Of a stretch of DNA of 64,000 nt, positions 1 through 64,000 are shown one piece after another (position 1 is the stretch's first letter; each line of letters begins with the position of its first letter). A program made the position numbers and the translations under genes. This stretch comes from an uncultured Myxococcales bacterium (GTDB lineage Bacteria; Myxococcota_A; UBA9042): assembly GCA_903842345.1 (NCBI GenBank), contig CAIMLR010000039.1, positions 140,268 to 204,267 on the forward strand. Direction: 5' to 3'. The notes beneath the pieces were generated by a model, which was given only the letters and a program-made list of their open reading frames with translations, did not search any database and was not told the origin of the DNA.

Positions 1-228
1 AAGCACGCGGCCGCGCTCGTGTTTTTGACGCCGGAGCCTGCGGAGCACGGTGCGCAACAGGAAAATCAAGGTTTTCTGCAGACTTCCCTGGTGTCCCTGC
101 GTTTGACGGTGACGCGCGATCGCGAGGATCCGCGGCGGCTGCGGCTGGACGTCAAGAAAGACAAGCGGCGTGGCCCGGCGACTTTGCGCGCAGAAGTCAG
201 TGGAGGCCCGGATGGTCTGGAACTCTGA
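1..228 (+). CDS. 3' end of a gene running in from upstream, possibly imuA (cell-division-inhibitor-like SOS mutagenesis protein). Partial.
   Basis: Frame 1 is open from nucleotide 1 to the stop at 228. It sits immediately upstream of and overlapping imuB-dnaE2, the usual position of imuA. No diagnostic motif is visible in the 76 aa seen. Confidence 0.25.
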   Translation, partial: KHAAALVFLTPEPAEHGAQQENQGFLQTSLVSLRLTVTRDREDPRRLRLDVKKDKRRGPATLRAEVSGGPDGLEL

Positions 229-1795
229 CGCCAAGCGCCTGGCGTGCGTCGACGTGCCGGCGCTGCCGCTGCAATGCCTGGTGCGGCGCGAGCCGGAGCT
301 GGCGAACTTGCCCGCGGTGATTGTCGATGAACTGCATCCACAAGGCGTGGTGCTGTGGAGCAACCGGGCGGCGCGCGCCGCGGGGGTGCGGACGGGCGCG
401 CGCTACGGCCACGCGCTGAGCCTGTGCGCGCAGTTGCGTGCGGGGTTGGTGCCGGATGCGGAACAACAGGCGGCGATCTCCGCGATCGCTGAGTTGCTGC
501 GGACGTTCACGCCGCTTGTGGAGCCGGCACGCCAGGAGCCCGGCGTCTTCTGGCTGGACGCCAATGGCCTCTCGCGCTTCTACCCAGACCTGCCGCTCGC
601 GGCGATCCACGCGCAGTGGAGCGAGGCGATTCGCGGCAAATTGCGCGAGGCGGGCTGGTACGCCGCCGTTGTGCTGGGCTTTGACCGGCTGGCTACCTAC
701 GCGATTGCCCGGCATTTTCACGGCGTGCGCGTGCTCGTCGACCCGCAGCAGGAGGTGCAAACCTGCGCGCGGGTGGCGCTCGCGAGCCTGGGCGCGACCT
801 GGGGCATTGCCCCCAAACTGCGCGATGAACTGGAGCGGCTGGGCGTCGCGACGTTGGGCGATCTGACCAAGCTGCCGGAGACCGCGCTGCGCGAGCGCAT
901 GGGACTGCAGGTGGCGATGCTGCGGCGACGCCTGGCGCATGACGTGCCGATGCCGCTCGCCGCGGAGCTGCCGACGCCTGAGCCCGTGGCGGCGCGCGAC
1001 TTTGAGCCGGCCGACACCAACGCCGAGCGCCTGCTGTTTGCCGCCAAGGGGCTGCTGGCGCAGCTCTTGCCGCTGCTTGTGGCGCGGCGCCAAGCCGTGG
1101 CGCGGCTGGAGGTGCTGCTGGTGCTGGACCACGCCGCGCTGGCCAATGTTCCGCTGCACCTGCAACCGGCCGAACCGACGCTGCAGGAGCTGCAACTGCT
1201 CGACCTGGTGCGACTGGCGCTGGATCGCACGCCGTTGGCGGCCGCGGTCAAGACGCTGCGGCTGGCGTTGCATGGCGTCCCGGCGACGGCGGAGCAGTTG
1301 GCGCTGTGGCAGTTGCAGGGCCAGCGGGATCCGCATGCCGCGGCGCTGGCGCTCGCCCGGCTGCGCGCGCTGTTTGGCGAAGATGCGGTCGTGGCGGCGA
1401 CGGTGCGGTCGGCGTGGCTGCCCGAGGGCCAGTTCGCGTGGCTGCCGCTGCGCAAGCTGCGGATCCAGACGGCGCGCGCGCCGCAGCAGCCGGACAACGT
1501 GATCCGCCTGCCGCAGCAGCCGCCGTTGCAGCTCGTCCGCCGCCTGCTGAGCCAGCCCGCGCGCCTGCCGCCCAAGCCGCCGGGCAATCGACCGTGGCGG
1601 CTCGCGCCGTTTCGCCCTGAGACGGTTGTGCACTTTGACGGTCCGTATCGCCTCGCCGGCGGCTGGTGGCGTTCGATCAGCCAAACCGACCGCTGCCGCG
1701 ACTACGGCTACGCCACGACGGACCGCGGCACGGTGCTCTGGGTGTTCCACGAGCCGGCGCGCGACGCATGGTTCTGCCACGGTTTTTTGGAATGA
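212..1795 (+). CDS. imuB: ImuB, Y-family DNA polymerase-like protein of the ImuA-ImuB-DnaE2 mutagenesis cassette.
   Basis: ORF 170..1795. The Met at 212 gives the N-terminus [23 protein letters not shown], typical of ImuB/UmuC-like proteins. A Y-family fold is visible (little finger-like HhH region: [21 protein letters not shown]). The stop overlaps the dnaE2 ATG in an ATGA arrangement. The start could also be 170. Confidence 0.7.
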
Positions 1796-4700
1796 CGTCG
1801 CCGTATGTGCCGCTGTGGGTCAAGACCCACTTCAGCTTTCTGGAAGGGGCCTCGCGGCCCGACGAACTCGTCGAACGCGCGCATGCCCTGGGTCTGCCGG
1901 CGCTGGCGGTGACGGATCGCGATGGCGTCCCGGGGATCGTGCGGGCGCACGAGGCGGCGAAAGATCTGGGGCTGAAGCTGCTGTTTGGCTCGCAGCTGAC
2001 GGTCGCGAACACGCTGCCGGACGTGCCGCTGCTGCTGCCGGAGCACATCGCCGCCGCGCAGCCGCAGACGCCGGTGTTGCTGGCGATGAACCGCGCGGGC
2101 TATGGCAACCTGTGCCGCTTGGCGACGCTGGGCCGGCGGCGGAGCCAGAAAGGTGGCGCGCTGAACAGTTGGCAGGAGCTGGCGACCCACGCCGATGGCC
2201 TGCTGCTGCTGATGCACCAACCACCGGACGATCTGCGCGCGCCGTGGCTGCAGGACATCGCCGCGGCTTTTGGCGATCGCGCGTACGGGCTGTGCGCGCG
2301 CCACGGCGAGGAAGTGGACAAGCCGCGCGAACGGCAGATGCGGCGGCTCCTGGCGCACTGCGGTTGGCAAGGCGTCGCGGGGCGCGAAGTGCTGTACCAC
2401 GACGCCGCGCGCCGGCGGCTGCAGGACGTGCTGACGTGCATTCGCCTCGGCCTGACGCTGGACAGCGCCGGGCAGCACCTCAAGTCCAACGCCGCGCACG
2501 ATCTGCTGGCGCCCGACGCGTTTGCCCAGCTGTTCCGCGACGAGCCGTCCTGGCTGCAGCAAACCCGGGCGGTGGCGGACCGTTGCCAATTTTCGCTGAA
2601 CGAGCTGCGCTACGTCTACCCGTTGGCGCGGCTGCCCGATGGCACGACGACCGCGGCGCACTTTGAGCGGCTGAGCTGGCAAGGCGCGGCGTGGCGCTAT
2701 CCGCAGGGCGTGCCGGACGACGTGCGCGCGCAGCTGTCCAGGGAACTCGCGCTGATTCACCAACTCGACTACGCGGGCTATTTCCTGACAATGTGGGAGA
2801 TCGTGCAGTTCTGCAACAAACAGGGGATTCTGTGCCAAGGACGCGGCTCGGCGGCCAATTCCGTCGTCTGCTACGTGCTGGGCATCACGGCGATTGACCC
2901 GGTGCGCATGGGGCTGCTGTTTGAGCGGTTCCTGTCGCTGGAGCGCGCGGAGCCGCCGGACATCGACCTGGACATCGAGCATGAGCGGCGCGAAGAGGTG
3001 ATCCAGCACGTCTATGGCCGCTACGATCCGCTGCATCCGGCGGCCAAAAACGCCGACGATCCCGCGGCGTGTGTCCAAACCGGGCGGTCGCACGCGGCGA
3101 TGGTCTGCAACGTCATCCGTTTTCGCGGCAAGTCGGCGATCCGCGAGGTGGGCAAGGTGCTGGGCATTCCGGAGACGGACCTGGACCGCGCGTCGCGCTT
3201 TGTGTCGTCGTGGGGCGAGGACATCGACGCGGCGCAGCTGAAGACCGCGGGGTTTGCCCTGGAGTCGCAGTCGCACCGGCTGCTGTTGGAGTTGGCCAAC
3301 GAGATCCAGGATTTTCCGCGGCATCTGGGCATCCATCCCGGCGGTTTCCTGCTGGGCCACGAGCCGATCGACACGCTGGTGCCGATTGAGAACGCGACGA
3401 TGGAGGCGCGCACCGTTATCCAGTGGGACAAAAACGACGTGGAGGCGCTGGGGCTGTTCAAGGTGGATTTGCTGGGGCTCGGCATGCTGGCGCAGGTGCA
3501 CCGCTGCCTGGACTTGCTCAAGGAAAGCAAAAAGCTCGAGCTGACGATGGCGACAATCCCGGCGGAAGATCCGGCGACGTACGCGATGATCAGCCGCGGC
3601 GACACGGTGGGCGTGTTCCAGATCGAGAGCCGCGCGCAGATGGCGATGCTGCCGCGCCTGCAGCCGCGGACGTTTTACGATCTGGTGGTGGAGGTCGCGA
3701 TCGTGCGGCCGGGGCCGATTACCGGCGGCATGGTGCACCCGTACCTGCGGCGGCGGCAGGGCAAGGAAAAAGTCGAGTACCCGCACGCGTGCCTGGAGCC
3801 CGTGCTGGCGAAAACGCTGGGCGTGCCGCTGTTTCAGGAGCAGGTGATGCGGCTGGCGATGGTGGCGGCGGACTACACGCCGGGCGAGGCGGACCAGCTG
3901 CGGCGGGACATGGCGGCGTGGCGACGCTCCGGCGCGATCGAAAAGCACCACGAGAAGCTGACGACGCGCATGGTGCAGAAGGGCATCGCGGCGGAATTCG
4001 CCGAGCGCGTGTTCCAGCAAATCCGCGGCTTTGGCGAATACGGCTTTCCTGAGAGCCACGCGGCGTCGTTCGCGTTGATTTCCTACGTGACGGCGTGGCT
4101 GAAGTGCCACCATCCGGCGGAGTTCACCTGCGCGCTCCTGAACGCGTGGCCAATGGGCTTCTACTCGCCGGCGACGCTTGTTGAGGACGCCAAGCGCCAC
4201 GGGCTGACGATCCTGCCGATCGACGTCCTGCGATCGGCGTGGGATTGCACGCTGGAGAGCGGCGCGGTGCGGATGGGCCTGAAATTCGTGCACGGGCTGA
4301 CTGTGCTGCACCGCGCGCGGCTGGAGATGGCGCCGGCGCCGTATGCGGATCTCGACGCTTTTGTGCGGCAAACCCGCTTGGACAAACGCGCGCTGGATGC
4401 GCTGGCGGAAGTGGGCGCGCTGGATGGACTGAGCGTCGATCGCCGGCAAGCGCTGTGGCAGGTGCGGGCGCTTGCGCATCGGACGCGCGAGCCGCTGCTG
4501 CTCGCCCAGGACGAGACACTGCCGCTGTTTGCGCCGCTGGGCCTGAGCGGCGCGATTGGCTGGGACTACCGGCGCAGCGGCCTCTCCACGCGCGGCCATC
4601 CGCTCCAGCCCTTGCGCCAGGCGCTGGCCGAACGCCGTCTGCCGACCGCGCACGACATCAACCGGATGCGCACGGGCAAGCGCGTGCGGTTTGTCGGTCT

Positions 4701-4959
4701 TGTGATCTGCCGGCAAAGCCCGGGAACGGCGAGCGGCGTGACGTTCTTTACCCTGGAAGATGAAACGGGTTTCTGCAACCTTGTGGTCTGGAAGGACATC
4801 ATGGCGCGCTTTCGCGTCGTGGCCCGCACGGCCAGCCTGCTGGGCGTAACGGGCCACATCCAGGCGGAAGACGGCGTGGTGCACCTGATCGCGGACACCC
4901 TGTGGACGCCAGAAATCGCCCAACCCGTGAGCGCACCGCGGAGCCGGGACTTCCACTAG
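1792..4959 (+). CDS. dnaE2: Error-prone DNA polymerase DnaE2 (PHP domain plus Pol III alpha catalytic core plus OB fold).
   Basis: N-terminal PHP domain ([45 protein letters not shown]). Pol III alpha motifs ([44 protein letters not shown]). C-terminal OB fold ([29 protein letters not shown]). About 1055 aa, the size of DnaE2 rather than DnaE1. Translationally coupled to imuB. Confidence 0.9.
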
Positions 4960-4995
4960 GCGAGAAGCGCCGCAGCGCGAGAATCAGGGTTTCGG

Positions 4996-5069
4996 TCGGG
5001 GAGACAGGATTCGAACCTGCGACATCCTGCTCCCAAAGCAGGCGCGCTACCGGACTGCGCTACTCCCCG
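4996..5069 (-). tRNA. tRNA-Pro (anticodon TGG).
   Basis: The reverse complement folds as a 74-nt cloverleaf: acceptor CGGGGAG/CTCCCCG with the C1:G72 pair characteristic of bacterial tRNA-Pro, discriminator A73, D-stem GCGC/GCGC, anticodon stem CCTGC/GCAGG with loop TTTGGGA (anticodon UGG, G37), T-arm GCAGG-TTCGAAT-CCTGT. Confidence 0.85.
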
Positions 5070-5104
5070 TTACTTACACAGACACCTTGACTCAGGCCCC
5101 CTTA

Positions 5105-5120
5105 CCCTTCCGGGGAAGGG
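5105..5120. other. GC-rich hairpin (CCCTTC-CGGG-GAAGGG) between the tRNA and its partial copy.
   Basis: 6-bp perfect stem with a 4-nt loop, read directly from the sequence. No U-tract follows. Function unknown; it could be a processing or termination element. Confidence 0.3.
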
Positions 5121-5150
5121 GGTGCGGGGGATGGGGTACGCCAACACTGC

Positions 5151-5215
5151 GCTCCCAAAGCAGGCGCGCTACCGGACTGCGCTACTCCCCGTTACTTGTA
5201 CAGACACCGTTGCAC
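5151..5215 (-). pseudogene. Truncated tandem copy of the tRNA-Pro 5' half (positions 1-41) plus about 25 nt of upstream flank, the degenerate second unit of a roughly 122-bp tandem duplication.
   Basis: 5151..5191 is identical to 5029..5069 (gctcccaaagcaggcgcgctaccggactgcgctactccccg). Flanks 5192..5215 are nearly identical to 5070..5093. Beyond the anticodon loop the copy diverges and cannot form the anticodon stem or T-arm. Confidence 0.6.
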
Positions 5216-5334
5216 ACACCCGCTCCAGTGACGGTGCGGGGCGCGGAGCATCGCCGAGTCTGGAGGGGAACGTCAAGCGAAACTGCCGCTCCTGGACCGC
5301 AAAGCGCGCGGGCCAGGAGCGGCGTCGCATTCTC

Positions 5335-8300
5335 TTACCAACCGCTGCGGCCCTGGTCGTTGCGCTGGGCAGGATACAGACCGTTGGACACTTCCAAGGA
5401 GTACGGCGCGCAGATGGCCGCATCCGTGCCGGTCGGGCGGTAGATGTGAATCGCGTACCACGCGCTGTCATCCGCGCAGCGGCGCAAATCGTAGCCGTAC
5501 GGGAACGCGCCGTGGCCGGTGTAGGCATTGGGCGCGATGTACGAGGCGTTGGCATACCAGTACGCAGCGTAGCCGGTCGTCGGCGCGTTGTAGCAGTTGC
5601 TGCCGTTGTTCGGATACGCCTGGCAGTTACCCGTGTCATACGAGTCGCCGCTCCAGCACGGGAACTCGCCGTACTCCGACAAGGCGTTCGAGAACTGGTA
5701 GCTGCCGCCGCGGTACGTGTTGCCCGACGTGTACCACCAGAAATCGGTGTCACCGCAGCAAACCTGGTTCCAGCCAGCCGGCGTCGAGGAACTCGGCGCA
5801 GCGTAACCAGACGGCGTCGGCGTGAACCACGCGGGCTTGCCCGCACCGTTCTGGAACTGGACCGCGTTCGCACCAGCGCTGCCGGGGCAGAGCTGCGACG
5901 TCGACGAGCCACGGAAGACTTCCATGACCGCACTCGTCGGGTTGGACGGGAACCACGCGCGGACCGTGTACAGGTCGTACTGCAGGTTCACGCCGTAATC
6001 CGCCGCGTCAGCCGCGTAGAAGTAGTACCAGTCGTTGTCCGTTCCCAGGATGAGCGAACCCGAGATCGTCGCCTTCTGACCGTAGTTGCCGCCGCCCATG
6101 TTCAGGTTACCAAGGTCCGACAACGTGTTGCCCAAAGCCGGCGCAAGCTGGACGCCTGGGCAGGTGTTGTTGGCGGGCTCAAACGCGTCGTTGACATTGC
6201 ACTCGCAACCGTCGCTGCAGCCCGTCTGCCCGACGTTGCAAGGCAGCGCCGTGCCGTTGGTGTTCGCGAAGCCAGCCGCGCACGCCGTCACTTGGCAGAC
6301 GCCGGCGGTGCACGCCACCGTGGCATTGTTCGCCGCGCCGGAGAGCGGACCCGCGCCCGACGTGCACCAGTTGGCCGCATTGTCGTCGACGACGCCATTG
6401 CAGTTCTGATCCACGCCGTCGCAGCTTTCCGTCGCGCCCGGGTTGACCGAAGCCACCGAGTCGTTGCAGTCGCCACCGCCCTTCGTGCAGACCGTGGGCA
6501 GGCCCTTGGTGACCTTGGCCGAATCACAGTACGTGTCGCCGTCCTTGTCGCAGAGCTCGTCCACGCCGGTCACGCAGTTGTTGTCCAAGCCGTCGCACCA
6601 TTCCGCGTGCGTCGGGAACGCATCCGCGCCGCCAGCAGCCGGGTTGTCATTGCAGTCCAACGTCGTGCCCGCCGTCGGCGTGCCGCCCAACAAGAGCGCG
6701 CCATTTTGGGCAACCGTGTAGAGCAAGCTCTGCAGGTTGTTGGCGCACATGCACTGGGACGAGTTGATCGGGTAGCCGTCCTGGTCACCGTCAAAGAAGT
6801 AGTTGACGCAACCGCTGGCGTTCTGCTCGTCCGTCGCGCCGTTGCAGTTGTTGTCCAAGCTGTCACCGCAAAGCTCCAGCTTGCCCGGATTGATGCTCAG
6901 ACCCGTAGCGCCGGCCGTGTCATTGCAGTCGCCGCCGCCGAGGTTGCACGAAGCCGGCGTGCCAACCGTGACAAGGTTCTTGTCGCAGTAATGGTCGCCG
7001 TCCTTGTCGCAGTTCTCGTCCGTCGACGCGTTGCAGTTGTTGTCGAGGCCGTCGCACATTTCCGTCATGCCCGGGTTGACGTTCTTGGTCGTGTCGTCGC
7101 AGTCGTTGCCGACCAAGGACGCAGCCGGCGTCAGCGCGCACGCCGTGACGGTGACCGCGGTCTTCGTCATGGTCGCATCGCAGTAGCCGTCCTTGTCGTC
7201 GTCGCAACCTTCGTCCGTGACGCCGTTGCAGTTATTGTCCTTGTTGTCGCAGACCTCGGTCACGCCGCCGCCCTTGATGGCCGGATTCGTGTCGTCGCAG
7301 TCGTTGACCGTCTGCGAGCTGTACGTGCCCGTCGCGCGGCACCAGCACTGCGGCTGCGCAGCAACGCCCCAGCCGTCGCCGTCCGTGTCGTTGTAGAACG
7401 TCAGGCAGTTCTTGCCGTTCTGGTTGTTGTCGGTGCCGTCGCAGTTCTCGTCCACGCCAGGCGTCGCGCAGTCTTCGACAATGGCCGCACCCGGGTGGAT
7501 GTTGGCCGCGCCGTCGTTGCAGTCATTGCCAACCGCGCCCGTGCCCGTGCCGGAAGAAACGCACGTCGAGACGAGCACGCCGCTGGCGATGATGGCCGTG
7601 TTGGCGCAGTAGTCGTCGTTGTCGACGTCGCAGACTTCATCGATGCCGCCGACGCAGTTGTTGTCGACGTTGTCGCAGACTTCAACCGCACCCACGTAGA
7701 CCGCAGCGTTGTTGTCGTTGCAGTCGTCGCCGGTCGCGGTGGTGGAGCCTGTGGGGAACGGGCTGTTGCTGATGCAGAGCGCCGTCGCAGTGACCAGCTT
7801 GCCGACCGCACAGTGCTTGTCGTTGTCCACGTCGCAGTTTTCGTCAATCGTCACGACGCCGCTCGCCGCGGGTGTGATGACCGTGGTCAACCGGACGTCA
7901 ACGTTGAACACGCCAGCCGAACCGAACGCGGCGTACGTACCCGACGTAGGCAGCGCGCCGCCGGCCGCAGCGAACGAAGCGTAACCGTTCGGGTACGCGC
8001 TCGTGGCGTCGCTGGTGCCGGTCGTGTTGCGCTCAAACGTGCCACCGGTAACGGTCGCCTGTGGGTGGAAAACGACGTAGTAGACGTCATTCGTCGCCAA
8101 GGAGACCACGCCCGAGGCGATGGGGAACGTCGCAGCGCTCAGACCATTGGCCGTGACCGTCTGCGTGACCTTGGTGATCTGCGTGCCGACGCCAGGCGCG
8201 CCGCCCTTGAAGATGAACAGATCCACCGCGGAGGCGACGTTCACGGTATTGATGTAAATCGTCACCGAGGTGAGCGAGCCCGTGTTGGCCGCCTTCAAGG

Positions 8301-11300
8301 CCTGCGCGACGTAGTTGTTCAGCGAGTTCGTGCCCGGCGTCGCCAGACCCGGAATCACCACGTCGTTGACCGGCGTACCGCTGGCACCGACGTTGCAGTT
8401 GTTGTCGAGGCCGTCGCAGATCTCCGTCGCGCCCGGGTTGACCGTGGCCTTGGTGTCATCGCAGTCGCCCGTGATGCTCGCGGAGTAGTTCGGCACCGCG
8501 CCGACCGCCGACTGACGGCACTCGCAGACAGACGCCGCGGCGTTGCTGCCGTAGCCATCCTGGTCCGCGTCGACGTACCACGCGGTGCAGTTCGCCGCGC
8601 CAACTTCGTTGGTCAAGCCGTTGCAGTTGTCATCATACGCGGTGCTGCAATCTTCAGCGCGGCCGGGGTTGATGAGGTTGTTCGCGTCGTTACAGTCGCC
8701 GCCGCCGTTGGGGCACTTGCCGCCAGCCGACTGAACGCCATTGCAGTAGCCGTCGCCGTCCAGATCGTTGCAGCCTTCGTCCGTCCCGCCAACGCAGTTG
8801 TTGTCGATGCTGTCGCACAGTTCGACGGCACCCGGGTTGATGGTTGCACTGGAGTCGTTGCAGTCGCCGCCGCCAAAGATGCAAGCCGCCGGAGTGCCAA
8901 CGGTCGTCAGCGCCGCGTCGCAGTACTTGTCGCCGTCCTTGTCGCAGCTCTCGTCCGTCGTGCCGTTGCAGTTGTTGTCAACGCCGTCGCAGATTTCCGT
9001 CTTGCCCGGGTACACCGACGAGTTGGCGTCGTTGCAGTCCGTGCCGGAGCCCGCGGAAGCCTGGTTGAAGCAAGCCGTGCCCGCGCCGAAGCCGCCTGCC
9101 GCGACCGTCTTGGTCGTGGCGCAGTAGCCGTCCTTGTCCGCGTCGCAGCCGTCGTCCGTCACGCCATCGCAATTGTTGTCGATGCCGTCGCAGATTTCCG
9201 TGCCACCCGGATTCGCCGACGCCGCGTTATCGTTGCAGTCGTCGCCGAGCTTGGTGCTGCCCACGGCAGGTTTGGTCGTCTTCGTGCACGTCGCCGTCGA
9301 CGTGATGTACATCGTCGCGTCGCAGTACAGATCCGCGTCGTCATCGCAGCCTTCGTCAACCGTCGTGCCGGCGCCCGTGACCCCGACGTTGACGTTGATC
9401 TGCAGGTCCGCGGGACCAGCGTACGCCGAGTAGGCGCCCGTCAGCGTGGCAGCAAAAGACTCTGTACCGCTGGCGTACGGATTGGTGTTGTTGTCCGAAA
9501 TCAGCTGACCGGTCGCAGTGGTCGTGTGGAAGATCAACCCGTACGTCGCGCCCGCGGTCACGTTGATCGCGCCGGAGATCGTGAACGTCACCTTGGTCGC
9601 GGAGCCATAGGTCGGCACCGAGATGGTCTGGGTCGTGCCGATCTGCACGCCGCCCGCGGTCGGCAGACCGAGGGTGTAGACGAACATGTCCAGGTTGATG
9701 GTCTGCGTCGTCTTCACGTACACATCCACGCTGCTGAGTTGACCGGTGTGCTGCGCGACAAACGTCTGGCCAACAAAGTTGGTCAGCGAGTGCGTGACCA
9801 GCGTCGAGACCGGCTGCGTCACGTCAGCGAAGTACGTCGTACCGCCGGTCACGTTGCAGTTGTTGTCAATCGCGTCGCAGATTTCCGTCGCGCCCGGGTT
9901 GACCGACACCTTGGTGTCGTCGCAGTCGCCCGCCGCCGAAGCGACGTATTGGCCCTGCGCCGCGCACTGGCACTGATTCGCCGCGCTGTTGGCGCCGTAG
10001 CCGTCCAGGTCCGCATCCTTGTAGAACGGAATGCAGTTGGCCGCGCCGACGTCATTGGTCGTGCCGTTGCAGTTGTCGTCGTACGCGGTCAAGCAGTCCT
10101 CGGTCTTCAGCGGGCTGACGTTGGCGTTCGTGTCGTCACAGTCCGTGTTGAGGAGCGAGGTGTACTTGCCGGTCGCCACGCAGACGCACTGCGAGACGTT
10201 GACGCCGACGCCGTCGGAGTCGCCGTCCCAGTAGTAGTTGATGCAGCCGCTGCCGCCGACGCTGCCCGCGACGCCGTCGCAGTTGAAGTCCGTGGCGTTG
10301 CCACAGATATCGGTCGCGTTCGGGTGAACGGCGCTGTTCGTGTCGTTGCAGTCGCCGCCGCCACTCGGGCAGATGGTCGGCGAGCCGATGGTCGTCATGG
10401 TCGAATCGCAGTAGCCGTCGCCGTCGTCGTCACAACCTTCATCGGCGATGCCGTTGCAGTTGTTGTCGATGCCGTCGCAGAGTTCCGGCAGACCGGGGCT
10501 CGCCAGGTAGTTGCCGTCGTCGCAGTCGCCGCCCTTGCTGGAGGTGTACGGTGCCACGCCGGTGCACAGGCACTGGCCCGCGCCGCTGAGCGACAGGGTG
10601 CGCAAGAACGTGACGAACGAGGTGTTCTTGCCGCCGTTCGGCTGGCCCGGCGTGCCGGAGCCGCCCGCCACGTAGTTGGTTGCCACATCGACGCCAGAAA
10701 TGTCGCCGACAAACTGCACGTACGGCACAGCGACGGTCGGTGCCGTGTTGATCTGCGCCTTGCCGAAGCCGGGCTTGGCCGTCGACCACGCCCACGAGTC
10801 GATCGACGTCGTGCCGCTCAGGCTCGTGTCGACCCACGCCACGTCCGCGCCTGCGAAGTCGGCGCCACTCGCGTCGGTCAGCACATACGCGCCGTCGGTG
10901 TAGAGCTGGAGGTTCCAGTCGCCGGTCGCCGGGTTGTACGCCGTGTCTTCCGTGCCGATGATGCCCTTACCGCCCACGTTGATGATCGTGCCGGCCTTCA
11001 GGGTCGTGATGCCGAGCGCTCCGAGGTTCAGGTGGAAGGCGCCAACCTTGGCTGCGCCACTCGTCGACGAGTCGCCGAAGTAGATCGTCGCCAGGTCGGT
11101 GATGGTCCAGTCAGCCGTGACGAGGATTTCCATCGAATCCTGCGCCGTGGAGCCCGCGAACGTCGTCGACGAGTAGTGGATCTCGTTGATGACGGCCTTC
11201 TGGAAGGAGCTCGAGCCCTTGCCGTAGGTGTCGCCGTCGTAGTCCGCGAAGAACTGCGTGCAGCCTTGGGCGTTCAGGTCGTTGTAACCGCCGGAGCAGT

Positions 11301-14300
11301 TCTCATCGACCGTGTTGCCACAGACTTCCGTAGCGCCGGGGTTGATGGCGGCGTTGGTGTCGTTGCAGTCGCCGCCGCCCTTTGTGCAAACCGCGGGCGT
11401 GCCGACGGTCGTCATGTTCGCGTCGCAGTACTGGTCCGCATCGTCGTCGCACCCTTCGTCGATGCCGGTGCCGGCGGAGACGCTGGCGATGACGTGCAGG
11501 TCGGTGTTGCCGCTGCCCAACAGCGTGTAGACGCCGGTCAGGCTTCCAGCGAACCAGGCCTGGCCGCTGGCGTACGGGTTGCTCGTGCCGCCGGAAATCG
11601 GCGAATCCTCGATAGTCGGGCTCCCGATGGGCGCCGGGCAGTTGAAGACGACGTAGTACGTCGCACCCGAGACGATGTTGGTACCGGCCGAGGCGGTGAA
11701 CGTAAACTTGGTGAACGCGCCCGAGGTGTTGGAAAGCGAAATCGAAACCTTGGAGCCGAGCAGCGTGCCGCCCGCACCCGGCAAACCGCCGGTGTAGACG
11801 TACATGTCGATGGCCTGGACAACCGTGCTCTTCGCGTAGAGGTCGACAGTGCCAAGGGCGCCGCTGTGCGTCGCGACGAGGGACTGGACGATGAAGCTGG
11901 AGAGCGCGTTGCTGTTGCCAGTGGCTGAAATCGCCACGTCAACCGACGGCGCGGCGCCCGCGCTGCAGTTGTTGTCCTTGCCGTCGCAGAGTTCATTGCC
12001 GCCGGGGTTGGTGTTCGGATCGGTGTCGTCACAGTCGCCGCCGCCGAGGATGCACACGTTGGGCGTGCCCACGACGGTCATCGCGCTATCGCAGAACTTG
12101 TCGCCGTCCTTGTTGCAGCCTTCATCGACCTTGCTGTTGCAGTTGTTGTCGATGTTGTCGCACTTCTCGGGCTTGCCCGGGTTCATGTTGGCGTTGGTGT
12201 CATCGCAGTCGCCCGACTGCGCGGCGGTGTACGGGGCCGTAGACGCGCACGTGCAGGCGCTGAGGCTGATGCCGTAGCCGTCGTTGTCGTTGTCGTAGTA
12301 GCGCACCGTGCAGCCCGTCGCGCCGTTCTCGTCGATGGTGCCGTCGCAGTTGTTGTCCTTGCCGTCACAGACTTCGGTCGCGGACGGATTGATCGACGCG
12401 CTTGTCTCGTCGCAGTCACCCAGCTTGGTCGCCTTGTACGAGCCGGCCACCGTGCACAAGCACTTGCCGGTCGAACCGCTGAGACCATAGGTGTCACTGT
12501 CGCCGTCAAAGTAGTACGTCGTGCAACCGGCCGCGTTCAGGTCGTTCTGGCTGCCGTTGCAGTTGTCGTCCAGGTTGTTGCCGCAAACTTCCGTCGCGCC
12601 CGGGTTCTGGTCGCTGTTGAGGTCGTCGCAGTCGCCGGCGCCCTTCGGGCAGATGGTCGGCAACGGGAAGATGACGGTGTAGGCCGCGTCGCAGTAGCCG
12701 TCCTTGTCGTCATCGCAGCCGTCGTCGGTCTTGCCGTTGCAGTTGTCGTCGATGTTGTCGCAGACTTCCTGGCTCTTGCCCTTGAAGACCGCCGCGTTGG
12801 TGTCATCGCAGTCGCCGCCGCCGTTCGGGCACTTGGTGACCGGACCGCTGAACTTCATGTTGGCGTCGCACTGACCGTCCGAGTCGTCGTCGCAACCTTC
12901 ATCGATCGTGCCGTTGCAGTTGTTGTCGAGGTTGTCGCAGATCTCCGTCGCGGCCGGGTTGACGGCCTTCTTGGAGTCGTCGCAATCCGCGCTGTTCGTC
13001 GCGGTGTACGTGCCGCTCGGCGAGCAGAACTTGGCCGAGAACGTGGAACCGTACGTATCGCCGTCCAGATCCTGGTAGAACGGCAGGCTGCCGAGCGCGT
13101 CCTGATCGTTCTGGCTGCCGTTGCAGTTGTCATCCTTGCCGTTGCCGCAGATTTCCGCCTTGCCCGGATTGACGTTCGCGTTGGTGTCGTCGCAATCGTT
13201 GATGCCGTTCTTGCAGATCGTCGGGTTGCCCACGATCGTCGCGCCGGTGTGGCAGTAGCCGTCGCCGTCGACATCGCAGCCTTCGTCAATCACCTTGTCG
13301 CAGTTGTTGTCGATGCCGTCGCAGATTTCCAATGAGCCCGGATTGATCGCCGGATCGCTCTCATTGCAGTCGCCCGGATTGATCGCCTTGTACTGGTTCA
13401 ACGGGACGCAGAGGCACTTGCTGGAGTTGGTGCCCCACTTGTCGCTGTCCGCGTCAAAGAAGAACGGCTGGCAGTCCTTGGCGTTCTGGTCGTTGTTGGA
13501 GCCGTTGCAGTTGTCGTCATACGCCGTGCCGCAGTCTTCCTGCACGCCGGGGTTGATCGTGGGCGCGGTGTCGTCGCAGTCGTTGCCGCCGTTCGGGCAC
13601 GCCGGCGGCTTGCCGATCGTGTACATGTTGGCGTCGCAGTAATCGTCGCCGTCATCGTCGCAGCCTTCGTCGACCTGGGCGTTGGAGTTGTTGTCCTTGC
13701 CGTCGCAGATTTCCTGACCAGCGGGGTTGATCGCCGGATCGGTGTCGTCGGTGTCGCCGGGGCCCGCCGGGCAGACGAGGATCGGCGCCTGGGTCGAGTC
13801 GTACGCCATGCTGGCGTCGCAGTACTTGTCGCCGTCGTCGTCGCAGCCCTCGTCGGTCTGGCCGTTGCAGTTGTCGTCGAGGTTGTTGCACTTCTCCGGG
13901 CTGCCCGGGTTGACGTTGGCGTCGGCGTCCTGGCAATCGCCGGGCTTGCTGGCGGTCAGGAGGCCGGAAGGCAAGCACTGGCAGGTGAACGGCGAGGTGC
14001 CGTAGCCGTCCGAGTCGATGTCCGTGTAGAAGTTGCTGCAGCCGAGCGCGCCCTGATCGTTGGCGTTGCCGTCGCAGTTGTCGTCGTACGTCGTGGCGCA
14101 CGTTTCAGCGACGCTCGGGTTCACATCGACGTTGGCGTCGTTGCAGTCGCCGGTCTTTGTCGCCTTGTACTGGCCGTTCGCGGTGCACAGGCACTTCGCG
14201 AGGCCCGCGCCAAACGTGTCGGAATCGACGTCGCGGTAGTACTGCACGCAGCCGCTGGCGTTTTCTTCGTCCTGGCCGTTGATGCAGTTGTCGTCTTTGC

Positions 14301-17300
14301 CGTTGCCGCAGATTTCCGGCATGCCGGGATTCACGGTCGAGTCGGTGTCATTGCAGTCGCCCACGCCCGCGAAGCACACCGCCGGCGTGCCCTTGACCGT
14401 GTACGTCGCGTCGCAGTAGCCGTCGCCGTCGTCGTCGCAACCTTCATCGACCGTGCCGTTGCAGTTGTTGTCGATGCCGTCGCAGATTTCCTTGGCGCAA
14501 GCCGGGTCGCCGCAGCAGGACGCCGGGTCCGCGCAGTCCGTCAGGTTGTTGCCGTTGTCGTCCGCGGCGTTCGTGCAGTTCTCACCGGCGTCGCAGCTGA
14601 CCACGATGTCGAACATGGCCGAGGCGGTTTCGCCCGCGACGTCGACGACGAAGTAGTAGAGCTGGTCCTTGCCCGCGGCGAACGTGACCGTGTTGCTGAC
14701 GCCGCCAAAGCCGACGCAGCCGTCCGGATCGCAGCCCTTGCTCGTCGCCTTGATGATGAACAGGCGCGCCGTCGGATCCGACACGTTGGAGAGCGTGACC
14801 GTGACCGGGCGCGACTGCGCGCTCTTGTACGTGAACGCCACTTCATGGCCGAGGTAGCTGTTGGTCGGATCGCACGTGTAGGTCGTCACCGCGTTGGTCG
14901 ACGCGCCGCCGTTGGTCACGATCTTGGCCGCGCTCTCGCCACAGCCGAGCGCCGTGTCGCCGCCGCAGAGGCAGGTGTTGGAGTTGCTGCATTCGCCAGC
15001 GGTGCAGGTGTCCGCGGTGCAGCTGTTGCCGTCGTTGCAGTCCGAGTTCTTGACGCAGCTGCCAAAGCCGTTGGCGAAGAAGGCGAGGATCGCCTTCATC
15101 ATCGTGTCCGGCGTGTCCGTGTTGGCCAGGATGCCGGCGAACGGAACGGACGACGCGATGGTGCGGTACTTCGACGTCAGGTCATCGTGACCGACCATGA
15201 CCGTGAACTTCTCAATGCCCGTGTTGACCAACAGGTCGCGGGTGCGCTGCACGGACGTGTCCGAGGCGATCTGGTCGTTCAGGTTGTCGTAGGTCGAGTC
15301 CTGGTTGAAATTCCACTGCATGTTCGTCGACGGATTGACCGTGTTGTTGGCGAACGCAGCGTAGCCCGTCAGCGGACCCGTCACGCCATTGGGCGCTTCA
15401 TCGAGCACGCCTTTGGCTTTGAAGAACGGATGCAGCGTCGTCTTCGGGTCGTACATGAAGGTGTCGCCGCCTTCCATGTACACCTTGCCGCCCTGCGCGA
15501 GGTACAGTTTGAGGCTCGTGGTCTCCGATTCCGACAGCACGTGGTTGTCCGGGTAGTTGCCCAGCAGGACGAACACGGACGAGAACTTGTTCAGGGACGG
15601 GTACAGCGCGAGGTCGCTGATGACCTGATTGATCTGGCCCTGCTTGATGAGCGCGGCCTTCACCGGGTCGCTCATCGCGGTCGGGACTTCCGTCGGCCGC
15701 CAAACGAGGACGCCGCCCTGATAGGTCACGGTCACCTTGAAGGTGCACGTGTGGTACAGGTAGCCGTCCGAGACCTTGAGGCCAAGCGTGTACTCGCCCA
15801 CGTCCTGCACGCCAGTCGGCGCGATGGTGATCGTGCCGTTCCAGCTCTTGTCGACAAAGTAGTAGTTCATCTGCGAACCGACGATGAACGACGGGGCGCC
15901 CGTGAGCGTCGCGGTGACGACGTCGCCCGCATCCGGATCCTTGACCTTGATCGGCAGGATGATCTTGCTGCCGGTCGGCACGACCTGGTTGGCCGGGCAC
16001 GCGGTGATGACGGGCGCGCCACCCTTGACGACGCACACGTTGTCGATGGCGTACGAGGACAGGTTGAACGTCGAGGTGCCGGAGACGCAGAACGCGAGGC
16101 GCAGGCCGTTGGAGCCAACGAGCGAGGCGGGCAGCTTCAGGTCGACGGTTTCCGGGCCCACGCCGCTTGTGGTCGTGAATGAGTCGATGACCGTCGCGGT
16201 CTGCCAGTCGGCGTACGTGCCGTCGAGCGAACCGAGGATGCGGATGCCGGTTTCACCGACGTTCGGAATGAATTCGCGATCGTACTGGATGGTGATGGCG
16301 CTGGTGCCCGAGCCGAGGAAGACCGGCGACTGGAGGCACGTGTCATAGCCAACCTTGGTCGGCGTCCAGTTGAACTGGGCGAAGCGGTCGGGGCCGAGGT
16401 TGCCGGTCGTGGCGGTGTTCCAGTTGCTCGCCGCGGTGCCGCTGACGTTGGCCGGATCCCAGCCGAGCGTGGCGAGGTCGCTGCTCTGGCTGAAGTCCTG
16501 GCAGTAGCTGAGGTTCACGGTGCATGCGGCCTTTTTGGTGGCCTGGCAGGCGAGCGTGCCGTCGGTCTGCTGCAGGCACTTGCCCTGCGTGCAGTCGCTG
16601 TTGAAGGACGCGCACTCGGTCGCTTCATTGAGCGGGTTGCAGCACACGGAGACGCCGGCGACGGTGTCCGTGTGGTAGCAGGTGCTGGCGATGCACGCAT
16701 CCGCGGTGCAGGCTTTGGCGTCGTCGCAGTCCGTCTTGTCGATGCAGCAGCCGGCGATCGGCGTGTGCGTCGGGAGACCGTTGACGCACGTGTCGGCCGT
16801 GCACTTGTTGGCGTCGTCGAAGGAAGCCAGGTTGGTCGGCGTGCAGATCGAGCACGGCGGCGTCAGCGTGTACTGGCACGTGCCGGTCGGCTGGCCGCTG
16901 ACGATGTTGCACTTGTCCGCCGAGCAGGAAACGCCGTCATCGCAAGCCGCGTCGTTCACGCAGCAGCCGGTCGCCGGCGTGCTGTGGCGGCACTGGTTGT
17001 TCTGGCAGTATTCCACCGTGCAGGGGTTGGAGTCGTCGCACTTGGTCAGCGCGTCCTTGTCGTTCAGGCAGCAATCCGCCTTGACGCCAAACGCGCAGAA
17101 GTGGGTCGTCAAGTCGCACGTCGCCGTGTGGCACGTCGCGAGGTACGGGTTGGTCGCCTTGTCGGCGGCGGCGCAGAACGTGTCCGTCGTGCAGCAGTTC
17201 TGAATCAGCGGGTGCGAGCAGGCGCCGCAGCCGTCGGCATTCAGGTTGCAGACGTCCTGCGTGCACGGCGCGCCGTCGTCACAGTCGAGGTCCACTTTGC

Positions 17301-19065
17301 ACGCGTACGGGTTGGCCTTGTGCGTGCAGTGATTGGTCGAGTCGCACGCGTCGTTGGTCGAGCAGTCGCCGTCGTCGCAGCCGGCGCCGGAGTCACAGCA
17401 GGTGCTGTCGCCGTTCGGAACGTTGACGCAGGTGTGCTGGGTCAGATCGCAGCTGTCGATCGTGCAGAACAGCTTGTCGTTGCACGCTGAAGCCGCATTG
17501 CTGGAGTCACAGCAGCCCGCGACGGGCAAGCCGAGGCACTGGTGGTTCACGCACACATCGGCGGTGCAGTACTTGCCGTCGTTGCAGTCCGTGTCGATGT
17601 CGCAGCAGCCGTTGAACAGGCCAACGTGCTTGCAGGTGTTGATCGGCGCGTCGCAGTAGTCGCTCGTGCAGTACAAGCCGTCATCGCATTCTTTGTTGAT
17701 GTTGCAGCAACCGGCGACCGCATCGTGATGGCAGAACTGGTTCGGCACGTCGCAGGAGTCATTGGTGCACAGATTGTTGTCGTCGCACATCGCGTTGTTC
17801 TGGCAGCATTCCGTGTTCTTGGTGTGCTGGCACTGGTTGTTGACGCACTTGTCCAACGTGCAGGGCTGGCCGTCGTCGCACAGGTCGATCAGCGGATCGC
17901 AGCAATTCGAGTCGGTCTTGTTGTGCGTGCACTGCGTCCAGCCGCCGGGCATGGCGGTGGTGCAAGCGTCCACGGTGCAAGCGTTTTTGTCGTCGCAGGT
18001 GGTGTTGCTCGTCGCGGAGCAGCAGTCGGGCTTGAAGTAGCTGTCCGCCGTGTAACGGCACTGGAACGCGATGCAGCCGCCGACTTTGCAGACGTCGTCC
18101 GACGCGCACTCGCTGTCGGCGCAGCACGCGCCCGCGGGCTGAACGTGATTGCAGACACCGATGCCGCCGCCGCTGGGCAGGACGCATGCGTCCGTGGTGC
18201 AGGGCTTGCCGTCGGAGCAGGCGTCCGTCGACTTGGTGCAGCAGTTGGGGTCGCTCTTGTTGTGCGTGCAGACGCCCTTGACGCCGCTCAGGTCGCACTT
18301 GTCGGTGGAGCAGGCGTCGCCGTCGTCGCAGTTCGCGTCGGTCAAGCACGCCGAGCACTGGGAATTCTGGGTGTTCGGGTTGATGCAGTTGCTGCCCGCG
18401 GAGCAGTCGAAATTGGACGTGCAGCAGTTCGGGACGATCTGGACCACGCACGTGCCAGCCTGGCAGTACTCGCCGGTGCAGGCGTCGCCGTCATCGCAGT
18501 CGGCGTCTTTGCCGCAGGGCGCAGTGATCTTGACCTGACGCACGCCTTGCGCGGCGCCGGTGGCGTCAAACAGGTCCTGACCCGTCGCGTCCAGCAGCAC
18601 GCAAGCCAGCGTGTGGCCGCCCTTCTTCAGGCCGGTAAACGTGACCGGCGAGCCCACCGTGAAGGTGCCAAAGAGGATGCCATCGACGTAGCAATGCACC
18701 TCGTTGCCGGTGTAGTTCGTCGTCGTGTACGCAAAGTCCACGTTGGTCGTGCCAGCGTTCGTGGACACCGGGAACGCAGCCTGGTTGGCCGGCGCGCTCA
18801 CCGCAATCGTCGGCGTGGTCAGTGCGAAGGTCTCGACACCGAACTCAGCGTCCACGCCAATCGCGACGTCCGGCGTTGCCGGCTTCTCCGTCGAAGGCGT
18901 TTGACCAGCGCAGCCGGCTAGACCCGCAGTCAGGAGCGACAACGCCAAAAACGCACCAAACTTGGCAAAGCCAAGTCCGAAGCGTTTCGACGACCGTTCG
19001 TCCTGTGTGCGGTGGGCAGTAGAGAGCCCCGGGCTACACATGCGCGCAATGTGCTGGTTCCGCAT
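5335..19065 (-). CDS. Giant (about 4,570-4,635 aa) secreted Cys-rich repeat lipoprotein. Architecture: N-terminal lipoprotein signal; Myxococcus-type Cys-rich repeats; a Cys-poor central region with Ig/cadherin-like and other globular domains; about 2,700 aa of MopE-like putative metal-binding repeats (DCDDxxxxxNPGAxExCDGxDNNCNGxxDEGCDxDxDGYCD) interrupted by three paralogous Cys-free beta-modules and a lamin-tail-like domain; C-terminal Cys-rich region with a PPC-like (pre-peptidase C-terminal) domain (TDNDWYYF).
   Basis: Uninterrupted ORF 5335..19242. In-frame Mets at 19065 (MRNQHIARM...) and 19041 (MCSPG...) precede a lipobox (KRFGLGFAKFGAFLALSLLTAGLAG|C, Cys at about 18912). Dozens of near-identical NPGATE[IV]CDG[IKL]DNNCNG units. 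Coordinates were checked by back-translating 15481-15590 (KFSSVFVLLGNYPDNHVLSESETTSLKLYLAQGGKV). The + strand ORF 5122..11928 is its antisense shadow. Confidence 0.85.
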   Translation of the reverse strand: MRNQHIARMCSPGLSTAHRTQDERSSKRFGLGFAKFGAFLALSLLTAGLAGCAGQTPSTEKPATPDVAIGVDAEFGVETFALTTPTIAVSAPANQAAFPVSTNAGTTNVDFAYTTTNYTGNEVHCYVDGILFGTFTVGSPVTFTGLKKGGHTLACVLLDATGQDLFDATGAAQGVRQVKITAPCGKDADCDDGDACTGEYCQAGTCVVQIVPNCCTSNFDCSAGSNCINPNTQNSQCSACLTDANCDDGDACSTDKCDLSGVKGVCTHNKSDPNCCTKSTDACSDGKPCTTDACVLPSGGGIGVCNHVQPAGACCADSECASDDVCKVGGCIAFQCRYTADSYFKPDCCSATSNTTCDDKNACTVDACTTAMPGGWTQCTHNKTDSNCCDPLIDLCDDGQPCTLDKCVNNQCQHTKNTECCQNNAMCDDNNLCTNDSCDVPNQFCHHDAVAGCCNINKECDDGLYCTSDYCDAPINTCKHVGLFNGCCDIDTDCNDGKYCTADVCVNHQCLGLPVAGCCDSSNAASACNDKLFCTIDSCDLTQHTCVNVPNGDSTCCDSGAGCDDGDCSTNDACDSTNHCTHKANPYACKVDLDCDDGAPCTQDVCNLNADGCGACSHPLIQNCCTTDTFCAAADKATNPYLATCHTATCDLTTHFCAFGVKADCCLNDKDALTKCDDSNPCTVEYCQNNQCRHSTPATGCCVNDAACDDGVSCSADKCNIVSGQPTGTCQYTLTPPCSICTPTNLASFDDANKCTADTCVNGLPTHTPIAGCCIDKTDCDDAKACTADACIASTCYHTDTVAGVSVCCNPLNEATECASFNSDCTQGKCLQQTDGTLACQATKKAACTVNLSYCQDFSQSSDLATLGWDPANVSGTAASNWNTATTGNLGPDRFAQFNWTPTKVGYDTCLQSPVFLGSGTSAITIQYDREFIPNVGETGIRILGSLDGTYADWQTATVIDSFTTTSGVGPETVDLKLPASLVGSNGLRLAFCVSGTSTFNLSSYAIDNVCVVKGGAPVITACPANQVVPTGSKIILPIKVKDPDAGDVVTATLTGAPSFIVGSQMNYYFVDKSWNGTITIAPTGVQDVGEYTLGLKVSDGYLYHTCTFKVTVTYQGGVLVWRPTEVPTAMSDPVKAALIKQGQINQVISDLALYPSLNKFSSVFVLLGNYPDNHVLSESETTSLKLYLAQGGKVYMEGGDTFMYDPKTTLHPFFKAKGVLDEAPNGVTGPLTGYAAFANNTVNPSTNMQWNFNQDSTYDNLNDQIASDTSVQRTRDLLVNTGIEKFTVMVGHDDLTSKYRTIASSVPFAGILANTDTPDTMMKAILAFFANGFGSCVKNSDCNDGNSCTADTCTAGECSNSNTCLCGGDTALGCGESAAKIVTNGGASTNAVTTYTCDPTNSYLGHEVAFTYKSAQSRPVTVTLSNVSDPTARLFIIKATSKGCDPDGCVGFGGVSNTVTFAAGKDQLYYFVVDVAGETASAMFDIVVSCDAGENCTNAADDNGNNLTDCADPASCCGDPACAKEICDGIDNNCNGTVDEGCDDDGDGYCDATYTVKGTPAVCFAGVGDCNDTDSTVNPGMPEICGNGKDDNCINGQDEENASGCVQYYRDVDSDTFGAGLAKCLCTANGQYKATKTGDCNDANVDVNPSVAETCATTYDDNCDGNANDQGALGCSNFYTDIDSDGYGTSPFTCQCLPSGLLTASKPGDCQDADANVNPGSPEKCNNLDDNCNGQTDEGCDDDGDKYCDASMAYDSTQAPILVCPAGPGDTDDTDPAINPAGQEICDGKDNNSNAQVDEGCDDDGDDYCDANMYTIGKPPACPNGGNDCDDTAPTINPGVQEDCGTAYDDNCNGSNNDQNAKDCQPFFFDADSDKWGTNSSKCLCVPLNQYKAINPGDCNESDPAINPGSLEICDGIDNNCDKVIDEGCDVDGDGYCHTGATIVGNPTICKNGINDCDDTNANVNPGKAEICGNGKDDNCNGSQNDQDALGSLPFYQDLDGDTYGSTFSAKFCSPSGTYTATNSADCDDSKKAVNPAATEICDNLDNNCNGTIDEGCDDDSDGQCDANMKFSGPVTKCPNGGGDCDDTNAAVFKGKSQEVCDNIDDNCNGKTDDGCDDDKDGYCDAAYTVIFPLPTICPKGAGDCDDLNSDQNPGATEVCGNNLDDNCNGSQNDLNAAGCTTYYFDGDSDTYGLSGSTGKCLCTVAGSYKATKLGDCDETSASINPSATEVCDGKDNNCDGTIDENGATGCTVRYYDNDNDGYGISLSACTCASTAPYTAAQSGDCDDTNANMNPGKPEKCDNIDNNCNSKVDEGCNKDGDKFCDSAMTVVGTPNVCILGGGDCDDTDPNTNPGGNELCDGKDNNCSAGAAPSVDVAISATGNSNALSSFIVQSLVATHSGALGTVDLYAKSTVVQAIDMYVYTGGLPGAGGTLLGSKVSISLSNTSGAFTKFTFTASAGTNIVSGATYYVVFNCPAPIGSPTIEDSPISGGTSNPYASGQAWFAGSLTGVYTLLGSGNTDLHVIASVSAGTGIDEGCDDDADQYCDANMTTVGTPAVCTKGGGDCNDTNAAINPGATEVCGNTVDENCSGGYNDLNAQGCTQFFADYDGDTYGKGSSSFQKAVINEIHYSSTTFAGSTAQDSMEILVTADWTITDLATIYFGDSSTSGAAKVGAFHLNLGALGITTLKAGTIINVGGKGIIGTEDTAYNPATGDWNLQLYTDGAYVLTDASGADFAGADVAWVDTSLSGTTSIDSWAWSTAKPGFGKAQINTAPTVAVPYVQFVGDISGVDVATNYVAGGSGTPGQPNGGKNTSFVTFLRTLSLSGAGQCLCTGVAPYTSSKGGDCDDGNYLASPGLPELCDGIDNNCNGIADEGCDDDGDGYCDSTMTTIGSPTICPSGGGDCNDTNSAVHPNATDICGNATDFNCDGVAGSVGGSGCINYYWDGDSDGVGVNVSQCVCVATGKYTSLLNTDCDDTNANVSPLKTEDCLTAYDDNCNGTTNDVGAANCIPFYKDADLDGYGANSAANQCQCAAQGQYVASAAGDCDDTKVSVNPGATEICDAIDNNCNVTGGTTYFADVTQPVSTLVTHSLTNFVGQTFVAQHTGQLSSVDVYVKTTQTINLDMFVYTLGLPTAGGVQIGTTQTISVPTYGSATKVTFTISGAINVTAGATYGLIFHTTTATGQLISDNNTNPYASGTESFAATLTGAYSAYAGPADLQINVNVGVTGAGTTVDEGCDDDADLYCDATMYITSTATCTKTTKPAVGSTKLGDDCNDNAASANPGGTEICDGIDNNCDGVTDDGCDADKDGYCATTKTVAAGGFGAGTACFNQASAGSGTDCNDANSSVYPGKTEICDGVDNNCNGTTDESCDKDGDKYCDAALTTVGTPAACIFGGGDCNDSSATINPGAVELCDSIDNNCVGGTDEGCNDLDGDGYCNGVQSAGGKCPNGGGDCNDANNLINPGRAEDCSTAYDDNCNGLTNEVGAANCTAWYVDADQDGYGSNAAASVCECRQSAVGAVPNYSASITGDCDDTKATVNPGATEICDGLDNNCNVGASGTPVNDVVIPGLATPGTNSLNNYVAQALKAANTGSLTSVTIYINTVNVASAVDLFIFKGGAPGVGTQITKVTQTVTANGLSAATFPIASGVVSLATNDVYYVVFHPQATVTGGTFERNTTGTSDATSAYPNGYASFAAAGGALPTSGTYAAFGSAGVFNVDVRLTTVITPAASGVVTIDENCDVDNDKHCAVGKLVTATALCISNSPFPTGSTTATGDDCNDNNAAVYVGAVEVCDNVDNNCVGGIDEVCDVDNDDYCANTAIIASGVLVSTCVSSGTGTGAVGNDCNDGAANIHPGAAIVEDCATPGVDENCDGTDNNQNGKNCLTFYNDTDGDGWGVAAQPQCWCRATGTYSSQTVNDCDDTNPAIKGGGVTEVCDNKDNNCNGVTDEGCDDDKDGYCDATMTKTAVTVTACALTPAASLVGNDCDDTTKNVNPGMTEMCDGLDNNCNASTDENCDKDGDHYCDKNLVTVGTPASCNLGGGDCNDTAGATGLSINPGKLELCGDSLDNNCNGATDEQNASGCVNYFFDGDQDGYPINSSQCMCANNLQSLLYTVAQNGALLLGGTPTAGTTLDCNDNPAAGGADAFPTHAEWCDGLDNNCVTGVDELCDKDGDTYCDSAKVTKGLPTVCTKGGGDCNDSVASVNPGATESCDGVDQNCNGVVDDNAANWCTSGAGPLSGAANNATVACTAGVCQVTACAAGFANTNGTALPCNVGQTGCSDGCECNVNDAFEPANNTCPGVQLAPALGNTLSDLGNLNMGGGNYGQKATISGSLILGTDNDWYYFYAADAADYGVNLQYDLYTVRAWFPSNPTSAVMEVFRGSSTSQLCPGSAGANAVQFQNGAGKPAWFTPTPSGYAAPSSSTPAGWNQVCCGDTDFWWYTSGNTYRGGSYQFSNALSEYGEFPCWSGDSYDTGNCQAYPNNGSNCYNAPTTGYAAYWYANASYIAPNAYTGHGAFPYGYDLRRCADDSAWYAIHIYRPTGTDAAICAPYSLEVSNGLYPAQRNDQGRSGW

Positions 19066-19878
19066 CGCATTCCTCTTGACGACAGATTCCGGCAAAGGGA
19101 GGGCGCATTCAGCAGTGGCATGGCGGGGAGATATGTGCGGGTTTCGGCTCGTGCGGCATCGCGTGATGCTACCGGTTCGATTCCCACTGGCTTCGTCTAC
19201 CTGTGTCAGCAAGCGTCGCCGCTTGTCGTTATCGCCGCGCATGTTCAGCGCAGCTCAGGTGTCAGAAACCACTCCCTGCTCTCGGCTGGCAGCCATCGAA
19301 ACCGCAGGTTGGCCTTTCCTGCGGAGGTGTACTCGATGGGCGTCCAGTCGCACTTGCCGTCGGTCTTCGCCTGCCTCCGATATGGAGACGTCTTGAAGAC
19401 TTTTTGCACCCTAACTCGTTGGAATGTCCTGTCGTATCGGCACTGTTGCAGGGGGATCGCAACCGTAACTCGTTCCGTCGCACGATGCGGGCTGTTTCGG
19501 GCCTGGCAGCCGTCCACAGATTCATCGTCGGCAGCGAATTCTCAAGCGCCCGTTGGGGAAGCGCGGGACGATTTGCACCGTCTCGCGCCGTCGGAGCGCC
19601 ACTTGCAGTCGTCGTTGAAACCCCGTCCAACGGTCGACTACACGGAATTCGGGATTCGGAGGCTCGCCTGCGTCAACCTGGGGTGGTTGAGCGGTCAAAC
19701 CCGTCGCTGTTGCGGATCAGGCAGTTGCGACGGCGACCGGTAACGGGGCGCTCTCGACGCCAAGTACCGGTCCTCCATCGTTGACGTTAGCAAAGCAACT
19801 ACCGGAACGCAAGCAGAAGCAACGTGTCCATGGGCTTTGGCCAAATGCGCCGGAGTTTTGTCGCGTCGCCGCTTGGGT

Positions 19879-20586
19879 TCAGCGGATTTCCGCCGCATCG
19901 CTTGGCCGCGGTCGGAGTCGCCACTGCGCGGCGATTTGTTCGCTCCAGCCGGCCAAATCAGCCGGTTCCGGCGGCCCAGGCTCAGTGAGATTGGCAAATG
20001 CGATCCATGGTTTACCACAGAGAACGAGACCGTTTGCCAGACGCGGATCGACGGCGATATTGATCGCCACGCCGTGTTGCGCGACGTCGGCGCGCAGGCG
20101 CAAACCGAGGCTCGCCAGCTTGCCCTCCGCGCGCCACACGCCCACGTCGTCGGCCAGATCGCGGCGCGCATCCACGCCGCAAGCGCCCGCCAACTCAGCA
20201 ATTCCATGGAGAAGCTCGGCGCAAAGCTGACGCGCCTGCCAGCGCGAACACGGCACGGCGAGAAACGCGACGATCTGGCCCGGCGCGTGCAGCGTGCCCA
20301 GACCACCGCGATCGACCGGGACGATCGCAATTTGCCGCGCCGCGCACACAGCCAGGGAAGCTGCGATCGCCGCCTGCCCCGCGGGCTCCTGCGCGCGGCG
20401 TCCGAGGGCGTACACCGGCGCGGCGGGCTCAAAGAAGACGATTTCGCCCGGGGCGCCGGCCGCAACCGCATCGGCGATCTGGCGATTGCGGGTGACCATC
20501 TCGGCAAAAGGCTGCCGCCCCAGCCAGCGCCACGGGAGATCGGCGAGCAGCGACGGCGCTGACGGGCTCAGTGAAACAGCATCCAC
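19879..20586 (-). CDS. lipB: Octanoyltransferase LipB (lipoyl(octanoyl) transferase).
   Basis: Motifs RGGLGTLHAPGQIVAF (equivalent to the RGGxxTYHGPGQ motif), KLASLGLRL, and catalytic Cys in LVLCGKPWIAFANL. Overlaps the cdsA stop by 19 nt. Confidence 0.8.
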   Translation of the reverse strand: MDAVSLSPSAPSLLADLPWRWLGRQPFAEMVTRNRQIADAVAAGAPGEIVFFEPAAPVYALGRRAQEPAGQAAIAASLAVCAARQIAIVPVDRGGLGTLHAPGQIVAFLAVPCSRWQARQLCAELLHGIAELAGACGVDARRDLADDVGVWRAEGKLASLGLRLRADVAQHGVAINIAVDPRLANGLVLCGKPWIAFANLTEPGPPEPADLAGWSEQIAAQWRLRPRPSDAAEIR

Positions 20587-21374
20587 GCGAGCATCACCGG
20601 CGCAGCAAACAGCACGCCGTCCAGTCGATCGAGAATGCCGCCATGACCCGGCAGCAGCCCACCCGAATCCTTGGTGCCCGTCGCGCGCTTGAACAGCGAC
20701 TCCGCAAGATCGCCGATCTGGCCGACCATGCCGCCCGTCGCGCCCATCAGCAGGCCCTGAACGACGGTCAGTTGCGGCACCAGCAGCTGCTGCGCGATGT
20801 AACCGCCGAGGATCGACGCGGCGAGACCGCCGAGCGCGCCCTCCATCGTCTTCTTGGGGCTGATGAGTTCGTACAGCTTGTGGCGGCCAAAGGAGCGACC
20901 GGCAAAGTACGCGCCAGTGTCGCCGGCGAACACGACGATGAGGAGCGAGAGCACCGCGCCACGGCCGGTGTCAAAACGCCCGCCGGTGGGCACCTGGGCG
21001 AGCGCGAAGGTCTGCACGATCACGCCAAACAGCGTCGCGACGTACGCAAGGCCCAGCAGGCCGATCGCCGCGCGCTTGCCCGCCGCCTCCACCGAGCCCG
21101 GACGGACGAGGCACCAGCACAGCCATGCGACCGGCAGCACACTCGGAATCAGCCACATCTCGCGCATGCCAACCACAAACGCCGTGAGCATCGCCAGCGG
21201 CGCGAGGACCAGGCGGTCCTGCGTCCGAACTTCCGGGTACATGCGGACCAACTCGTCGACGCCTTGGGCCGCGGCCATCGCCAACAGCGCGAAGAACACG
21301 AATTTGGGCGCGAAGAGCACGATCAGGATGAGAATCGGCGCCAGAATGAGACCTGTGATGACCCGCTGTGCCAT
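20568..21374 (-). CDS. cdsA: Phosphatidate cytidylyltransferase CdsA.
   Basis: Multi-TM protein with the CdsA C-terminal signature (KRATGTKDSGGLLPGHGGILDRLDGVLFAAP). Probable start at the internal Met (MAQRVITGLILAPIL) at 21374; the longer ORF runs to 21512. Confidence 0.8.
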   Translation of the reverse strand: MAQRVITGLILAPILILIVLFAPKFVFFALLAMAAAQGVDELVRMYPEVRTQDRLVLAPLAMLTAFVVGMREMWLIPSVLPVAWLCWCLVRPGSVEAAGKRAAIGLLGLAYVATLFGVIVQTFALAQVPTGGRFDTGRGAVLSLLIVVFAGDTGAYFAGRSFGRHKLYELISPKKTMEGALGGLAASILGGYIAQQLLVPQLTVVQGLLMGATGGMVGQIGDLAESLFKRATGTKDSGGLLPGHGGILDRLDGVLFAAPVMLAWMLFH

Positions 21375-21396
21375 GCCAACCTCCGCCTGCCGCGTT

Positions 21397-22230
<834 letters not shown>

Positions 22231-22233
22231 TGT

Positions 22234-23202
22234 TTACGCTCCTGCCGCGGCGGGCAAGGCAGGCTCACTCGGCCAGGCCCGACCGCGCACCAGCACCCAG
22301 CCCGACCACACGAGCAGCGGGAGGCTGATGAGCTGGGACGTCGAAAGCAGGCCGAACCACTCGCCGCGGTCGTCGGCGCGCAGGAACTCCACGCTGAAAC
22401 GAAACAGGGCGTAGAGCAACATGAACAGGAAGAAAATCTGCCCGTCAAAGCGCGGACCCTTGCGGTAGCGCCAGAGACAGATGAGGAAAATCACCGCACA
22501 AGCCAGCGCTTCGTACAATTGCGTCGGGTGGACCGGCAGCGATTGCACCGCGCTTGTTGTGATCTGATGCAGGTGAACCTGCTTGTCCCACGCCGGTGAA
22601 TACTTGGGAAACGCCAGCGCGGTCGGGGCTTGGCTCGTTTCGCCAAAGCAGCAGCCGGCAAGCAGGCAGCCGATGCGGCCAAACACGAGGCCGAGCGCGA
22701 TGGCCCACCCGGCGAGGTCGGCGACCTTCCACATGGACACGCGGCGACGGCGGAGGAACCAGAGGCCGGTCGGGACAGCCGCGAGGAAGCCGCCATAGTA
22801 GGCGTAGCCGCCGTACCAAATCTTGAGGACGCGCAGGCAGTCCTGCTGCTGGCGACAGAGGCCGCTCGAGGTCTCGCAGAGGTCGCCCAGCCCCGCGCGC
22901 ACGCACTGATCCGCGTCTGCGCAGTGCACGCCCGGTCCAAGCGCAAGCCCCGGCACCTGGCTCGGGTCGGTGCACAGGTGCACGTAGTCCATGAACTGGC
23001 CGTCGGCGATCACGTGCAGTGCCCGCGCGCCGACGAGGCCCATGACGAGCATCAGCAGGCCAAGATCGAGGATCGTGTTGCCGTCCAGGCCCTTGCGCAT
23101 TCCCTCGGCATGCGCCAGCAAGATCGCCAGCGTGAACCCGACCATCAGCAGCGTGAAATACGCCGGCAACTGGACGAAACCGAGGTCAAAGCTAGGGTGC
23201 AC
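22234..23202 (-). CDS. lgt: Prolipoprotein diacylglyceryl transferase Lgt, with a roughly 55-aa Cys-rich insertion.
   Basis: Lgt signatures (GRIGCLLAGCCFG, HPTQLYEAL, FGLLSTSQLISL). Insertion HLCTDPSQVPGLALGPGVHCADADQCVRAGLGDLCETSSGLCRQQQDC carries 6 Cys. 4-nt overlap with the uppS start. Confidence 0.85.
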   Translation of the reverse strand: MHPSFDLGFVQLPAYFTLLMVGFTLAILLAHAEGMRKGLDGNTILDLGLLMLVMGLVGARALHVIADGQFMDYVHLCTDPSQVPGLALGPGVHCADADQCVRAGLGDLCETSSGLCRQQQDCLRVLKIWYGGYAYYGGFLAAVPTGLWFLRRRRVSMWKVADLAGWAIALGLVFGRIGCLLAGCCFGETSQAPTALAFPKYSPAWDKQVHLHQITTSAVQSLPVHPTQLYEALACAVIFLICLWRYRKGPRFDGQIFFLFMLLYALFRFSVEFLRADDRGEWFGLLSTSQLISLPLLVWSGWVLVRGRAWPSEPALPAAAGA

Positions 23203-23214
23203 CGCAGACCTCGA

Positions 23215-24174
23215 TCACGCCTTGGACGCGGGCGGCGGCGTCTTGGGCTGACGCAGGGAATCGAGCGCGATCAGGATGACACCCACCGTGATGCCGGCAT
23301 CCGCAATGTTCCAGACCGGCCAGCCGTGCAAGCCCGGGCCAAAGGTCCGGCCCCAGAAGCTGGCGTCGTCAAACACCACGTAGTTGAAGATGAAGTCGAC
23401 AACTGCGCGGTAGTGGATGCGGTCGATCAGGTTGCCGATCGCGCCGCCGAGGATGCCCGCGAGCGCCCAGGTGGAGAGCACGCTCGCCATCTTGCGCTGC
23501 CAAAGCACCCACGCCATGACAAGGGACGCGATTGTCGAAATGCTGACAAACAAGACGAAGCGGACAATCGGCGGGGACGTGGCGAGGAACGACCACGCCG
23601 CGCCAAAGTTCTCCGCGTAGACGAGCGAGAAGCCGTCACAGATACGGATCGAGTGATCGCGCACGGCGACAAGTTCATCGGCCGCGATCGGTGTCGTCGG
23701 CTCGTCGATGCGCGCGTTGTTGCGCCACGCGGTCTGCAGCAGACCCGGCACGTCCGCAGGATCGACGCGCCAAGCCGTCGCCAGCAGGTCGTCCAGCGGC
23801 TGCCCCAAGTCCTGCGGCATCGGCCGCCAACGCCGCGGCGCGAGCAGCCCCGTGCCGCCGAGGGTCACAAGTTCCAGCGACAGGTCGGTCGCGGCAATCA
23901 CGTGTTTGGCGTCCAGGCCATGCACCGGCTGGTAGCGGGTCACCTGCCCGCCGTGGACGGTGTCGGCGATCTCCTGCGCGGACCAGCCCTTGGCTTGGAG
24001 CGCCGCCTGCACGGTCGCGCCATCGCTTTGCCGGAGCACGAGTGGATGCACGGCCGAGGCCAACGTCGTCGCCGCCCAGTACTTGCTGGCCAGATCGAGC
24101 ACCAGCACGATCACAACAAGGGCGAAAGGACCGATGCGCGGGAGTTTCTTGGAATGGGATTCAGCGCGCGTCAT
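23215..24174 (-). CDS. lspA: Lipoprotein signal peptidase LspA (signal peptidase II), unusually long (about 320 aa) with a roughly 170-aa periplasmic insertion after TM1.
   Basis: C-terminal half carries LspA motifs (FSLVYAENFGAAWSF, GNLIDR, WPVWNIADAGITVG). Start assumed at the Met at 24174 (MTRAESHSKKLPRIGPFALVVIVLV); the ORF extends to 24228. Confidence 0.75.
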   Translation of the reverse strand: MTRAESHSKKLPRIGPFALVVIVLVLDLASKYWAATTLASAVHPLVLRQSDGATVQAALQAKGWSAQEIADTVHGGQVTRYQPVHGLDAKHVIAATDLSLELVTLGGTGLLAPRRWRPMPQDLGQPLDDLLATAWRVDPADVPGLLQTAWRNNARIDEPTTPIAADELVAVRDHSIRICDGFSLVYAENFGAAWSFLATSPPIVRFVLFVSISTIASLVMAWVLWQRKMASVLSTWALAGILGGAIGNLIDRIHYRAVVDFIFNYVVFDDASFWGRTFGPGLHGWPVWNIADAGITVGVILIALDSLRQPKTPPPASKA

Positions 24175-24278
24175 AGCGTCTCCGGCAATCGGGTTGCGCA
24201 CAATAGGTGGCCGGGCGATCCACGTCAACGTTGCAACCGCCGACTGCGGGCCCTACGCTTCTGCCCCCGGAGGTTCCT

Positions 24279-25160
24279 GTGCACGTCCTGACTGGTAGTT
24301 CCTGTCCGCATCCGTTTATTTCCGCGGCGTGCCCGCTGTGCCGCGGGAGCGATGCGCCTGGGCGCGTGGAAGCGCTCGCGACGGCGGCGGCAGTGGCGGC
24401 GGCCATTGACGCCGCGGCCGGTCAGCCGGAGATCGTGCTCCGCGATGGCGATCTGCTTTCCCGACCGGAGGCGCTGGATCTGCTGCAGCACGCGCGCCAG
24501 ACCGCCAAGGCCGTCGAACTGTGGACGTCCGGCCTGATGCTGGCGCGTCCCGGCGTGGTGGAAGCGGTGCTGCGCTCGGGCGTGACGATGGTCGCGCTGC
24601 CCCTTTACGGCGATTCCGCGGAGGCGCACGACTGGGTGACAGGCCAGCCCGGGCATTTTCAGCGCGTGATTGCCGGCCTGAAGCGGGTGCGCGCGCTGGG
24701 CGGCAAGACTGCGGTCATCGCGCCGATCCTGCGGCCGACGTTTCGGACACTGCCGTTGCTCGTCCAGAAGTCGCTGGCGCTGGACGTCGCGGCGTTCCGG
24801 TTTGTCGCCCTGCCCGGGCCGGATCGCGTGGGACAGCCGCTGCTGCCGTCGCTGGAGATGGCCGCGCCCTACTTGCGCCAGGCGCTGCAGATGACCGCCG
24901 CAGCCAAGAAACGCAGCAGCGTGCTCGATGTGCCTGCGTGCCTGTTGGGCGACCGCGCCGCGGATGCAGCCAAGGAGGCCGCGGTATCCGTCGTGGCGGA
25001 AGGTGCGGCCAAACACGCGCGCGAGCACGGGCCACAGTGCGACGCGTGCACGTGGCGCGCGGGTTGCCCGGGCCTCCTGACCGCGACGGCAGAGCGCTTT
25101 GGCTGGGCCGGCATCGCGGCGCGGACCGACCCGCCGCCGACCGCGAAAGTCTTGAAATAG
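24279..25160 (+). CDS. Radical-SAM-like protein (paralog of the next two rSAM genes) with a non-canonical Cys motif CX8CX2C. Possibly a divergent or inactive partner.
   Basis: GTG at 24279 preceded by GGAGG (24269-24273) gives MHVLTGSSCPHPFISAACPLC. It aligns with rSAM1 (VRVTRLCNQRCTFC) and rSAM2 (VRHCNQNCGFC), including the shared LPLYGDSAEAHDWVTGQPGHF / SMHGHTAHIHDKLTGTPGAF / SIHSHKHKLEDFLTGTPGSL block and the C-terminal CDACTWRAGCPG motif. The longer ORF starts at GTG 24207. Confidence 0.55.
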   Translation: MHVLTGSSCPHPFISAACPLCRGSDAPGRVEALATAAAVAAAIDAAAGQPEIVLRDGDLLSRPEALDLLQHARQTAKAVELWTSGLMLARPGVVEAVLRSGVTMVALPLYGDSAEAHDWVTGQPGHFQRVIAGLKRVRALGGKTAVIAPILRPTFRTLPLLVQKSLALDVAAFRFVALPGPDRVGQPLLPSLEMAAPYLRQALQMTAAAKKRSSVLDVPACLLGDRAADAAKEAAVSVVAEGAAKHAREHGPQCDACTWRAGCPGLLTATAERFGWAGIAARTDPPPTAKVLK

Positions 25161-25277
25161 CATCACTTTTCGCTGACCGCTTGCGATACGGGGCAAAACC
25201 GCCAAACTGCTGGGCGCGACCAGCCCGTCCCCCCAGGTGTCGTCAGCCTTAGCCATTCGTTCGCAAGCGAGTCCTTC

Positions 25278-27230
25278 ATGCCTGAAAACGAGATCCGCGG
25301 CGACGCGACGACCCTTGAAATTGACATCGACAAGCTGGTGCGCGACGGCATCCTGAACCGCGACGAAGCCGAAGCGTTGCGCGCGACGGAGTTGGCCGAA
25401 GGCACGCGCATGGAAGCGCTGCCGTCCGGCGATGGCGAGAACAAGGACGCAGTCAAAGAAGCCGCGATGAAGCACAAGCGCCACTGGGTGCGCGTGACGC
25501 GGCTCTGCAACCAGCGCTGTACGTTCTGCCTGGATTCGATGAACCAGGACGGCACGATGATCGACGTCGAGTCGCTCAAAGCCTACATCGCGCTGGGTCG
25601 GCGCATGGGCCGGGAACGGCTCATCCTGTCTGGCGGCGAGGCCAGCGTGCATCCGCAGTACGTGGAGCTGATCCGCTACGGCAAGTCACTCGGCTACGAC
25701 TGGATCCAGACGATCACCAACGGCATGATGTTCAGCTACAAGCGCTTCGCCAACGCGTGCGCGGAAGCCGGCCTGAACGAAGCCACCGTTTCCATGCACG
25801 GCCACACCGCGCACATCCACGACAAGCTGACGGGCACGCCCGGCGCGTTCGTCACCGGCATCAAGGGCATCCAGAACCTGTGGGAGACCGGCAAGGTCGT
25901 CGTCAACATCGACGTGGTCATCAACAAGCAGAACTACAAGCAGCTGCCTGAGATCCTGGAGTATTACTACAACCTCGGCATTCGCGAGTTTGACCTCCTG
26001 CACATCATTCCGTTTGGCCGCGGCTTTGACGAGCACCGCCACTCGCTGTTTTTTGACCTGAACGACGCCGTGCCGTACTTCCGCCGCGCGTTCAAGCTCG
26101 CGGACCGCGAGGGCGTGTACCTGTGGACCAATCGCCTGCCGGTCATGTACCTGGAAGGTTTTGAGCGGCTCATCCAGGACCCGCACAAGCTGCTGAGCGA
26201 ATTTGACGGCGGCCGCCACAATTTTGAAGGCTTCCTGCGCAAGGGCCTCAAGCCCGACTGCTGGGGCGAGCGCTGCGACTACTGCTTCCTCGACGGTCCG
26301 TGCCGCAGCACGATGTTCCCGTACCGGGAAATGCTGGAATCCCACACGTTCCCGCTGGTGCGCGTGGACAGCCAGCACGTCTGGCAGGGCACGGAAGCGA
26401 AAGCCAAGTTTGAAGCGCAGCAGCCGCAGCGGCTGTGGCTGACGGCGCGCGATGCGGAGGATGCCAAGGCGGCGCTGGCGCGTTCGGCGCATCCGGCCGC
26501 AGACGTGACGCTGCAGTTGGACGCGGGCGCGGATCCCCAGCCGCTGCTGAAGCATCCGCCGCGCGAGATCAAGCGCTTTGTGGTGACGACGACCGACGAC
26601 GCGGCACGCTATTTGGTGGGCGCGCATGCGATTCCGGCGCCGACGGAAGTGGAAGTGATGCTGACGCGCGAGCTGGCCTCGTGGCTGCTGGCGCGACCGG
26701 CGACGCTCAAGGCGTGGGGTACGCGGTTGATCGCGACGCTCAAGACGCACGAGTACCTGTCCGAGTCGCAGGCGGAAGATCCGGATCCGGCGACGCTCCG
26801 CAAGTTGGCCCAGGCCGGCCTGCGCATGCGCAACGTGACGCGCTGCGTGGCGGGCGCGGAGACCGAGCCGGGCGACATCAAGCTGCTGGATGCGACGCTG
26901 CTGGACGGCGCGGGCTTCCTCAACCTGGACAAGTACGTCGGCCATTACGTGGAGCACGCGTACTACAGCAAGTCGATCCGCTGCGGCCGGTGCTCGCAGT
27001 TTGAAACCTGCCAGGGCACGCACATCAACTACCTGCGCAGCCACGGTTTTGCGATCCAGACGCCGCTCGATGAAGCCGGCAAGCCGCTGCCCGACGCCGC
27101 GAGCTTTGACCGCTTGACGGAGCAGTTGGCCGACGCCAATGCCCAGCGCACCAAGCGCGAGCAGCAGCGCACGGTCGGGTTGCACAAGCCCAAGGCGATT
27201 GGCGAACTGGGCATCGGCCGCGAGACCTGA
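25278..27230 (+). CDS. Radical SAM enzyme (650 aa) with a roughly 300-aa C-terminal extension carrying two extra CxxCx5C motifs.
   Basis: Canonical CNQRCTFC cluster-binding motif followed by the SAM-binding LILSGGEASVHP motif. Additional CDYCFLDGPC and CGRCSQFETCQG motifs. An alternative start lies at the Met at 25467 (MKHKRHWVRVTRLCN). Confidence 0.8.
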   Translation: MPENEIRGDATTLEIDIDKLVRDGILNRDEAEALRATELAEGTRMEALPSGDGENKDAVKEAAMKHKRHWVRVTRLCNQRCTFCLDSMNQDGTMIDVESLKAYIALGRRMGRERLILSGGEASVHPQYVELIRYGKSLGYDWIQTITNGMMFSYKRFANACAEAGLNEATVSMHGHTAHIHDKLTGTPGAFVTGIKGIQNLWETGKVVVNIDVVINKQNYKQLPEILEYYYNLGIREFDLLHIIPFGRGFDEHRHSLFFDLNDAVPYFRRAFKLADREGVYLWTNRLPVMYLEGFERLIQDPHKLLSEFDGGRHNFEGFLRKGLKPDCWGERCDYCFLDGPCRSTMFPYREMLESHTFPLVRVDSQHVWQGTEAKAKFEAQQPQRLWLTARDAEDAKAALARSAHPAADVTLQLDAGADPQPLLKHPPREIKRFVVTTTDDAARYLVGAHAIPAPTEVEVMLTRELASWLLARPATLKAWGTRLIATLKTHEYLSESQAEDPDPATLRKLAQAGLRMRNVTRCVAGAETEPGDIKLLDATLLDGAGFLNLDKYVGHYVEHAYYSKSIRCGRCSQFETCQGTHINYLRSHGFAIQTPLDEAGKPLPDAASFDRLTEQLADANAQRTKREQQRTVGLHKPKAIGELGIGRET

Positions 27231-27233
27231 CCG

Positions 27234-27668
27234 TTACGGCCAACTGTCGTCGTTGGGCCAATCGGCAAAATACACGCCCGGTGGCCACCCTTGGGCTGGC
27301 ACGCGCTGCTTCAGGCACTTCGCCACGCCTTCAGGCACCTGCACATCGGTCATCGCGAACACGGTCGTCGCCAGCGCGTCGCCCTTGGCCTCGATCGAAA
27401 TACCCAAGCTCATCGGCCTCTCCGTCGGGTAGCCCAAGCCGTGAAAACAGTCCCGCAACGGCCGCAGGTGCGCGCGCGTGAGCGTTTCGTCCATGAGCTG
27501 GGGCGCCGGTTGCGGCGGGCGTTTGGCGGCGACGACGGGCGCCACCGCGTTGGGCTGCGACCCGGTCGGCTCGTTGCGGCACGACGTCAGGACGCTGGTC
27601 ATGGCCAACAGGCACAGCCACACGAACAGGTGCGGCTTGCGGCGGAAACTCGGGCGCGTGGGGAACAT
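27234..27668 (-). CDS. Small putative lipoprotein (144 aa) encoded on the opposite strand inside the rSAM cluster.
   Basis: ATG at 27666-27668 with GGAG 8 nt upstream on the minus strand. Signal peptide plus lipobox (LFVWLCLLAMTSVLTS|C). It exactly fills the 630-nt gap between rSAM1 and rSAM2. Confidence 0.45.
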   Translation of the reverse strand: MFPTRPSFRRKPHLFVWLCLLAMTSVLTSCRNEPTGSQPNAVAPVVAAKRPPQPAPQLMDETLTRAHLRPLRDCFHGLGYPTERPMSLGISIEAKGDALATTVFAMTDVQVPEGVAKCLKQRVPAQGWPPGVYFADWPNDDSWP

Positions 27669-27860
27669 GGGCCAACTCCAGCCAAGTGCGGCTGGAAAAA
27701 GTCTGCGCCTGCGGGCAAGCCAAGGTCAAGATCGCGTGCCGCCGCTCAACACCCACGGCAAAACAGTGAGTTGGCGGACGAAGCGTGCAGTCGGGCAAAA
27801 AATCCGGCACACTGCCGGTTCGCGCCCGTTCCCCCGAACCTGCGCCAACGGAGTCGTTCA

Positions 27861-29129
27861 ATGGCCAACATCGGCTACATCCAGATGGTCCGGCACTGCA
27901 ACCAGAATTGCGGCTTTTGCTCCAATCCTGAGACGCCGTTCTTCCACAACCTGGAGCAGATCCACCAGATCGTCGACGACTTTGTCAGCCGCGACTACTT
28001 TGGCGTCATCATGACCGGCGGCGAGCCGACGCTTTCGCCCATCCTGCCAGAAGCCATCGCCCACGCGCGCGCCAACGGCCTGCACGTGCGCATGATCACC
28101 AATGGCCAGAAGCTCGCCGATTGGGACTACTGCAAGTCGCTGGCCGACGCCGGGCTGCAACACGTCCACGTGTCCATCCACAGCCACAAGCACAAGCTGG
28201 AGGATTTCCTGACCGGCACGCCTGGCTCGCTGGATTGGGCGGAGAAGGCGCTGACCAACCTCGGCAAGACCAACATCACCGTCAACATCAACACGGTCAT
28301 TACCCGCTACAATTGCGACCACTTGCACGGCAACATCGAGTGGTTCATCAAGAACTTCCCGTTCATCCAGCACTTCGTGTGGAACAACCTGGACCCGTCG
28401 ATCGGTCGCGCGACCAGCAACCAGTACTTTGCCGCGCGCCTGCAGGACATTGAAGTCAGCCTGTCCAAGGCGATGCGGATGCTGGCGGAGACGGGTCGGT
28501 CGTTCCGCGTGGAGCGCGTGCCGCTGTGCTACATGACGGAATTCGCCCACTGCTCGACCGAGACGCGCAAGATCGTCAAGAGCGAGGAGCGCATCGTCCA
28601 CTTCCTGGACAACAAGGGCACGGTCCGCCAGACCGAGTGGGGCCACCTGTACGCGGACGTGTGCAACGCGTGCAGCCTGCGGTCCATTTGCGGCGGGCTG
28701 TTTGACCGCGGCAACGCCTACGATCCTGCGGAACTGTCGCCGATCTTCCAGGATCCCAAGCCGATCATCTCGCGCATCGTCCAGGATTTGCAGTCGGACC
28801 CGGCATGGCGGATGGCCAAGTTCAAGAACCTGGCGGCGATCCCGGCGGCGCATCAGGGCAAATCGGGGACGCAGCAGAGCGTCGCGGGCGGTGAAGTGTC
28901 GCGCCCGGGCAAGGTGCAGGCGCCGACTGGCGAACGGCTGACGGAAATGGCCATGGACCCCAAGCGCAAGACCGATCACACGGCGCGCGATTGGACGCCC
29001 GAGGCGGCGGGCTGGCATCCGTCGGACGATGAAGACGACGTGGACACCGGGCTCGTCGTGCCCCCTGAGCCGATCGCGAGCGGACGGGTGCCGGTGACGC
29101 GCCTTGAAGTTCGATCCGGACAAGAGTAG
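27861..29129 (+). CDS. Radical SAM enzyme (422 aa), paralog of rSAM1.
   Basis: ATG at 27861 with GGAG 8 nt upstream. MANIGYIQMVRHCNQNCGFC (CxxxCxxC), VIMTGGEPTLSP, shared SIHSHKHKLEDFLTGTPG block, C-terminal CNACSLRSICGG motif. The longer track ORF from 27291 is upstream read-through. Confidence 0.8.
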   Translation: MANIGYIQMVRHCNQNCGFCSNPETPFFHNLEQIHQIVDDFVSRDYFGVIMTGGEPTLSPILPEAIAHARANGLHVRMITNGQKLADWDYCKSLADAGLQHVHVSIHSHKHKLEDFLTGTPGSLDWAEKALTNLGKTNITVNINTVITRYNCDHLHGNIEWFIKNFPFIQHFVWNNLDPSIGRATSNQYFAARLQDIEVSLSKAMRMLAETGRSFRVERVPLCYMTEFAHCSTETRKIVKSEERIVHFLDNKGTVRQTEWGHLYADVCNACSLRSICGGLFDRGNAYDPAELSPIFQDPKPIISRIVQDLQSDPAWRMAKFKNLAAIPAAHQGKSGTQQSVAGGEVSRPGKVQAPTGERLTEMAMDPKRKTDHTARDWTPEAAGWHPSDDEDDVDTGLVVPPEPIASGRVPVTRLEVRSGQE

Positions 29130-29216
29130 AAGCTGGGGCGCGCGCATTTTCGGCCGACCCCCGCCGAATCAGCGATCGCCCTCCCGCATCCGGGGCATTT
29201 TGCACTACTGGAGTAC

Positions 29217-29663
29217 ATGAGCATGGGCCACCCTCAGATTGAAAAACTCGACCCGAAGACACACACGATGACGCTGTCGCTCGACATCGGCTTGTATCCG
29301 GCTGACGTGCTGTATGCCGCCGCGTACGTCTTCCTCGACCGCGCGTACGTGCTGCTTGACCGCGCCGGTCCGCGCTACGAAGTGCATCTCCGCGGCAAAG
29401 GCGAGCTGACGGAAGCGCAGCTGACGGCGATGTCCGGTGAATTCGAGAACGAGCTGCTCGCTCAGGCGCTGCGTCGCAAGGTCGTCAAGGCCAACCAGAA
29501 GATCATCGAAGACATCACGAGCCAGGCCATTGCGGGCGCGGCCGGCGGCACGCTGCCGACCGACTTCCTCGCGGCGGGCGACGACGGCATGGACTTTCTG
29601 GACGATCCGCTGGGGATCGCCGTGCCGTGGGAAGACAAGTTCAAGAAGAAGAAAGACGCCTGA
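29217..29663 (+). CDS. Small acidic protein (148 aa) with a Lys-rich C-terminal tail (…PWEDKFKKKKDA). Paralog of the next gene. Candidate substrate or accessory protein of the rSAM cluster.
   Basis: ATG with GGAG 5 nt upstream. Its core aligns with the following small protein. No Cys residues. Tail rich in K and aromatic residues. Confidence 0.6.
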   Translation: MSMGHPQIEKLDPKTHTMTLSLDIGLYPADVLYAAAYVFLDRAYVLLDRAGPRYEVHLRGKGELTEAQLTAMSGEFENELLAQALRRKVVKANQKIIEDITSQAIAGAAGGTLPTDFLAAGDDGMDFLDDPLGIAVPWEDKFKKKKDA

Positions 29664-29722
29664 CCCGTCCAACAAATGCCCGCGTTTCCAAACGGTTCGG
29701 ACTTTTCTCAGGAGTTCTTCGC

Positions 29723-29962
29723 ATGAGCCATGTCACACACCAGTCGGTCAAGTTGCACCGCACGCTGTACATGCAGCAGGCGGTGAAGGATGCGGCGACC
29801 ACGTTTGCCGATTTTGCCGCGTTCACCATCAAGCGCGATGGCGACTACTACGCCGTGGACATCAAGGACATTGATCCGGACGTCGACGGCGACGTGGTGG
29901 CCGAGTTCTGCAACTTCGCGCTGGCCAACACGGCCGGTCGCAAGAAAACCAAGAAAGCCTAG
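29723..29962 (+). CDS. Small protein (79 aa), paralog of the previous gene, also ending in a Lys-rich tail (…ANTAGRKKTKKA).
   Basis: ATG at 29723 with AGGAG at 29711-29715. Alignment LYMQQAVKDAATTFADFAAFTIKRDGDYYAVDIKD versus LYPADVLYAAAYVFLDRAYVLLDRAGPRYEVHLRG. The longer track ORF from 29627 overlaps the upstream gene. Confidence 0.55.
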   Translation: MSHVTHQSVKLHRTLYMQQAVKDAATTFADFAAFTIKRDGDYYAVDIKDIDPDVDGDVVAEFCNFALANTAGRKKTKKA

Positions 29963-29992
29963 GCGCGCAAGCAGCCACAGGAGCCAACACGT

Positions 29993-31555
29993 ATGACAGC
30001 GACCACGCTTCAGACCAAAAGCCAGAAGCACGATCTGCTGCCCAAAGGCAAACAGGTTGATCTGACGAAGATTTCCAGCCCCGGCCGCTGGAAGCCTGAG
30101 TTTGCGGTGCCGTTCAACCAGCGGCAGCTCGGCACGAAGATTCTGATTTCCAACGACATGGGCGATTGGGACCTGCTGACGCAGGACGAATTCCGCGACT
30201 TCATCGAGGGCAAGCCGCTGCCGGGCGAGCCGCTGTACGAGAAGCTCAAGGCGCGCAATTTCATCGCCAAGGAAATCAACGTCGCGGAGCAGGCGGAGCG
30301 CTGGAAACGCAAGAAGCAGTACCTGTTCTACGGCCCGACGCTGCACGCGTTTGTGCTGACGCATCGCTGCAACCACGGTTGCCAGTACTGCCACAGCTCG
30401 ATCGTGGGCATGGACCGCAAAGACACGGACATGTCGATCGAGACGGCGGAGCGCGCGGTTGACCTCGTGTTCCAGACGACGAGCCCGGGCATCACCATCG
30501 AGTTCCAGGGCGGCGAGCCGACCGCGAACTGGGAAGTCCTGCAGCACATCGTCGAGTACGCGCGGCAGAAGAACGCGCTGGCCAACAAGGCGCTGTCGTT
30601 CGCCCTGGTGACGAATCTGTCGCTGATGGACGACGAGAAGATGGAGTACCTGCTCGATCGCAAAGTGCAGATCTGCACGAGCCTCGACGGTCCCGCGGAT
30701 TTGCACAACAAGATCCGCATCTTCAAGGACGGCAACAGTCAGGAAACCCTGATGTACTGGATGAAGCGGATCAACGCGCGCTACGGCGAGCTTGGCCTCG
30801 ACACCAACCTGTACCGCGTGGAAGCGCTGCCGACGATCACCAAGCCGAGCCTGCATCGGTGGAAGGAAATCGTCGACACGTACGTGGAAGCCGGCTGCAA
30901 GGCGGTGTTCCTGCGCAAGCTCGACCCGTTCGGATTTGCGGAGCGCACGGCCAAGACGTTGGGCTACTCGATGGACGACTTCCTCGAGTTCTACGCCCAC
31001 GCCGTGGACTACATCATCGAACTGAACCGCAACGGCACGCAGGTGATGGAGCGGCACGCGTCGATCATGCTGAACAAGATCCTCGCGGATCAGGAGCCCA
31101 ACTACCTGGACTTGCGGACGCCCGGTGGCGCGTGCATCGGCCAGCTGGGCTACGCGCCGGACGGCAACGTCTACTCGAGCGATGAAGGCCGCTTCGTCGC
31201 CGCGATGGGCGATGAGATGTTCAAGATCGGCACGGTCGACGACACGTACCACCACCTGATGACCAACGCGCAGACCCGCGCGATGGTGATGGCGGGCTTG
31301 AACGACGCGCAGCCGGATTGCGTGAGCTGCGTGTACAAGCCGTGGTGCGGCCAGCAGGTCGAGTACAACTACAAGACCCAGGGCTCGCTGCACGGCCACA
31401 TGCGGGATTCCGTGTGGTGCAAGAAGCACAAGTCGATCTTCGACTACCTGATGTACAAGCTGGAAAACGCCGACGAGAAGGACATGGAAATGTTCCGCCG
31501 TTGGACGACGAACCGGCAGCTTGAGCACTTCCTGCAGGAACGCGCCCCGCTGTGA
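29993..31555 (+). CDS. Radical SAM/SPASM-domain maturase (anSME-like) with a roughly 110-aa N-terminal extension.
   Basis: GGAG 9 nt upstream of the ATG. HRCNHGCQYC (CxxxCxxC), IEFQGGEPT, and a C-terminal SPASM-like region (GGACIGQLGYAPDGNVYSSDEG … CVSCVYKPWCGQQ … C). The antisense ORF 29708..31873 is rejected. Confidence 0.85.
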   Translation: MTATTLQTKSQKHDLLPKGKQVDLTKISSPGRWKPEFAVPFNQRQLGTKILISNDMGDWDLLTQDEFRDFIEGKPLPGEPLYEKLKARNFIAKEINVAEQAERWKRKKQYLFYGPTLHAFVLTHRCNHGCQYCHSSIVGMDRKDTDMSIETAERAVDLVFQTTSPGITIEFQGGEPTANWEVLQHIVEYARQKNALANKALSFALVTNLSLMDDEKMEYLLDRKVQICTSLDGPADLHNKIRIFKDGNSQETLMYWMKRINARYGELGLDTNLYRVEALPTITKPSLHRWKEIVDTYVEAGCKAVFLRKLDPFGFAERTAKTLGYSMDDFLEFYAHAVDYIIELNRNGTQVMERHASIMLNKILADQEPNYLDLRTPGGACIGQLGYAPDGNVYSSDEGRFVAAMGDEMFKIGTVDDTYHHLMTNAQTRAMVMAGLNDAQPDCVSCVYKPWCGQQVEYNYKTQGSLHGHMRDSVWCKKHKSIFDYLMYKLENADEKDMEMFRRWTTNRQLEHFLQERAPL

Positions 31556-31590
31556 ACCCGTCGCGCGCGCTGGTGCGTTGGCGGCTGTTT

Positions 31591-31607
31591 TGGGGCGCAT
31601 CCGGCCG
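31591..31607 (+). terminator. GC-rich hairpin (CCGGCCG-AAG-CGGCCGG) 36 nt after the SPASM gene stop. Candidate intrinsic terminator of the cluster.
   Basis: 7-bp perfect stem with a 3-nt loop, read from the sequence. No U-tract, as is usual in high-GC genomes. Confidence 0.3.
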
Positions 31608-31755
31608 AAGCGGCCGGACCGGGCTCTAGTCCGGGTGGGGTGCTGACGCACGCACCCGGACCGGAGACTCGCTGCGCGAGCCTCCGCGCATTCGCGTGAC
31701 GATCCCTCGCGCAGGGCGCGGGTGACGTCGCGGTGAGCGCCACGCCCTTGGCCGC

Positions 31756-32841
31756 GTGCCCTGCTCCACGGAGGACGCCTTGCTGCTCGGCGCAAAACAC
31801 CCAGGCATCCATATCCTCGGCTCCTGGCGCGGGCTCTCCGTCCACGCGCTCGGTTTTGGCCGCGTCTGGGCAAGTCGCGGCGGGCGCCTGTACACGCGCG
31901 CGCTCGCCGGTGGCCCGTGGCAGCTGCAGGATCGCCTGCCTGAACCGGCGTGGCAGCGTTTGCTCGGCCGGTCGGCGTTTGTCGGTCAGGCGCTCCGGAT
32001 CGGCATTCACGGCGTGCTGCCGCTGACCGATCGGGCGCAGCTTGTGGTCGCGACCGGGCGGCTGTGGCGCGTTGAGGATGGCCGTTGGCACGAGGCGTTG
32101 CCGTTTGACTTCCGCAAGCCCGCGCGACTGGGCGTCCTTCGCAGCGCGGAAGGCCAAGTCTATTGCGCCGAGTACACGCTCAATCCGCGCCGCGACCGCG
32201 CCATCCGCCTCTGGCGCTCTGACGATGGCGCCCGCAGCTTCCAGCAAGTCTTCGCGTTTGCCGCGGGTCAGGTCCGCCACATCCACTTCATCCAGCAGGA
32301 TCCGGTGGACGGCTCGCTGTGGCTCGGCACGGGCGATCGCGACGCCGAAAGCGCGATCTGGCGCTCCACGGATCGCGCCGCGAGCTGGCAAGTCATCGGC
32401 GGCGGCAACCAGTCCTGGCGGGCCATCGGCGTGGCGTTCCTGCCCGACGCGGTCATCTGGGGCACCGACGCCGGCAGCGACGCCGGGCGATTCCAGAACG
32501 TCGCGTTGCGCTGGGACCGCCAGACGCGCGCGTTGACGACCCTCGGGCGCCTGCAGGGCCCCGTGCACGGCATCACCGCGCTGGCGGACGGCGGCGTGCT
32601 CTTGTCGACCGGCTGCGAAGGCGGCGTCAACGAGACCGACCGCCGCGTGCACCTCTGGGCCATCCACAGCGGTAAAGGTCCGCAGGAAATCGCCAGCTTT
32701 GCCGCAGGTCTGCAACCCAAACGCGCGCAGTACCCCGTGCTGCACTGCGCCCAAGGGCAAGAGCAAAGCGACCACGTCTGGCTCGTCGGCCGCGGTCTGT
32801 TGGCCAGTCCGCTTGTGGCGCTGGAAATCGCGGTCCGCTGA
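31756..32841 (+). CDS. BNR/Asp-box repeat protein (sialidase-like beta-propeller), hypothetical.
   Basis: Asp-box motifs SxDxGxxW/F: RSDDGARSF, RSTDRAASW. The antisense 443-aa ORF is rejected. Confidence 0.55.
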   Translation: MPCSTEDALLLGAKHPGIHILGSWRGLSVHALGFGRVWASRGGRLYTRALAGGPWQLQDRLPEPAWQRLLGRSAFVGQALRIGIHGVLPLTDRAQLVVATGRLWRVEDGRWHEALPFDFRKPARLGVLRSAEGQVYCAEYTLNPRRDRAIRLWRSDDGARSFQQVFAFAAGQVRHIHFIQQDPVDGSLWLGTGDRDAESAIWRSTDRAASWQVIGGGNQSWRAIGVAFLPDAVIWGTDAGSDAGRFQNVALRWDRQTRALTTLGRLQGPVHGITALADGGVLLSTGCEGGVNETDRRVHLWAIHSGKGPQEIASFAAGLQPKRAQYPVLHCAQGQEQSDHVWLVGRGLLASPLVALEIAVR

Positions 32842-32889
32842 ACTTCGCGCGCTGGCACAGATGTGTCACACTCGGCGCGGAGGTGTCCT

Positions 32890-34206
32890 GTGGCTTATCG
32901 CGCTGTTGAGATCATTGCCCGCAAACGGGACGGCCACGTGCTGGACGGCGACGAGATCCGCTGGCTCATCGCCGGATTCACCGACGGCAGCGTGCCCGAC
33001 TACCAAATGGCGGCATTTGCCATGGCCGTCTACTGGCGCGGCATGACGCCGCAGGAGACCGCCGCGCTCCTGGACGCGATGGAACGCTCGGGCGACGTCG
33101 TGCGCTGGCCGAACCTGCCATGGCCGACCGCGGACAAGCACTCGACCGGCGGCGTGGGCGACAAAGTGTCGATTCCGCTCGCCCCCGCCGTGGCCGCATG
33201 CGGCGTCGCGGTGCCGATGATTTCCGGCCGCGGCCTGGGCCATACCGGCGGGACGCTCGACAAGCTGGAGTCCATTCCGGGCTTCAACGTGCGCCTCGAC
33301 CTCGCGGCGTTTGACGCGATGGTGCGGCAAATCGGTGTCAGCCTGATTGGCCAAACGGATCGCCTCGTGCCGGCCGACAAGAAGCTCTACGCGCTGCGCG
33401 ACGTGACCGCGACGGTGGAGAGCATTCCGCTGATCACGGCGTCGATCCTGTCCAAGAAGCTGGCGGAGGGCGTGGGCGCGCTCGTGATGGACGTGAAGGT
33501 CGGCTCCGGCGCGTTCATGAAGAATCGCGAGGCGGCGCTGGCGCTGGCGCAATCGCTCGTCGGTGCCGGAACGGCCGCGGGTCGCAAGGTGACGGCGTTC
33601 CTGACCGCGATGGATCGGCCGCTGGGCACGCACATCGGCAACGCGCTGGAGATCGTCGAGTCCATCGAGATCCTGCGCGGCGGCGGTCCGGCGGATACGC
33701 GCGCGCTGACGGTGCGCCTGGGCGGTGAAATGCTGCGGCTGTGCGGCGTGGCGGCGACGCTGGAAGCGGGCGAGGCGCAAATTGCCGCGGCGCTTGACGA
33801 TGGGCGGGCGCTGGCGAAATTCCGCGAACTCGTGGCCGCGCACGGTGGCGACCCGCGCGTGTGCGATGCGCCCGAGGACGTGCTGCCCAAGGCGCCGTTT
33901 GTCGCGCCGCTGCTGGCGTGGCAGGACGGCATCGTGCAGCAGATGGACGCGTGGCTGATCGGCGTGGCGGCGGTGCACCTCGGCGCGGGTCGCAATACCG
34001 CCGCAGATGCCGTGGATCCAGCGGTCGGCTTTGTGCTGGCCAAAAAGCCCGGTGATGCCGTGCGCGCGGGCGATCCGCTCGTGTACGTGCATGCGCGCAC
34101 GCCGGCGCAGCGGGACACGGCGCTTGAACAACTGCGCGCGGCGATTGCCATCGACAAAGGCGCGCCGACGCTGATGCCGCTTTGGCTGGACGTCGTCACG
34201 GCGTAG
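32890..34206 (+). CDS. deoA: Thymidine phosphorylase / pyrimidine-nucleoside phosphorylase.
   Basis: KHSTGGVGDKVS, GHTGGTLDKLESIPGF, and an LIGQT motif. GTG at 32890 preceded by GGAGG; the longer ORF starts at GTG 32863. Confidence 0.85.
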   Translation: MAYRAVEIIARKRDGHVLDGDEIRWLIAGFTDGSVPDYQMAAFAMAVYWRGMTPQETAALLDAMERSGDVVRWPNLPWPTADKHSTGGVGDKVSIPLAPAVAACGVAVPMISGRGLGHTGGTLDKLESIPGFNVRLDLAAFDAMVRQIGVSLIGQTDRLVPADKKLYALRDVTATVESIPLITASILSKKLAEGVGALVMDVKVGSGAFMKNREAALALAQSLVGAGTAAGRKVTAFLTAMDRPLGTHIGNALEIVESIEILRGGGPADTRALTVRLGGEMLRLCGVAATLEAGEAQIAAALDDGRALAKFRELVAAHGGDPRVCDAPEDVLPKAPFVAPLLAWQDGIVQQMDAWLIGVAAVHLGAGRNTAADAVDPAVGFVLAKKPGDAVRAGDPLVYVHARTPAQRDTALEQLRAAIAIDKGAPTLMPLWLDVVTA

Positions 34207-34218
34207 GAGGGGGCACGC

Positions 34219-35358
34219 ATGTCTGAAATCAAGCCCTACATCAGCGGCACAGCCATGGCGATCACGGAGCTGCCCGAGCGCATGCAGCCGTTCCTCGCCG
34301 CGACTTCACCCGTCGCGACCCGGCTCCGCGCGGCAGGTGGCGCGCTGCCGCTCACGCCCGATCAGCTGGTGCCCGTGCTGCTCTTCCTGAGTCAGGACGA
34401 GGACGAGATGGTCCGCAAGAAAGCCGCCACCGCGCTGCAGGAGATGCCGCCCGACCTCGTGCATCCGGTGCTGACGCACCTCCGGTCGGCCGCCGCGCTC
34501 GATGCCGCCGCGCGCGTCTTTCACAAGCACGACCGGGTCGCGCGCGAACTGGCGATGCACAACACCATTGCCGACGATACCGTGCGCTGGCTGGCCGGCA
34601 CGGCGTCAGCGGAAGTCTGTGAAGCGATTGGCCGCAACCAGGTGCGCGCGCTGCGCTCCCCGGCGATCATCGAGGCGCTCTGGCTCAATCCGCGCGCTGC
34701 ACAAGGCGTCGTGCAGAACCTGCTTGAACTCGGCGTGCGCCAGAACCTGCCACTGGAACACATCTCGGGCTTTCGCGAGATGAAGGCGATCCTGTCAGGC
34801 GAGGACGCCGACGCGCCGCACGAGAAGGGTCTGAATGACAACGAATTCGCCCTGGCGATGGCGTGGGCGACGCAGAGCTACGAGCGCGAACACGGCTCGA
34901 CGACGCAGGCGCTGACGCCGGAGGAAGCCAAGACCGAGGACGACAAGACGTCGACGCTGCAGTCGCTCATCACCAAGATGTCGGTGTCGCAGAAAGTGCG
35001 GCTGGCGATGGTGGGCGACGCCAACGTGCGCAAGCTGCTGATCCGCGATCCCAAGAAGCTCGTGGCGCTCGCGGTGCTGCGTTCGCCGCGCGTGACGGAG
35101 GGCGAGATCACCAACTTTGCCGCCAACAAGACGCTGTCGGAAGAGCTGTTGACGACGATCTGCCGCAACCGCAACTGGGTCAAGGACTACGCCACGCGCA
35201 AGGCGCTGGTGTTCAACCCCAAGACGCCGCTGGCGTTTTCGATGACGTTCCTGCGCCAGCTCTCGCCCAAGGATTTGAAGGACGCGTCAGGCAGCCGGGA
35301 CGTCAATCAGACCGTCGCGCGCACCGCCAAGCGGATGATTTCTGAGCGACAGGGCTAG
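34219..35358 (+). CDS. Hypothetical alpha-helical (HEAT/ARM-like repeat) protein.
   Basis: No catalytic motif seen. Repeated helical LxxLLxxxDxxVR-like segments. 13-nt gap from deoA suggests co-transcription. Confidence 0.45.
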   Translation: MSEIKPYISGTAMAITELPERMQPFLAATSPVATRLRAAGGALPLTPDQLVPVLLFLSQDEDEMVRKKAATALQEMPPDLVHPVLTHLRSAAALDAAARVFHKHDRVARELAMHNTIADDTVRWLAGTASAEVCEAIGRNQVRALRSPAIIEALWLNPRAAQGVVQNLLELGVRQNLPLEHISGFREMKAILSGEDADAPHEKGLNDNEFALAMAWATQSYEREHGSTTQALTPEEAKTEDDKTSTLQSLITKMSVSQKVRLAMVGDANVRKLLIRDPKKLVALAVLRSPRVTEGEITNFAANKTLSEELLTTICRNRNWVKDYATRKALVFNPKTPLAFSMTFLRQLSPKDLKDASGSRDVNQTVARTAKRMISERQG

Positions 35359-35361
35359 TTC

Positions 35362-36999
35362 TCAGTTCCTGTCCAGCTCGCCAGCCGTCACCGCTTCCAG
35401 GATCACGTCGGAAAGCAGCGCGGTTTCGCCGCACGCCGCCTTGTCGTCCGCCTTGAAGGGCTTGCCATCCAGGCACTGGCGATCGCCAAACTGCAGCGGC
35501 AGATAGCTGCTGCCGCCGCGCGCGAGGTAATCCAGCGTCGCGATCGTGTACTTCATGGTCGGCACCAGCGGCTGCCCGCCGACCGTGATGTCCTGGGCGC
35601 GCTCGCCGCGCAGTTCAATCGCGACCGGCTTGTTGTCGACGTATTTGTAGCGCGCCGCCGTCCGCGCCACGTCGCACCGCATCTGCACGCCCCAGACGAT
35701 GCTGTTGGCGCCATGCTCCTGGTTCTGCGCGTGCCCGCAGGCGTGTTCCAGCACGTCGCGCAGGTGCTCACCGGTCAACGTCACCAACACCACGCGGTTG
35801 CGGAACGGGTGAATCGCCGAAACTTCCAGGTTCGTGACCAGTCCCGGCGGATAGATCGTGTGGCTGCGGAAGCCGCCGGTATTCAACAAGCCGCCGTCGA
35901 CGTGGTGCTTGCTGATGCGTTCGGCGTACTGCGCCACCGCCCGCGTGGCGCGAACGGCATACTGCGAATGCGCAATGTCCATCACGTCCCAGGCAAATTC
36001 GCGCTTGCCGATGACCTTCTCCGGCACCAGTTCGGCCAGCAGCTTGTCCGTCTGGGCGACGATAGCCGCGTCCGGCGCGTGCTGCTGCGGCATCTCCAGC
36101 GCGTAGGTCGTCGCGTCGGCCAGATGGCCCGCCGCGTCCACCGCCAGGTCGATCCGTCCCAGCCGCTCAAAACGCGCGCCCGTCTGGGTGATCCACGTCG
36201 GACCCACGCGGATCGCGTGTTCCAGCTTGGTGTGGGAATGGCCGCCGACGATCACGTCGATGCCCGACACGTCCACGGCCAGCTGCTTGTCGTCGTCCAC
36301 GCCGAGGTGGGACAGCAGGACGATGGTCTCCGCACCCTGCTGCCGCAGCCCGGCGATCGCCGCCTTGGCGCTCTCCTCCAGTGGCTTGAGCTTGACGTCG
36401 CCGAGATCGGAGATCGTCCGCGTGCTCGGCGTCAGCAGGCCAAACAGGCCGATCTTGATGCCGCCGCAATCGGCGATCGCCGTCGCGCCAAACAGGCCAT
36501 CGGCGTGACCCGGCTCCGCTGGCTCAAGCGCGGTTCCAGCGCCATCGACGTTGGCCGCCAGCAACCGGAACTGGTGCAAACCCTGCAGTGCGCGCCGCAC
36601 AACTTTCGGGCCATTGTCGAACTCGTGATTGCCGAGCGCGCCAAAATCGTAGCCCGCCGCCTCGTAGACCGGCCAGTTGTCCGCCGCCGCCCGCGCGCGA
36701 TCGCCGTCCTGCCGTTCCAGGAACCGGCCCTGCAGCATGTCCCCGCCTTCCAGCAGCAGCACGCCGCCCGGGTGCGCCAACAGCGCTGCCTTCTTGGCCG
36801 CAGCGATGCGGGCCAGCGGATACGTGTAGGTCAGCTTGCCATCGGCCCCGCGCACGGCGCCGTCAAAGTTGGACTCGCTGTCATTGGTCGTGAGCAACAG
36901 GCAGCGCCGTACGGCCGGCGCAGTCGACGCCGCGGCCGGCACTTGGGGCGCGCTGCACGCCAGCGGGAACAAGACGAGAAACAGCCAAGCATGTCGCAT
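35362..36999 (-). CDS. Bifunctional metallophosphatase / 5'-nucleotidase (UshA-like) lipoprotein.
   Basis: Lipobox LFPLAC|S. Calcineurin-like motifs (LLLEGGDMLQG, GNHEFD, GGHSHT) plus a 5'-nucleotidase C-terminal domain. Confidence 0.75.
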   Translation of the reverse strand: MRHAWLFLVLFPLACSAPQVPAAASTAPAVRRCLLLTTNDSESNFDGAVRGADGKLTYTYPLARIAAAKKAALLAHPGGVLLLEGGDMLQGRFLERQDGDRARAAADNWPVYEAAGYDFGALGNHEFDNGPKVVRRALQGLHQFRLLAANVDGAGTALEPAEPGHADGLFGATAIADCGGIKIGLFGLLTPSTRTISDLGDVKLKPLEESAKAAIAGLRQQGAETIVLLSHLGVDDDKQLAVDVSGIDVIVGGHSHTKLEHAIRVGPTWITQTGARFERLGRIDLAVDAAGHLADATTYALEMPQQHAPDAAIVAQTDKLLAELVPEKVIGKREFAWDVMDIAHSQYAVRATRAVAQYAERISKHHVDGGLLNTGGFRSHTIYPPGLVTNLEVSAIHPFRNRVVLVTLTGEHLRDVLEHACGHAQNQEHGANSIVWGVQMRCDVARTAARYKYVDNKPVAIELRGERAQDITVGGQPLVPTMKYTIATLDYLARGGSSYLPLQFGDRQCLDGKPFKADDKAACGETALLSDVILEAVTAGELDRN

Positions 37000-37002
37000 G
37001 AA

Positions 37003-37704
37003 TTACCCTTTTTGCCGCGCTTCTGGACCGAGTCCAGCCTTCTTGCGGGCCTCCAACAGCCGCGCCAGGTCGGCGGCGGGCAGCGTCGTCAGGCGGCCAA
37101 TCTGCATCGCGCGCAGCTGGATCGCCGCGAGGTGCTCCAGCAGTTCAGCGCGCAGGTACGCCTGCTCCAGATCGTCGCCCCATGCCAGCACGCCGTGATT
37201 GCCAAGCGTCAGCGCGTCAAACTTCAGCGCGGCCTGGGTCAGCTGGCCAATCTGCTCAGCGCTCTGCGGAAACGCATACGGCAGCAGCGGAATCTCCACG
37301 CCCAGGGAGACCACGGCTTCCGCCAGCATCCGCGGCTCGATCGCCACGCCCGCCACCGCCAGCGCGGTCGCGTTGGGCGCGTGCGTGTGCACAACCGCGC
37401 GCACGTCCGGCCGCGCCGCGTACACCGCCCGGTGCAGCTTCAGTTCAGAAAACGCCTTGCGCCCGCCTTGCAGCACGCGGTCGCGGGCGTCCAGCACAAT
37501 CAGGTCGCTCTCCGTCAGCACGCGCTTGGACAGCGCGGTCGGCGTCGCCAGCAGGTGCTCCCCGGGCAGCCGCAGGGTCACATTGCCGTCGTGATTGGCC
37601 ACCCAGCCGCGCGCATGGAGCTCCTGGGCGATTGCCAGCAGTTGCCGACGGGCCTGCGCCAGCGTCGGTTCACCCAGATGCAGCCGGTGCAGGGTCGTCG
37701 CCAT
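37003..37704 (-). CDS. Class II aldolase/adducin-family protein (FucA/MtnB-like).
   Basis: Motifs ANHDGNVTLRL, HTHAPNATALA, LGNHGVLAWG, the zinc-binding His pattern of class II aldolases. Its start overlaps the stop of the upstream BMC-P gene. Confidence 0.75.
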   Translation of the reverse strand: MATTLHRLHLGEPTLAQARRQLLAIAQELHARGWVANHDGNVTLRLPGEHLLATPTALSKRVLTESDLIVLDARDRVLQGGRKAFSELKLHRAVYAARPDVRAVVHTHAPNATALAVAGVAIEPRMLAEAVVSLGVEIPLLPYAFPQSAEQIGQLTQAALKFDALTLGNHGVLAWGDDLEQAYLRAELLEHLAAIQLRAMQIGRLTTLPAADLARLLEARKKAGLGPEARQKG

Positions 37705-37976
37705 CAGTCGATCGTTGAAACGGCGTCGACGACGCCGACGATCAGGCAGCGGACGGGCGATTTGCTGTCGCCGAGCAGTTGGCGGATGCCGTTGCCTTCG
37801 CGGAGGATGACGACCGTGTCCCCGGGGCCAGCTTGCGCGTGATCGACGGCGAGGAAGCTGTCGCCGGAGTCGCTGCCGTCGGCCTCAATCGGCTGCACGA
37901 CAAAGAGCGGCAGGCCGCGCAAGCTGGGATGCTTGACGGTCGCGACGACGCTGCCGAGGACGCGCGCGAGGATCAC
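37704..37976 (-). CDS. Bacterial microcompartment vertex (pentamer) protein, EutN/CcmL/PduN family (BMC-P).
   Basis: [29 protein letters not shown]…[16 protein letters not shown]…GDSKSPVRC matches the EutN pattern (VIGSVVSTQKHPSL…LLLVQ…AVD…GAG…VL…GS). Confidence 0.85.
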
Positions 37977-38302
37977 TTTGCGCTCCGTGCAGCCGTCTTG
38001 GGCGCGGCGGTCTTGGGCGCAGCCGCTTTGGGGCGCGCAGGCACGTCGATTTGATCAACGATGGCGATGATCGCCGCGTCGACTGGCACAAACGGATCGG
38101 GCATCGCCAGCGCCGCTTCACGCGACGTCGTCAGGTGCACGCAATCGCCGGGGCCCGCTTGGGTCGTGTCGGCCGCGCAAAATGGCTTGCCGCGGTCGGC
38201 GCCATGCTCGTCAATCGGCTGCACCATCAGGAGGCGAATACCCTCCAGCCCCGGCGTTTTCCGGGTGGCGACGACATTGCCGATGACGCGCGCAAGCAGC
38301 AT
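37973..38302 (-). CDS. Second BMC vertex protein (EutN/CcmL family) with an Ala/Pro/Lys-rich C-terminal tail.
   Basis: From the Met at 38302: [60 protein letters not shown]…. The ORF extends to 38356. Overlaps the downstream BMC-P start by 4 nt. Confidence 0.75.
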
Positions 38303-38364
38303 AGGCACACTGTCGCACGCGCGCGGGCTGTCGACAAGACCTTGCCCCCGCCGCAAAGGACCGC

Positions 38365-39508
38365 GATGCTACAGCGTGAAGACATTCATCAGGAAATTCA
38401 GGATCTGCAGGAGAGGCTGCCGCCGCCGCAGCGCCGGGGTCGGCTGGTGCCGTATCGGCGGCGGGGCGTGATGGCGATTCCGGCATTCAAGATGCGCGCG
38501 GGCGGCGATCCGGCGACCGACGGCCGCGCGCAGTCGTGGAAGTTGCTGCACAAAGCGACGCAGACGGCGGCGGATTGCTTTTTCTACGACCTGGAGGACG
38601 CAGCGCCAGACCATCCCGAGTTCAAGGCGTACGCCCGGCAGTTTTGCGCGGAGGCGTTGCAGCAGTTCGATTTTGCCCAGCGCATCGTGGCGTTCCGGCC
38701 CAATGACGTGCGGTCGCGCTATTTTGAGGACGATTTGGTCGACGTGCTGACGGCGGCGGGTCACAGGCTCCATGCGCTTGTCATCGCCAAGACGGAGGAT
38801 GCCGACGAAATCGCGGCGATCGCCCGGCTGGTGGCGCAGATCCAGCGGCATGCCGGCCACGACAATCGGCCGATGCTGGAAGTGCTGATCGAGAGCCCGC
38901 GGGCTTTTGCCCAGGCGCAGCAGATCGCGGCGATTCCGAGCGTGGCGTCGCTGACGTTTGGCGCGTGGGATTTTGCCCGGATGGTCGGCGGGGAAGTGCG
39001 CGCCCAGTCGTGGACGGCGGATCTGGCGGCGGTGCGGCAGCTGCTGCCGGTGATCGCTGCAAGCGAAGGCAAGGACGCGGTGGACGCGGTGACCGCCATG
39101 CTGCCGATCCGGCCGACGGGACAGCCGGGGACGCCCGAGCACAGCGCACAGGTGCAGGCGCGCGCGGAGGCGCTGGCGCTGGCGGCGCGTGACGCCGAAA
39201 ACGCCAAGGTGCTGGGCTTCGCCGGCAAGTGGGTGCTGCACCCGGATCAAGTAGCGCCGATTCAGGACGCGTGGCTGCCGACGCGGGCGCGCGCGCTGGC
39301 GGCGCTGACGCTGGCGGTGCAGTACGCGCGGGCCGCCCAGACGGGCTCTGGCGCCGAGTTGACCGGGACGCAGCTCGCCGATCGCGCGGTGATCGGCGCG
39401 GATTGGTGGCTCGTCGAAAATGCCCTTACAGGCGGCGTGCTGACGGCGGCGGAATGTGAGGCGCCAGGCGTCGCGTTGGCGGCGCTGCGGGCGATCGCGG
39501 GCGCGTGA
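38365..39508 (+). CDS. HpcH/HpaI aldolase / citrate-lyase beta (CitE)-like protein, divergent from the BMC-P pair.
   Basis: FFYDLEDAAPDHPEFKAYAR (equivalent to the LDLEDAV motif) and GFAGKWVLHPDQV (equivalent to a CitE-like GxxGKxxIHP motif). Start ambiguous (ATG 38365, 38472 or 38490). The track ORF from 38051 overlaps the BMC-P genes and is too long. Confidence 0.65.
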
Positions 39509-39511
39509 GTC

Positions 39512-40348
39512 CTACAGTCCGCACAACGACGGCGCACACTTGGCCGAGTTGGCGTTGCAGGCGAAACCGACGGCGCATTCGTTGTCGGCCTTGCAGGTGA
39601 CCCCGGACTTGCCGCCGCCGTCCCACGGCTCGCAGGCAAAACCGGAGCTGCACTTGAAGCCCTGGGCGCAGGCGTCGGAGAGTTCGCACGTGCTGTTGCG
39701 CTTGCCGCAGACGGTGGCGCGGGTCACCTTGGTGTTCAGGCAGTCCAGGTCAATGCTGCACGGCTTGCCCAGGTTGCAGCCATCGCCGTCCGCGCCGGCC
39801 TTGCGGCACGCATAGCTGTCCGTCGTGACGGGATCACAGCGCCCGCCAAAACTGTCGCACGCGATGGGCGCCGTTGCGGTGCAGGTGTCGCCCTTGGACG
39901 CGCTGTCCAGCCACGCCAGCAGGCATTGCCGGCGTGCGGCCTGGATTCCCAGGTAGTCGCAACCCGTCGCCGCGGCATTCAGGGCGGCGTGGCACGCCTT
40001 GCCGCGCGTCGCATCCAGCTTGACCACGCCCGCCGCGCTGGCGTCGTCAATGCCGGCAAAGCCGACCTTCAGGCACGCCGCCGTCTCGTTGGCGACGCAA
40101 TCCGCGCTGGTCCCGGCCTGACAGCAGGCCATGGCCGTGATGCAAACCTGCGATGCAATGTCCGCGCACATCTGCGCGGCCGGGCTGAGTTGCACCGCAA
40201 CGTCGGCACCGGTATCCAGCGGACCCGCCGCGTCAAAGCCGGCATCCGCGGGGGCGACATCCGCCGCAGCGTCGATCGCCGCCTCCGTCGCCGCCTTGGA
40301 TCCGCACGCCGCAAGCAGCGCAAGCGCCAGGAACAATCGCTTCGTCAT
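39512..40348 (-). CDS. Cys-rich secreted lipoprotein, hypothetical.
   Basis: Lipobox LALALLAA|CGS. 30+ Cys in 278 aa in short C-x-C-type modules. No enzymatic motif. Confidence 0.55.
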   Translation of the reverse strand: MTKRLFLALALLAACGSKAATEAAIDAAADVAPADAGFDAAGPLDTGADVAVQLSPAAQMCADIASQVCITAMACCQAGTSADCVANETAACLKVGFAGIDDASAAGVVKLDATRGKACHAALNAAATGCDYLGIQAARRQCLLAWLDSASKGDTCTATAPIACDSFGGRCDPVTTDSYACRKAGADGDGCNLGKPCSIDLDCLNTKVTRATVCGKRNSTCELSDACAQGFKCSSGFACEPWDGGGKSGVTCKADNECAVGFACNANSAKCAPSLCGL

Positions 40349-40361
40349 CGTCGCCTCGTCG

Positions 40362-40865
40362 CTAGATTTTGCCGCCGTTGGTGATCCAGCGCTGGGTGAA
40401 ATCGGCCGCCTGCTGGTAGCTCTTTTCCACGTCGGCGATGATGCCCTTCTCGATCAAGCTGTTGATCATGAAGTTGACCGAGACGCTGACGCTGCCATCG
40501 ACGCGCCGCACCACGGCGTTGCCGTCCTGGCGAAACGAAAACGTGCCGTTGGACGCGATCTTGTCGGGCATGATGCCGGAGATGGTCTTCCAGGTGCCGC
40601 GGAAACTGCCGAACGTGTAGTCGCAGTGCTCCACGTAGACGATCTTGCTGCTGCCAATCACCTTGGCTGCGGGCGCGGGCAGCTCGCGATCCGGGCTGAC
40701 GCGCACCTGGCGATGGAGTTTCTCGCCCTGATGGTCCAGCTTGACCAACGTGCGCTCCAGCTTGACGGTCTGGCACAGCGCCTCGTTGAAGGCCTCGTCA
40801 AAATAGAGCTTCTCATAGTCCGCGAGCGTGATGCCGGAGAACCGGTGTTCGACCTGAAATTGCAT
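40362..40865 (-). CDS. Hypothetical protein (SRPBCC/DUF2505-like fold suspected).
   Basis: 167-aa ORF tightly packed with its neighbours. Family assignment is from overall resemblance only. Confidence 0.45.
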   Translation of the reverse strand: MQFQVEHRFSGITLADYEKLYFDEAFNEALCQTVKLERTLVKLDHQGEKLHRQVRVSPDRELPAPAAKVIGSSKIVYVEHCDYTFGSFRGTWKTISGIMPDKIASNGTFSFRQDGNAVVRRVDGSVSVSVNFMINSLIEKGIIADVEKSYQQAADFTQRWITNGGKI

Positions 40866-40883
40866 GCTTTCCTCCAGAAGGTG

Positions 40884-41807
40884 TCAGTTGGGCGGTTCGG
40901 CTTCGCGCACTTCCAAGTGCAATTCGGCCTGCAGGCCATCGGCGGTGCGTTGGATCTCCAGCGCCATGGGAACTTGGCCCGGGCCGCACGCGTGGACGAA
41001 GGGCCGGATCCCCTCGGCATTGGTGCCGCATGCCGTCGCGGCGGCCGTCCGCAGCGCTTCGCTGGGGTCGTGGATCAGCACGCTGAGCTGCGCGAGGCCC
41101 TCCGGCAGCAGCCACGCGGAGACCGCCAGCGGCGCTTCGAGTTCGCGCAGGATCGCCCGCCGCAGCGGCTCCGGCAGCGTCTGCGCGCCCAGCGTCTCAA
41201 ACAGGATGAGCGTCGCCGCCAACTGCTCGTGGGCCATGCCGTCGGGCAGCGGCAACGTCAAATCCGTGTACGGCGCCGCGGCGTTGACCGATCGGCGCAG
41301 GCCAAGGCAATGGTCAATGCCGCGTTCGGCCGCCCACTGCAGCAGCGCGTCCAGCGCGTCGCTCGGCGGCAGCAGGCCGAGGACGTCTTTCAGGTGCATC
41401 GGCGAGGGCAGGAACCAGCCGCCATCCACGCCCTGCGGGCCGATCTCCAGCCACGAACCCAGCACGACCGGGTCGAGCGTGGCAAGCGCTTCATCCAGCG
41501 CCGCAAGCTCGCTCGGCGCACCGCCCGCCAGCGACAGGAACGCGCGGGTCGATTGCGCCATCCGCAGCGTCGCGCCCGCCGCCCGCAGCGTCAGGCGTTT
41601 CTGATCCAGCGTCACGCTCGCCGCCAGCGCCATGTCCGGCCACTGGCCCATGAGCGGCGCCGGCAGCGCTTTGAGCCACACGTTGATGGCCTCACGCTCT
41701 GCGGACGAATGCCCGGGCAGCAGCGCGATGGCGTTCAGGAGTTCTTGGCGGGGATCGTCGGGTTGCAGCATGGGGTCCGAAGCATAGCGGTCATGCGGGA
41801 TTCGCAA
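40884..41807 (-). CDS. Hypothetical protein.
   Basis: 307-aa ORF. Its start overlaps the batA-like gene's stop. No recognizable motifs. Confidence 0.4.
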   Translation of the reverse strand: MRIPHDRYASDPMLQPDDPRQELLNAIALLPGHSSAEREAINVWLKALPAPLMGQWPDMALAASVTLDQKRLTLRAAGATLRMAQSTRAFLSLAGGAPSELAALDEALATLDPVVLGSWLEIGPQGVDGGWFLPSPMHLKDVLGLLPPSDALDALLQWAAERGIDHCLGLRRSVNAAAPYTDLTLPLPDGMAHEQLAATLILFETLGAQTLPEPLRRAILRELEAPLAVSAWLLPEGLAQLSVLIHDPSEALRTAAATACGTNAEGIRPFVHACGPGQVPMALEIQRTADGLQAELHLEVREAEPPN

Positions 41808-43959
41808 AAGTCCTCGCGGGCCGTCCGAGCATCCCGCCGCGCAGAATCAGCACGCCCTCAAAAAGCAGCAGCCCCAGCAGGATCAGGATCACGCCCGACC
41901 ACGCCGGCGACTTGGCCACGTGGCGCGTCGACTTGCGGTCCGCGGAGTCCGCCATCAGCAGCGCGCCGGTCTTGGCCGGCACCAGCCGACTCTCGCGCAG
42001 CGGCGGCACCGTCACGAGCAGCCGGGAGGTCAGCGCGGTACCGTTCTTGAGTTCCGTCGCCGTGTAGCGCCCCGGCTCGTCCAAGCCGGTGACCTGCCAC
42101 GAATGGCCGCGCTGCGCCGCTGCGGGCAGGGAAAGCGTCGGCGCGACCGGGCCAAACGGCCGCGAATCCAGCTTGACCTCCAGATCGGTCGCGCGCTCGT
42201 CGCGGCCCAGCACGGCGACATCGCCGACCTCGACCGCGCCGCGCCGCTCCAGCCCGCGGTCGCCGGCGAGACTCCGCACCACTTCACTGACCAGCGGCAG
42301 GAAACCGGGCTGCAGCGCCAGATCGGCCCAATCCAGGTCGATCGTCGTCGTCAGGAGCGCGACCTGCCCGCGCCCCTTGGGCGACAGGACGAGCGCGGGC
42401 GCGCCATCGGCATAGCGCAGCACTGCTTGATCGGCCAGCGTAAGTGAAGGCTCCAGCAGCGCGTGCCGCCGCACGGTCACGGCGCCAAGCGTGTCGCCCA
42501 CCGATGCCGCCAACGCCGTCCGCAAGCGCTGGACCGACGCGGTCACTGCGGAATGCGGGCTGTTCGGCTCCACGCGCAGCGCCGTCGTGGGCCTTTGGCG
42601 CTGGCCGGCACTCGACTCCGCGGCGCGCTGGCCATAGACGCGCACAGGCAGCAGGCCCGGCAGCCAGCTCGCGGGATCCGCCGGCAGGTTGTCGCCAACG
42701 GTCAGCAGCAGCCCTTTGCCGGCCAGCACGGACGCCTCGATGCCCGCCGCGAGCTCCGCCGACAGCTCCGCAACGTTGGCCAGCACCAGCACATCGTAGT
42801 CGCGCAGCGCCTCAACGGACAGACTCGGCAGTTGCAGCGTGTCGGCCGTGAGCGCACCGGGCCGATCCGCGCTCAATTCCAGGGCGCGCGCCAGGAACCA
42901 CGCCTCATCGTCCCGCGGAACGGGCCGCGGCGCGCCGTTGATGATCGCCACGCGCACGCCCGCCGCGCCGTCCAGCCGCACTTGCCGGTAGTTGTCGACG
43001 TCCAGCGCGTCGTCGGGCAGGCGAATTTCTGCCATGGGCGCCGACGCCGTCACCTGAAAACTGCGCTGCGCCGTGCCGCCGACAGGCAACTCCACCAGGC
43101 TCTGCCACTCGCGTTCGGCCACTTTCACCGTCAGATAGCCGCGGTAGGGCCGCTCGCCGTAGTGCTGCACGGTCACGTCCAGACGCACCTGATCCGGGCC
43201 GCGATCGGTCTGCGGCACGACGACGGCGTCGGTAATGGCGGCGTTTTCGCGCGATCCGGGCTCTACGCGGTCCACGCGCACCCGCACGGGCACGCCCGCA
43301 CGCGTCTGGGACGGCAACGCGACGCCCTGCCAGCCGCTCGCCTGCAGATCCGTCAGCACCAGCAGGCGCCTGTCGTCCAGGTCCGCGGTTTGCAGCACGT
43401 TGTCCGCCAGCGCCAGCGCGCGCGCCGCGTCGTCCTTGCGCGGGCGGTGCGGCAGCAGGCGGATGGCGTCCAGCACGGCGCTGCGATCGCTTGTCAACTG
43501 CCGGGTCAGGAGCCGCGCCGGAAAGCCGGAAGCGACGACGGCCACCTTGGAGCCGGCGGGCAGACGCTCCACGGTCACCAACGCGCGGGCGCGGAGGCGA
43601 TCAAACACCGTCTCGGAGCCGCTCGTGCGGGCCCGCGTGGACATGCTGTCGTCCAGCACGATGACGGCGGCCACGGGGCGGTCGCCCGTATCAATGCCTT
43701 CAGCCGCGGCGCCGGGCAACGCAATCATCGGCCGGGACAGCGCGATGGCGACGAGCGCCACGGCCAACGCGCGCACTGCCACAAGCAGCCACTCGTTGAC
43801 GCGCAGCGCCCGTGCCTCGCGCGGGTGACTCGCCAGGATGAACGCCAACGCGGCAAACCGGATCGTCGGCGCGTGCCGGCGGCCAAAAAGATGCAAAGCG
43901 ATCGGCAGACCTGCTGCGAGCAGGCCGATCAGCATCCACGGGTTGCCGAAATCAATCAT
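41791..43959 (-). CDS. BatA-like aerotolerance protein: N-terminal double-TM domain plus VWA domain, large membrane protein.
   Basis: N-terminal MIDFGNPWMLIGLLAAGLPIALHL (Bat N-terminal TM pattern). VWA DxSxS motif (VLDDSMSTRA). Downstream of moxR and DUF58 as in bat operons. Confidence 0.65.
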   Translation of the reverse strand: MIDFGNPWMLIGLLAAGLPIALHLFGRRHAPTIRFAALAFILASHPREARALRVNEWLLVAVRALAVALVAIALSRPMIALPGAAAEGIDTGDRPVAAVIVLDDSMSTRARTSGSETVFDRLRARALVTVERLPAGSKVAVVASGFPARLLTRQLTSDRSAVLDAIRLLPHRPRKDDAARALALADNVLQTADLDDRRLLVLTDLQASGWQGVALPSQTRAGVPVRVRVDRVEPGSRENAAITDAVVVPQTDRGPDQVRLDVTVQHYGERPYRGYLTVKVAEREWQSLVELPVGGTAQRSFQVTASAPMAEIRLPDDALDVDNYRQVRLDGAAGVRVAIINGAPRPVPRDDEAWFLARALELSADRPGALTADTLQLPSLSVEALRDYDVLVLANVAELSAELAAGIEASVLAGKGLLLTVGDNLPADPASWLPGLLPVRVYGQRAAESSAGQRQRPTTALRVEPNSPHSAVTASVQRLRTALAASVGDTLGAVTVRRHALLEPSLTLADQAVLRYADGAPALVLSPKGRGQVALLTTTIDLDWADLALQPGFLPLVSEVVRSLAGDRGLERRGAVEVGDVAVLGRDERATDLEVKLDSRPFGPVAPTLSLPAAAQRGHSWQVTGLDEPGRYTATELKNGTALTSRLLVTVPPLRESRLVPAKTGALLMADSADRKSTRHVAKSPAWSGVILILLGLLLFEGVLILRGGMLGRPARTFANPA

Positions 43960-43971
43960 CCCGGCTTGCTA

Positions 43972-44553
43972 TCAGCCCAGGTTGGCGTTGGCAAATTCCC
44001 AGTTGACCAAGCTGTCGAGGAACGTCTCCGCCCACTTCTGCCGCAGGTTGCGGTAGTCGATGTAGTAGGCGTGCTCCCACACGTCGATCGTGATGATCGC
44101 GGTCTGACCAGCCTTCATCGGCAGGTCGGCGTTGGACGTCTTGGTGATCTTCAGCTTGCCGCCGTCGAGCACGAGCCACGCCCAGCCGGAGCCGAACTGG
44201 CCCATGGCGGCCGCGATGAACTCGGCGCGAAACGCGTCGTAGCTGCCAAAATCGGCGTCGATCTTCGCGGCGATCTTGCCGGTTGGCTTGCCGCCGCCAG
44301 CGGGCTTCATGCTGTTCCAGAAGAACGTGTGGTTCCACACCTGCGCGGCGTTGTTGAACACCGGGCCGTCCGACGACAAGATGATCTGCTCCAGCGTCTT
44401 GGTGCCGTCAGCCTTGCCGTCGTCGATGAACTTGTTGAGGTTCACGACGTAGGCATTGTGGTGCTTGCCGTAGTGGTACTCGAGCGTTTCAGCAGTCAGG
44501 TACGGGGCAAGCGCGTCTTTGGCGTAGGGCAGCGGTGCGAGGGTGATGGCCAT
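43972..44553 (-). CDS. sodA: Fe/Mn superoxide dismutase.
   Basis: Start at the Met at 44553 (MAITLAPLPYAKDALAPYLTAETLEYHYGKHH). Metal-ligand motifs (HH…, NNAAQVWNHTFFW, DVWEHAYY) match Fe/Mn SOD. Confidence 0.9.
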   Translation of the reverse strand: MAITLAPLPYAKDALAPYLTAETLEYHYGKHHNAYVVNLNKFIDDGKADGTKTLEQIILSSDGPVFNNAAQVWNHTFFWNSMKPAGGGKPTGKIAAKIDADFGSYDAFRAEFIAAAMGQFGSGWAWLVLDGGKLKITKTSNADLPMKAGQTAIITIDVWEHAYYIDYRNLRQKWAETFLDSLVNWEFANANLG

Positions 44554-44667
44554 GGAAATCTCCTGATAGGGGTAAACTGGACTGCGCAACGATTTAGGTC
44601 ACACGCGCCCGCTTGGCAAGTGTCCGAGCGAAAGAGGTCGGAGTTGTTGGCGAACGGGGTCGCGGCG

Positions 44668-45846
44668 TCAGCCCTCGTCGGCCAGCAGCACGTCCGTGTC
44701 AACGCCGCCATCGCCATACGCGCCCGCGTCGAGCACCGGATCGGCGCGCTTGCGCAAACGCGCGGTCGCCCGCAGCACTTGGCGCATCACGCCGCGCGGA
44801 TCGATCGACGTATCGACCTGCAGATAGCCAAGGCCGCCGTGGGTCGTGAGCGTCCGCAGCCGCTCACAGTGCTGCGCCATCAGCCGCTGGAAAGCCGGTC
44901 GGGTCAGCCGCGGATCCGTCAGCCGGCGATCGTCGGTCTCCGGGCAGACAAGCGTCGTCGGACCGTGGAAATCCAGATCGCGCTCGCGCGGATGCAGCGT
45001 GTGCAGCAGCAGGACGTCCAAGCCGGTGCGCTTCAGGTCATAGAGCGGCTCGACCGCCAACTCCGGCGCGACAAGGGCGTCCGTCGCCACCACCGCCACA
45101 CCGCGGCGATCCATGCCGCGCCAGGATGCCGGCCCCAGATGGTCCAGCCCCGCCTGACCGCTGGGCACGATGCCCTGCAGACGCTCGCAAATTTGGCTGA
45201 ACTGGCGCAGGCCTGAACCGGTTGGGACGTTCAGCTCCGGCCGGCCAATCACGACGAGCGCGACCGCGTCGCCCTGCCGCACGAGTACCAGCGCGAGGAC
45301 AGCCAGGAGCAACCGCACGGCGTCGAATTTGTCGCTCTGGCCGTCGGCAAAAGCCATGGACGCCGATGCATCCAGCACCAGCGTCAGGCTCGCGTGCACT
45401 TCCTGCTCGTAGCGCTTGATGTAGTAGCGGTCCGTGCGCGCCCACGCTTTCCAGTCCAAGTGGCGCAGATCGTCGCCCGGCGCGTATTCCTTGTGGTCGC
45501 TGAATTCCACGCCGCCGCCGCGCCGCAGGGATCGGTGCAGGCCGCCGGGCTGGCCATCGTCCACCTGCCGCGCCGGCAGCTGCAGCGGCCCGAGGCCCGC
45601 GAGCACTTCCGTGGCGCGCTGCGCCAGGGTCTGACGCTCGACGGCGTCGTCGGCAAACCAGTTCAATTGAGCGTTCCAGGCTTTTTCATGCAGCGCGTCG
45701 TGACCGCGCGGCGCCGGCATGCGCTCCAGGCGACCGCGATCGCGCGGCTTCTGCGGCTGGGTCGGCGCCGACGCCTGCGGCCGGTGCCGTGCTTGCAGCC
45801 ACCGCCCCAGGCCGCCGCCCAAGCCGCCAAAGCCGCGATCCGCCAT
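44668..45846 (-). CDS. DUF58 protein (VWA-like), MoxR operon partner.
   Basis: GGGVEFSDHKEYAPGDDLRHLDWKAWARTDRYYIKRYE is the DUF58 hallmark. 4-nt gap from the moxR stop. Confidence 0.75.
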   Translation of the reverse strand: MADRGFGGLGGGLGRWLQARHRPQASAPTQPQKPRDRGRLERMPAPRGHDALHEKAWNAQLNWFADDAVERQTLAQRATEVLAGLGPLQLPARQVDDGQPGGLHRSLRRGGGVEFSDHKEYAPGDDLRHLDWKAWARTDRYYIKRYEQEVHASLTLVLDASASMAFADGQSDKFDAVRLLLAVLALVLVRQGDAVALVVIGRPELNVPTGSGLRQFSQICERLQGIVPSGQAGLDHLGPASWRGMDRRGVAVVATDALVAPELAVEPLYDLKRTGLDVLLLHTLHPRERDLDFHGPTTLVCPETDDRRLTDPRLTRPAFQRLMAQHCERLRTLTTHGGLGYLQVDTSIDPRGVMRQVLRATARLRKRADPVLDAGAYGDGGVDTDVLLADEG

Positions 45847-45849
45847 GGG

Positions 45850-46845
45850 CTAGGCCGTCACGGAAGCGGGAATCTCCGCCAGCAGGCGCTCGACAAGCTT
45901 GCGACCGTCCATGCCCTCGGCTTCTGCGCGGAAGCTCGGCACGACGCGATGCGCCACGGTCGCGACCGCCAGCGACCGCACGTCGTCCAGGCTCACCGTG
46001 GCGCGGCCCATCAGCACCGCGCGCGACTTGGCGGCCAGAATGATGCACTGCGACGCCCGCGGGCTCGCGCCGTACGCCAGCAGCGGCCGGAGTCCCGGCG
46101 GGCACATCGCGTCATCGGGTCGCGTGGCGCGGACCAACTTCACCGCGTACTGCAGCACGTGCTCAGCCACCGGCACCGCGCGCGCCAGCGCTTGGATGCG
46201 CAACACCTGCGCGCGGGTCAGCACGGCCTCCACCTTCGGCTGTTCGACACCCGTGGTCCGCCGGACGATCTCCAGCTCTTCTTCCCACGCCGGATAATCA
46301 AAGTGAATCGCCAGCATGAACCGGTCCAACTGCGCTTCCGGCAGCGGGTACGTGCCGTGCTGTTCAATCGGATTCTGCGTCGCCAGCACCAGGAACGGCT
46401 CATCCAGCCCGTGCTGCACGCCGCCGACGGTCACCTTGCGTTCCTGCATCGCCTGCAGCAGGGCCGCCTGGGTCTTGGGCGGCGTGCGGTTGATTTCGTC
46501 CGCCAGCAGGATCTGGGCAAAAACCGGCCCGGGGATGAAGCGGTAGACGCGGTGCCCGGTCGCGCGCTCTTCCTCCAGCACTTCCGTACCCGTCACGTCC
46601 GACGGCATCAGGTCCGGCGTGAATTGAATGCGGCCGAACTTGAGCTGCAGCGTTTCCGACAGCGTCTGGATGAGCAGCGTCTTGGCGAGACCCGGTACGC
46701 CGATCGACAGCGCGTGGCCATTGGCGAACAGCGCGGTCAACAGGAGGTCAATCACCTGATCCTGGCCGACCACGCGCTTGCCAATCTGCGCCAGCACGCG
46801 TTCGCGCGCCGAGCGGGCAAATTCCAGCGCTTCGAGGTCGTCCAT
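45850..46845 (-). CDS. moxR: MoxR-family AAA+ ATPase.
   Basis: From the Met at 46845: MDDLEALEFARSARERVLAQIGKRVVGQDQVIDLLLTALFANGHALSIGVPGLAKTLL (Walker A), ILLADEINRTPPKTQAALLQAMQE (Walker B / sensor). The longer ORF runs to 47124. Confidence 0.85.
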   Translation of the reverse strand: MDDLEALEFARSARERVLAQIGKRVVGQDQVIDLLLTALFANGHALSIGVPGLAKTLLIQTLSETLQLKFGRIQFTPDLMPSDVTGTEVLEEERATGHRVYRFIPGPVFAQILLADEINRTPPKTQAALLQAMQERKVTVGGVQHGLDEPFLVLATQNPIEQHGTYPLPEAQLDRFMLAIHFDYPAWEEELEIVRRTTGVEQPKVEAVLTRAQVLRIQALARAVPVAEHVLQYAVKLVRATRPDDAMCPPGLRPLLAYGASPRASQCIILAAKSRAVLMGRATVSLDDVRSLAVATVAHRVVPSFRAEAEGMDGRKLVERLLAEIPASVTA

Positions 46846-46924
46846 CGTCGCTTCCGGAGCCGTGAAATTTTCCGTCGTTGCGGCGCTGTCCACTGCGGGC
46901 CTCAAAGTTGGGTGCGCACGGCCG

Positions 46925-47863
46925 TCACTGGCTGGTCGGGCGCAAGAGCACGCCCAACGTGATGCCGATGACTTCCGTGGTTGTCTTGCTGCCAAACAGC
47001 GTCTGGCTCGCCAGTTCCGTGTAGAAACCGACCAGGCGTTCCGCCGGCCGCCAATGATAGCGCAATGCCGGCGCGAGCGCACCGACAACGCTGTCGTCAC
47101 CCGTATCCAGCGCCACGCCGCCACCGATCAGCAGGTCCAGGCCATGGTCACCCCACTGCCCGCCAATGCCGGCGCGCAGCAGCGTGTACGGATTCCAGCG
47201 GTACGCGCCGTTGTCGGGACGCTGCCAGCCGCCAAACAGCCCGCCAACACGCAGCCCATACGGCAAATCCAGTTCAATGCCCATCGCGATGCCGATGTGC
47301 GCCCACGGCGGACCCCAATCGTTCTTTGTCGGCAGCGAGCCGTGAACGCCGATGAGGTACGACATCCGCTGCGGCAAATCACTGTGCACGCGCGGCGGCG
47401 GGGCAAACCGCGGCAGGTCCGTCGGGGTTACGCCCAGCGGCGCCAGCACGGCGTGATTCTCCACCTGCGGCGTCCAATCGAGCGCGTCCGTCTGCGCCGC
47501 CAGCAGCGCCGCGGTGTAGTCCTGATAGACGTTGGGCGGCGTTGTCGCGCGTTCCAGCCGATTGTGCGGCGACAGGTTCAGCCACGCGGCAAAATGCTGG
47601 CGCGCCGCGTCATGCTGGTCCAGGCGCGCGGCGGCAAACGCCAGGAGGCGGAATTGCTCGGATTCCTGACCGGGCGCAACAGCCGCGCCGCTGAGAACGC
47701 GCAGCACGCAGGCCAAATCGCCGGTCGCGTAGCATTGCTGCGCCTCCGCGATGGCGTCGCGCACTGGCGGTTTCGCGGCAAAAGCCGGCACCGCCAGTGC
47801 GCAAACGCACAGACTCAACAGCACGCGCCGGACGCGGCTGGTCATCGCGAAAGGACGGGGCAT
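46925..47863 (-). CDS. Hypothetical secreted protein (signal peptide; possible beta-barrel), first gene of the moxR operon.
   Basis: Signal peptide LLSLCVCALAVPAFAA. Gly/aromatic-rich C-terminal half. Confidence 0.5.
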   Translation of the reverse strand: MPRPFAMTSRVRRVLLSLCVCALAVPAFAAKPPVRDAIAEAQQCYATGDLACVLRVLSGAAVAPGQESEQFRLLAFAAARLDQHDAARQHFAAWLNLSPHNRLERATTPPNVYQDYTAALLAAQTDALDWTPQVENHAVLAPLGVTPTDLPRFAPPPRVHSDLPQRMSYLIGVHGSLPTKNDWGPPWAHIGIAMGIELDLPYGLRVGGLFGGWQRPDNGAYRWNPYTLLRAGIGGQWGDHGLDLLIGGGVALDTGDDSVVGALAPALRYHWRPAERLVGFYTELASQTLFGSKTTTEVIGITLGVLLRPTSQ

Positions 47864-48160
47864 TTAGGCCGGGAACTCTTCAGACACGGACTTCTCCAGC
47901 TTCTGCTGGATCATGCCCTTGGCCATCTTGGCGGCAAAGCCCTTGAGCTCGATTTCCGCCTTGATTTCGCTGTCCGACACGCCAAACTGGGCGGTGAACA
48001 TCTTGCCTTCCGCGGTCGCGCTGCGCTTGTCGTCCGCCCAGGTCACGGTCTCGATCATGTTGCCGTACGACTCCTGGAACTTGCCGACCAGCGTGTGCAG
48101 CTTGGTGGTGGCGAGTTCGGTCGGGAAGCTGTGCTTGCGGGTCAGATTGCAGTCGGCCAT
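47864..48160 (-). CDS. Small protein resembling the 'polyhydroxyalkanoic acid system' (PHA_gran_rgn-like) family.
   Basis: 98 aa. Spaced pattern E.LA..L…Y……W.D……G……V….V…LKGFAAKMAKGMIQQKL resembles that family. Assignment from memory. Confidence 0.4.
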   Translation of the reverse strand: MADCNLTRKHSFPTELATTKLHTLVGKFQESYGNMIETVTWADDKRSATAEGKMFTAQFGVSDSEIKAEIELKGFAAKMAKGMIQQKLEKSVSEEFPA

Positions 48161-48210
48161 GACATACTCCTTGTGGACAAAAAGCTACGGAAAACAGTGA
48201 CATGCAACGG

Positions 48211-48639
48211 CTAACTGCCGGTCACGTCCTCTGGCAGGTGTTCAGCATCGCGAAAAATCCGGAAGAAGCCGAGGTTCTCGGCGCCGCGCAGGACGTCCCC
48301 GTAGAAGACGGCTTCGCCGACGTGGCCTTTGAGCGTGCGCAGCTCAGACGGATCGGGATTCTGCGCGCCCGCATCGCAATTCGGCCGGTTGGCGTCGTAA
48401 GTCAGCGTCACGCGGCGATTCGGATCGACATCCACGCTGCAGACGGTGAAGCGGGCAAACGCTTTGCCGGGCTCGCGCACTTCCAGCCAGCCCTTTTGGC
48501 CGTCGTCCTGGATGTGCAGCAGGAGCGGGTGAGCGGCGATCGGGCCGCGATCAAAAGTACCGTGCCAATTGCCGGCCATCGGCGCACCACAGGCGACAAA
48601 CAGCATGAGCGGCAACAGCAAAATCCAGAAGCGGGGCAT
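48211..48639 (-). CDS. Small lipoprotein, hypothetical.
   Basis: ATG (reverse complement) at 48637-48639. MPRFWILLLPLMLFVA|CGAP lipobox. The rest of track ORF 48211..49314 is antisense to pfk. Confidence 0.45.
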   Translation of the reverse strand: MPRFWILLLPLMLFVACGAPMAGNWHGTFDRGPIAAHPLLLHIQDDGQKGWLEVREPGKAFARFTVCSVDVDPNRRVTLTYDANRPNCDAGAQNPDPSELRTLKGHVGEAVFYGDVLRGAENLGFFRIFRDAEHLPEDVTGS

Positions 48640-48778
48640 AACCACCTCATCGCCAGCAAGACCGGCGCGCAGAGTGTAACACGCTCGCAGAAAGCGGACC
48701 AGAAGACGCCAACGCGCGTTGAGCTTTGCCGCCAGCCTGCTACCCTGTCGCGGGCGCAGAATTACCACGGAGAACGCA

Positions 48779-49888
48779 ATGACGCGACGAATTGGCCTCT
48801 TGACGGGCGGCGGCGACTGCCCCGGACTGAACGCAGTGATTTGGGCAGTTGTGCGGACGTGCGCGGAATCCGGCGTGGAAGTCCTTGGCATTCCAGATGG
48901 ATTTGAAGGATTGGTCGAGCCAGGCGAGATGCGCCATTTGGGCATCGCGGAAGTGCGCGACATCTTCTCGCGCGGCGGCACCGTGCTCGGCAGCACCAAC
49001 CGCGGCAATCCGTTCAAGTACGTGCACAACGTCGGCGGCATCGAGGTCACGGAAGACCGCAGCCAGCAGATTGTCGACAACATCAAAAAGCTCGGCATGG
49101 ACGGCCTGATCGCCATCGGCGGCGACGGCACGCTGTCGATTGCCCACGAACTCAACTTGATGGGCGCGAACGTCATCGGCGTGCCCAAGACCATCGACAA
49201 CGACCTGGGCAGCACGGACAACACGTTCGGCTTCTTCACCGCGGTGGAAACTGCGATGGAAGCGCTGGACCGGCTGAAGACGACTGGCGAGTCGCACGAC
49301 CGCGTGATGATCATGGAAGTGATGGGCCGCTACGCCGGCTGGATCGCCCTGGAGAGCGGGCTGACGGGCGGCGCGCACATCATCCTGATCCCGGAAATTC
49401 CGTACTCGGTGGAATCCGTGCTCGCGCGGATCCGCCGCCATTGGGACGAGGAACACCGCAATTACACGCTGATCGTCGTGGCGGAAGGCGCATTTCCGGC
49501 GGGCGGCCAGGTACAGCACATTGAGGGCGGCCGTTCGGGCAGCGTCGCGCGCTTGGGTGGCGCGGGTGCTCGCCTGGAATACGCGCTGCGCGAGGCGATG
49601 GCAGAGTGGGATCGGCCGCGCGGCGCGCCGGAAGTCCGGACGACAGTGCTGGGCCACATCCAGCGCGGCGGCTCGCCGTGTGCGTACGATCGGCTGATTT
49701 CCCTGCGTTTTGGCGCTGAAGCCGCGACGCTGGCGCTCAACGGCCAATGGAATCGGATGGTCTGCCTGCGGGGCACCGCCATCGAGAACGTTCCGCTGGT
49801 CGAAGGCATCGACAAGCCGCACAACGTCGATCCGCAGGGCCAAATGGTCCAGCACGCGCGGGCTGTCGGCATCTGTTTCGGAGACTGA
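48779..49888 (+). CDS. pfk: 6-phosphofructokinase (ATP- or PPi-dependent).
   Basis: From the Met at 48779: MTRRIGLLTGGGDCPGLNAVIWAVV, GGDGT, PKTIDNDL, MGRYAGW motifs. Confidence 0.85.
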   Translation: MTRRIGLLTGGGDCPGLNAVIWAVVRTCAESGVEVLGIPDGFEGLVEPGEMRHLGIAEVRDIFSRGGTVLGSTNRGNPFKYVHNVGGIEVTEDRSQQIVDNIKKLGMDGLIAIGGDGTLSIAHELNLMGANVIGVPKTIDNDLGSTDNTFGFFTAVETAMEALDRLKTTGESHDRVMIMEVMGRYAGWIALESGLTGGAHIILIPEIPYSVESVLARIRRHWDEEHRNYTLIVVAEGAFPAGGQVQHIEGGRSGSVARLGGAGARLEYALREAMAEWDRPRGAPEVRTTVLGHIQRGGSPCAYDRLISLRFGAEAATLALNGQWNRMVCLRGTAIENVPLVEGIDKPHNVDPQGQMVQHARAVGICFGD

Positions 49889-49890
49889 CC

Positions 49891-51516
49891 ATGTCCCTGC
49901 ACTCGCCCATCGCCAAAACCGCCGCGCGCGTCCGCACGCCCATTCCCGCCAGCGTCGACGTCGCGATTGTTGGCGCCGGACCCGGCGGCTTGATGGCGGG
50001 CGCGATCCTCGCCCGCAGCGGCCTCAAGGTCGCAATCTTTGACCAGCACTACGTCGCGGGCGGCTGTGCGACGATGTTCGAGCGCGGTCGCTCGGACGCC
50101 CGGTGGCGCTTTGACGTCGGCTTGCACTACATCGGCGACTGCGGTCCGACCGGCAAGATTCCCAGCCTGCTCCGCCAAGTCGGCGTCACGCTGGAGTACG
50201 CGGAACTGGATCCGGACGGCTTTGACACGATCGTGCTGCCCGGCATGCGGTTTCGCATCCCCGTGGGCCACGAAAAGTACCGGCAGCGGCTCTACGAGCA
50301 CTTTCCCAAGGAGAAGAAGGGCATCGACCGCTACGTGCAGTTGCTGCTCGAGATCGACCGCACGACGCGCAAGATGGAGAGCGCGGGCGGCAAGCTGGGC
50401 TTTGGCATGGCGGTGGACACGCTGCTGCACGGTCGGCTGCTGCTGCGGTACCAGAACGCGACAATCGCCCAGGTCCTGGACGATTGCACGCAGGACAAGG
50501 CGCTGCGGGCGGTGCTGTTGGGGCAATCGGGCGACTATGGCGTGCCGCCGTCGCAGGCCAGCGCGATGCTGCATTGCGGGCTGGCCAACCATTATTTCCA
50601 CGGCGCGTACTATCCCAAGGGCGGCGGGCAGACGATCGCGGACAGCCTCGCGGACACGATTGAAGCGGCGGGCGGCACGGTCCATTTGCGCTGCGGTATC
50701 GCGAAGATCCGCATCGAGGATGGCAAGGCGGTGGGCGTCCTGACCGAGGAGGTGCACGGCGCGAGCCACGACGTGCGCGCCAAGCTCGTGCTCTCGAACG
50801 CGGACATGAAGGCGACGCTGCTGAAGCTCGTGGGACCGGAGCAGTTGCCGGACAGCTGGGTCCAAAAAGCGGACCAGATGCAGATGGGCGGCGCGCTCTT
50901 CCTGTCTTGTTTTGGCCTGCAAGGGACGGCGGCGGAAAATGGCCTCTCGGCGAGCAACTTCTGGCAGTTTGACGACTACGACGCCGAACGTTACTACGCC
51001 GACGCCGCGACCGGCGCGCTGCCGCGGGGCTGCTACGTGACAAGCGGCACGGCCAAGGATCCGACGACGCCCGGCCACGCGCCCGATGGCATGACCGGCG
51101 TGGAAGTGATGGCGCTCTCAGCCGGCAAGCCGGAAGCGTGGGGCGTGACGCCAGAGTCGCTGTGGAACGACAGCTACCGCAAGAACCCGGTCTATCTGGC
51201 CAGGAAACAGGCCGTGGAAGACGACCTGCTGCGCCGCCTGGACGGCCTGTGCCCCGGTGCAGCAGGACGCGTGGTGTTCAAGGAATCGGCGACGCCGCTG
51301 ACCCACACGCGGTTCACGCGGGCGACCGACGGCACGGGCTACGGCCTCGCCGCGATTCCCGCCCAGTTCCTGCGCAATCGCCCGGGCTATCGCGGGCCAA
51401 TGGCCGGTCTGTATTTCTGTGGCGCGTCGACGCGCGCAGGCCACGGCATCGTTGGCGCGATGATGTCCGGCGAACAGGCCGCCAAGCGGATCCTGGCGGA
51501 CTTGGCGGCGACCTGA
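49891..51516 (+). CDS. FAD/NAD(P)-dependent oxidoreductase of the phytoene-desaturase (CrtI-like) family.
   Basis: ATG at 49891 (MSLHSPIAK…). Rossmann motif VAIVGAGPGGLMAGAILARSGLKVAIFD. C-terminal YFCGASTRAGHGIVGAMMSG typical of CrtI-like amine-oxidase-fold enzymes. Confidence 0.75.
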   Translation: MSLHSPIAKTAARVRTPIPASVDVAIVGAGPGGLMAGAILARSGLKVAIFDQHYVAGGCATMFERGRSDARWRFDVGLHYIGDCGPTGKIPSLLRQVGVTLEYAELDPDGFDTIVLPGMRFRIPVGHEKYRQRLYEHFPKEKKGIDRYVQLLLEIDRTTRKMESAGGKLGFGMAVDTLLHGRLLLRYQNATIAQVLDDCTQDKALRAVLLGQSGDYGVPPSQASAMLHCGLANHYFHGAYYPKGGGQTIADSLADTIEAAGGTVHLRCGIAKIRIEDGKAVGVLTEEVHGASHDVRAKLVLSNADMKATLLKLVGPEQLPDSWVQKADQMQMGGALFLSCFGLQGTAAENGLSASNFWQFDDYDAERYYADAATGALPRGCYVTSGTAKDPTTPGHAPDGMTGVEVMALSAGKPEAWGVTPESLWNDSYRKNPVYLARKQAVEDDLLRRLDGLCPGAAGRVVFKESATPLTHTRFTRATDGTGYGLAAIPAQFLRNRPGYRGPMAGLYFCGASTRAGHGIVGAMMSGEQAAKRILADLAAT

Positions 51517-51519
51517 CGG

Positions 51520-52938
51520 CTACGCCTTCAACGCATGCAGCGGGTGGCCCATCGCGCCATGCGCGGCTTCCATCATCGCCTCGGCCATCGTCGGGTGCGC
51601 GTGCACCGTCAGCGCGATGTCTTCAGTCGTGGCAGCCATCTCCAGCGCGAGCCCGGCAGACGCGATCAGCTCCGACGCCTCCGCGCCGACGATCTGCACC
51701 GCGAGCACCAGGTCGGTCTTCTCGTCGCTGATGATGCGGACAAACCCCTCGGTCGCGTTCGCCGTCATCGCCCGGCCCAGCGCACCAAAGCCGAACTTGC
51801 CGATCTTGAGCTTCCTGCCCGTCGCCTGCAGTTCCGCCAGCGTCGGCCCAACCGTCGCGATCTCCGGGTCCGTGTAGACGACGTTCGGCATCGCCACAAC
51901 GTCCAGCGCGGTCTTCTTGCCCGCCACTGATTCCGCCGCCACTTCGCCGTCCTTGGACGCTTTGTGCGCCAGCATCGGCCCCGGCGTGATGTCGCCCACC
52001 GCCCAGATGTTCGCCGCCGTCGTCTTCAGTTGGTTGTCCACCGCGATCACGCCGCGTTTGTCCGCGACAAGCCCGACCGTCGCCAGCCCGAGGTTCGCGG
52101 TATTCGGCCGCCGGCCCACCGCCACCAGCACGACGTCGACTTCCACGGCATCGGGCTTGCCGGCCACTTCCACGTCCACGCGCACGCGGCCGTTGGGCAG
52201 CTTGGTCGCGGCCAAAGCCTTGGCGCCCTGCAGGTGCTTCACGCCGAGCTTGATCTGCTTCTGGTACACCGGCCGCGCCACATCCGCGTCAAACATCGAG
52301 AGGATCCGCTCGGCCGCCTCGATGACCGTCACCTGCACGCCGAGGCGCGCGTACACGTCCGTCAGCTCCAGGCCAATCACGCCGCCGCCGATGACCGCCA
52401 TGGCCTTGGGCAGTTCGCTGAGGGCGAGCGCGCCGGTCGAGTCGATGATCTGCTTGCCGTCAAACGCAAAGCCGGGGATTTCGATCGGGCTGGAGCCGGT
52501 CGCGAGAACGAGCTTGCCGTAGCCAACCGTCTCCGTCTTGCCGTCCGCGCCGGTCACGACGATCCTGCCGGGGCCCGCCAGCTTGCCCACGCCGACGATG
52601 TGCGTCACGCCGTTGCCCTTGAACAGCCCGCCGATGCCGCTCGACAGCTTCTGCGTGATGCCGGTCTTCCACGTCTGCATCGTCGCCATGTCGACCCGGA
52701 GGTCGCCCGCGATGACGCCCATGGCCGCGCCGTCCTTGGCCTTTTTGTAGACCTTGGACGCGTGGATCAGCGCCTTGGACGGAATGCAGCCGACGTTGAG
52801 GCAGACGCCGCCGAGCGGGCCCTTGTCGATGCACGCGGTCTTGAGGCCGTATTGGGCGAGGCGAATGGCGCAGACGTAGCCGCCCGGGCCGGAGCCGAGG
52901 ACGATGGCGTCAAAGGTGCGAATCGATTCCGTAGCCAT
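51520..52938 (-). CDS. lpdA: Dihydrolipoyl dehydrogenase (E3).
   Basis: FDAIVLGSGPGGYVCAIRLAQYGLKTACIDKGPLGGVCLNVGCIPSKAL (redox-active disulfide). C-terminal HAHPTMAEA interface motif. Confidence 0.9.
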   Translation of the reverse strand: MATESIRTFDAIVLGSGPGGYVCAIRLAQYGLKTACIDKGPLGGVCLNVGCIPSKALIHASKVYKKAKDGAAMGVIAGDLRVDMATMQTWKTGITQKLSSGIGGLFKGNGVTHIVGVGKLAGPGRIVVTGADGKTETVGYGKLVLATGSSPIEIPGFAFDGKQIIDSTGALALSELPKAMAVIGGGVIGLELTDVYARLGVQVTVIEAAERILSMFDADVARPVYQKQIKLGVKHLQGAKALAATKLPNGRVRVDVEVAGKPDAVEVDVVLVAVGRRPNTANLGLATVGLVADKRGVIAVDNQLKTTAANIWAVGDITPGPMLAHKASKDGEVAAESVAGKKTALDVVAMPNVVYTDPEIATVGPTLAELQATGRKLKIGKFGFGALGRAMTANATEGFVRIISDEKTDLVLAVQIVGAEASELIASAGLALEMAATTEDIALTVHAHPTMAEAMMEAAHGAMGHPLHALKA

Positions 52939-52951
52939 GAATACTCTCCCG

Positions 52952-54400
52952 TTACGGCGTGAGCAGCCGCTTCAACATCCGATCGACCGCGCCGCGATAG
53001 GCCCCCGGTCCGCTCTTGATGCCGTTGTAAAAGACCGCGAAGACGTAGGTTTTTTCGCCCGCCTGGGCGTAGCCCGCCAGCCCGACCACGTCGTCCAGCG
53101 TCCCCGTCTTGGCCTGAATCTTGCCCTGCGTCTGCGGGTCGTGCATGCGGCCGCGGAGCGTCCCGTCCACGCCGGCGATCGGCAGCGTGGCGCGCCAATT
53201 GGCGCCCGCCGGATCCTTGTGCATCGCGCGCAGCAGGTCGACAACGGTCTGCGTCGTCACTTTGTCGGCGTGGTACAGCCCCGAGCCATTGCCCAGCACG
53301 CTGCCGTTCCAGCGGATCTGCAGCGTCTCCAAGGTCTTGCGCACCGCCGCTTCAGCCTTCTCGTTGGTCACGGGAATCTGGCCTTGACCCGCGGCGGTCT
53401 GGCGGAACATCGTCTCGGCGTACCCGTTGTGCGAGTGCTTGTTTGTCACGCTGACGATTTCCTGCAACGTCGGCGACTTGCGGGACGCGATCACCGCCAG
53501 CTCCGGCGCCTTGGCAAACGTGGGCGCCGGCACCGCGATGCCGCGCTTGAGCAGCGCCTGCTGGAACACCCAGCCCGCGTAGAAGCTGCCGTCCGCCACG
53601 CGCCGCCGTCCCGAGCCGATCGCCTTGTGCGCGACCGCGATCGTCCCCTGCACAACGACTTCAGTCACCCGCCCGTTGGGCCGCGTGACAATCGTCAGCG
53701 CGTCTTTCTTGCCCGCGACCGTCTTGGCCTCGTTCACGACGACAACCGCGTCACCTGCCGCCGGACCCACTTCGACAAGCGGCGCCTCGCCCACCGCGCC
53801 AGGCTTGACCGCCGCGTGCACCGTGCCGGCTTCGCACTGCAGCCCGCCAATCGGCGCGCGAAAGGCCGCGTCGGTCTGCTTCTCGTCAAAGCCCTTGGGC
53901 AGCTTGTCGTCAAACACCGTCGCGTCGATGACGAGCTTGGCGATCTTCGTCACGCCCTTCTTCTGCACTTCCGCGGCGAGCTTGGCGTAATCCGTCGCGA
54001 ACATCGTCGGATCGCCCGAGCCGACAAGCGCGAGCGTCGCCACTTCGCCGTTCTTGATGGCGCTCGCGCGCACGTCCGTGACAAACGCCTTGTCCGCGGG
54101 CAGCGTCTTCATGACGGCGGCCGTGGAGAAGAGCTTCGCCACCGACGCGGGATGCACAAGCTTCTTCCCGTCCAGATCGAGGACCACTTCACCCGTCGCC
54201 AGGTCGACGATCGTCGCCACCGCCGTGACCTTGCCGCCAACGCCCGTCAGGATGCTGCGCAGTGCCTCGCCCAGCGCGCTCGCCGCGGGCACCTTCGCGG
54301 GCGTGGGCACGACCGGCTGCGCGGACACGGGCCCGGGCAGCACAAGCGCGCACAACAACGCGAATTTCGAAAAGGAATGAACTGGAATTTGCTGCAACAT
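52952..54400 (-). CDS. dacB: D-alanyl-D-alanine carboxypeptidase/endopeptidase (PBP4/DacB, peptidase S13 family).
   Basis: SxxK active-site motif (PASVAKLFSTAAVM), an SHN-type motif (KHSHNGYAE), KTG (IQAKTGTLD). Signal peptide from the Met at 54400 (MLQQIPVHSFSKFALLCALVLPGPVSA). The ORF extends to 54502. Confidence 0.7.
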   Translation of the reverse strand: MLQQIPVHSFSKFALLCALVLPGPVSAQPVVPTPAKVPAASALGEALRSILTGVGGKVTAVATIVDLATGEVVLDLDGKKLVHPASVAKLFSTAAVMKTLPADKAFVTDVRASAIKNGEVATLALVGSGDPTMFATDYAKLAAEVQKKGVTKIAKLVIDATVFDDKLPKGFDEKQTDAAFRAPIGGLQCEAGTVHAAVKPGAVGEAPLVEVGPAAGDAVVVVNEAKTVAGKKDALTIVTRPNGRVTEVVVQGTIAVAHKAIGSGRRRVADGSFYAGWVFQQALLKRGIAVPAPTFAKAPELAVIASRKSPTLQEIVSVTNKHSHNGYAETMFRQTAAGQGQIPVTNEKAEAAVRKTLETLQIRWNGSVLGNGSGLYHADKVTTQTVVDLLRAMHKDPAGANWRATLPIAGVDGTLRGRMHDPQTQGKIQAKTGTLDDVVGLAGYAQAGEKTYVFAVFYNGIKSGPGAYRGAVDRMLKRLLTP

Positions 54401-54664
54401 CGCCTGCCAACTGCGCGATCGCGCGGGCGGAAGGTAGCGCGGAAACGGCGGCGGCAAAAGGATAAGCCGGGCAATTTTGCAACCCCGCAAGATTTTGCGC
54501 ACTTAGCGGCGATCCCACGGGAATGGCCATTTCTGAATGGGCTCAAGCACTTGCACACGGCGCGGCGGCATGGCGCGACCGCCACGTCGGCGGGATAGTT
54601 GGGTTTTTTTGCAGAAGCGCGGCGAGCATCCTAGCCTGTAAGCAGGGCATGGGAGGCCCGTACA

Positions 54665-56092
54665 ATGGAATCCGACCCGGAACCTGGTGTGCGTCCTGAT
54701 CGTCCGTCCCGCATTCCCCTGCTCGGGGTGATTTTCCTGCTGCTGGCGCTGATCGCGCTGGCGACGCCCGCCGACGCGCAGGTCCCGACTGACCGCGCGC
54801 TGCAGAACGTCGGCCTGATTCCGGAGGGCGGCGAAAAAACCTTTGCCGCAGACGATTTTTCCGGACCGCCGCCGCGCGATTGGCAGACCGGCAGCCCACC
54901 GCCGCCGCCCTTTGCCGCTTGGTCCATGGCGCCGGGCTACGTGCGCCGCGAACCGCGAATGGCCTCGCGCCTGACGGGCGTCCTCCAGCGCGGCGACACC
55001 GTAAACGTGACGTCCTGCGTGCCCGACTGCAAGGCACCCAAGGCATGGGCGATTCTCGGCACCGACGGCGCGGTTCCGCTGCGCGCGCTGCGGCCGCTGC
55101 CCGTTCCACCTGAAGCGTATGGCACCTCCGCGGCAGCGCGGTATGAGTACGGTCACCCCGCGGGCGGCACGCCGCAGGTCTTTGCCGAGCCCAACGCGAA
55201 ATCCAAGGTGCTGCGCAAGGAGAAATCCGACTTCCGCTTGGCGTTTGTGCCCAATCCCGCGCAGGCCCAGCGCGGTTGGCTGCAGCGGCCCGATGGCGGC
55301 TGGATGCGCACGCGGGACATCAAGCTCTTCACGCCGTCCAAGTTTGAGGGTGTGCGCGACGGGAACCAGGGCGCGTTTGTTTTCGTCCGCCACAAGATCG
55401 TGCTGAAGGTGCCGCAGGATCCCAAGACCAAGGCTGTCAAGCCGACGCCGGAGCAGCTGCTCGCGCGCACCCTCAAGCGTTACGACCACTTGCCGCTGCT
55501 CGGCGAGAAGAATGGCCGCGTGTCGGTGCCCGGCGGTTCGCTGCCGGCTGGCGCGGTGCGCATCGTCCGTCAGGTGCCGCGGCCCAAGGGCGTCGCGCCG
55601 ACCGACCACTGGATCTACGTGGACCTGCACGAGCAGGTGCTCACGGCGTATCTGGGTGACCAGCGCGAGCTGGCGACGCTGGTTTCCACGGGCAAGAGCG
55701 ACAAGAAATCGCACATGACCCACGAAGGCACGTTCAAGCTCTACGCCAAGTCGGTGCATACCTCGATGCGCGGCAAGCCGTGGGATGACTACTACGCCGA
55801 GGAAGTGCCGTGGACGATGCACTACGACGAGGGCCGCGCGCTGCATGGCGCGTACTGGCATGACCAGTTCGGCATCCAGAAGTCGCACGGCTGTGTGAAC
55901 CTGTCGCCCGCAGACGCCGCTTGGCTGTTCCAGTGGATGCCGCCCAAGCTGCCCGATGGCTGGCACTCGGTCCTGCCCGTCAGCGGCAAGATGGCGACCG
56001 TGTGGGTCATCGTCGCGGATCCCAGCAAGGGGTCGCACAAGCCGGTGCGGCACGTCGCGGCGGCGCAGAACGGGCGTCTTGCCAAGCAGTAG
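54665..56092 (+). CDS. L,D-transpeptidase (YkuD-domain) family protein, secreted.
   Basis: N-terminal TM/signal. C-terminal YkuD catalytic motif HGAYWHDQFGIQKSHGCVNLSPADAAWLFQW (His … Cys). Confidence 0.75.
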   Translation: MESDPEPGVRPDRPSRIPLLGVIFLLLALIALATPADAQVPTDRALQNVGLIPEGGEKTFAADDFSGPPPRDWQTGSPPPPPFAAWSMAPGYVRREPRMASRLTGVLQRGDTVNVTSCVPDCKAPKAWAILGTDGAVPLRALRPLPVPPEAYGTSAAARYEYGHPAGGTPQVFAEPNAKSKVLRKEKSDFRLAFVPNPAQAQRGWLQRPDGGWMRTRDIKLFTPSKFEGVRDGNQGAFVFVRHKIVLKVPQDPKTKAVKPTPEQLLARTLKRYDHLPLLGEKNGRVSVPGGSLPAGAVRIVRQVPRPKGVAPTDHWIYVDLHEQVLTAYLGDQRELATLVSTGKSDKKSHMTHEGTFKLYAKSVHTSMRGKPWDDYYAEEVPWTMHYDEGRALHGAYWHDQFGIQKSHGCVNLSPADAAWLFQWMPPKLPDGWHSVLPVSGKMATVWVIVADPSKGSHKPVRHVAAAQNGRLAKQ

Positions 56093-56095
56093 CGG

Positions 56096-57835
56096 TCAGG
56101 CCGGCAGGAGCGCGATCAGCGTCGCCTGCAGCGAAACTCTGCCGTTGAACGCGTTGCGTTCCAGACGGACCACAGCGTCGACCCGCGCGCCATCGCCAAA
56201 CCCTTCCATGACCGATCGCGCGCAAAACGCGTCCACGCCCTGCCGCGCCCACGCCGGTTGGTTCCCCGCCGCCAGCAGCGACGTTTTGCACCAGTCCTGA
56301 TCCTTGCCCACGAATTTTGGCCGGTGCACTTCCACGCCGCGCAGGAGAAACTGCGGCCGCTCGTTGCCCTTTCCGCACGGCTCCAGCTGATCGAGCAGAT
56401 CGACGATCGACAGCTCCAGTTCCGCGATTGTCAGCGTCGCGTCGATGCGGATCGCCCGGTCGCGCCGCTCCAACGGCAGGGTCGCCGCGACGTGCGCCTG
56501 CAACCGCGTGCGGAACGTATCCACCCGATCGGCCGCCAAGGTCACGCCCGCGGCCATCGCGTGGCCGCCAAAACGCTCAAACAGACCCTCGGCGTGAATC
56601 GCCCGCAGGCCATCGACGAGGTCGTAGCCGGAAATGGACCGCCCCGAGCCGCGCGCCATGCCATCGGGGCAAATCGCCAGCACAAACGTCGGCGCCGCCA
56701 GTTCGTCCTTCACCTTGTTCGCGACGATCCCGACCACGCCCTGATGCCAATCCGCGTGCGCCACGACGACGCCGTGAGCGTTGCCTTCCTGCACGCGCGC
56801 CTGCGCCAGCGCGGCCACGGTCGCGAGCGCCTGCGCGTCCTTGCGGCGGTTATTCTCCAGGTCGATCAGCTCGGCGAGCTCGAGCGCGCGCGCCGGATTC
56901 TGCGTCGTCAGCAGTTCAAACGCCGTCTGCGGGTCCGCCATGCGCCCCGCGGCGTTGATCGGCGGCGCGAGGTGAAAGCCCACGCGATCCGCGCTGACCA
57001 TCGCGATTTTGGTGTTGCGCGCGGCCAGCGTCTGCACGCCGGGCCGCTGCGACTGGCCGAGCAGCCGCAGCCCGTGCCAGCACAGGATGCGGTTGACGCC
57101 GCGCATGGGCGACATGTCCGCGATCGTGCCCAGCGCGGACAGCTCGATCAGCGACTTCAGCTCGACGGGCTTGCCCACGCCGCGACTGTGCAGCTCGCGC
57201 CGCAGCGCCTGCGCCAGCACCATCGCCACGCCGACGGCGGACAGGGACTTGTCCGGGTACGTGCACTCCGGCTGTTGCGGATTGAGCAGAACCGACGCGT
57301 TGGGGCGCACGGGACCCAGCGCGTGGTGGTCGCAGACAATGAAATGGCGGCCGCGATCGCGCACGGCCTGGATTTCGCGCACCGACGTCGTACCGCAGTC
57401 GACGGAGATGAAGAGCGCCACCCCTTCGTCGCACAGCTCCTGCAGACGGTCGTAGTGCAGGCCGTAGCCGTCGCGGAAGCGATCGGGCAGGAACACGCGG
57501 ACGGTATGGCCCAAGCGGCGGAAAAGGTCGTCCAGCAACGCCGCTGCGCTGATGCCATCGACGTCGTAGTCGCCGTAGACGCAGATCTTGTCGCCTGCCT
57601 GCAAAGCGTCCGCGACGAGGCGCGCCGCCGCCATCACGCCGGTCATCAGCGTGGGATCGGGCAGATCCGCCAGCTGCGGCTGCAGGAACTTGCTGGCGAG
57701 CTCAGGGGTGTGGATTCCGCGCAGCACGAGGATGCGCGCGAGCAGAGGCGGCACACCGGAGGCGATGAGCGCGGCGACTTGGGCGTCGTCCGGCTCCCGG
57801 ATTTCCAGGTGCGCCTTCAGGGCAGGCACGGGCAA
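56096..57835 (-). CDS. recJ: Single-stranded-DNA-specific exonuclease RecJ.
   Basis: DHH motifs (ICVYGDYDVDGISAAALL, FISVDCGTT, FIVCDHHA) plus DHHA1 and an OB fold C-terminally. Confidence 0.85.
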   Translation of the reverse strand: MPVPALKAHLEIREPDDAQVAALIASGVPPLLARILVLRGIHTPELASKFLQPQLADLPDPTLMTGVMAAARLVADALQAGDKICVYGDYDVDGISAAALLDDLFRRLGHTVRVFLPDRFRDGYGLHYDRLQELCDEGVALFISVDCGTTSVREIQAVRDRGRHFIVCDHHALGPVRPNASVLLNPQQPECTYPDKSLSAVGVAMVLAQALRRELHSRGVGKPVELKSLIELSALGTIADMSPMRGVNRILCWHGLRLLGQSQRPGVQTLAARNTKIAMVSADRVGFHLAPPINAAGRMADPQTAFELLTTQNPARALELAELIDLENNRRKDAQALATVAALAQARVQEGNAHGVVVAHADWHQGVVGIVANKVKDELAAPTFVLAICPDGMARGSGRSISGYDLVDGLRAIHAEGLFERFGGHAMAAGVTLAADRVDTFRTRLQAHVAATLPLERRDRAIRIDATLTIAELELSIVDLLDQLEPCGKGNERPQFLLRGVEVHRPKFVGKDQDWCKTSLLAAGNQPAWARQGVDAFCARSVMEGFGDGARVDAVVRLERNAFNGRVSLQATLIALLPA

Positions 57836-59230
57836 TTACGCCGCGGTCGAGGGCGCGTGATCGGGCAGGCGAACCTTGCGGTCCTCAAAGCGATGGTGCA
57901 GCCACAAGAAGATCGGGCTCGCGACGAAGATCGACGAGAACGTGCCGACGATGACGCCGATGCACATCGCGAACGCGAAGTCGCGAATCAAGCCGCCGCC
58001 GAAGAGGAAGATGGACGCCGACGTCAGGAACGTCGTCAAGGACGTCAGCACCGTGCGGCTCATCGTCTGGTTGATCGCGGAATTGACGAGCGTCTCGACC
58101 TTCACGTCCGGATGCTTCTCCTGCATCTCGCGAATTCGGTCAAAGACGACGATGGTGTCCGTCACCGAGTAACCGGCGACCGTGAGCACCGCGGCGATGA
58201 CCGGCATGGAGAACTTGACCTGCGCGACCGAGAACGCACCGATGACGAGGATCACGTCGTGCACCGTCGCGACGAGCGCGCCCGGAGCGTAGCGCACGTC
58301 AAAGCGCAGGATGATGTAGAGCACGATGCCGAGAATGGCGTAGAGAATCGCGACGAGGCCCTGGCTCATCATTTCGCCGGCGACCGACGGCGAGACCGCG
58401 GTGGACGATTCGACCTGAATGAAGCCCTTGCCGTACTTGGCGCGGATGCCGTCTTCCAGCTTGGCCTTGAATTCCTCGATGACGACGGTGAAACGCGAAT
58501 CCGACTTGTCCGCCAGATCCGCCTCTTTCTGCGCGCGCAGCTTGGCTTCTTCCGCGGCGATCTTGACCTGCGCAGCCTTGGCCACATCCGGCTTGACGTC
58601 GCCCTTGCCCGACTCCGCTTCCAGCATCTGGAGCGAGCGGAACATGTTCACGTCCAGCTGCACTTCCAGATCGCTGCCGGCTTTGGTCTTGGGAAAGCCC
58701 GCGTCCGCGAAGATCTTGCCCAGTGAAGCGTAGGTGTCCGTGATCTTCTTGGGCTCCGTCAGCGTCACGAACACGCGATCTTCGCCTTCCGCCGCCCATT
58801 CCACGTCAATCTTGTCGCCGAACTGCGCCTTCAGGTTCTTCTCGATGCCGTCGCGCTTCGCCTTGTTCAGGAGCGACGTCAGTTCCGTCACGACCGCAAA
58901 GTGCTTCTTGCCCGCGCCGCCGCCGGTGCCGGTGTCGAATTCCTGCACTTCCACGTCGCCGATGTGTTCCTTGGACGCGCCGAGCGCGCTCGTCAGGATG
59001 CCTTCCACGGTGTTCTGCAGGCCGACGCGATCGACCTTGGCGGCCGGATCAAACGCGACGATCTGCTTGGTGCCGCCCTTGAAGTCGATGCCCTTGTTGA
59101 AGCCCAACGTGCTGAGCGCGATGATCGACGCCAGGATGCCGACGCCGGTCAACGCGTAGTACACGTGACGGCGACCGACAAAGTCGTAGTTGGATTCCGG
59201 ATTGAAGAGCGAATAGTGCTTGTGGGACAT
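57836..59230 (-). CDS. secF: Protein translocase subunit SecF.
   Basis: C-terminal SecF TM domain (VLTVAGYSVTDTIVVFDRIRE, ILTSLTTFLTSASIFLFGG) after a large periplasmic loop. Start at Met 59230 or 59251. Confidence 0.85.
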   Translation of the reverse strand: MSHKHYSLFNPESNYDFVGRRHVYYALTGVGILASIIALSTLGFNKGIDFKGGTKQIVAFDPAAKVDRVGLQNTVEGILTSALGASKEHIGDVEVQEFDTGTGGGAGKKHFAVVTELTSLLNKAKRDGIEKNLKAQFGDKIDVEWAAEGEDRVFVTLTEPKKITDTYASLGKIFADAGFPKTKAGSDLEVQLDVNMFRSLQMLEAESGKGDVKPDVAKAAQVKIAAEEAKLRAQKEADLADKSDSRFTVVIEEFKAKLEDGIRAKYGKGFIQVESSTAVSPSVAGEMMSQGLVAILYAILGIVLYIILRFDVRYAPGALVATVHDVILVIGAFSVAQVKFSMPVIAAVLTVAGYSVTDTIVVFDRIREMQEKHPDVKVETLVNSAINQTMSRTVLTSLTTFLTSASIFLFGGGLIRDFAFAMCIGVIVGTFSSIFVASPIFLWLHHRFEDRKVRLPDHAPSTAA

Positions 59231-59290
59231 GATCTTGTGTGCCTTTCGCAAAGAGCGCCGTTTCGAGGGTTCTCACATCTGCCGCGGTGG

Positions 59291-61108
59291 TTAGACCGAG
59301 AGATGCTGCAATTTACCCTTGGAAATCAGGTAGTCGTACATGAGGCGCGTGGCCACGATCGAGGTGAACATCGAGGTGCCGATGCCGATGAGCAGCGTGA
59401 CCGCGAAGCCGTAGATGGGCCCTGACGAGTACATCATCAGCACCGCGCCGGCCATGCCCGCGGTAATGTGCGAGTCAAAGATCGTCCAGAAGGCCCGCCC
59501 GTAGCCCAAGTCCAGCGCATTGCGCGTGGTCTTGCCCGAGCGCAGTTCTTCACGAACACGCTCGAAGATCAGGATGTTCGCGTCGACCGCCATCGCCGTC
59601 GTCAGCGTCAAGCCGGCCATGCCGGGCAACGTGAGCGCGGCGTTGAACGACACGAGGCAAGCGAGCTGCAACAGCAGGTTGAACAGCAGCGCGATGTCCG
59701 CGATGACGCCGCCCTGGCGGTAGTAGAACACCATGAAGACGACGACGAGGAGCACGCCGACCAACATCGAGATGAGGCCCGAGCGGACCGCGTCCTGACC
59801 GAGCGACGGACCGACTTCAATGTCGTGGACCTTGATGACGGGCGCCTTGTACGCGCCGTTGTTCAGCACGGTGACGAGCGACTTGGCCTCTTCCAGCATC
59901 GCCTGATGCGAATTGCCTTTGCCCAAGGTGATCTGCGCGCGGCCACCGTGAATCGGCTCGTTGATGTTCGGCGCGGAGTTGATGTCGTCATCGAGCATGA
60001 TGGCCATGCGGTTGCCGACGTTCTTCTCCGTGAGGTCGCCAAAGATGCGCGCGCCGCGGGCGTCAAATTCCAGATTCACGACCGGCTGGTTGCCGTGCTG
60101 CGAATCATAGCTCGCCGCCGCACGTGTCAGGTTGTCGCCCGAGAGCGGCGCCTTGGCCGTGAGGTTGTGCGTGCGCCAGTAGCTCGACTTCACCGCGCCG
60201 CTCGGGCCGCGTTCTTCGACGAGTTCGTAGCCAATCAGGATCTCATCCGGGACCGTAACCGTGCGCACAAAGCGGATGAGTTCCGACTTCTTGTCCGCCT
60301 TCAGGTACGAACCGCGGCTGTCCGGGACGATGGTCATCGCCTTGGAAATGTCCGCGTTGTCCTTCTTGAACGCGTCAACCGCAGCGGCCTTGTCGTCAAA
60401 CACCTTGGCGCTGACGACTTCCATGCGGAAGGTCAACTGCGCAGCCTGGCCGATGCGCTCACGCACCATGCGCATCTGGCGCTCGTTCAAGCCCGGCAGC
60501 TGCAGATCGATTTCCGCTTCGCCCGACGCGCGGACGTCCGGCTCCACGAGGCCAAACGCGTCGACGCGCTTGCGGATGGTCGACAGCGTCTGGTCGACGA
60601 TGTCCTTGCGCAGTTCGAACACGCGCTTGTCCGGCAGGAACAGCGTCATTTCCGTCGCGCTGACGGTGCGCAGCTGGAAGCTCGAATCGACGGTCGCGAC
60701 CATGTCCGAGGTCAGCAGCTTCGCGTCCGCGGCGTCCTTGAACTTGACGCTCAGGTCCTTGAACGCGCCCGGCTGCAGCTTGACTTCCCAGCGCGCGAGG
60801 ATGTCTTCGCGCTCCTTGTCGGTCAGCGTGTTCCAATCCTTGCCCTTGGCCTTGGCGTAAGAATCCGCCAAGCGATCGGACACGGAGTCGCGCAGGCGCA
60901 GCGCGTTGTCGCGGATGGCCTTCTTGTAGTCGACGGTGTAGCGCAGCTCCAAACCGCCTTTGAGATCCAGACCATAGCTGATCTGCTTCTCAAAGATGTT
61001 GGTGTAGAAATCCGGCAGGCCCGGGAGGAAAGTCGGGAGCAGTTGCAGGACGCTGACGATCAGCAAGGCGATCGTGAACCAGGCTTTCCAATTGCGTTTC
61101 TTGTCCAT
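59291..61108 (-). CDS. secD: Protein translocase subunit SecD.
   Basis: MDKKRNWKAWFTIALLIVSVLQLLP…LGLDLKGG (N-terminal). C-terminal GLTLTTAMAVDANILIFERVREE. Confidence 0.9.
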   Translation of the reverse strand: MDKKRNWKAWFTIALLIVSVLQLLPTFLPGLPDFYTNIFEKQISYGLDLKGGLELRYTVDYKKAIRDNALRLRDSVSDRLADSYAKAKGKDWNTLTDKEREDILARWEVKLQPGAFKDLSVKFKDAADAKLLTSDMVATVDSSFQLRTVSATEMTLFLPDKRVFELRKDIVDQTLSTIRKRVDAFGLVEPDVRASGEAEIDLQLPGLNERQMRMVRERIGQAAQLTFRMEVVSAKVFDDKAAAVDAFKKDNADISKAMTIVPDSRGSYLKADKKSELIRFVRTVTVPDEILIGYELVEERGPSGAVKSSYWRTHNLTAKAPLSGDNLTRAAASYDSQHGNQPVVNLEFDARGARIFGDLTEKNVGNRMAIMLDDDINSAPNINEPIHGGRAQITLGKGNSHQAMLEEAKSLVTVLNNGAYKAPVIKVHDIEVGPSLGQDAVRSGLISMLVGVLLVVVFMVFYYRQGGVIADIALLFNLLLQLACLVSFNAALTLPGMAGLTLTTAMAVDANILIFERVREELRSGKTTRNALDLGYGRAFWTIFDSHITAGMAGAVLMMYSSGPIYGFAVTLLIGIGTSMFTSIVATRLMYDYLISKGKLQHLSV

Positions 61109-61193
61109 GTGGACCGTCTCCTACGAACAAATCAGGGGCTGTCGGGGGCGCGCGCTGCGCCGTACGGCTTGCCTGCTCTCTCTGCTGGGGTAA

Positions 61194-61613
61194 TTAGCGA
61201 CCCTGGCCGCTCTCTACCACTTCTGCCGCCTGCGATTCCGCGCCAGCAATCTGGCTCTTGAACACGCGAATGACAACGCGGTCGGCGATCTCAACTTTGG
61301 CGCCATCGCCATCGATCGACACAAGCTTGCCGAAGATGCCGCTGCGCAAAACCACGCGATCGTTGGGCTTCAGGTTGGTCAGGAACGCAGTGTGTTCCTT
61401 GGCGCGCTTGGACTGCGGGCGCATGACCAGAAAGTAGAAGACCGCGAACATGACGACAATCATGCCGATGTTCAGCAGGCCGCCACTGGCCGCACCGGGA
61501 CCGGAGCTGCCGCCACCGCCACCGGACGAGGCCGCCGGAGCGCCACCTTCAGCCTGAGCGAGGAAGTTCGCGGCGTTTACCACGGTATTTTGGGCAATCA
61601 ACCAAGGGGACAT
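61194..61613 (-). CDS. yajC: Preprotein translocase subunit YajC.
   Basis: From the Met at 61613: 139 aa with a Gly-rich N-terminus, a single TM helix (LLNIGMIVVMFAVFYFLVMRP) and QSKRAKEHTAFLTNLKPNDRVVLRSGIFGKL, the YajC signature. The ORF extends to 61886. Confidence 0.75.
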   Translation of the reverse strand: MSPWLIAQNTVVNAANFLAQAEGGAPAASSGGGGGSSGPGAASGGLLNIGMIVVMFAVFYFLVMRPQSKRAKEHTAFLTNLKPNDRVVLRSGIFGKLVSIDGDGAKVEIADRVVIRVFKSQIAGAESQAAEVVESGQGR

Positions 61614-61757
61614 GTGCAAGGCCCTACCAACTTTGTCGCGCCGATCGCACTTTTGGCCGAAAAGGCCGGAAGACTGCGAAAGGACGCTGAAATGGCTCGC
61701 GGCGTCGGCAAACAGCCGTGCGCGAAGCCGCGGGGGTATAGCAGACGGGCGGGGTGG

Positions 61758-61906
61758 GGTCAACGAAACCAAGGGGCAGAAGGCGGCAATCCCCGGGAAC
61801 TTCCCTGCCGCGCATCCCTGAACCGCTCGCGCGGTTCGCGGCTCCAGGCATTCGCTGCCGGGATGCTTGCCGGTCAACGAAACCAAGGGGCAGAAGGCGG
61901 CAATCC
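61758..61906. repeat. Two perfect 35-nt direct repeats (GGTCAACGAAACCAAGGGGCAGAAGGCGGCAATCC) at 61758-61792 and 61872-61906, in the yajC / histidine-kinase intergenic region.
   Basis: Read directly from the sequence. 114-nt centre-to-centre spacing. They lie upstream of the yajC start on the minus strand. Confidence 0.6.
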
Positions 61907-61920
61907 GCAGGAAGCTTCGC

Positions 61921-63039
61921 TCACCGGATCGCGGCCGACTGCCGACCGGCCGCTGGAATCTGCAAGCGGAACCGCGCGCCGCCCAAAGGACTGTCCGCGA
62001 CGGTCAGGCTGCCGCCATAGCTGGCCAGCGTCCGGCGACTGATGGCCAGGCCCAGCCCCCAGCCGCTCTGGCCGGGGCGGTCGGCGGTCGGCTGCGTCGA
62101 GAACAGCGGCTCAAAGATGCGATCGCGCAGCGCCAGCGGCACGCCAGGGCCGGCGTCGTCGACGTCCACGATCTGCCAGTTGCCGTCCCGCTGCAGGCGA
62201 ATCGCCAACTCACCCTGCCGCTTCATGGCGTCCGCCGCGTTCAGCACGAGGTTCAGCAGCACCTGTTCGACGTGACTGGCCGAGGCGTCCGCGGGATGCG
62301 TCGCATCGGTCGCGTCCACCGTCAGGCGCATCTGCTTCAGGCGGGGATGCTGCTCCGCCTGGCCTTGCAGCCGCAGGGCGACGGCCAGCAAGTCGCACGG
62401 CCGATCGGCGTCGCGCGTCCGCTGCAGCCCGGGGCGCGCGAGTTCAGTCAGGAGCCGTTCGATTTGCTGCGCCGCGCTTTCGATTTCGCCGATGCACCGC
62501 ATCCGCGCGTCCGCGGGCGCGTCGGCAGCCTCCAGCGTGCGCAGCCGCTCCAGCCATCCCGTCAGCAGCGCCAACGGCCCACCCAGCTCGTGGGAGACGC
62601 CCATCGCCACGCGCCCCACGAGCGCCAGGCGATCCGCCTCGTGGAGCTGCGCGCGCGCGCCCGCCGCTTCACCGCGCAGCGCTTCCACTGCGTCCAGCTG
62701 CCCCGCCAGCAGCACGCGATCCCGGGCATTTTGCCGCCGGTACCAGTCCAGCGCCGCGGCGATCCGCGCCAGCGCGTCGGGCGCATCCGGCAGCGGCAGG
62801 TCTTCCATGTGCCGGGCGATGCGCTCCACCGGGCCGATCAGCCACAGCCGCATCGCCGCGAGGCCAAGGCCAAACGTCACCGCCAGGACCGCCGCGATGC
62901 CCAGCCATAAGGTCGTTTCCGTCGCCCACGCGTTCGGTCCGGCATCGTTGGGGGACATCAGCGCGGTCGCCATCGCGCCCACCACGAGTCCGGGCACCAG
63001 AACCGCCGCCAACAACAGCCAACGCGCGCGGTTTTGCAT
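61921..63039 (-). CDS. Sensor histidine kinase (2 TM sensor region + HisKA + HATPase_c).
   Basis: H-box (VAMGVSHELGGPL), N-box (LLNLVLNAADAM), G-boxes (DDAGPGV, GWGLGLAI). Confidence 0.8.
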   Translation of the reverse strand: MQNRARWLLLAAVLVPGLVVGAMATALMSPNDAGPNAWATETTLWLGIAAVLAVTFGLGLAAMRLWLIGPVERIARHMEDLPLPDAPDALARIAAALDWYRRQNARDRVLLAGQLDAVEALRGEAAGARAQLHEADRLALVGRVAMGVSHELGGPLALLTGWLERLRTLEAADAPADARMRCIGEIESAAQQIERLLTELARPGLQRTRDADRPCDLLAVALRLQGQAEQHPRLKQMRLTVDATDATHPADASASHVEQVLLNLVLNAADAMKRQGELAIRLQRDGNWQIVDVDDAGPGVPLALRDRIFEPLFSTQPTADRPGQSGWGLGLAISRRTLASYGGSLTVADSPLGGARFRLQIPAAGRQSAAIR

Positions 63040-63042
63040 CGG

Positions 63043-63894
63043 CTATAGCCAGTTCGCCAGGGCTTTGCCGGCGATGCGAGACAGCAACAGCCATTGCACC
63101 GCGGCCAGCGCGAGGAACGGCCCAAAGGGCATCGCGAGGTGGCGGATCGAGGCAATGCCGCGGTCCGTCGCCAACTTGCCGCGGCCCACGAGCGACCAGG
63201 CACCGACAAACAGCAGCCCTTGGACCGACGCGGCCAACAGGACGCCGGGCAGCGCTTGCACACCGAGGAACGCGCCGATGCCAGCCAGCAGCTTGACGTC
63301 GCCCGTGCCCAGACCTTCACGATGCGTCAGCACCGCGTACAGCCACTGGACCGCGAGCAGCCCGCCGCCGCCCACCAGCGCGCCCGCCGCCGCCTGCTGC
63401 CACGAGACGTCGCGCACACCGCCCACGGCAAACGCCAGGCCAACGCCCAGCAGCGGCAATGGCAGGCTCAGGGAATCGGGCACGAGGAAGGTATCGGCGT
63501 CAATGAGTGCGATCGCCAGCAGGGCGAACACGAAATACTGCTCGCACAGCACGCCGGTCGCGACTTGCCACGGCAGCACATCGCCGGACAGCAGCCCCGG
63601 CAGCCACGGCCATGCGACCGCGAGCGCGAGGATCGCCATCGCCGATTCAACGAGCGGATAGCGCACGGAGATCCAGGTCTTGCAGTAGAAGCAGCGGCCG
63701 CCCAGCAGCGCCCAGGAGAGCACCGGAATGTTCTGCCACCAGGTGATCGGCTTCTCGCATTTGGGACAGCGCGAGCGCGGATGCACAACGGACAGGCCGG
63801 CCGGCACGCGATAGACAACGACGTTGAGGAACGAGCCCCAAAGCGCGCCCCACAACAGGACAAAGGCGGCGAGAATGGTGAGGGGCAGCTGCAC
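63043..63894 (-). CDS. pilD: Prepilin peptidase (type IV leader peptidase / N-methyltransferase, A24 family).
   Basis: GSFLNVVVYRVP, Zn-binding CPKC…CFYC tetracysteine, catalytic Asp context (LIDADTFLVPD, GTGDVKLL). Confidence 0.8.
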   Translation of the reverse strand: MQLPLTILAAFVLLWGALWGSFLNVVVYRVPAGLSVVHPRSRCPKCEKPITWWQNIPVLSWALLGGRCFYCKTWISVRYPLVESAMAILALAVAWPWLPGLLSGDVLPWQVATGVLCEQYFVFALLAIALIDADTFLVPDSLSLPLPLLGVGLAFAVGGVRDVSWQQAAAGALVGGGGLLAVQWLYAVLTHREGLGTGDVKLLAGIGAFLGVQALPGVLLAASVQGLLFVGAWSLVGRGKLATDRGIASIRHLAMPFGPFLALAAVQWLLLSRIAGKALANWL

Positions 63895-64000
63895 GCGCGA
63901 AGCATAGCGCTTCTGAACCGTTCCCGCACCTTCGCGCGTCTGTGGTAGCGTATGCTGGCGGACGCGCGGCGTCTGGGAGTTGGGATGCGTCTGAACCTAG

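Follow-up and report, generated by a model that had tools for sequence, protein, structure and literature searches.

The region is very probably a type I HO-type (Haliangium ochraceum-type) bacterial microcompartment (BMC) satellite locus of an uncultured freshwater Myxococcota bacterium, where the main shell would be encoded elsewhere and the neighbouring lyase gene is most likely unrelated. The definition of the type I HO satellite was taken from the accessible parts of the catalogue of Sutter et al. (2021, Nat Commun 12:3809, PMC8217296) and its Supplementary Data 2. Like the satellites defined there, the locus consists of two contiguous BMC-P genes followed by a PF00596 aldolase gene, it has no BMC-H gene, and it lies far from BMC-H/T genes. 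Both BMC-P genes are triplet-specific paralogs that are distinct from the BMC-P of main loci in a neighbour-joining (NJ) tree, where they fall into two clades apart from the Hoch_5814-type vertex protein. The host is also of the expected group (Deltaproteobacteria/Myxococcota), as its nearest genomes are MAGs from uncultured Myxococcales and Myxococcota.

In the parts of the catalogue that were available, the PF00596 aldolase is located on the satellite in 24 of the 30 type I loci, and the arrangement of two BMC-P genes and an aldolase gene (P-P-aldolase), which is neither new nor unusual, is already recorded in myxobacteria (Sutter et al., 2021, PMC8217296). Split BMC-P genes have also been reported in H. 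ochraceum (Axen et al., 2014). An earlier note on this DNA had proposed a satellite microcompartment locus with vertex paralogs coupled to an aldolase, which is borne out by the orthology to BMC-P 2 and 3 of HO loci. Its statement that H. ochraceum carries BMC-P genes away from the main shell locus agrees with the literature. The Hoch_4425/4426 tags that it named for that pair are not mentioned in the accessible supplements of Sutter et al. or in the literature that was searched.

The coordinates of the features are shown in Table 1. The window is the whole stretch of DNA that was analysed (64 kb).

Table 1. Features of the satellite locus and its neighbours, with positions in the window.
Feature	Position	Strand	Description
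BMC-P paralog, A-type (operon gene 1)	37973..38302	-	109 aa; PF03319 EutN_CcmL, E=3.9e-26 (Pfam)
BMC-P paralog, B-type	37704..37976	-	90 aa; PF03319, E=5.2e-25 (Pfam)
Class II (FucA/MtnB-like) aldolase	37003..37704	-	233 aa; PF00596 Aldolase_II, E=6.9e-46 (Pfam)
UshA-type 5'-nucleotidase/phosphoesterase	35362..36999	-	545 aa; 5_nucleotid_C and Metallophos (Pfam)
Divergent HpcH/CitE-family lyase	38366..39508	+	380 aa; PF03328 HpcH_HpaI, E=4.8e-18, 65.7 bits (Pfam)
Predicted sigma-70-like promoter of the BMC-P operon	38309..38337	-	putative; motif identified by eye

The genes on the minus strand are tightly packed. The stop codon of the A-type gene (TGA) and the start codon of the B-type gene (GTG) share a 4-nt overlap, GTGA, at 37973-37976. 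The stop codon of the B-type gene and the ATG of the aldolase gene overlap by 1 nt in TGATG (37706-37702). The earlier note had described the first junction as the same 4-nt overlap and the second as a BMC-P gene abutting the aldolase start at 37704, and both descriptions hold. The A-type gene starts at the ATG at 38302 and not at the TTG of a 127-aa ORF. The lyase gene is divergent as had been described, although its ATG is at 38366 instead of 38365, and it shares a 63-bp region with the BMC-P operon. Independent gene calls on 18 metagenome contigs recovered the same two BMC-P genes, aldolase gene, and lyase gene. The co-directional cluster extends past the aldolase gene to the 5'-nucleotidase gene, which begins after a 3-nt gap. 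The tblastn searches with PduA, CcmK2, EutM, and HO-type BMC-H and BMC-T queries identified no BMC-H or BMC-T gene in the 64-kb window, as the earlier note had stated, and the search with an HO-type AldDh query identified no aldehyde dehydrogenase gene there. The Rfam search of 30-45 kb gave only two matches, both at chance level.

The two BMC-P genes encode paralogous proteins that are predicted to be vertex pentamers. Both proteins cover the PF03319 profile in full (positions 1-83 of 83), and their scores of 88.2 and 91.8 bits are well above the gathering cut-off of 25. The closest PDB match of the A-type protein is the HO shell BMC-P 5V74 (E=3e-12), and the PDB matches of the B-type protein are CcmL 4N8X and the HO BMC-P 5V74. 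The E values of the window proteins against the solved pentamers (5V74, CcmL 4N8X/2QW7, and EutN 2HD3) range from 3e-12 to 1e-8. The A-type protein consists of a EutN/CcmL domain and a 22-residue Pro/Ala/Lys-rich C-terminal tail that differs among relatives.

The conserved motifs of 5V74 are reportedly a Lys near position 15, a GAGxGE loop, and an I(V/I)D motif. In our alignment, K15, the AG.G core, and VD are common to all three BMC-P clades. Both window proteins have QAGPGD in place of GAGVGE and lack the C-terminal GGxVxYDKS strand, and the position of the GSSARQ loop is occupied by SREAAL in the A-type protein and EGNGIRQ in the B-type protein. These departures agree with the consensus of the clade to which each protein belongs. 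The dN/dS values are 0.08-0.28 for the A-type gene and 0.14-0.30 for the B-type gene. Purifying selection acts on both genes.

The NJ tree was constructed from 209 BMC-P domains, including Hoch_5814 (5V74), and it exhibits three clean clades. Clade A consists of the A-type gene of the window, all first-gene copies from satellites, and the second-gene copies from type II loci. Clade B consists of the B-type gene of the window, all second-gene copies from satellites, and the third-gene copies from type II loci. The third clade consists of Hoch_5814 (5V74), the copies from type I main loci, and the first gene of type II loci. In complete HO-type loci, the orthologs of the P-P-aldolase genes of the window are the second and third BMC-P genes of the triplet and the aldolase gene.

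To identify relatives of the locus, one genome per species was scanned. The 80 loci obtained carry for the most part a Myxococcota or Myxococcales label, and the closest match is an uncultured Myxococcales MAG (98% identity). The order of A-type BMC-P, B-type BMC-P, and aldolase is kept in about 69 of these 80 loci. About 20 loci carry the three genes within full T-H-P-AldDh-T-P-P-aldolase loci, which were recognised by Pfam in L065 and by gene calls in L091-L109, and type I main loci that lack P-P-aldolase were also found. The AldDh genes of main loci have N-terminal amphipathic helices. The downstream neighbours in the 62 loci surveyed are heterogeneous outside the group that carries the 5'-nucleotidase. 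An upstream gene in L019, L021, L028-L030, and L033-L037 has a conserved helical C-terminus resembling an encapsulation peptide (EP); this candidate was rejected, as the gene product looks by eye like a TPR-type repeat protein, and the gene has no homolog in the window.

The residues H106, H108, H170, and E87 of the aldolase are invariant in alignment A2. The residues that align with the Zn ligands and catalytic Glu of FucA are conserved (VVHNHA/VVHTHA, SEW/SEL, and HHG), where the first two Zn ligands were placed by motif, with VVHNHA aligned with VVHTHA. We take the FucA counterparts of E87, H106, H108, and H170 to be residues 73, 92, 94, and 155. The aldolase scores at best 85-102 bits in NCBIfam, where the cut-offs are 137-300. 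It therefore reaches no equivalog cut-off, thus no substrate class (such as FucA, RhaD, AraD, MtnB, or Ru1P aldolase) can be given to the enzyme. The aldolase has no terminal EP and ends at the family core, so its encapsulation stays a proposal. Its distant homologs P0221 and P0223 do have a C-terminal helix. The window aldolase resembles in this respect about two thirds of HO aldolases, which lack an EP according to the accessible parts of the catalogue (Sutter et al., 2021, PMC8217296).

The divergent gene most likely encodes a malyl-CoA/beta-methylmalyl-CoA-lyase-type enzyme that serves central metabolism and is only a neighbour of the BMC module. The profile of its family matches the malyl-CoA lyases 4L9Y (E=8e-37) and 5UGR (E=5e-32) in PDB, whereas the scores against NCBIfam equivalogs are just 50-64 bits with cut-offs of 375-500. 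The lyase shares the HpcH/CitE fold with these Mcl1 enzymes of the ethylmalonyl-CoA pathway, and the Glu/Asp residues of the ExE/ESP and GxxD motifs are invariant at the expected metal-binding positions. Like Mcl1, relatives of the lyase in three phyla sit with pathway genes. The homologs with 50-52% identity are located in operons with acyl-CoA dehydrogenase (methylsuccinyl-CoA-dehydrogenase-like), mesaconyl-CoA hydratase, and B12 mutase genes, and two of the three contexts also have MeaB. These operons (L007, L008/L009, and L121) belong to Myxococcales, a marine contig, and Bacteroidota, and they are without BMC genes. Unlike Mcl1, the window lyase has about 60 extra N-terminal residues and stands apart from the partner genes of the ethylmalonyl-CoA pathway, which are absent from the window around it.

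The earlier note had placed the lyase in the module as a co-regulated gene, and a stronger form of this reading would have it controlled through the 63-bp divergent region and maybe acting as a cargo or signature enzyme that releases glyoxylate or another aldehyde. The divergent layout and short intergenic region are kept in the window and L010-L014, and malyl-CoA-type lyases are enzymes that release glyoxylate, which is an aldehyde. However, we consider this reading unlikely. The lyase adjoins BMC-P only in the closest relatives, L010-L014 (aldolase at least 87% and lyase at least 73% identical), and in the other approximately 65 P-P-aldolase loci no copy of the lyase occurs within 10 kb. The homologs in ethylmalonyl-CoA-pathway-like operons without BMC genes also argue against it. 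The N-terminus of the lyase, EDIHQEIQDLQERL with a Pro/Arg linker, was considered as an EP and rejected, as the whole segment is conserved in the family with invariant G25, P29, Y30, R32, and R33. The N-terminal 60 residues are conserved family-wide, including in non-BMC contexts, thus the extension is not a BMC targeting peptide. In addition, the accessible main text of the BMC catalogue contains none of PF03328, pfam03328, HpcH, and 'citrate lyase', and its accessible supplements contain none of the first three. The lyase is not a conserved part of the module, and its inclusion there by the earlier note is not supported.

The locus would instead be an orphan remnant if the shell locus had been lost in the clade, leaving the BMC-P pair and aldolase in a shell-independent role or in decay. 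This reading is favoured by the lack of BMC-H/T within 25-37 kb on either side, and by the six BMC-H clusters examined (P0320, P0285, P0245, P0243, P0312, and P0316), among which the main shell locus of the organism was not found; these clusters belong to other organisms, with type II loci in four cases and type I loci in two. It is nevertheless very unlikely, since both BMC-P ORFs are intact and in agreement with their clade consensus, with dN/dS of 0.08-0.30. The A-type protein is 93-95% identical in the core matched by tblastn and 90-93% identical in full length across the closest MAGs, and its identity is at least that of the aldolase in L012-L014 but not in L011. A type I main locus (L124/L125) was found in the same sequencing run that yielded the MAG ERR2206756_bin.84, which carries the window-like satellite L029. 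Catalogued satellites also accompany a main locus by definition, as stated in the accessible parts of the catalogue (Sutter et al., 2021, PMC8217296).

Compared with other known systems, the three window genes have orthologs in the same order in the type II HO main loci L065, L091, L099, L104, and L106, and in the type II loci L091-L103 the genes either adjoin directly or share 1 nt or 4 nt. In type II loci the three genes form one run with BMC-T, BMC-H, a third BMC-P, and AldDh genes, whereas the window genes stand alone. The PVM, GRM5, and ACI metabolosomes have an aldolase of the same Pfam family, and the logic proposed for the window is the same, where a ketose-1-phosphate is split into DHAP and an aldehyde that is then oxidised by AldDh. 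Unlike those systems, the window aldolase has no EP, and the shell composition and taxa differ. A satellite of another triplet-bearing type (ACI, FRAG, or SPU) is hardly credible. The accessible catalogue does record BMC-P triplets and PF00596 aldolases in ACI loci and paired BMC-P clades in FRAG and SPU loci, but it restricts ACI to Acidobacteria with an aldolase that has a C-terminal EP, the relatives of the window are mostly labelled Myxococcota or Myxococcales, and the complete loci with all three orthologs have the HO shell and enzyme set that match the accessible part of Supplementary Data 2.

The assignment to the type I HO satellites leaves some features by which the locus differs from those catalogued. 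The window's clade has a secreted 5'-nucleotidase gene after the aldolase gene, and this gene faces convergent genes for a HEAT-repeat protein and a thymidine phosphorylase. The CitE-like lyase gene is divergently upstream, and the A-type BMC-P has the Pro/Ala/Lys-rich tail. There is no mention of these neighbours or of the tail in the accessible parts of the catalogue (Sutter et al., 2021, PMC8217296).

Under the HO satellite reading, the shell would be built by a main locus elsewhere that encodes BMC-T, BMC-H, a Hoch_5814-type BMC-P, AldDh, and a second BMC-T, where the aldehyde dehydrogenase would have an N-terminal EP. The aldolase would act on a phosphorylated ketose to give DHAP and a short aldehyde, and the encapsulated aldehyde dehydrogenase would oxidise the aldehyde. 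A leaderless sigma-70-type promoter and translational coupling would ensure that the two extra pentamer paralogs are expressed together with the aldolase, and the operon would run on into a secreted 5'-nucleotidase in the window's clade. As the earlier note had supposed, the locus may tune a metabolosome encoded elsewhere in the genome.

The putative promoter has a -35 element TTGTCG (38337-38332), a 17-nt spacer, and a -10 element GACAGT (38314-38309). A similar pattern, TTGnnn-N17-TGnCAnnnT, was identified by eye 6-9 nt before the first BMC-P ATG in about 15 related satellites. The -10 element is only 6 nt before the A-type ATG, which suggests a leaderless mRNA. The scan for the strict sigma-70 consensus found no promoter in 35.0-39.8 kb, and the terminator scan of the same interval found a single terminator-like site that is outside the operon.

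The secreted 5'-nucleotidase is probably encoded by the fourth gene of the BMC-P operon. The protein has an N-terminal signal sequence, and its NCBIfam matches to UshA, NadN, and SoxB are all under the cut-off. The sequence scan found no terminator-like site between the aldolase and 5'-nucleotidase genes, and the 5'-nucleotidase gene has the same position in about 23 loci of L010-L037, where the aldolase is 58-98% identical. It is conceivable, though improbable, that in this freshwater clade the HO satellite operon, which would lie back-to-back with a thymidine phosphorylase operon, has recruited the 5'-nucleotidase gene. This would tie the aldolase, as the aldehyde-releasing signature enzyme, to the catabolism of pentose or deoxypentose phosphates that derive from nucleotides. 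This nucleotide reading agrees with the guess of nucleic acid catabolism for HO in the accessible parts of the catalogue (Sutter et al., 2021, PMC8217296).

As one more example of a catalogued locus type in an uncultured myxobacterium, the locus matters little in itself. The findings confirm on independent data that P-P-aldolase is a mobile block that occurs either joined to the HO shell operon or separate from it, and the CitE-like neighbour should be left out of the BMC content. The HO compartment is in wide use as an engineering chassis. If the link to nucleotide breakdown is true, it would be the first genomic clue that connects the aldolase of this 'enigmatic' compartment to nucleotide-derived sugar phosphates, and the clade-wide operonic tie to the 5'-nucleotidase could steer experiments on the substrate of the HO compartment.

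The window locus is most probably a further example of the catalogued type I satellite of Haliangium ochraceum-type (HO) bacterial microcompartments (BMCs), and the class is not new. The unit of two EutN/CcmL vertex proteins (BMC-P) and a class II aldolase (P-P-aldolase) has already been described in the BMC catalogue (Sutter et al., 2021; PMC8217296). Supplementary Data 2 of the catalogue lists 41 HO loci, for the most part from Deltaproteobacteria. The type I main locus there consists only of shell proteins and aldehyde dehydrogenase (AldDh), 24 of 30 type I loci have their PF00596 aldolase on the satellite, and the BMC-P triplet is divided between main and satellite loci. The window locus showed the type I HO satellite features in the tests that were run, which covered the window and its relatives. 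The earlier note had read the BMC-P pair and aldolase as a satellite BMC locus, which is borne out by the catalogue match, the gene order, and the paralog tree.

The three genes and a 5'-nucleotidase gene lie head to tail and probably form a four-gene operon (see table). The A-type and B-type BMC-P genes overlap at GTGA and the B-type and aldolase genes overlap at TGATG, so the overlaps noted earlier are correct, and they fit with translational coupling of the three genes. The gene boundaries are identical in the gene calls of 18 independent metagenome contigs with the identical 90-aa protein. The search of the 64-kb window found no BMC-type AldDh and, as the earlier note had stated, no BMC-H or BMC-T shell genes. 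The remaining window genes are housekeeping or otherwise unrelated genes.

Features of the window and operons that carry lyase homologs
Feature	Length	Coordinates	Strand	Remark
EutN/CcmL protein (A-type BMC-P)	109 aa	38302-37973	-	Pfam E=3.9e-26
EutN/CcmL protein (B-type BMC-P)	90 aa	37976-37704	-	Pfam E=5.2e-25
Class II aldolase	233 aa	37704-37003	-	Pfam E=6.9e-46
5'-nucleotidase-family protein	545 aa	36999-35362	-	Hydrophobic signal sequence; 3-nt gap after aldolase
Thymidine phosphorylase and HEAT-repeat genes		32863-35358	+	Converge on 5'-nucleotidase (35362-36999, -); 3-nt gap
HpcH/CitE-family gene	380 aa	Start 38366	+	63 bp from first BMC-P start
Lyase-homolog operon, L007		10001-17297		
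Lyase-homolog operon, L008		8775-17111		
Lyase-homolog operon, L121		6828-13845		

Elsewhere in the window, a single 4,635-aa ORF (5335-19242, minus strand) with 28 Cu-binding_MopE motifs (PF11617, E=1e-204) resembles a giant repeat protein. Four to five consecutive radical SAM genes (24207-31555, plus strand) precede the thymidine phosphorylase gene at a short distance. This run includes an HxsD-like gene in the gene calls of locus L001 and could be a His-Xaa-Ser-type peptide-modification cluster.

The relatives were scanned using the aldolase alignment A2 as query with one genome per species. The scan recovered 80 loci, most of which bear a Myxococcota or Myxococcales label, and the closest is from an uncultured Myxococcales lake MAG (98% identity). 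The tblastn map exhibits the order BMC-P(A), BMC-P(B), aldolase in about 69 of them. The trio lies behind BMC-H and a BMC-P similar to Hoch_5814, the H. ochraceum vertex protein of known structure, in several loci including L062, L065, L072, L074, L080, and L084; in the contig-truncated L071, only the Hoch_5814-like gene of that pair is visible ahead of the trio. The Pfam gene order of L065 is BMC-T, BMC-H, BMC-P, Aldedh, BMC-T, BMC-P, BMC-P, rhomboid, aldolase. Complete loci with the trio were also recovered from four BMC-H clusters. Several MAG records with Myxococcota-type loci (L015, L017, L019, L028, L033, L042, L062, L067, L071, and L084) bear Klebsiella pneumoniae, 'uncultured Enterobacteriaceae', or 'Enterobacterales' titles, almost certainly through taxonomic mislabelling.

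Two BMC-H clusters yielded type I main loci (T-H-P-AldDh-T, without P-P-aldolase). One of these loci stems from run ERR2206756, whose MAG bin.84 carries a window-like P-P-aldolase-nucleotidase satellite (L029) of compatible GC content; this is a same-sample co-occurrence in a relative only. Next to the type I main loci in L110-L116, L118, and L119, on their downstream side (~6686-8270), are genes for a DUF4442 protein and a protein with an FGE-sulfatase domain. If DUF4442 has a hotdog, thioesterase-like fold, it could replace the missing phosphotransacylase in CoA recycling. In L091 and L099-L103, the type II main loci are immediately preceded by the secY-adk-map-rpmJ-rpsM-rpsK-rpoA-rplQ cluster and an MFS transporter gene, which is an unusual setting for the operon of a catabolic organelle. 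MopE/FG-GAP proteins flank several type II loci (L091-L094).

The neighbour-joining tree of 209 BMC-P domains drawn from all loci exhibits three clean clades. Clade 1 consists of all satellite gene 1 and all type II gene 2 proteins, including the window 109-aa protein. Clade 2 consists of all satellite gene 2 and all type II gene 3 proteins, including the window 90-aa protein. Clade 3 consists of type I main-locus BMC-P, type II gene 1, and Hoch_5814, whose structure is solved. The window thus carries the two triplet-specific paralogs, and the canonical Hoch_5814-type paralog is expected elsewhere than in the window. By clade consensus, satellite and canonical proteins share K15, AG.G, and VD. 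Both satellite paralogs have QAGPGD where the canonical protein has GAGVGE, a replaced GSSARQ loop, and no C-terminal GGxVxYDKS strand. The A-type protein frequently has a variable, basic, low-complexity C-terminal tail, which is 22 residues in the window (37973-38038) and also present in L011, L016, L017, L019, L023, L028, and L032-L037. Both window BMC-P genes are under purifying selection (dN/dS 0.08-0.30 against relatives).

The window aldolase conserves the three zinc-binding histidines and catalytic glutamate of FucA. It scores 85-102 bits against the epimerase, OtnC, MtnB, Ru1P-aldolase, and FucA models and approaches no NCBIfam equivalog cut-off, so its substrate class is not assignable from these models. 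The window protein terminates at the family core, whereas two distant homologs have a long linker and a terminal amphipathic helix. It thus belongs to the majority without an encapsulation peptide; it may be located inside the compartment.

The divergent CitE/HpcH-like lyase had also been placed in the BMC module, which the gene contexts do not support. Only the closest relatives of the window, L010-L014, have the lyase within 10 kb of P-P-aldolase, and its homologs occupy non-BMC contexts, so the adjacency is read as lineage-specific synteny. Homologs with 50-52% identity are found in operons of a Myxococcales MAG, a marine contig, and a Bacteroidota MAG. Their partners are a ~530-550-aa Mcd-like acyl-CoA dehydrogenase, mesaconyl-CoA hydratase, and a fused B12 mutase, with MeaB (L007 and L008) and a Ccr-like reductase (L008 and L121) each in two of the three. 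This content is an ethylmalonyl-CoA-pathway-like gene set, and no such partner genes were found in the 64-kb window. A further homolog stands alone. No BMC genes were found in the three operons or around the solitary homolog. The nearest solved relatives of the lyase are L-malyl-CoA/beta-methylmalyl-CoA lyases. Its N-terminal extension (~60 residues) was rejected as a targeting helix because it is conserved across the whole family.

No NCBIfam equivalog represents the ~410-aa HpcH/DUF6986 lyase family of Myxococcota, a marine lineage, and Bacteroidota (L007, L008, and L121), which appears to be a divergent beta-methylmalyl/malyl-CoA lyase acting in an ethylmalonyl-CoA-type pathway. Three genes lie beyond the window lyase (39512-41807, minus strand): they encode a DUF2505 protein and, with no Pfam match, a putative lipoprotein rich in Cys (278 aa) and a protein of 307 aa. 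The DUF2505 gene accompanies the lyase in L011-L014, and the lipoprotein gene in three of these, being undetected in L012.

In about 15 satellites, the first BMC-P gene is preceded by a TTGnnn-N17-TGnCAnnnT motif, recognised by eye, that ends 6-9 nt before the ATG. The window copy reads TTGTCG-N17-GACAGT, with 6 nt between it and the ATG. This motif suggests a sigma-70-type promoter with a leaderless transcript, which would account for the 63-bp divergent region. A strict-consensus promoter scan and an Rfam search around the operon found nothing.

Within L010-L037, about 23 loci (58-98% aldolase identity) have the 5'-nucleotidase gene after the aldolase gene. Most of these also have the convergent HEAT-repeat gene, and the nearest ones thymidine phosphorylase. 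The HEAT/nucleotidase pair adjoining the satellite is kept in L011-L014 and L028-L037 (except L031 and L034), and downstream neighbours are heterogeneous outside the L010-L037 clade. The catalogue suggests nucleic-acid catabolism for HO compartments (PMC8217296). The nucleotidase link would agree with this suggestion, as a lead rather than a finding, because the nucleotidase is exported and the link is limited to one clade.

A limited literature search found no functional study of an HO compartment, and the reason that triplet-bearing compartments retain two extra pentamer paralogs was stated as unknown in 2024 (PMC11585597). The questions of the compartment substrate and the extra pentamers are general to the class and not specific to the window.
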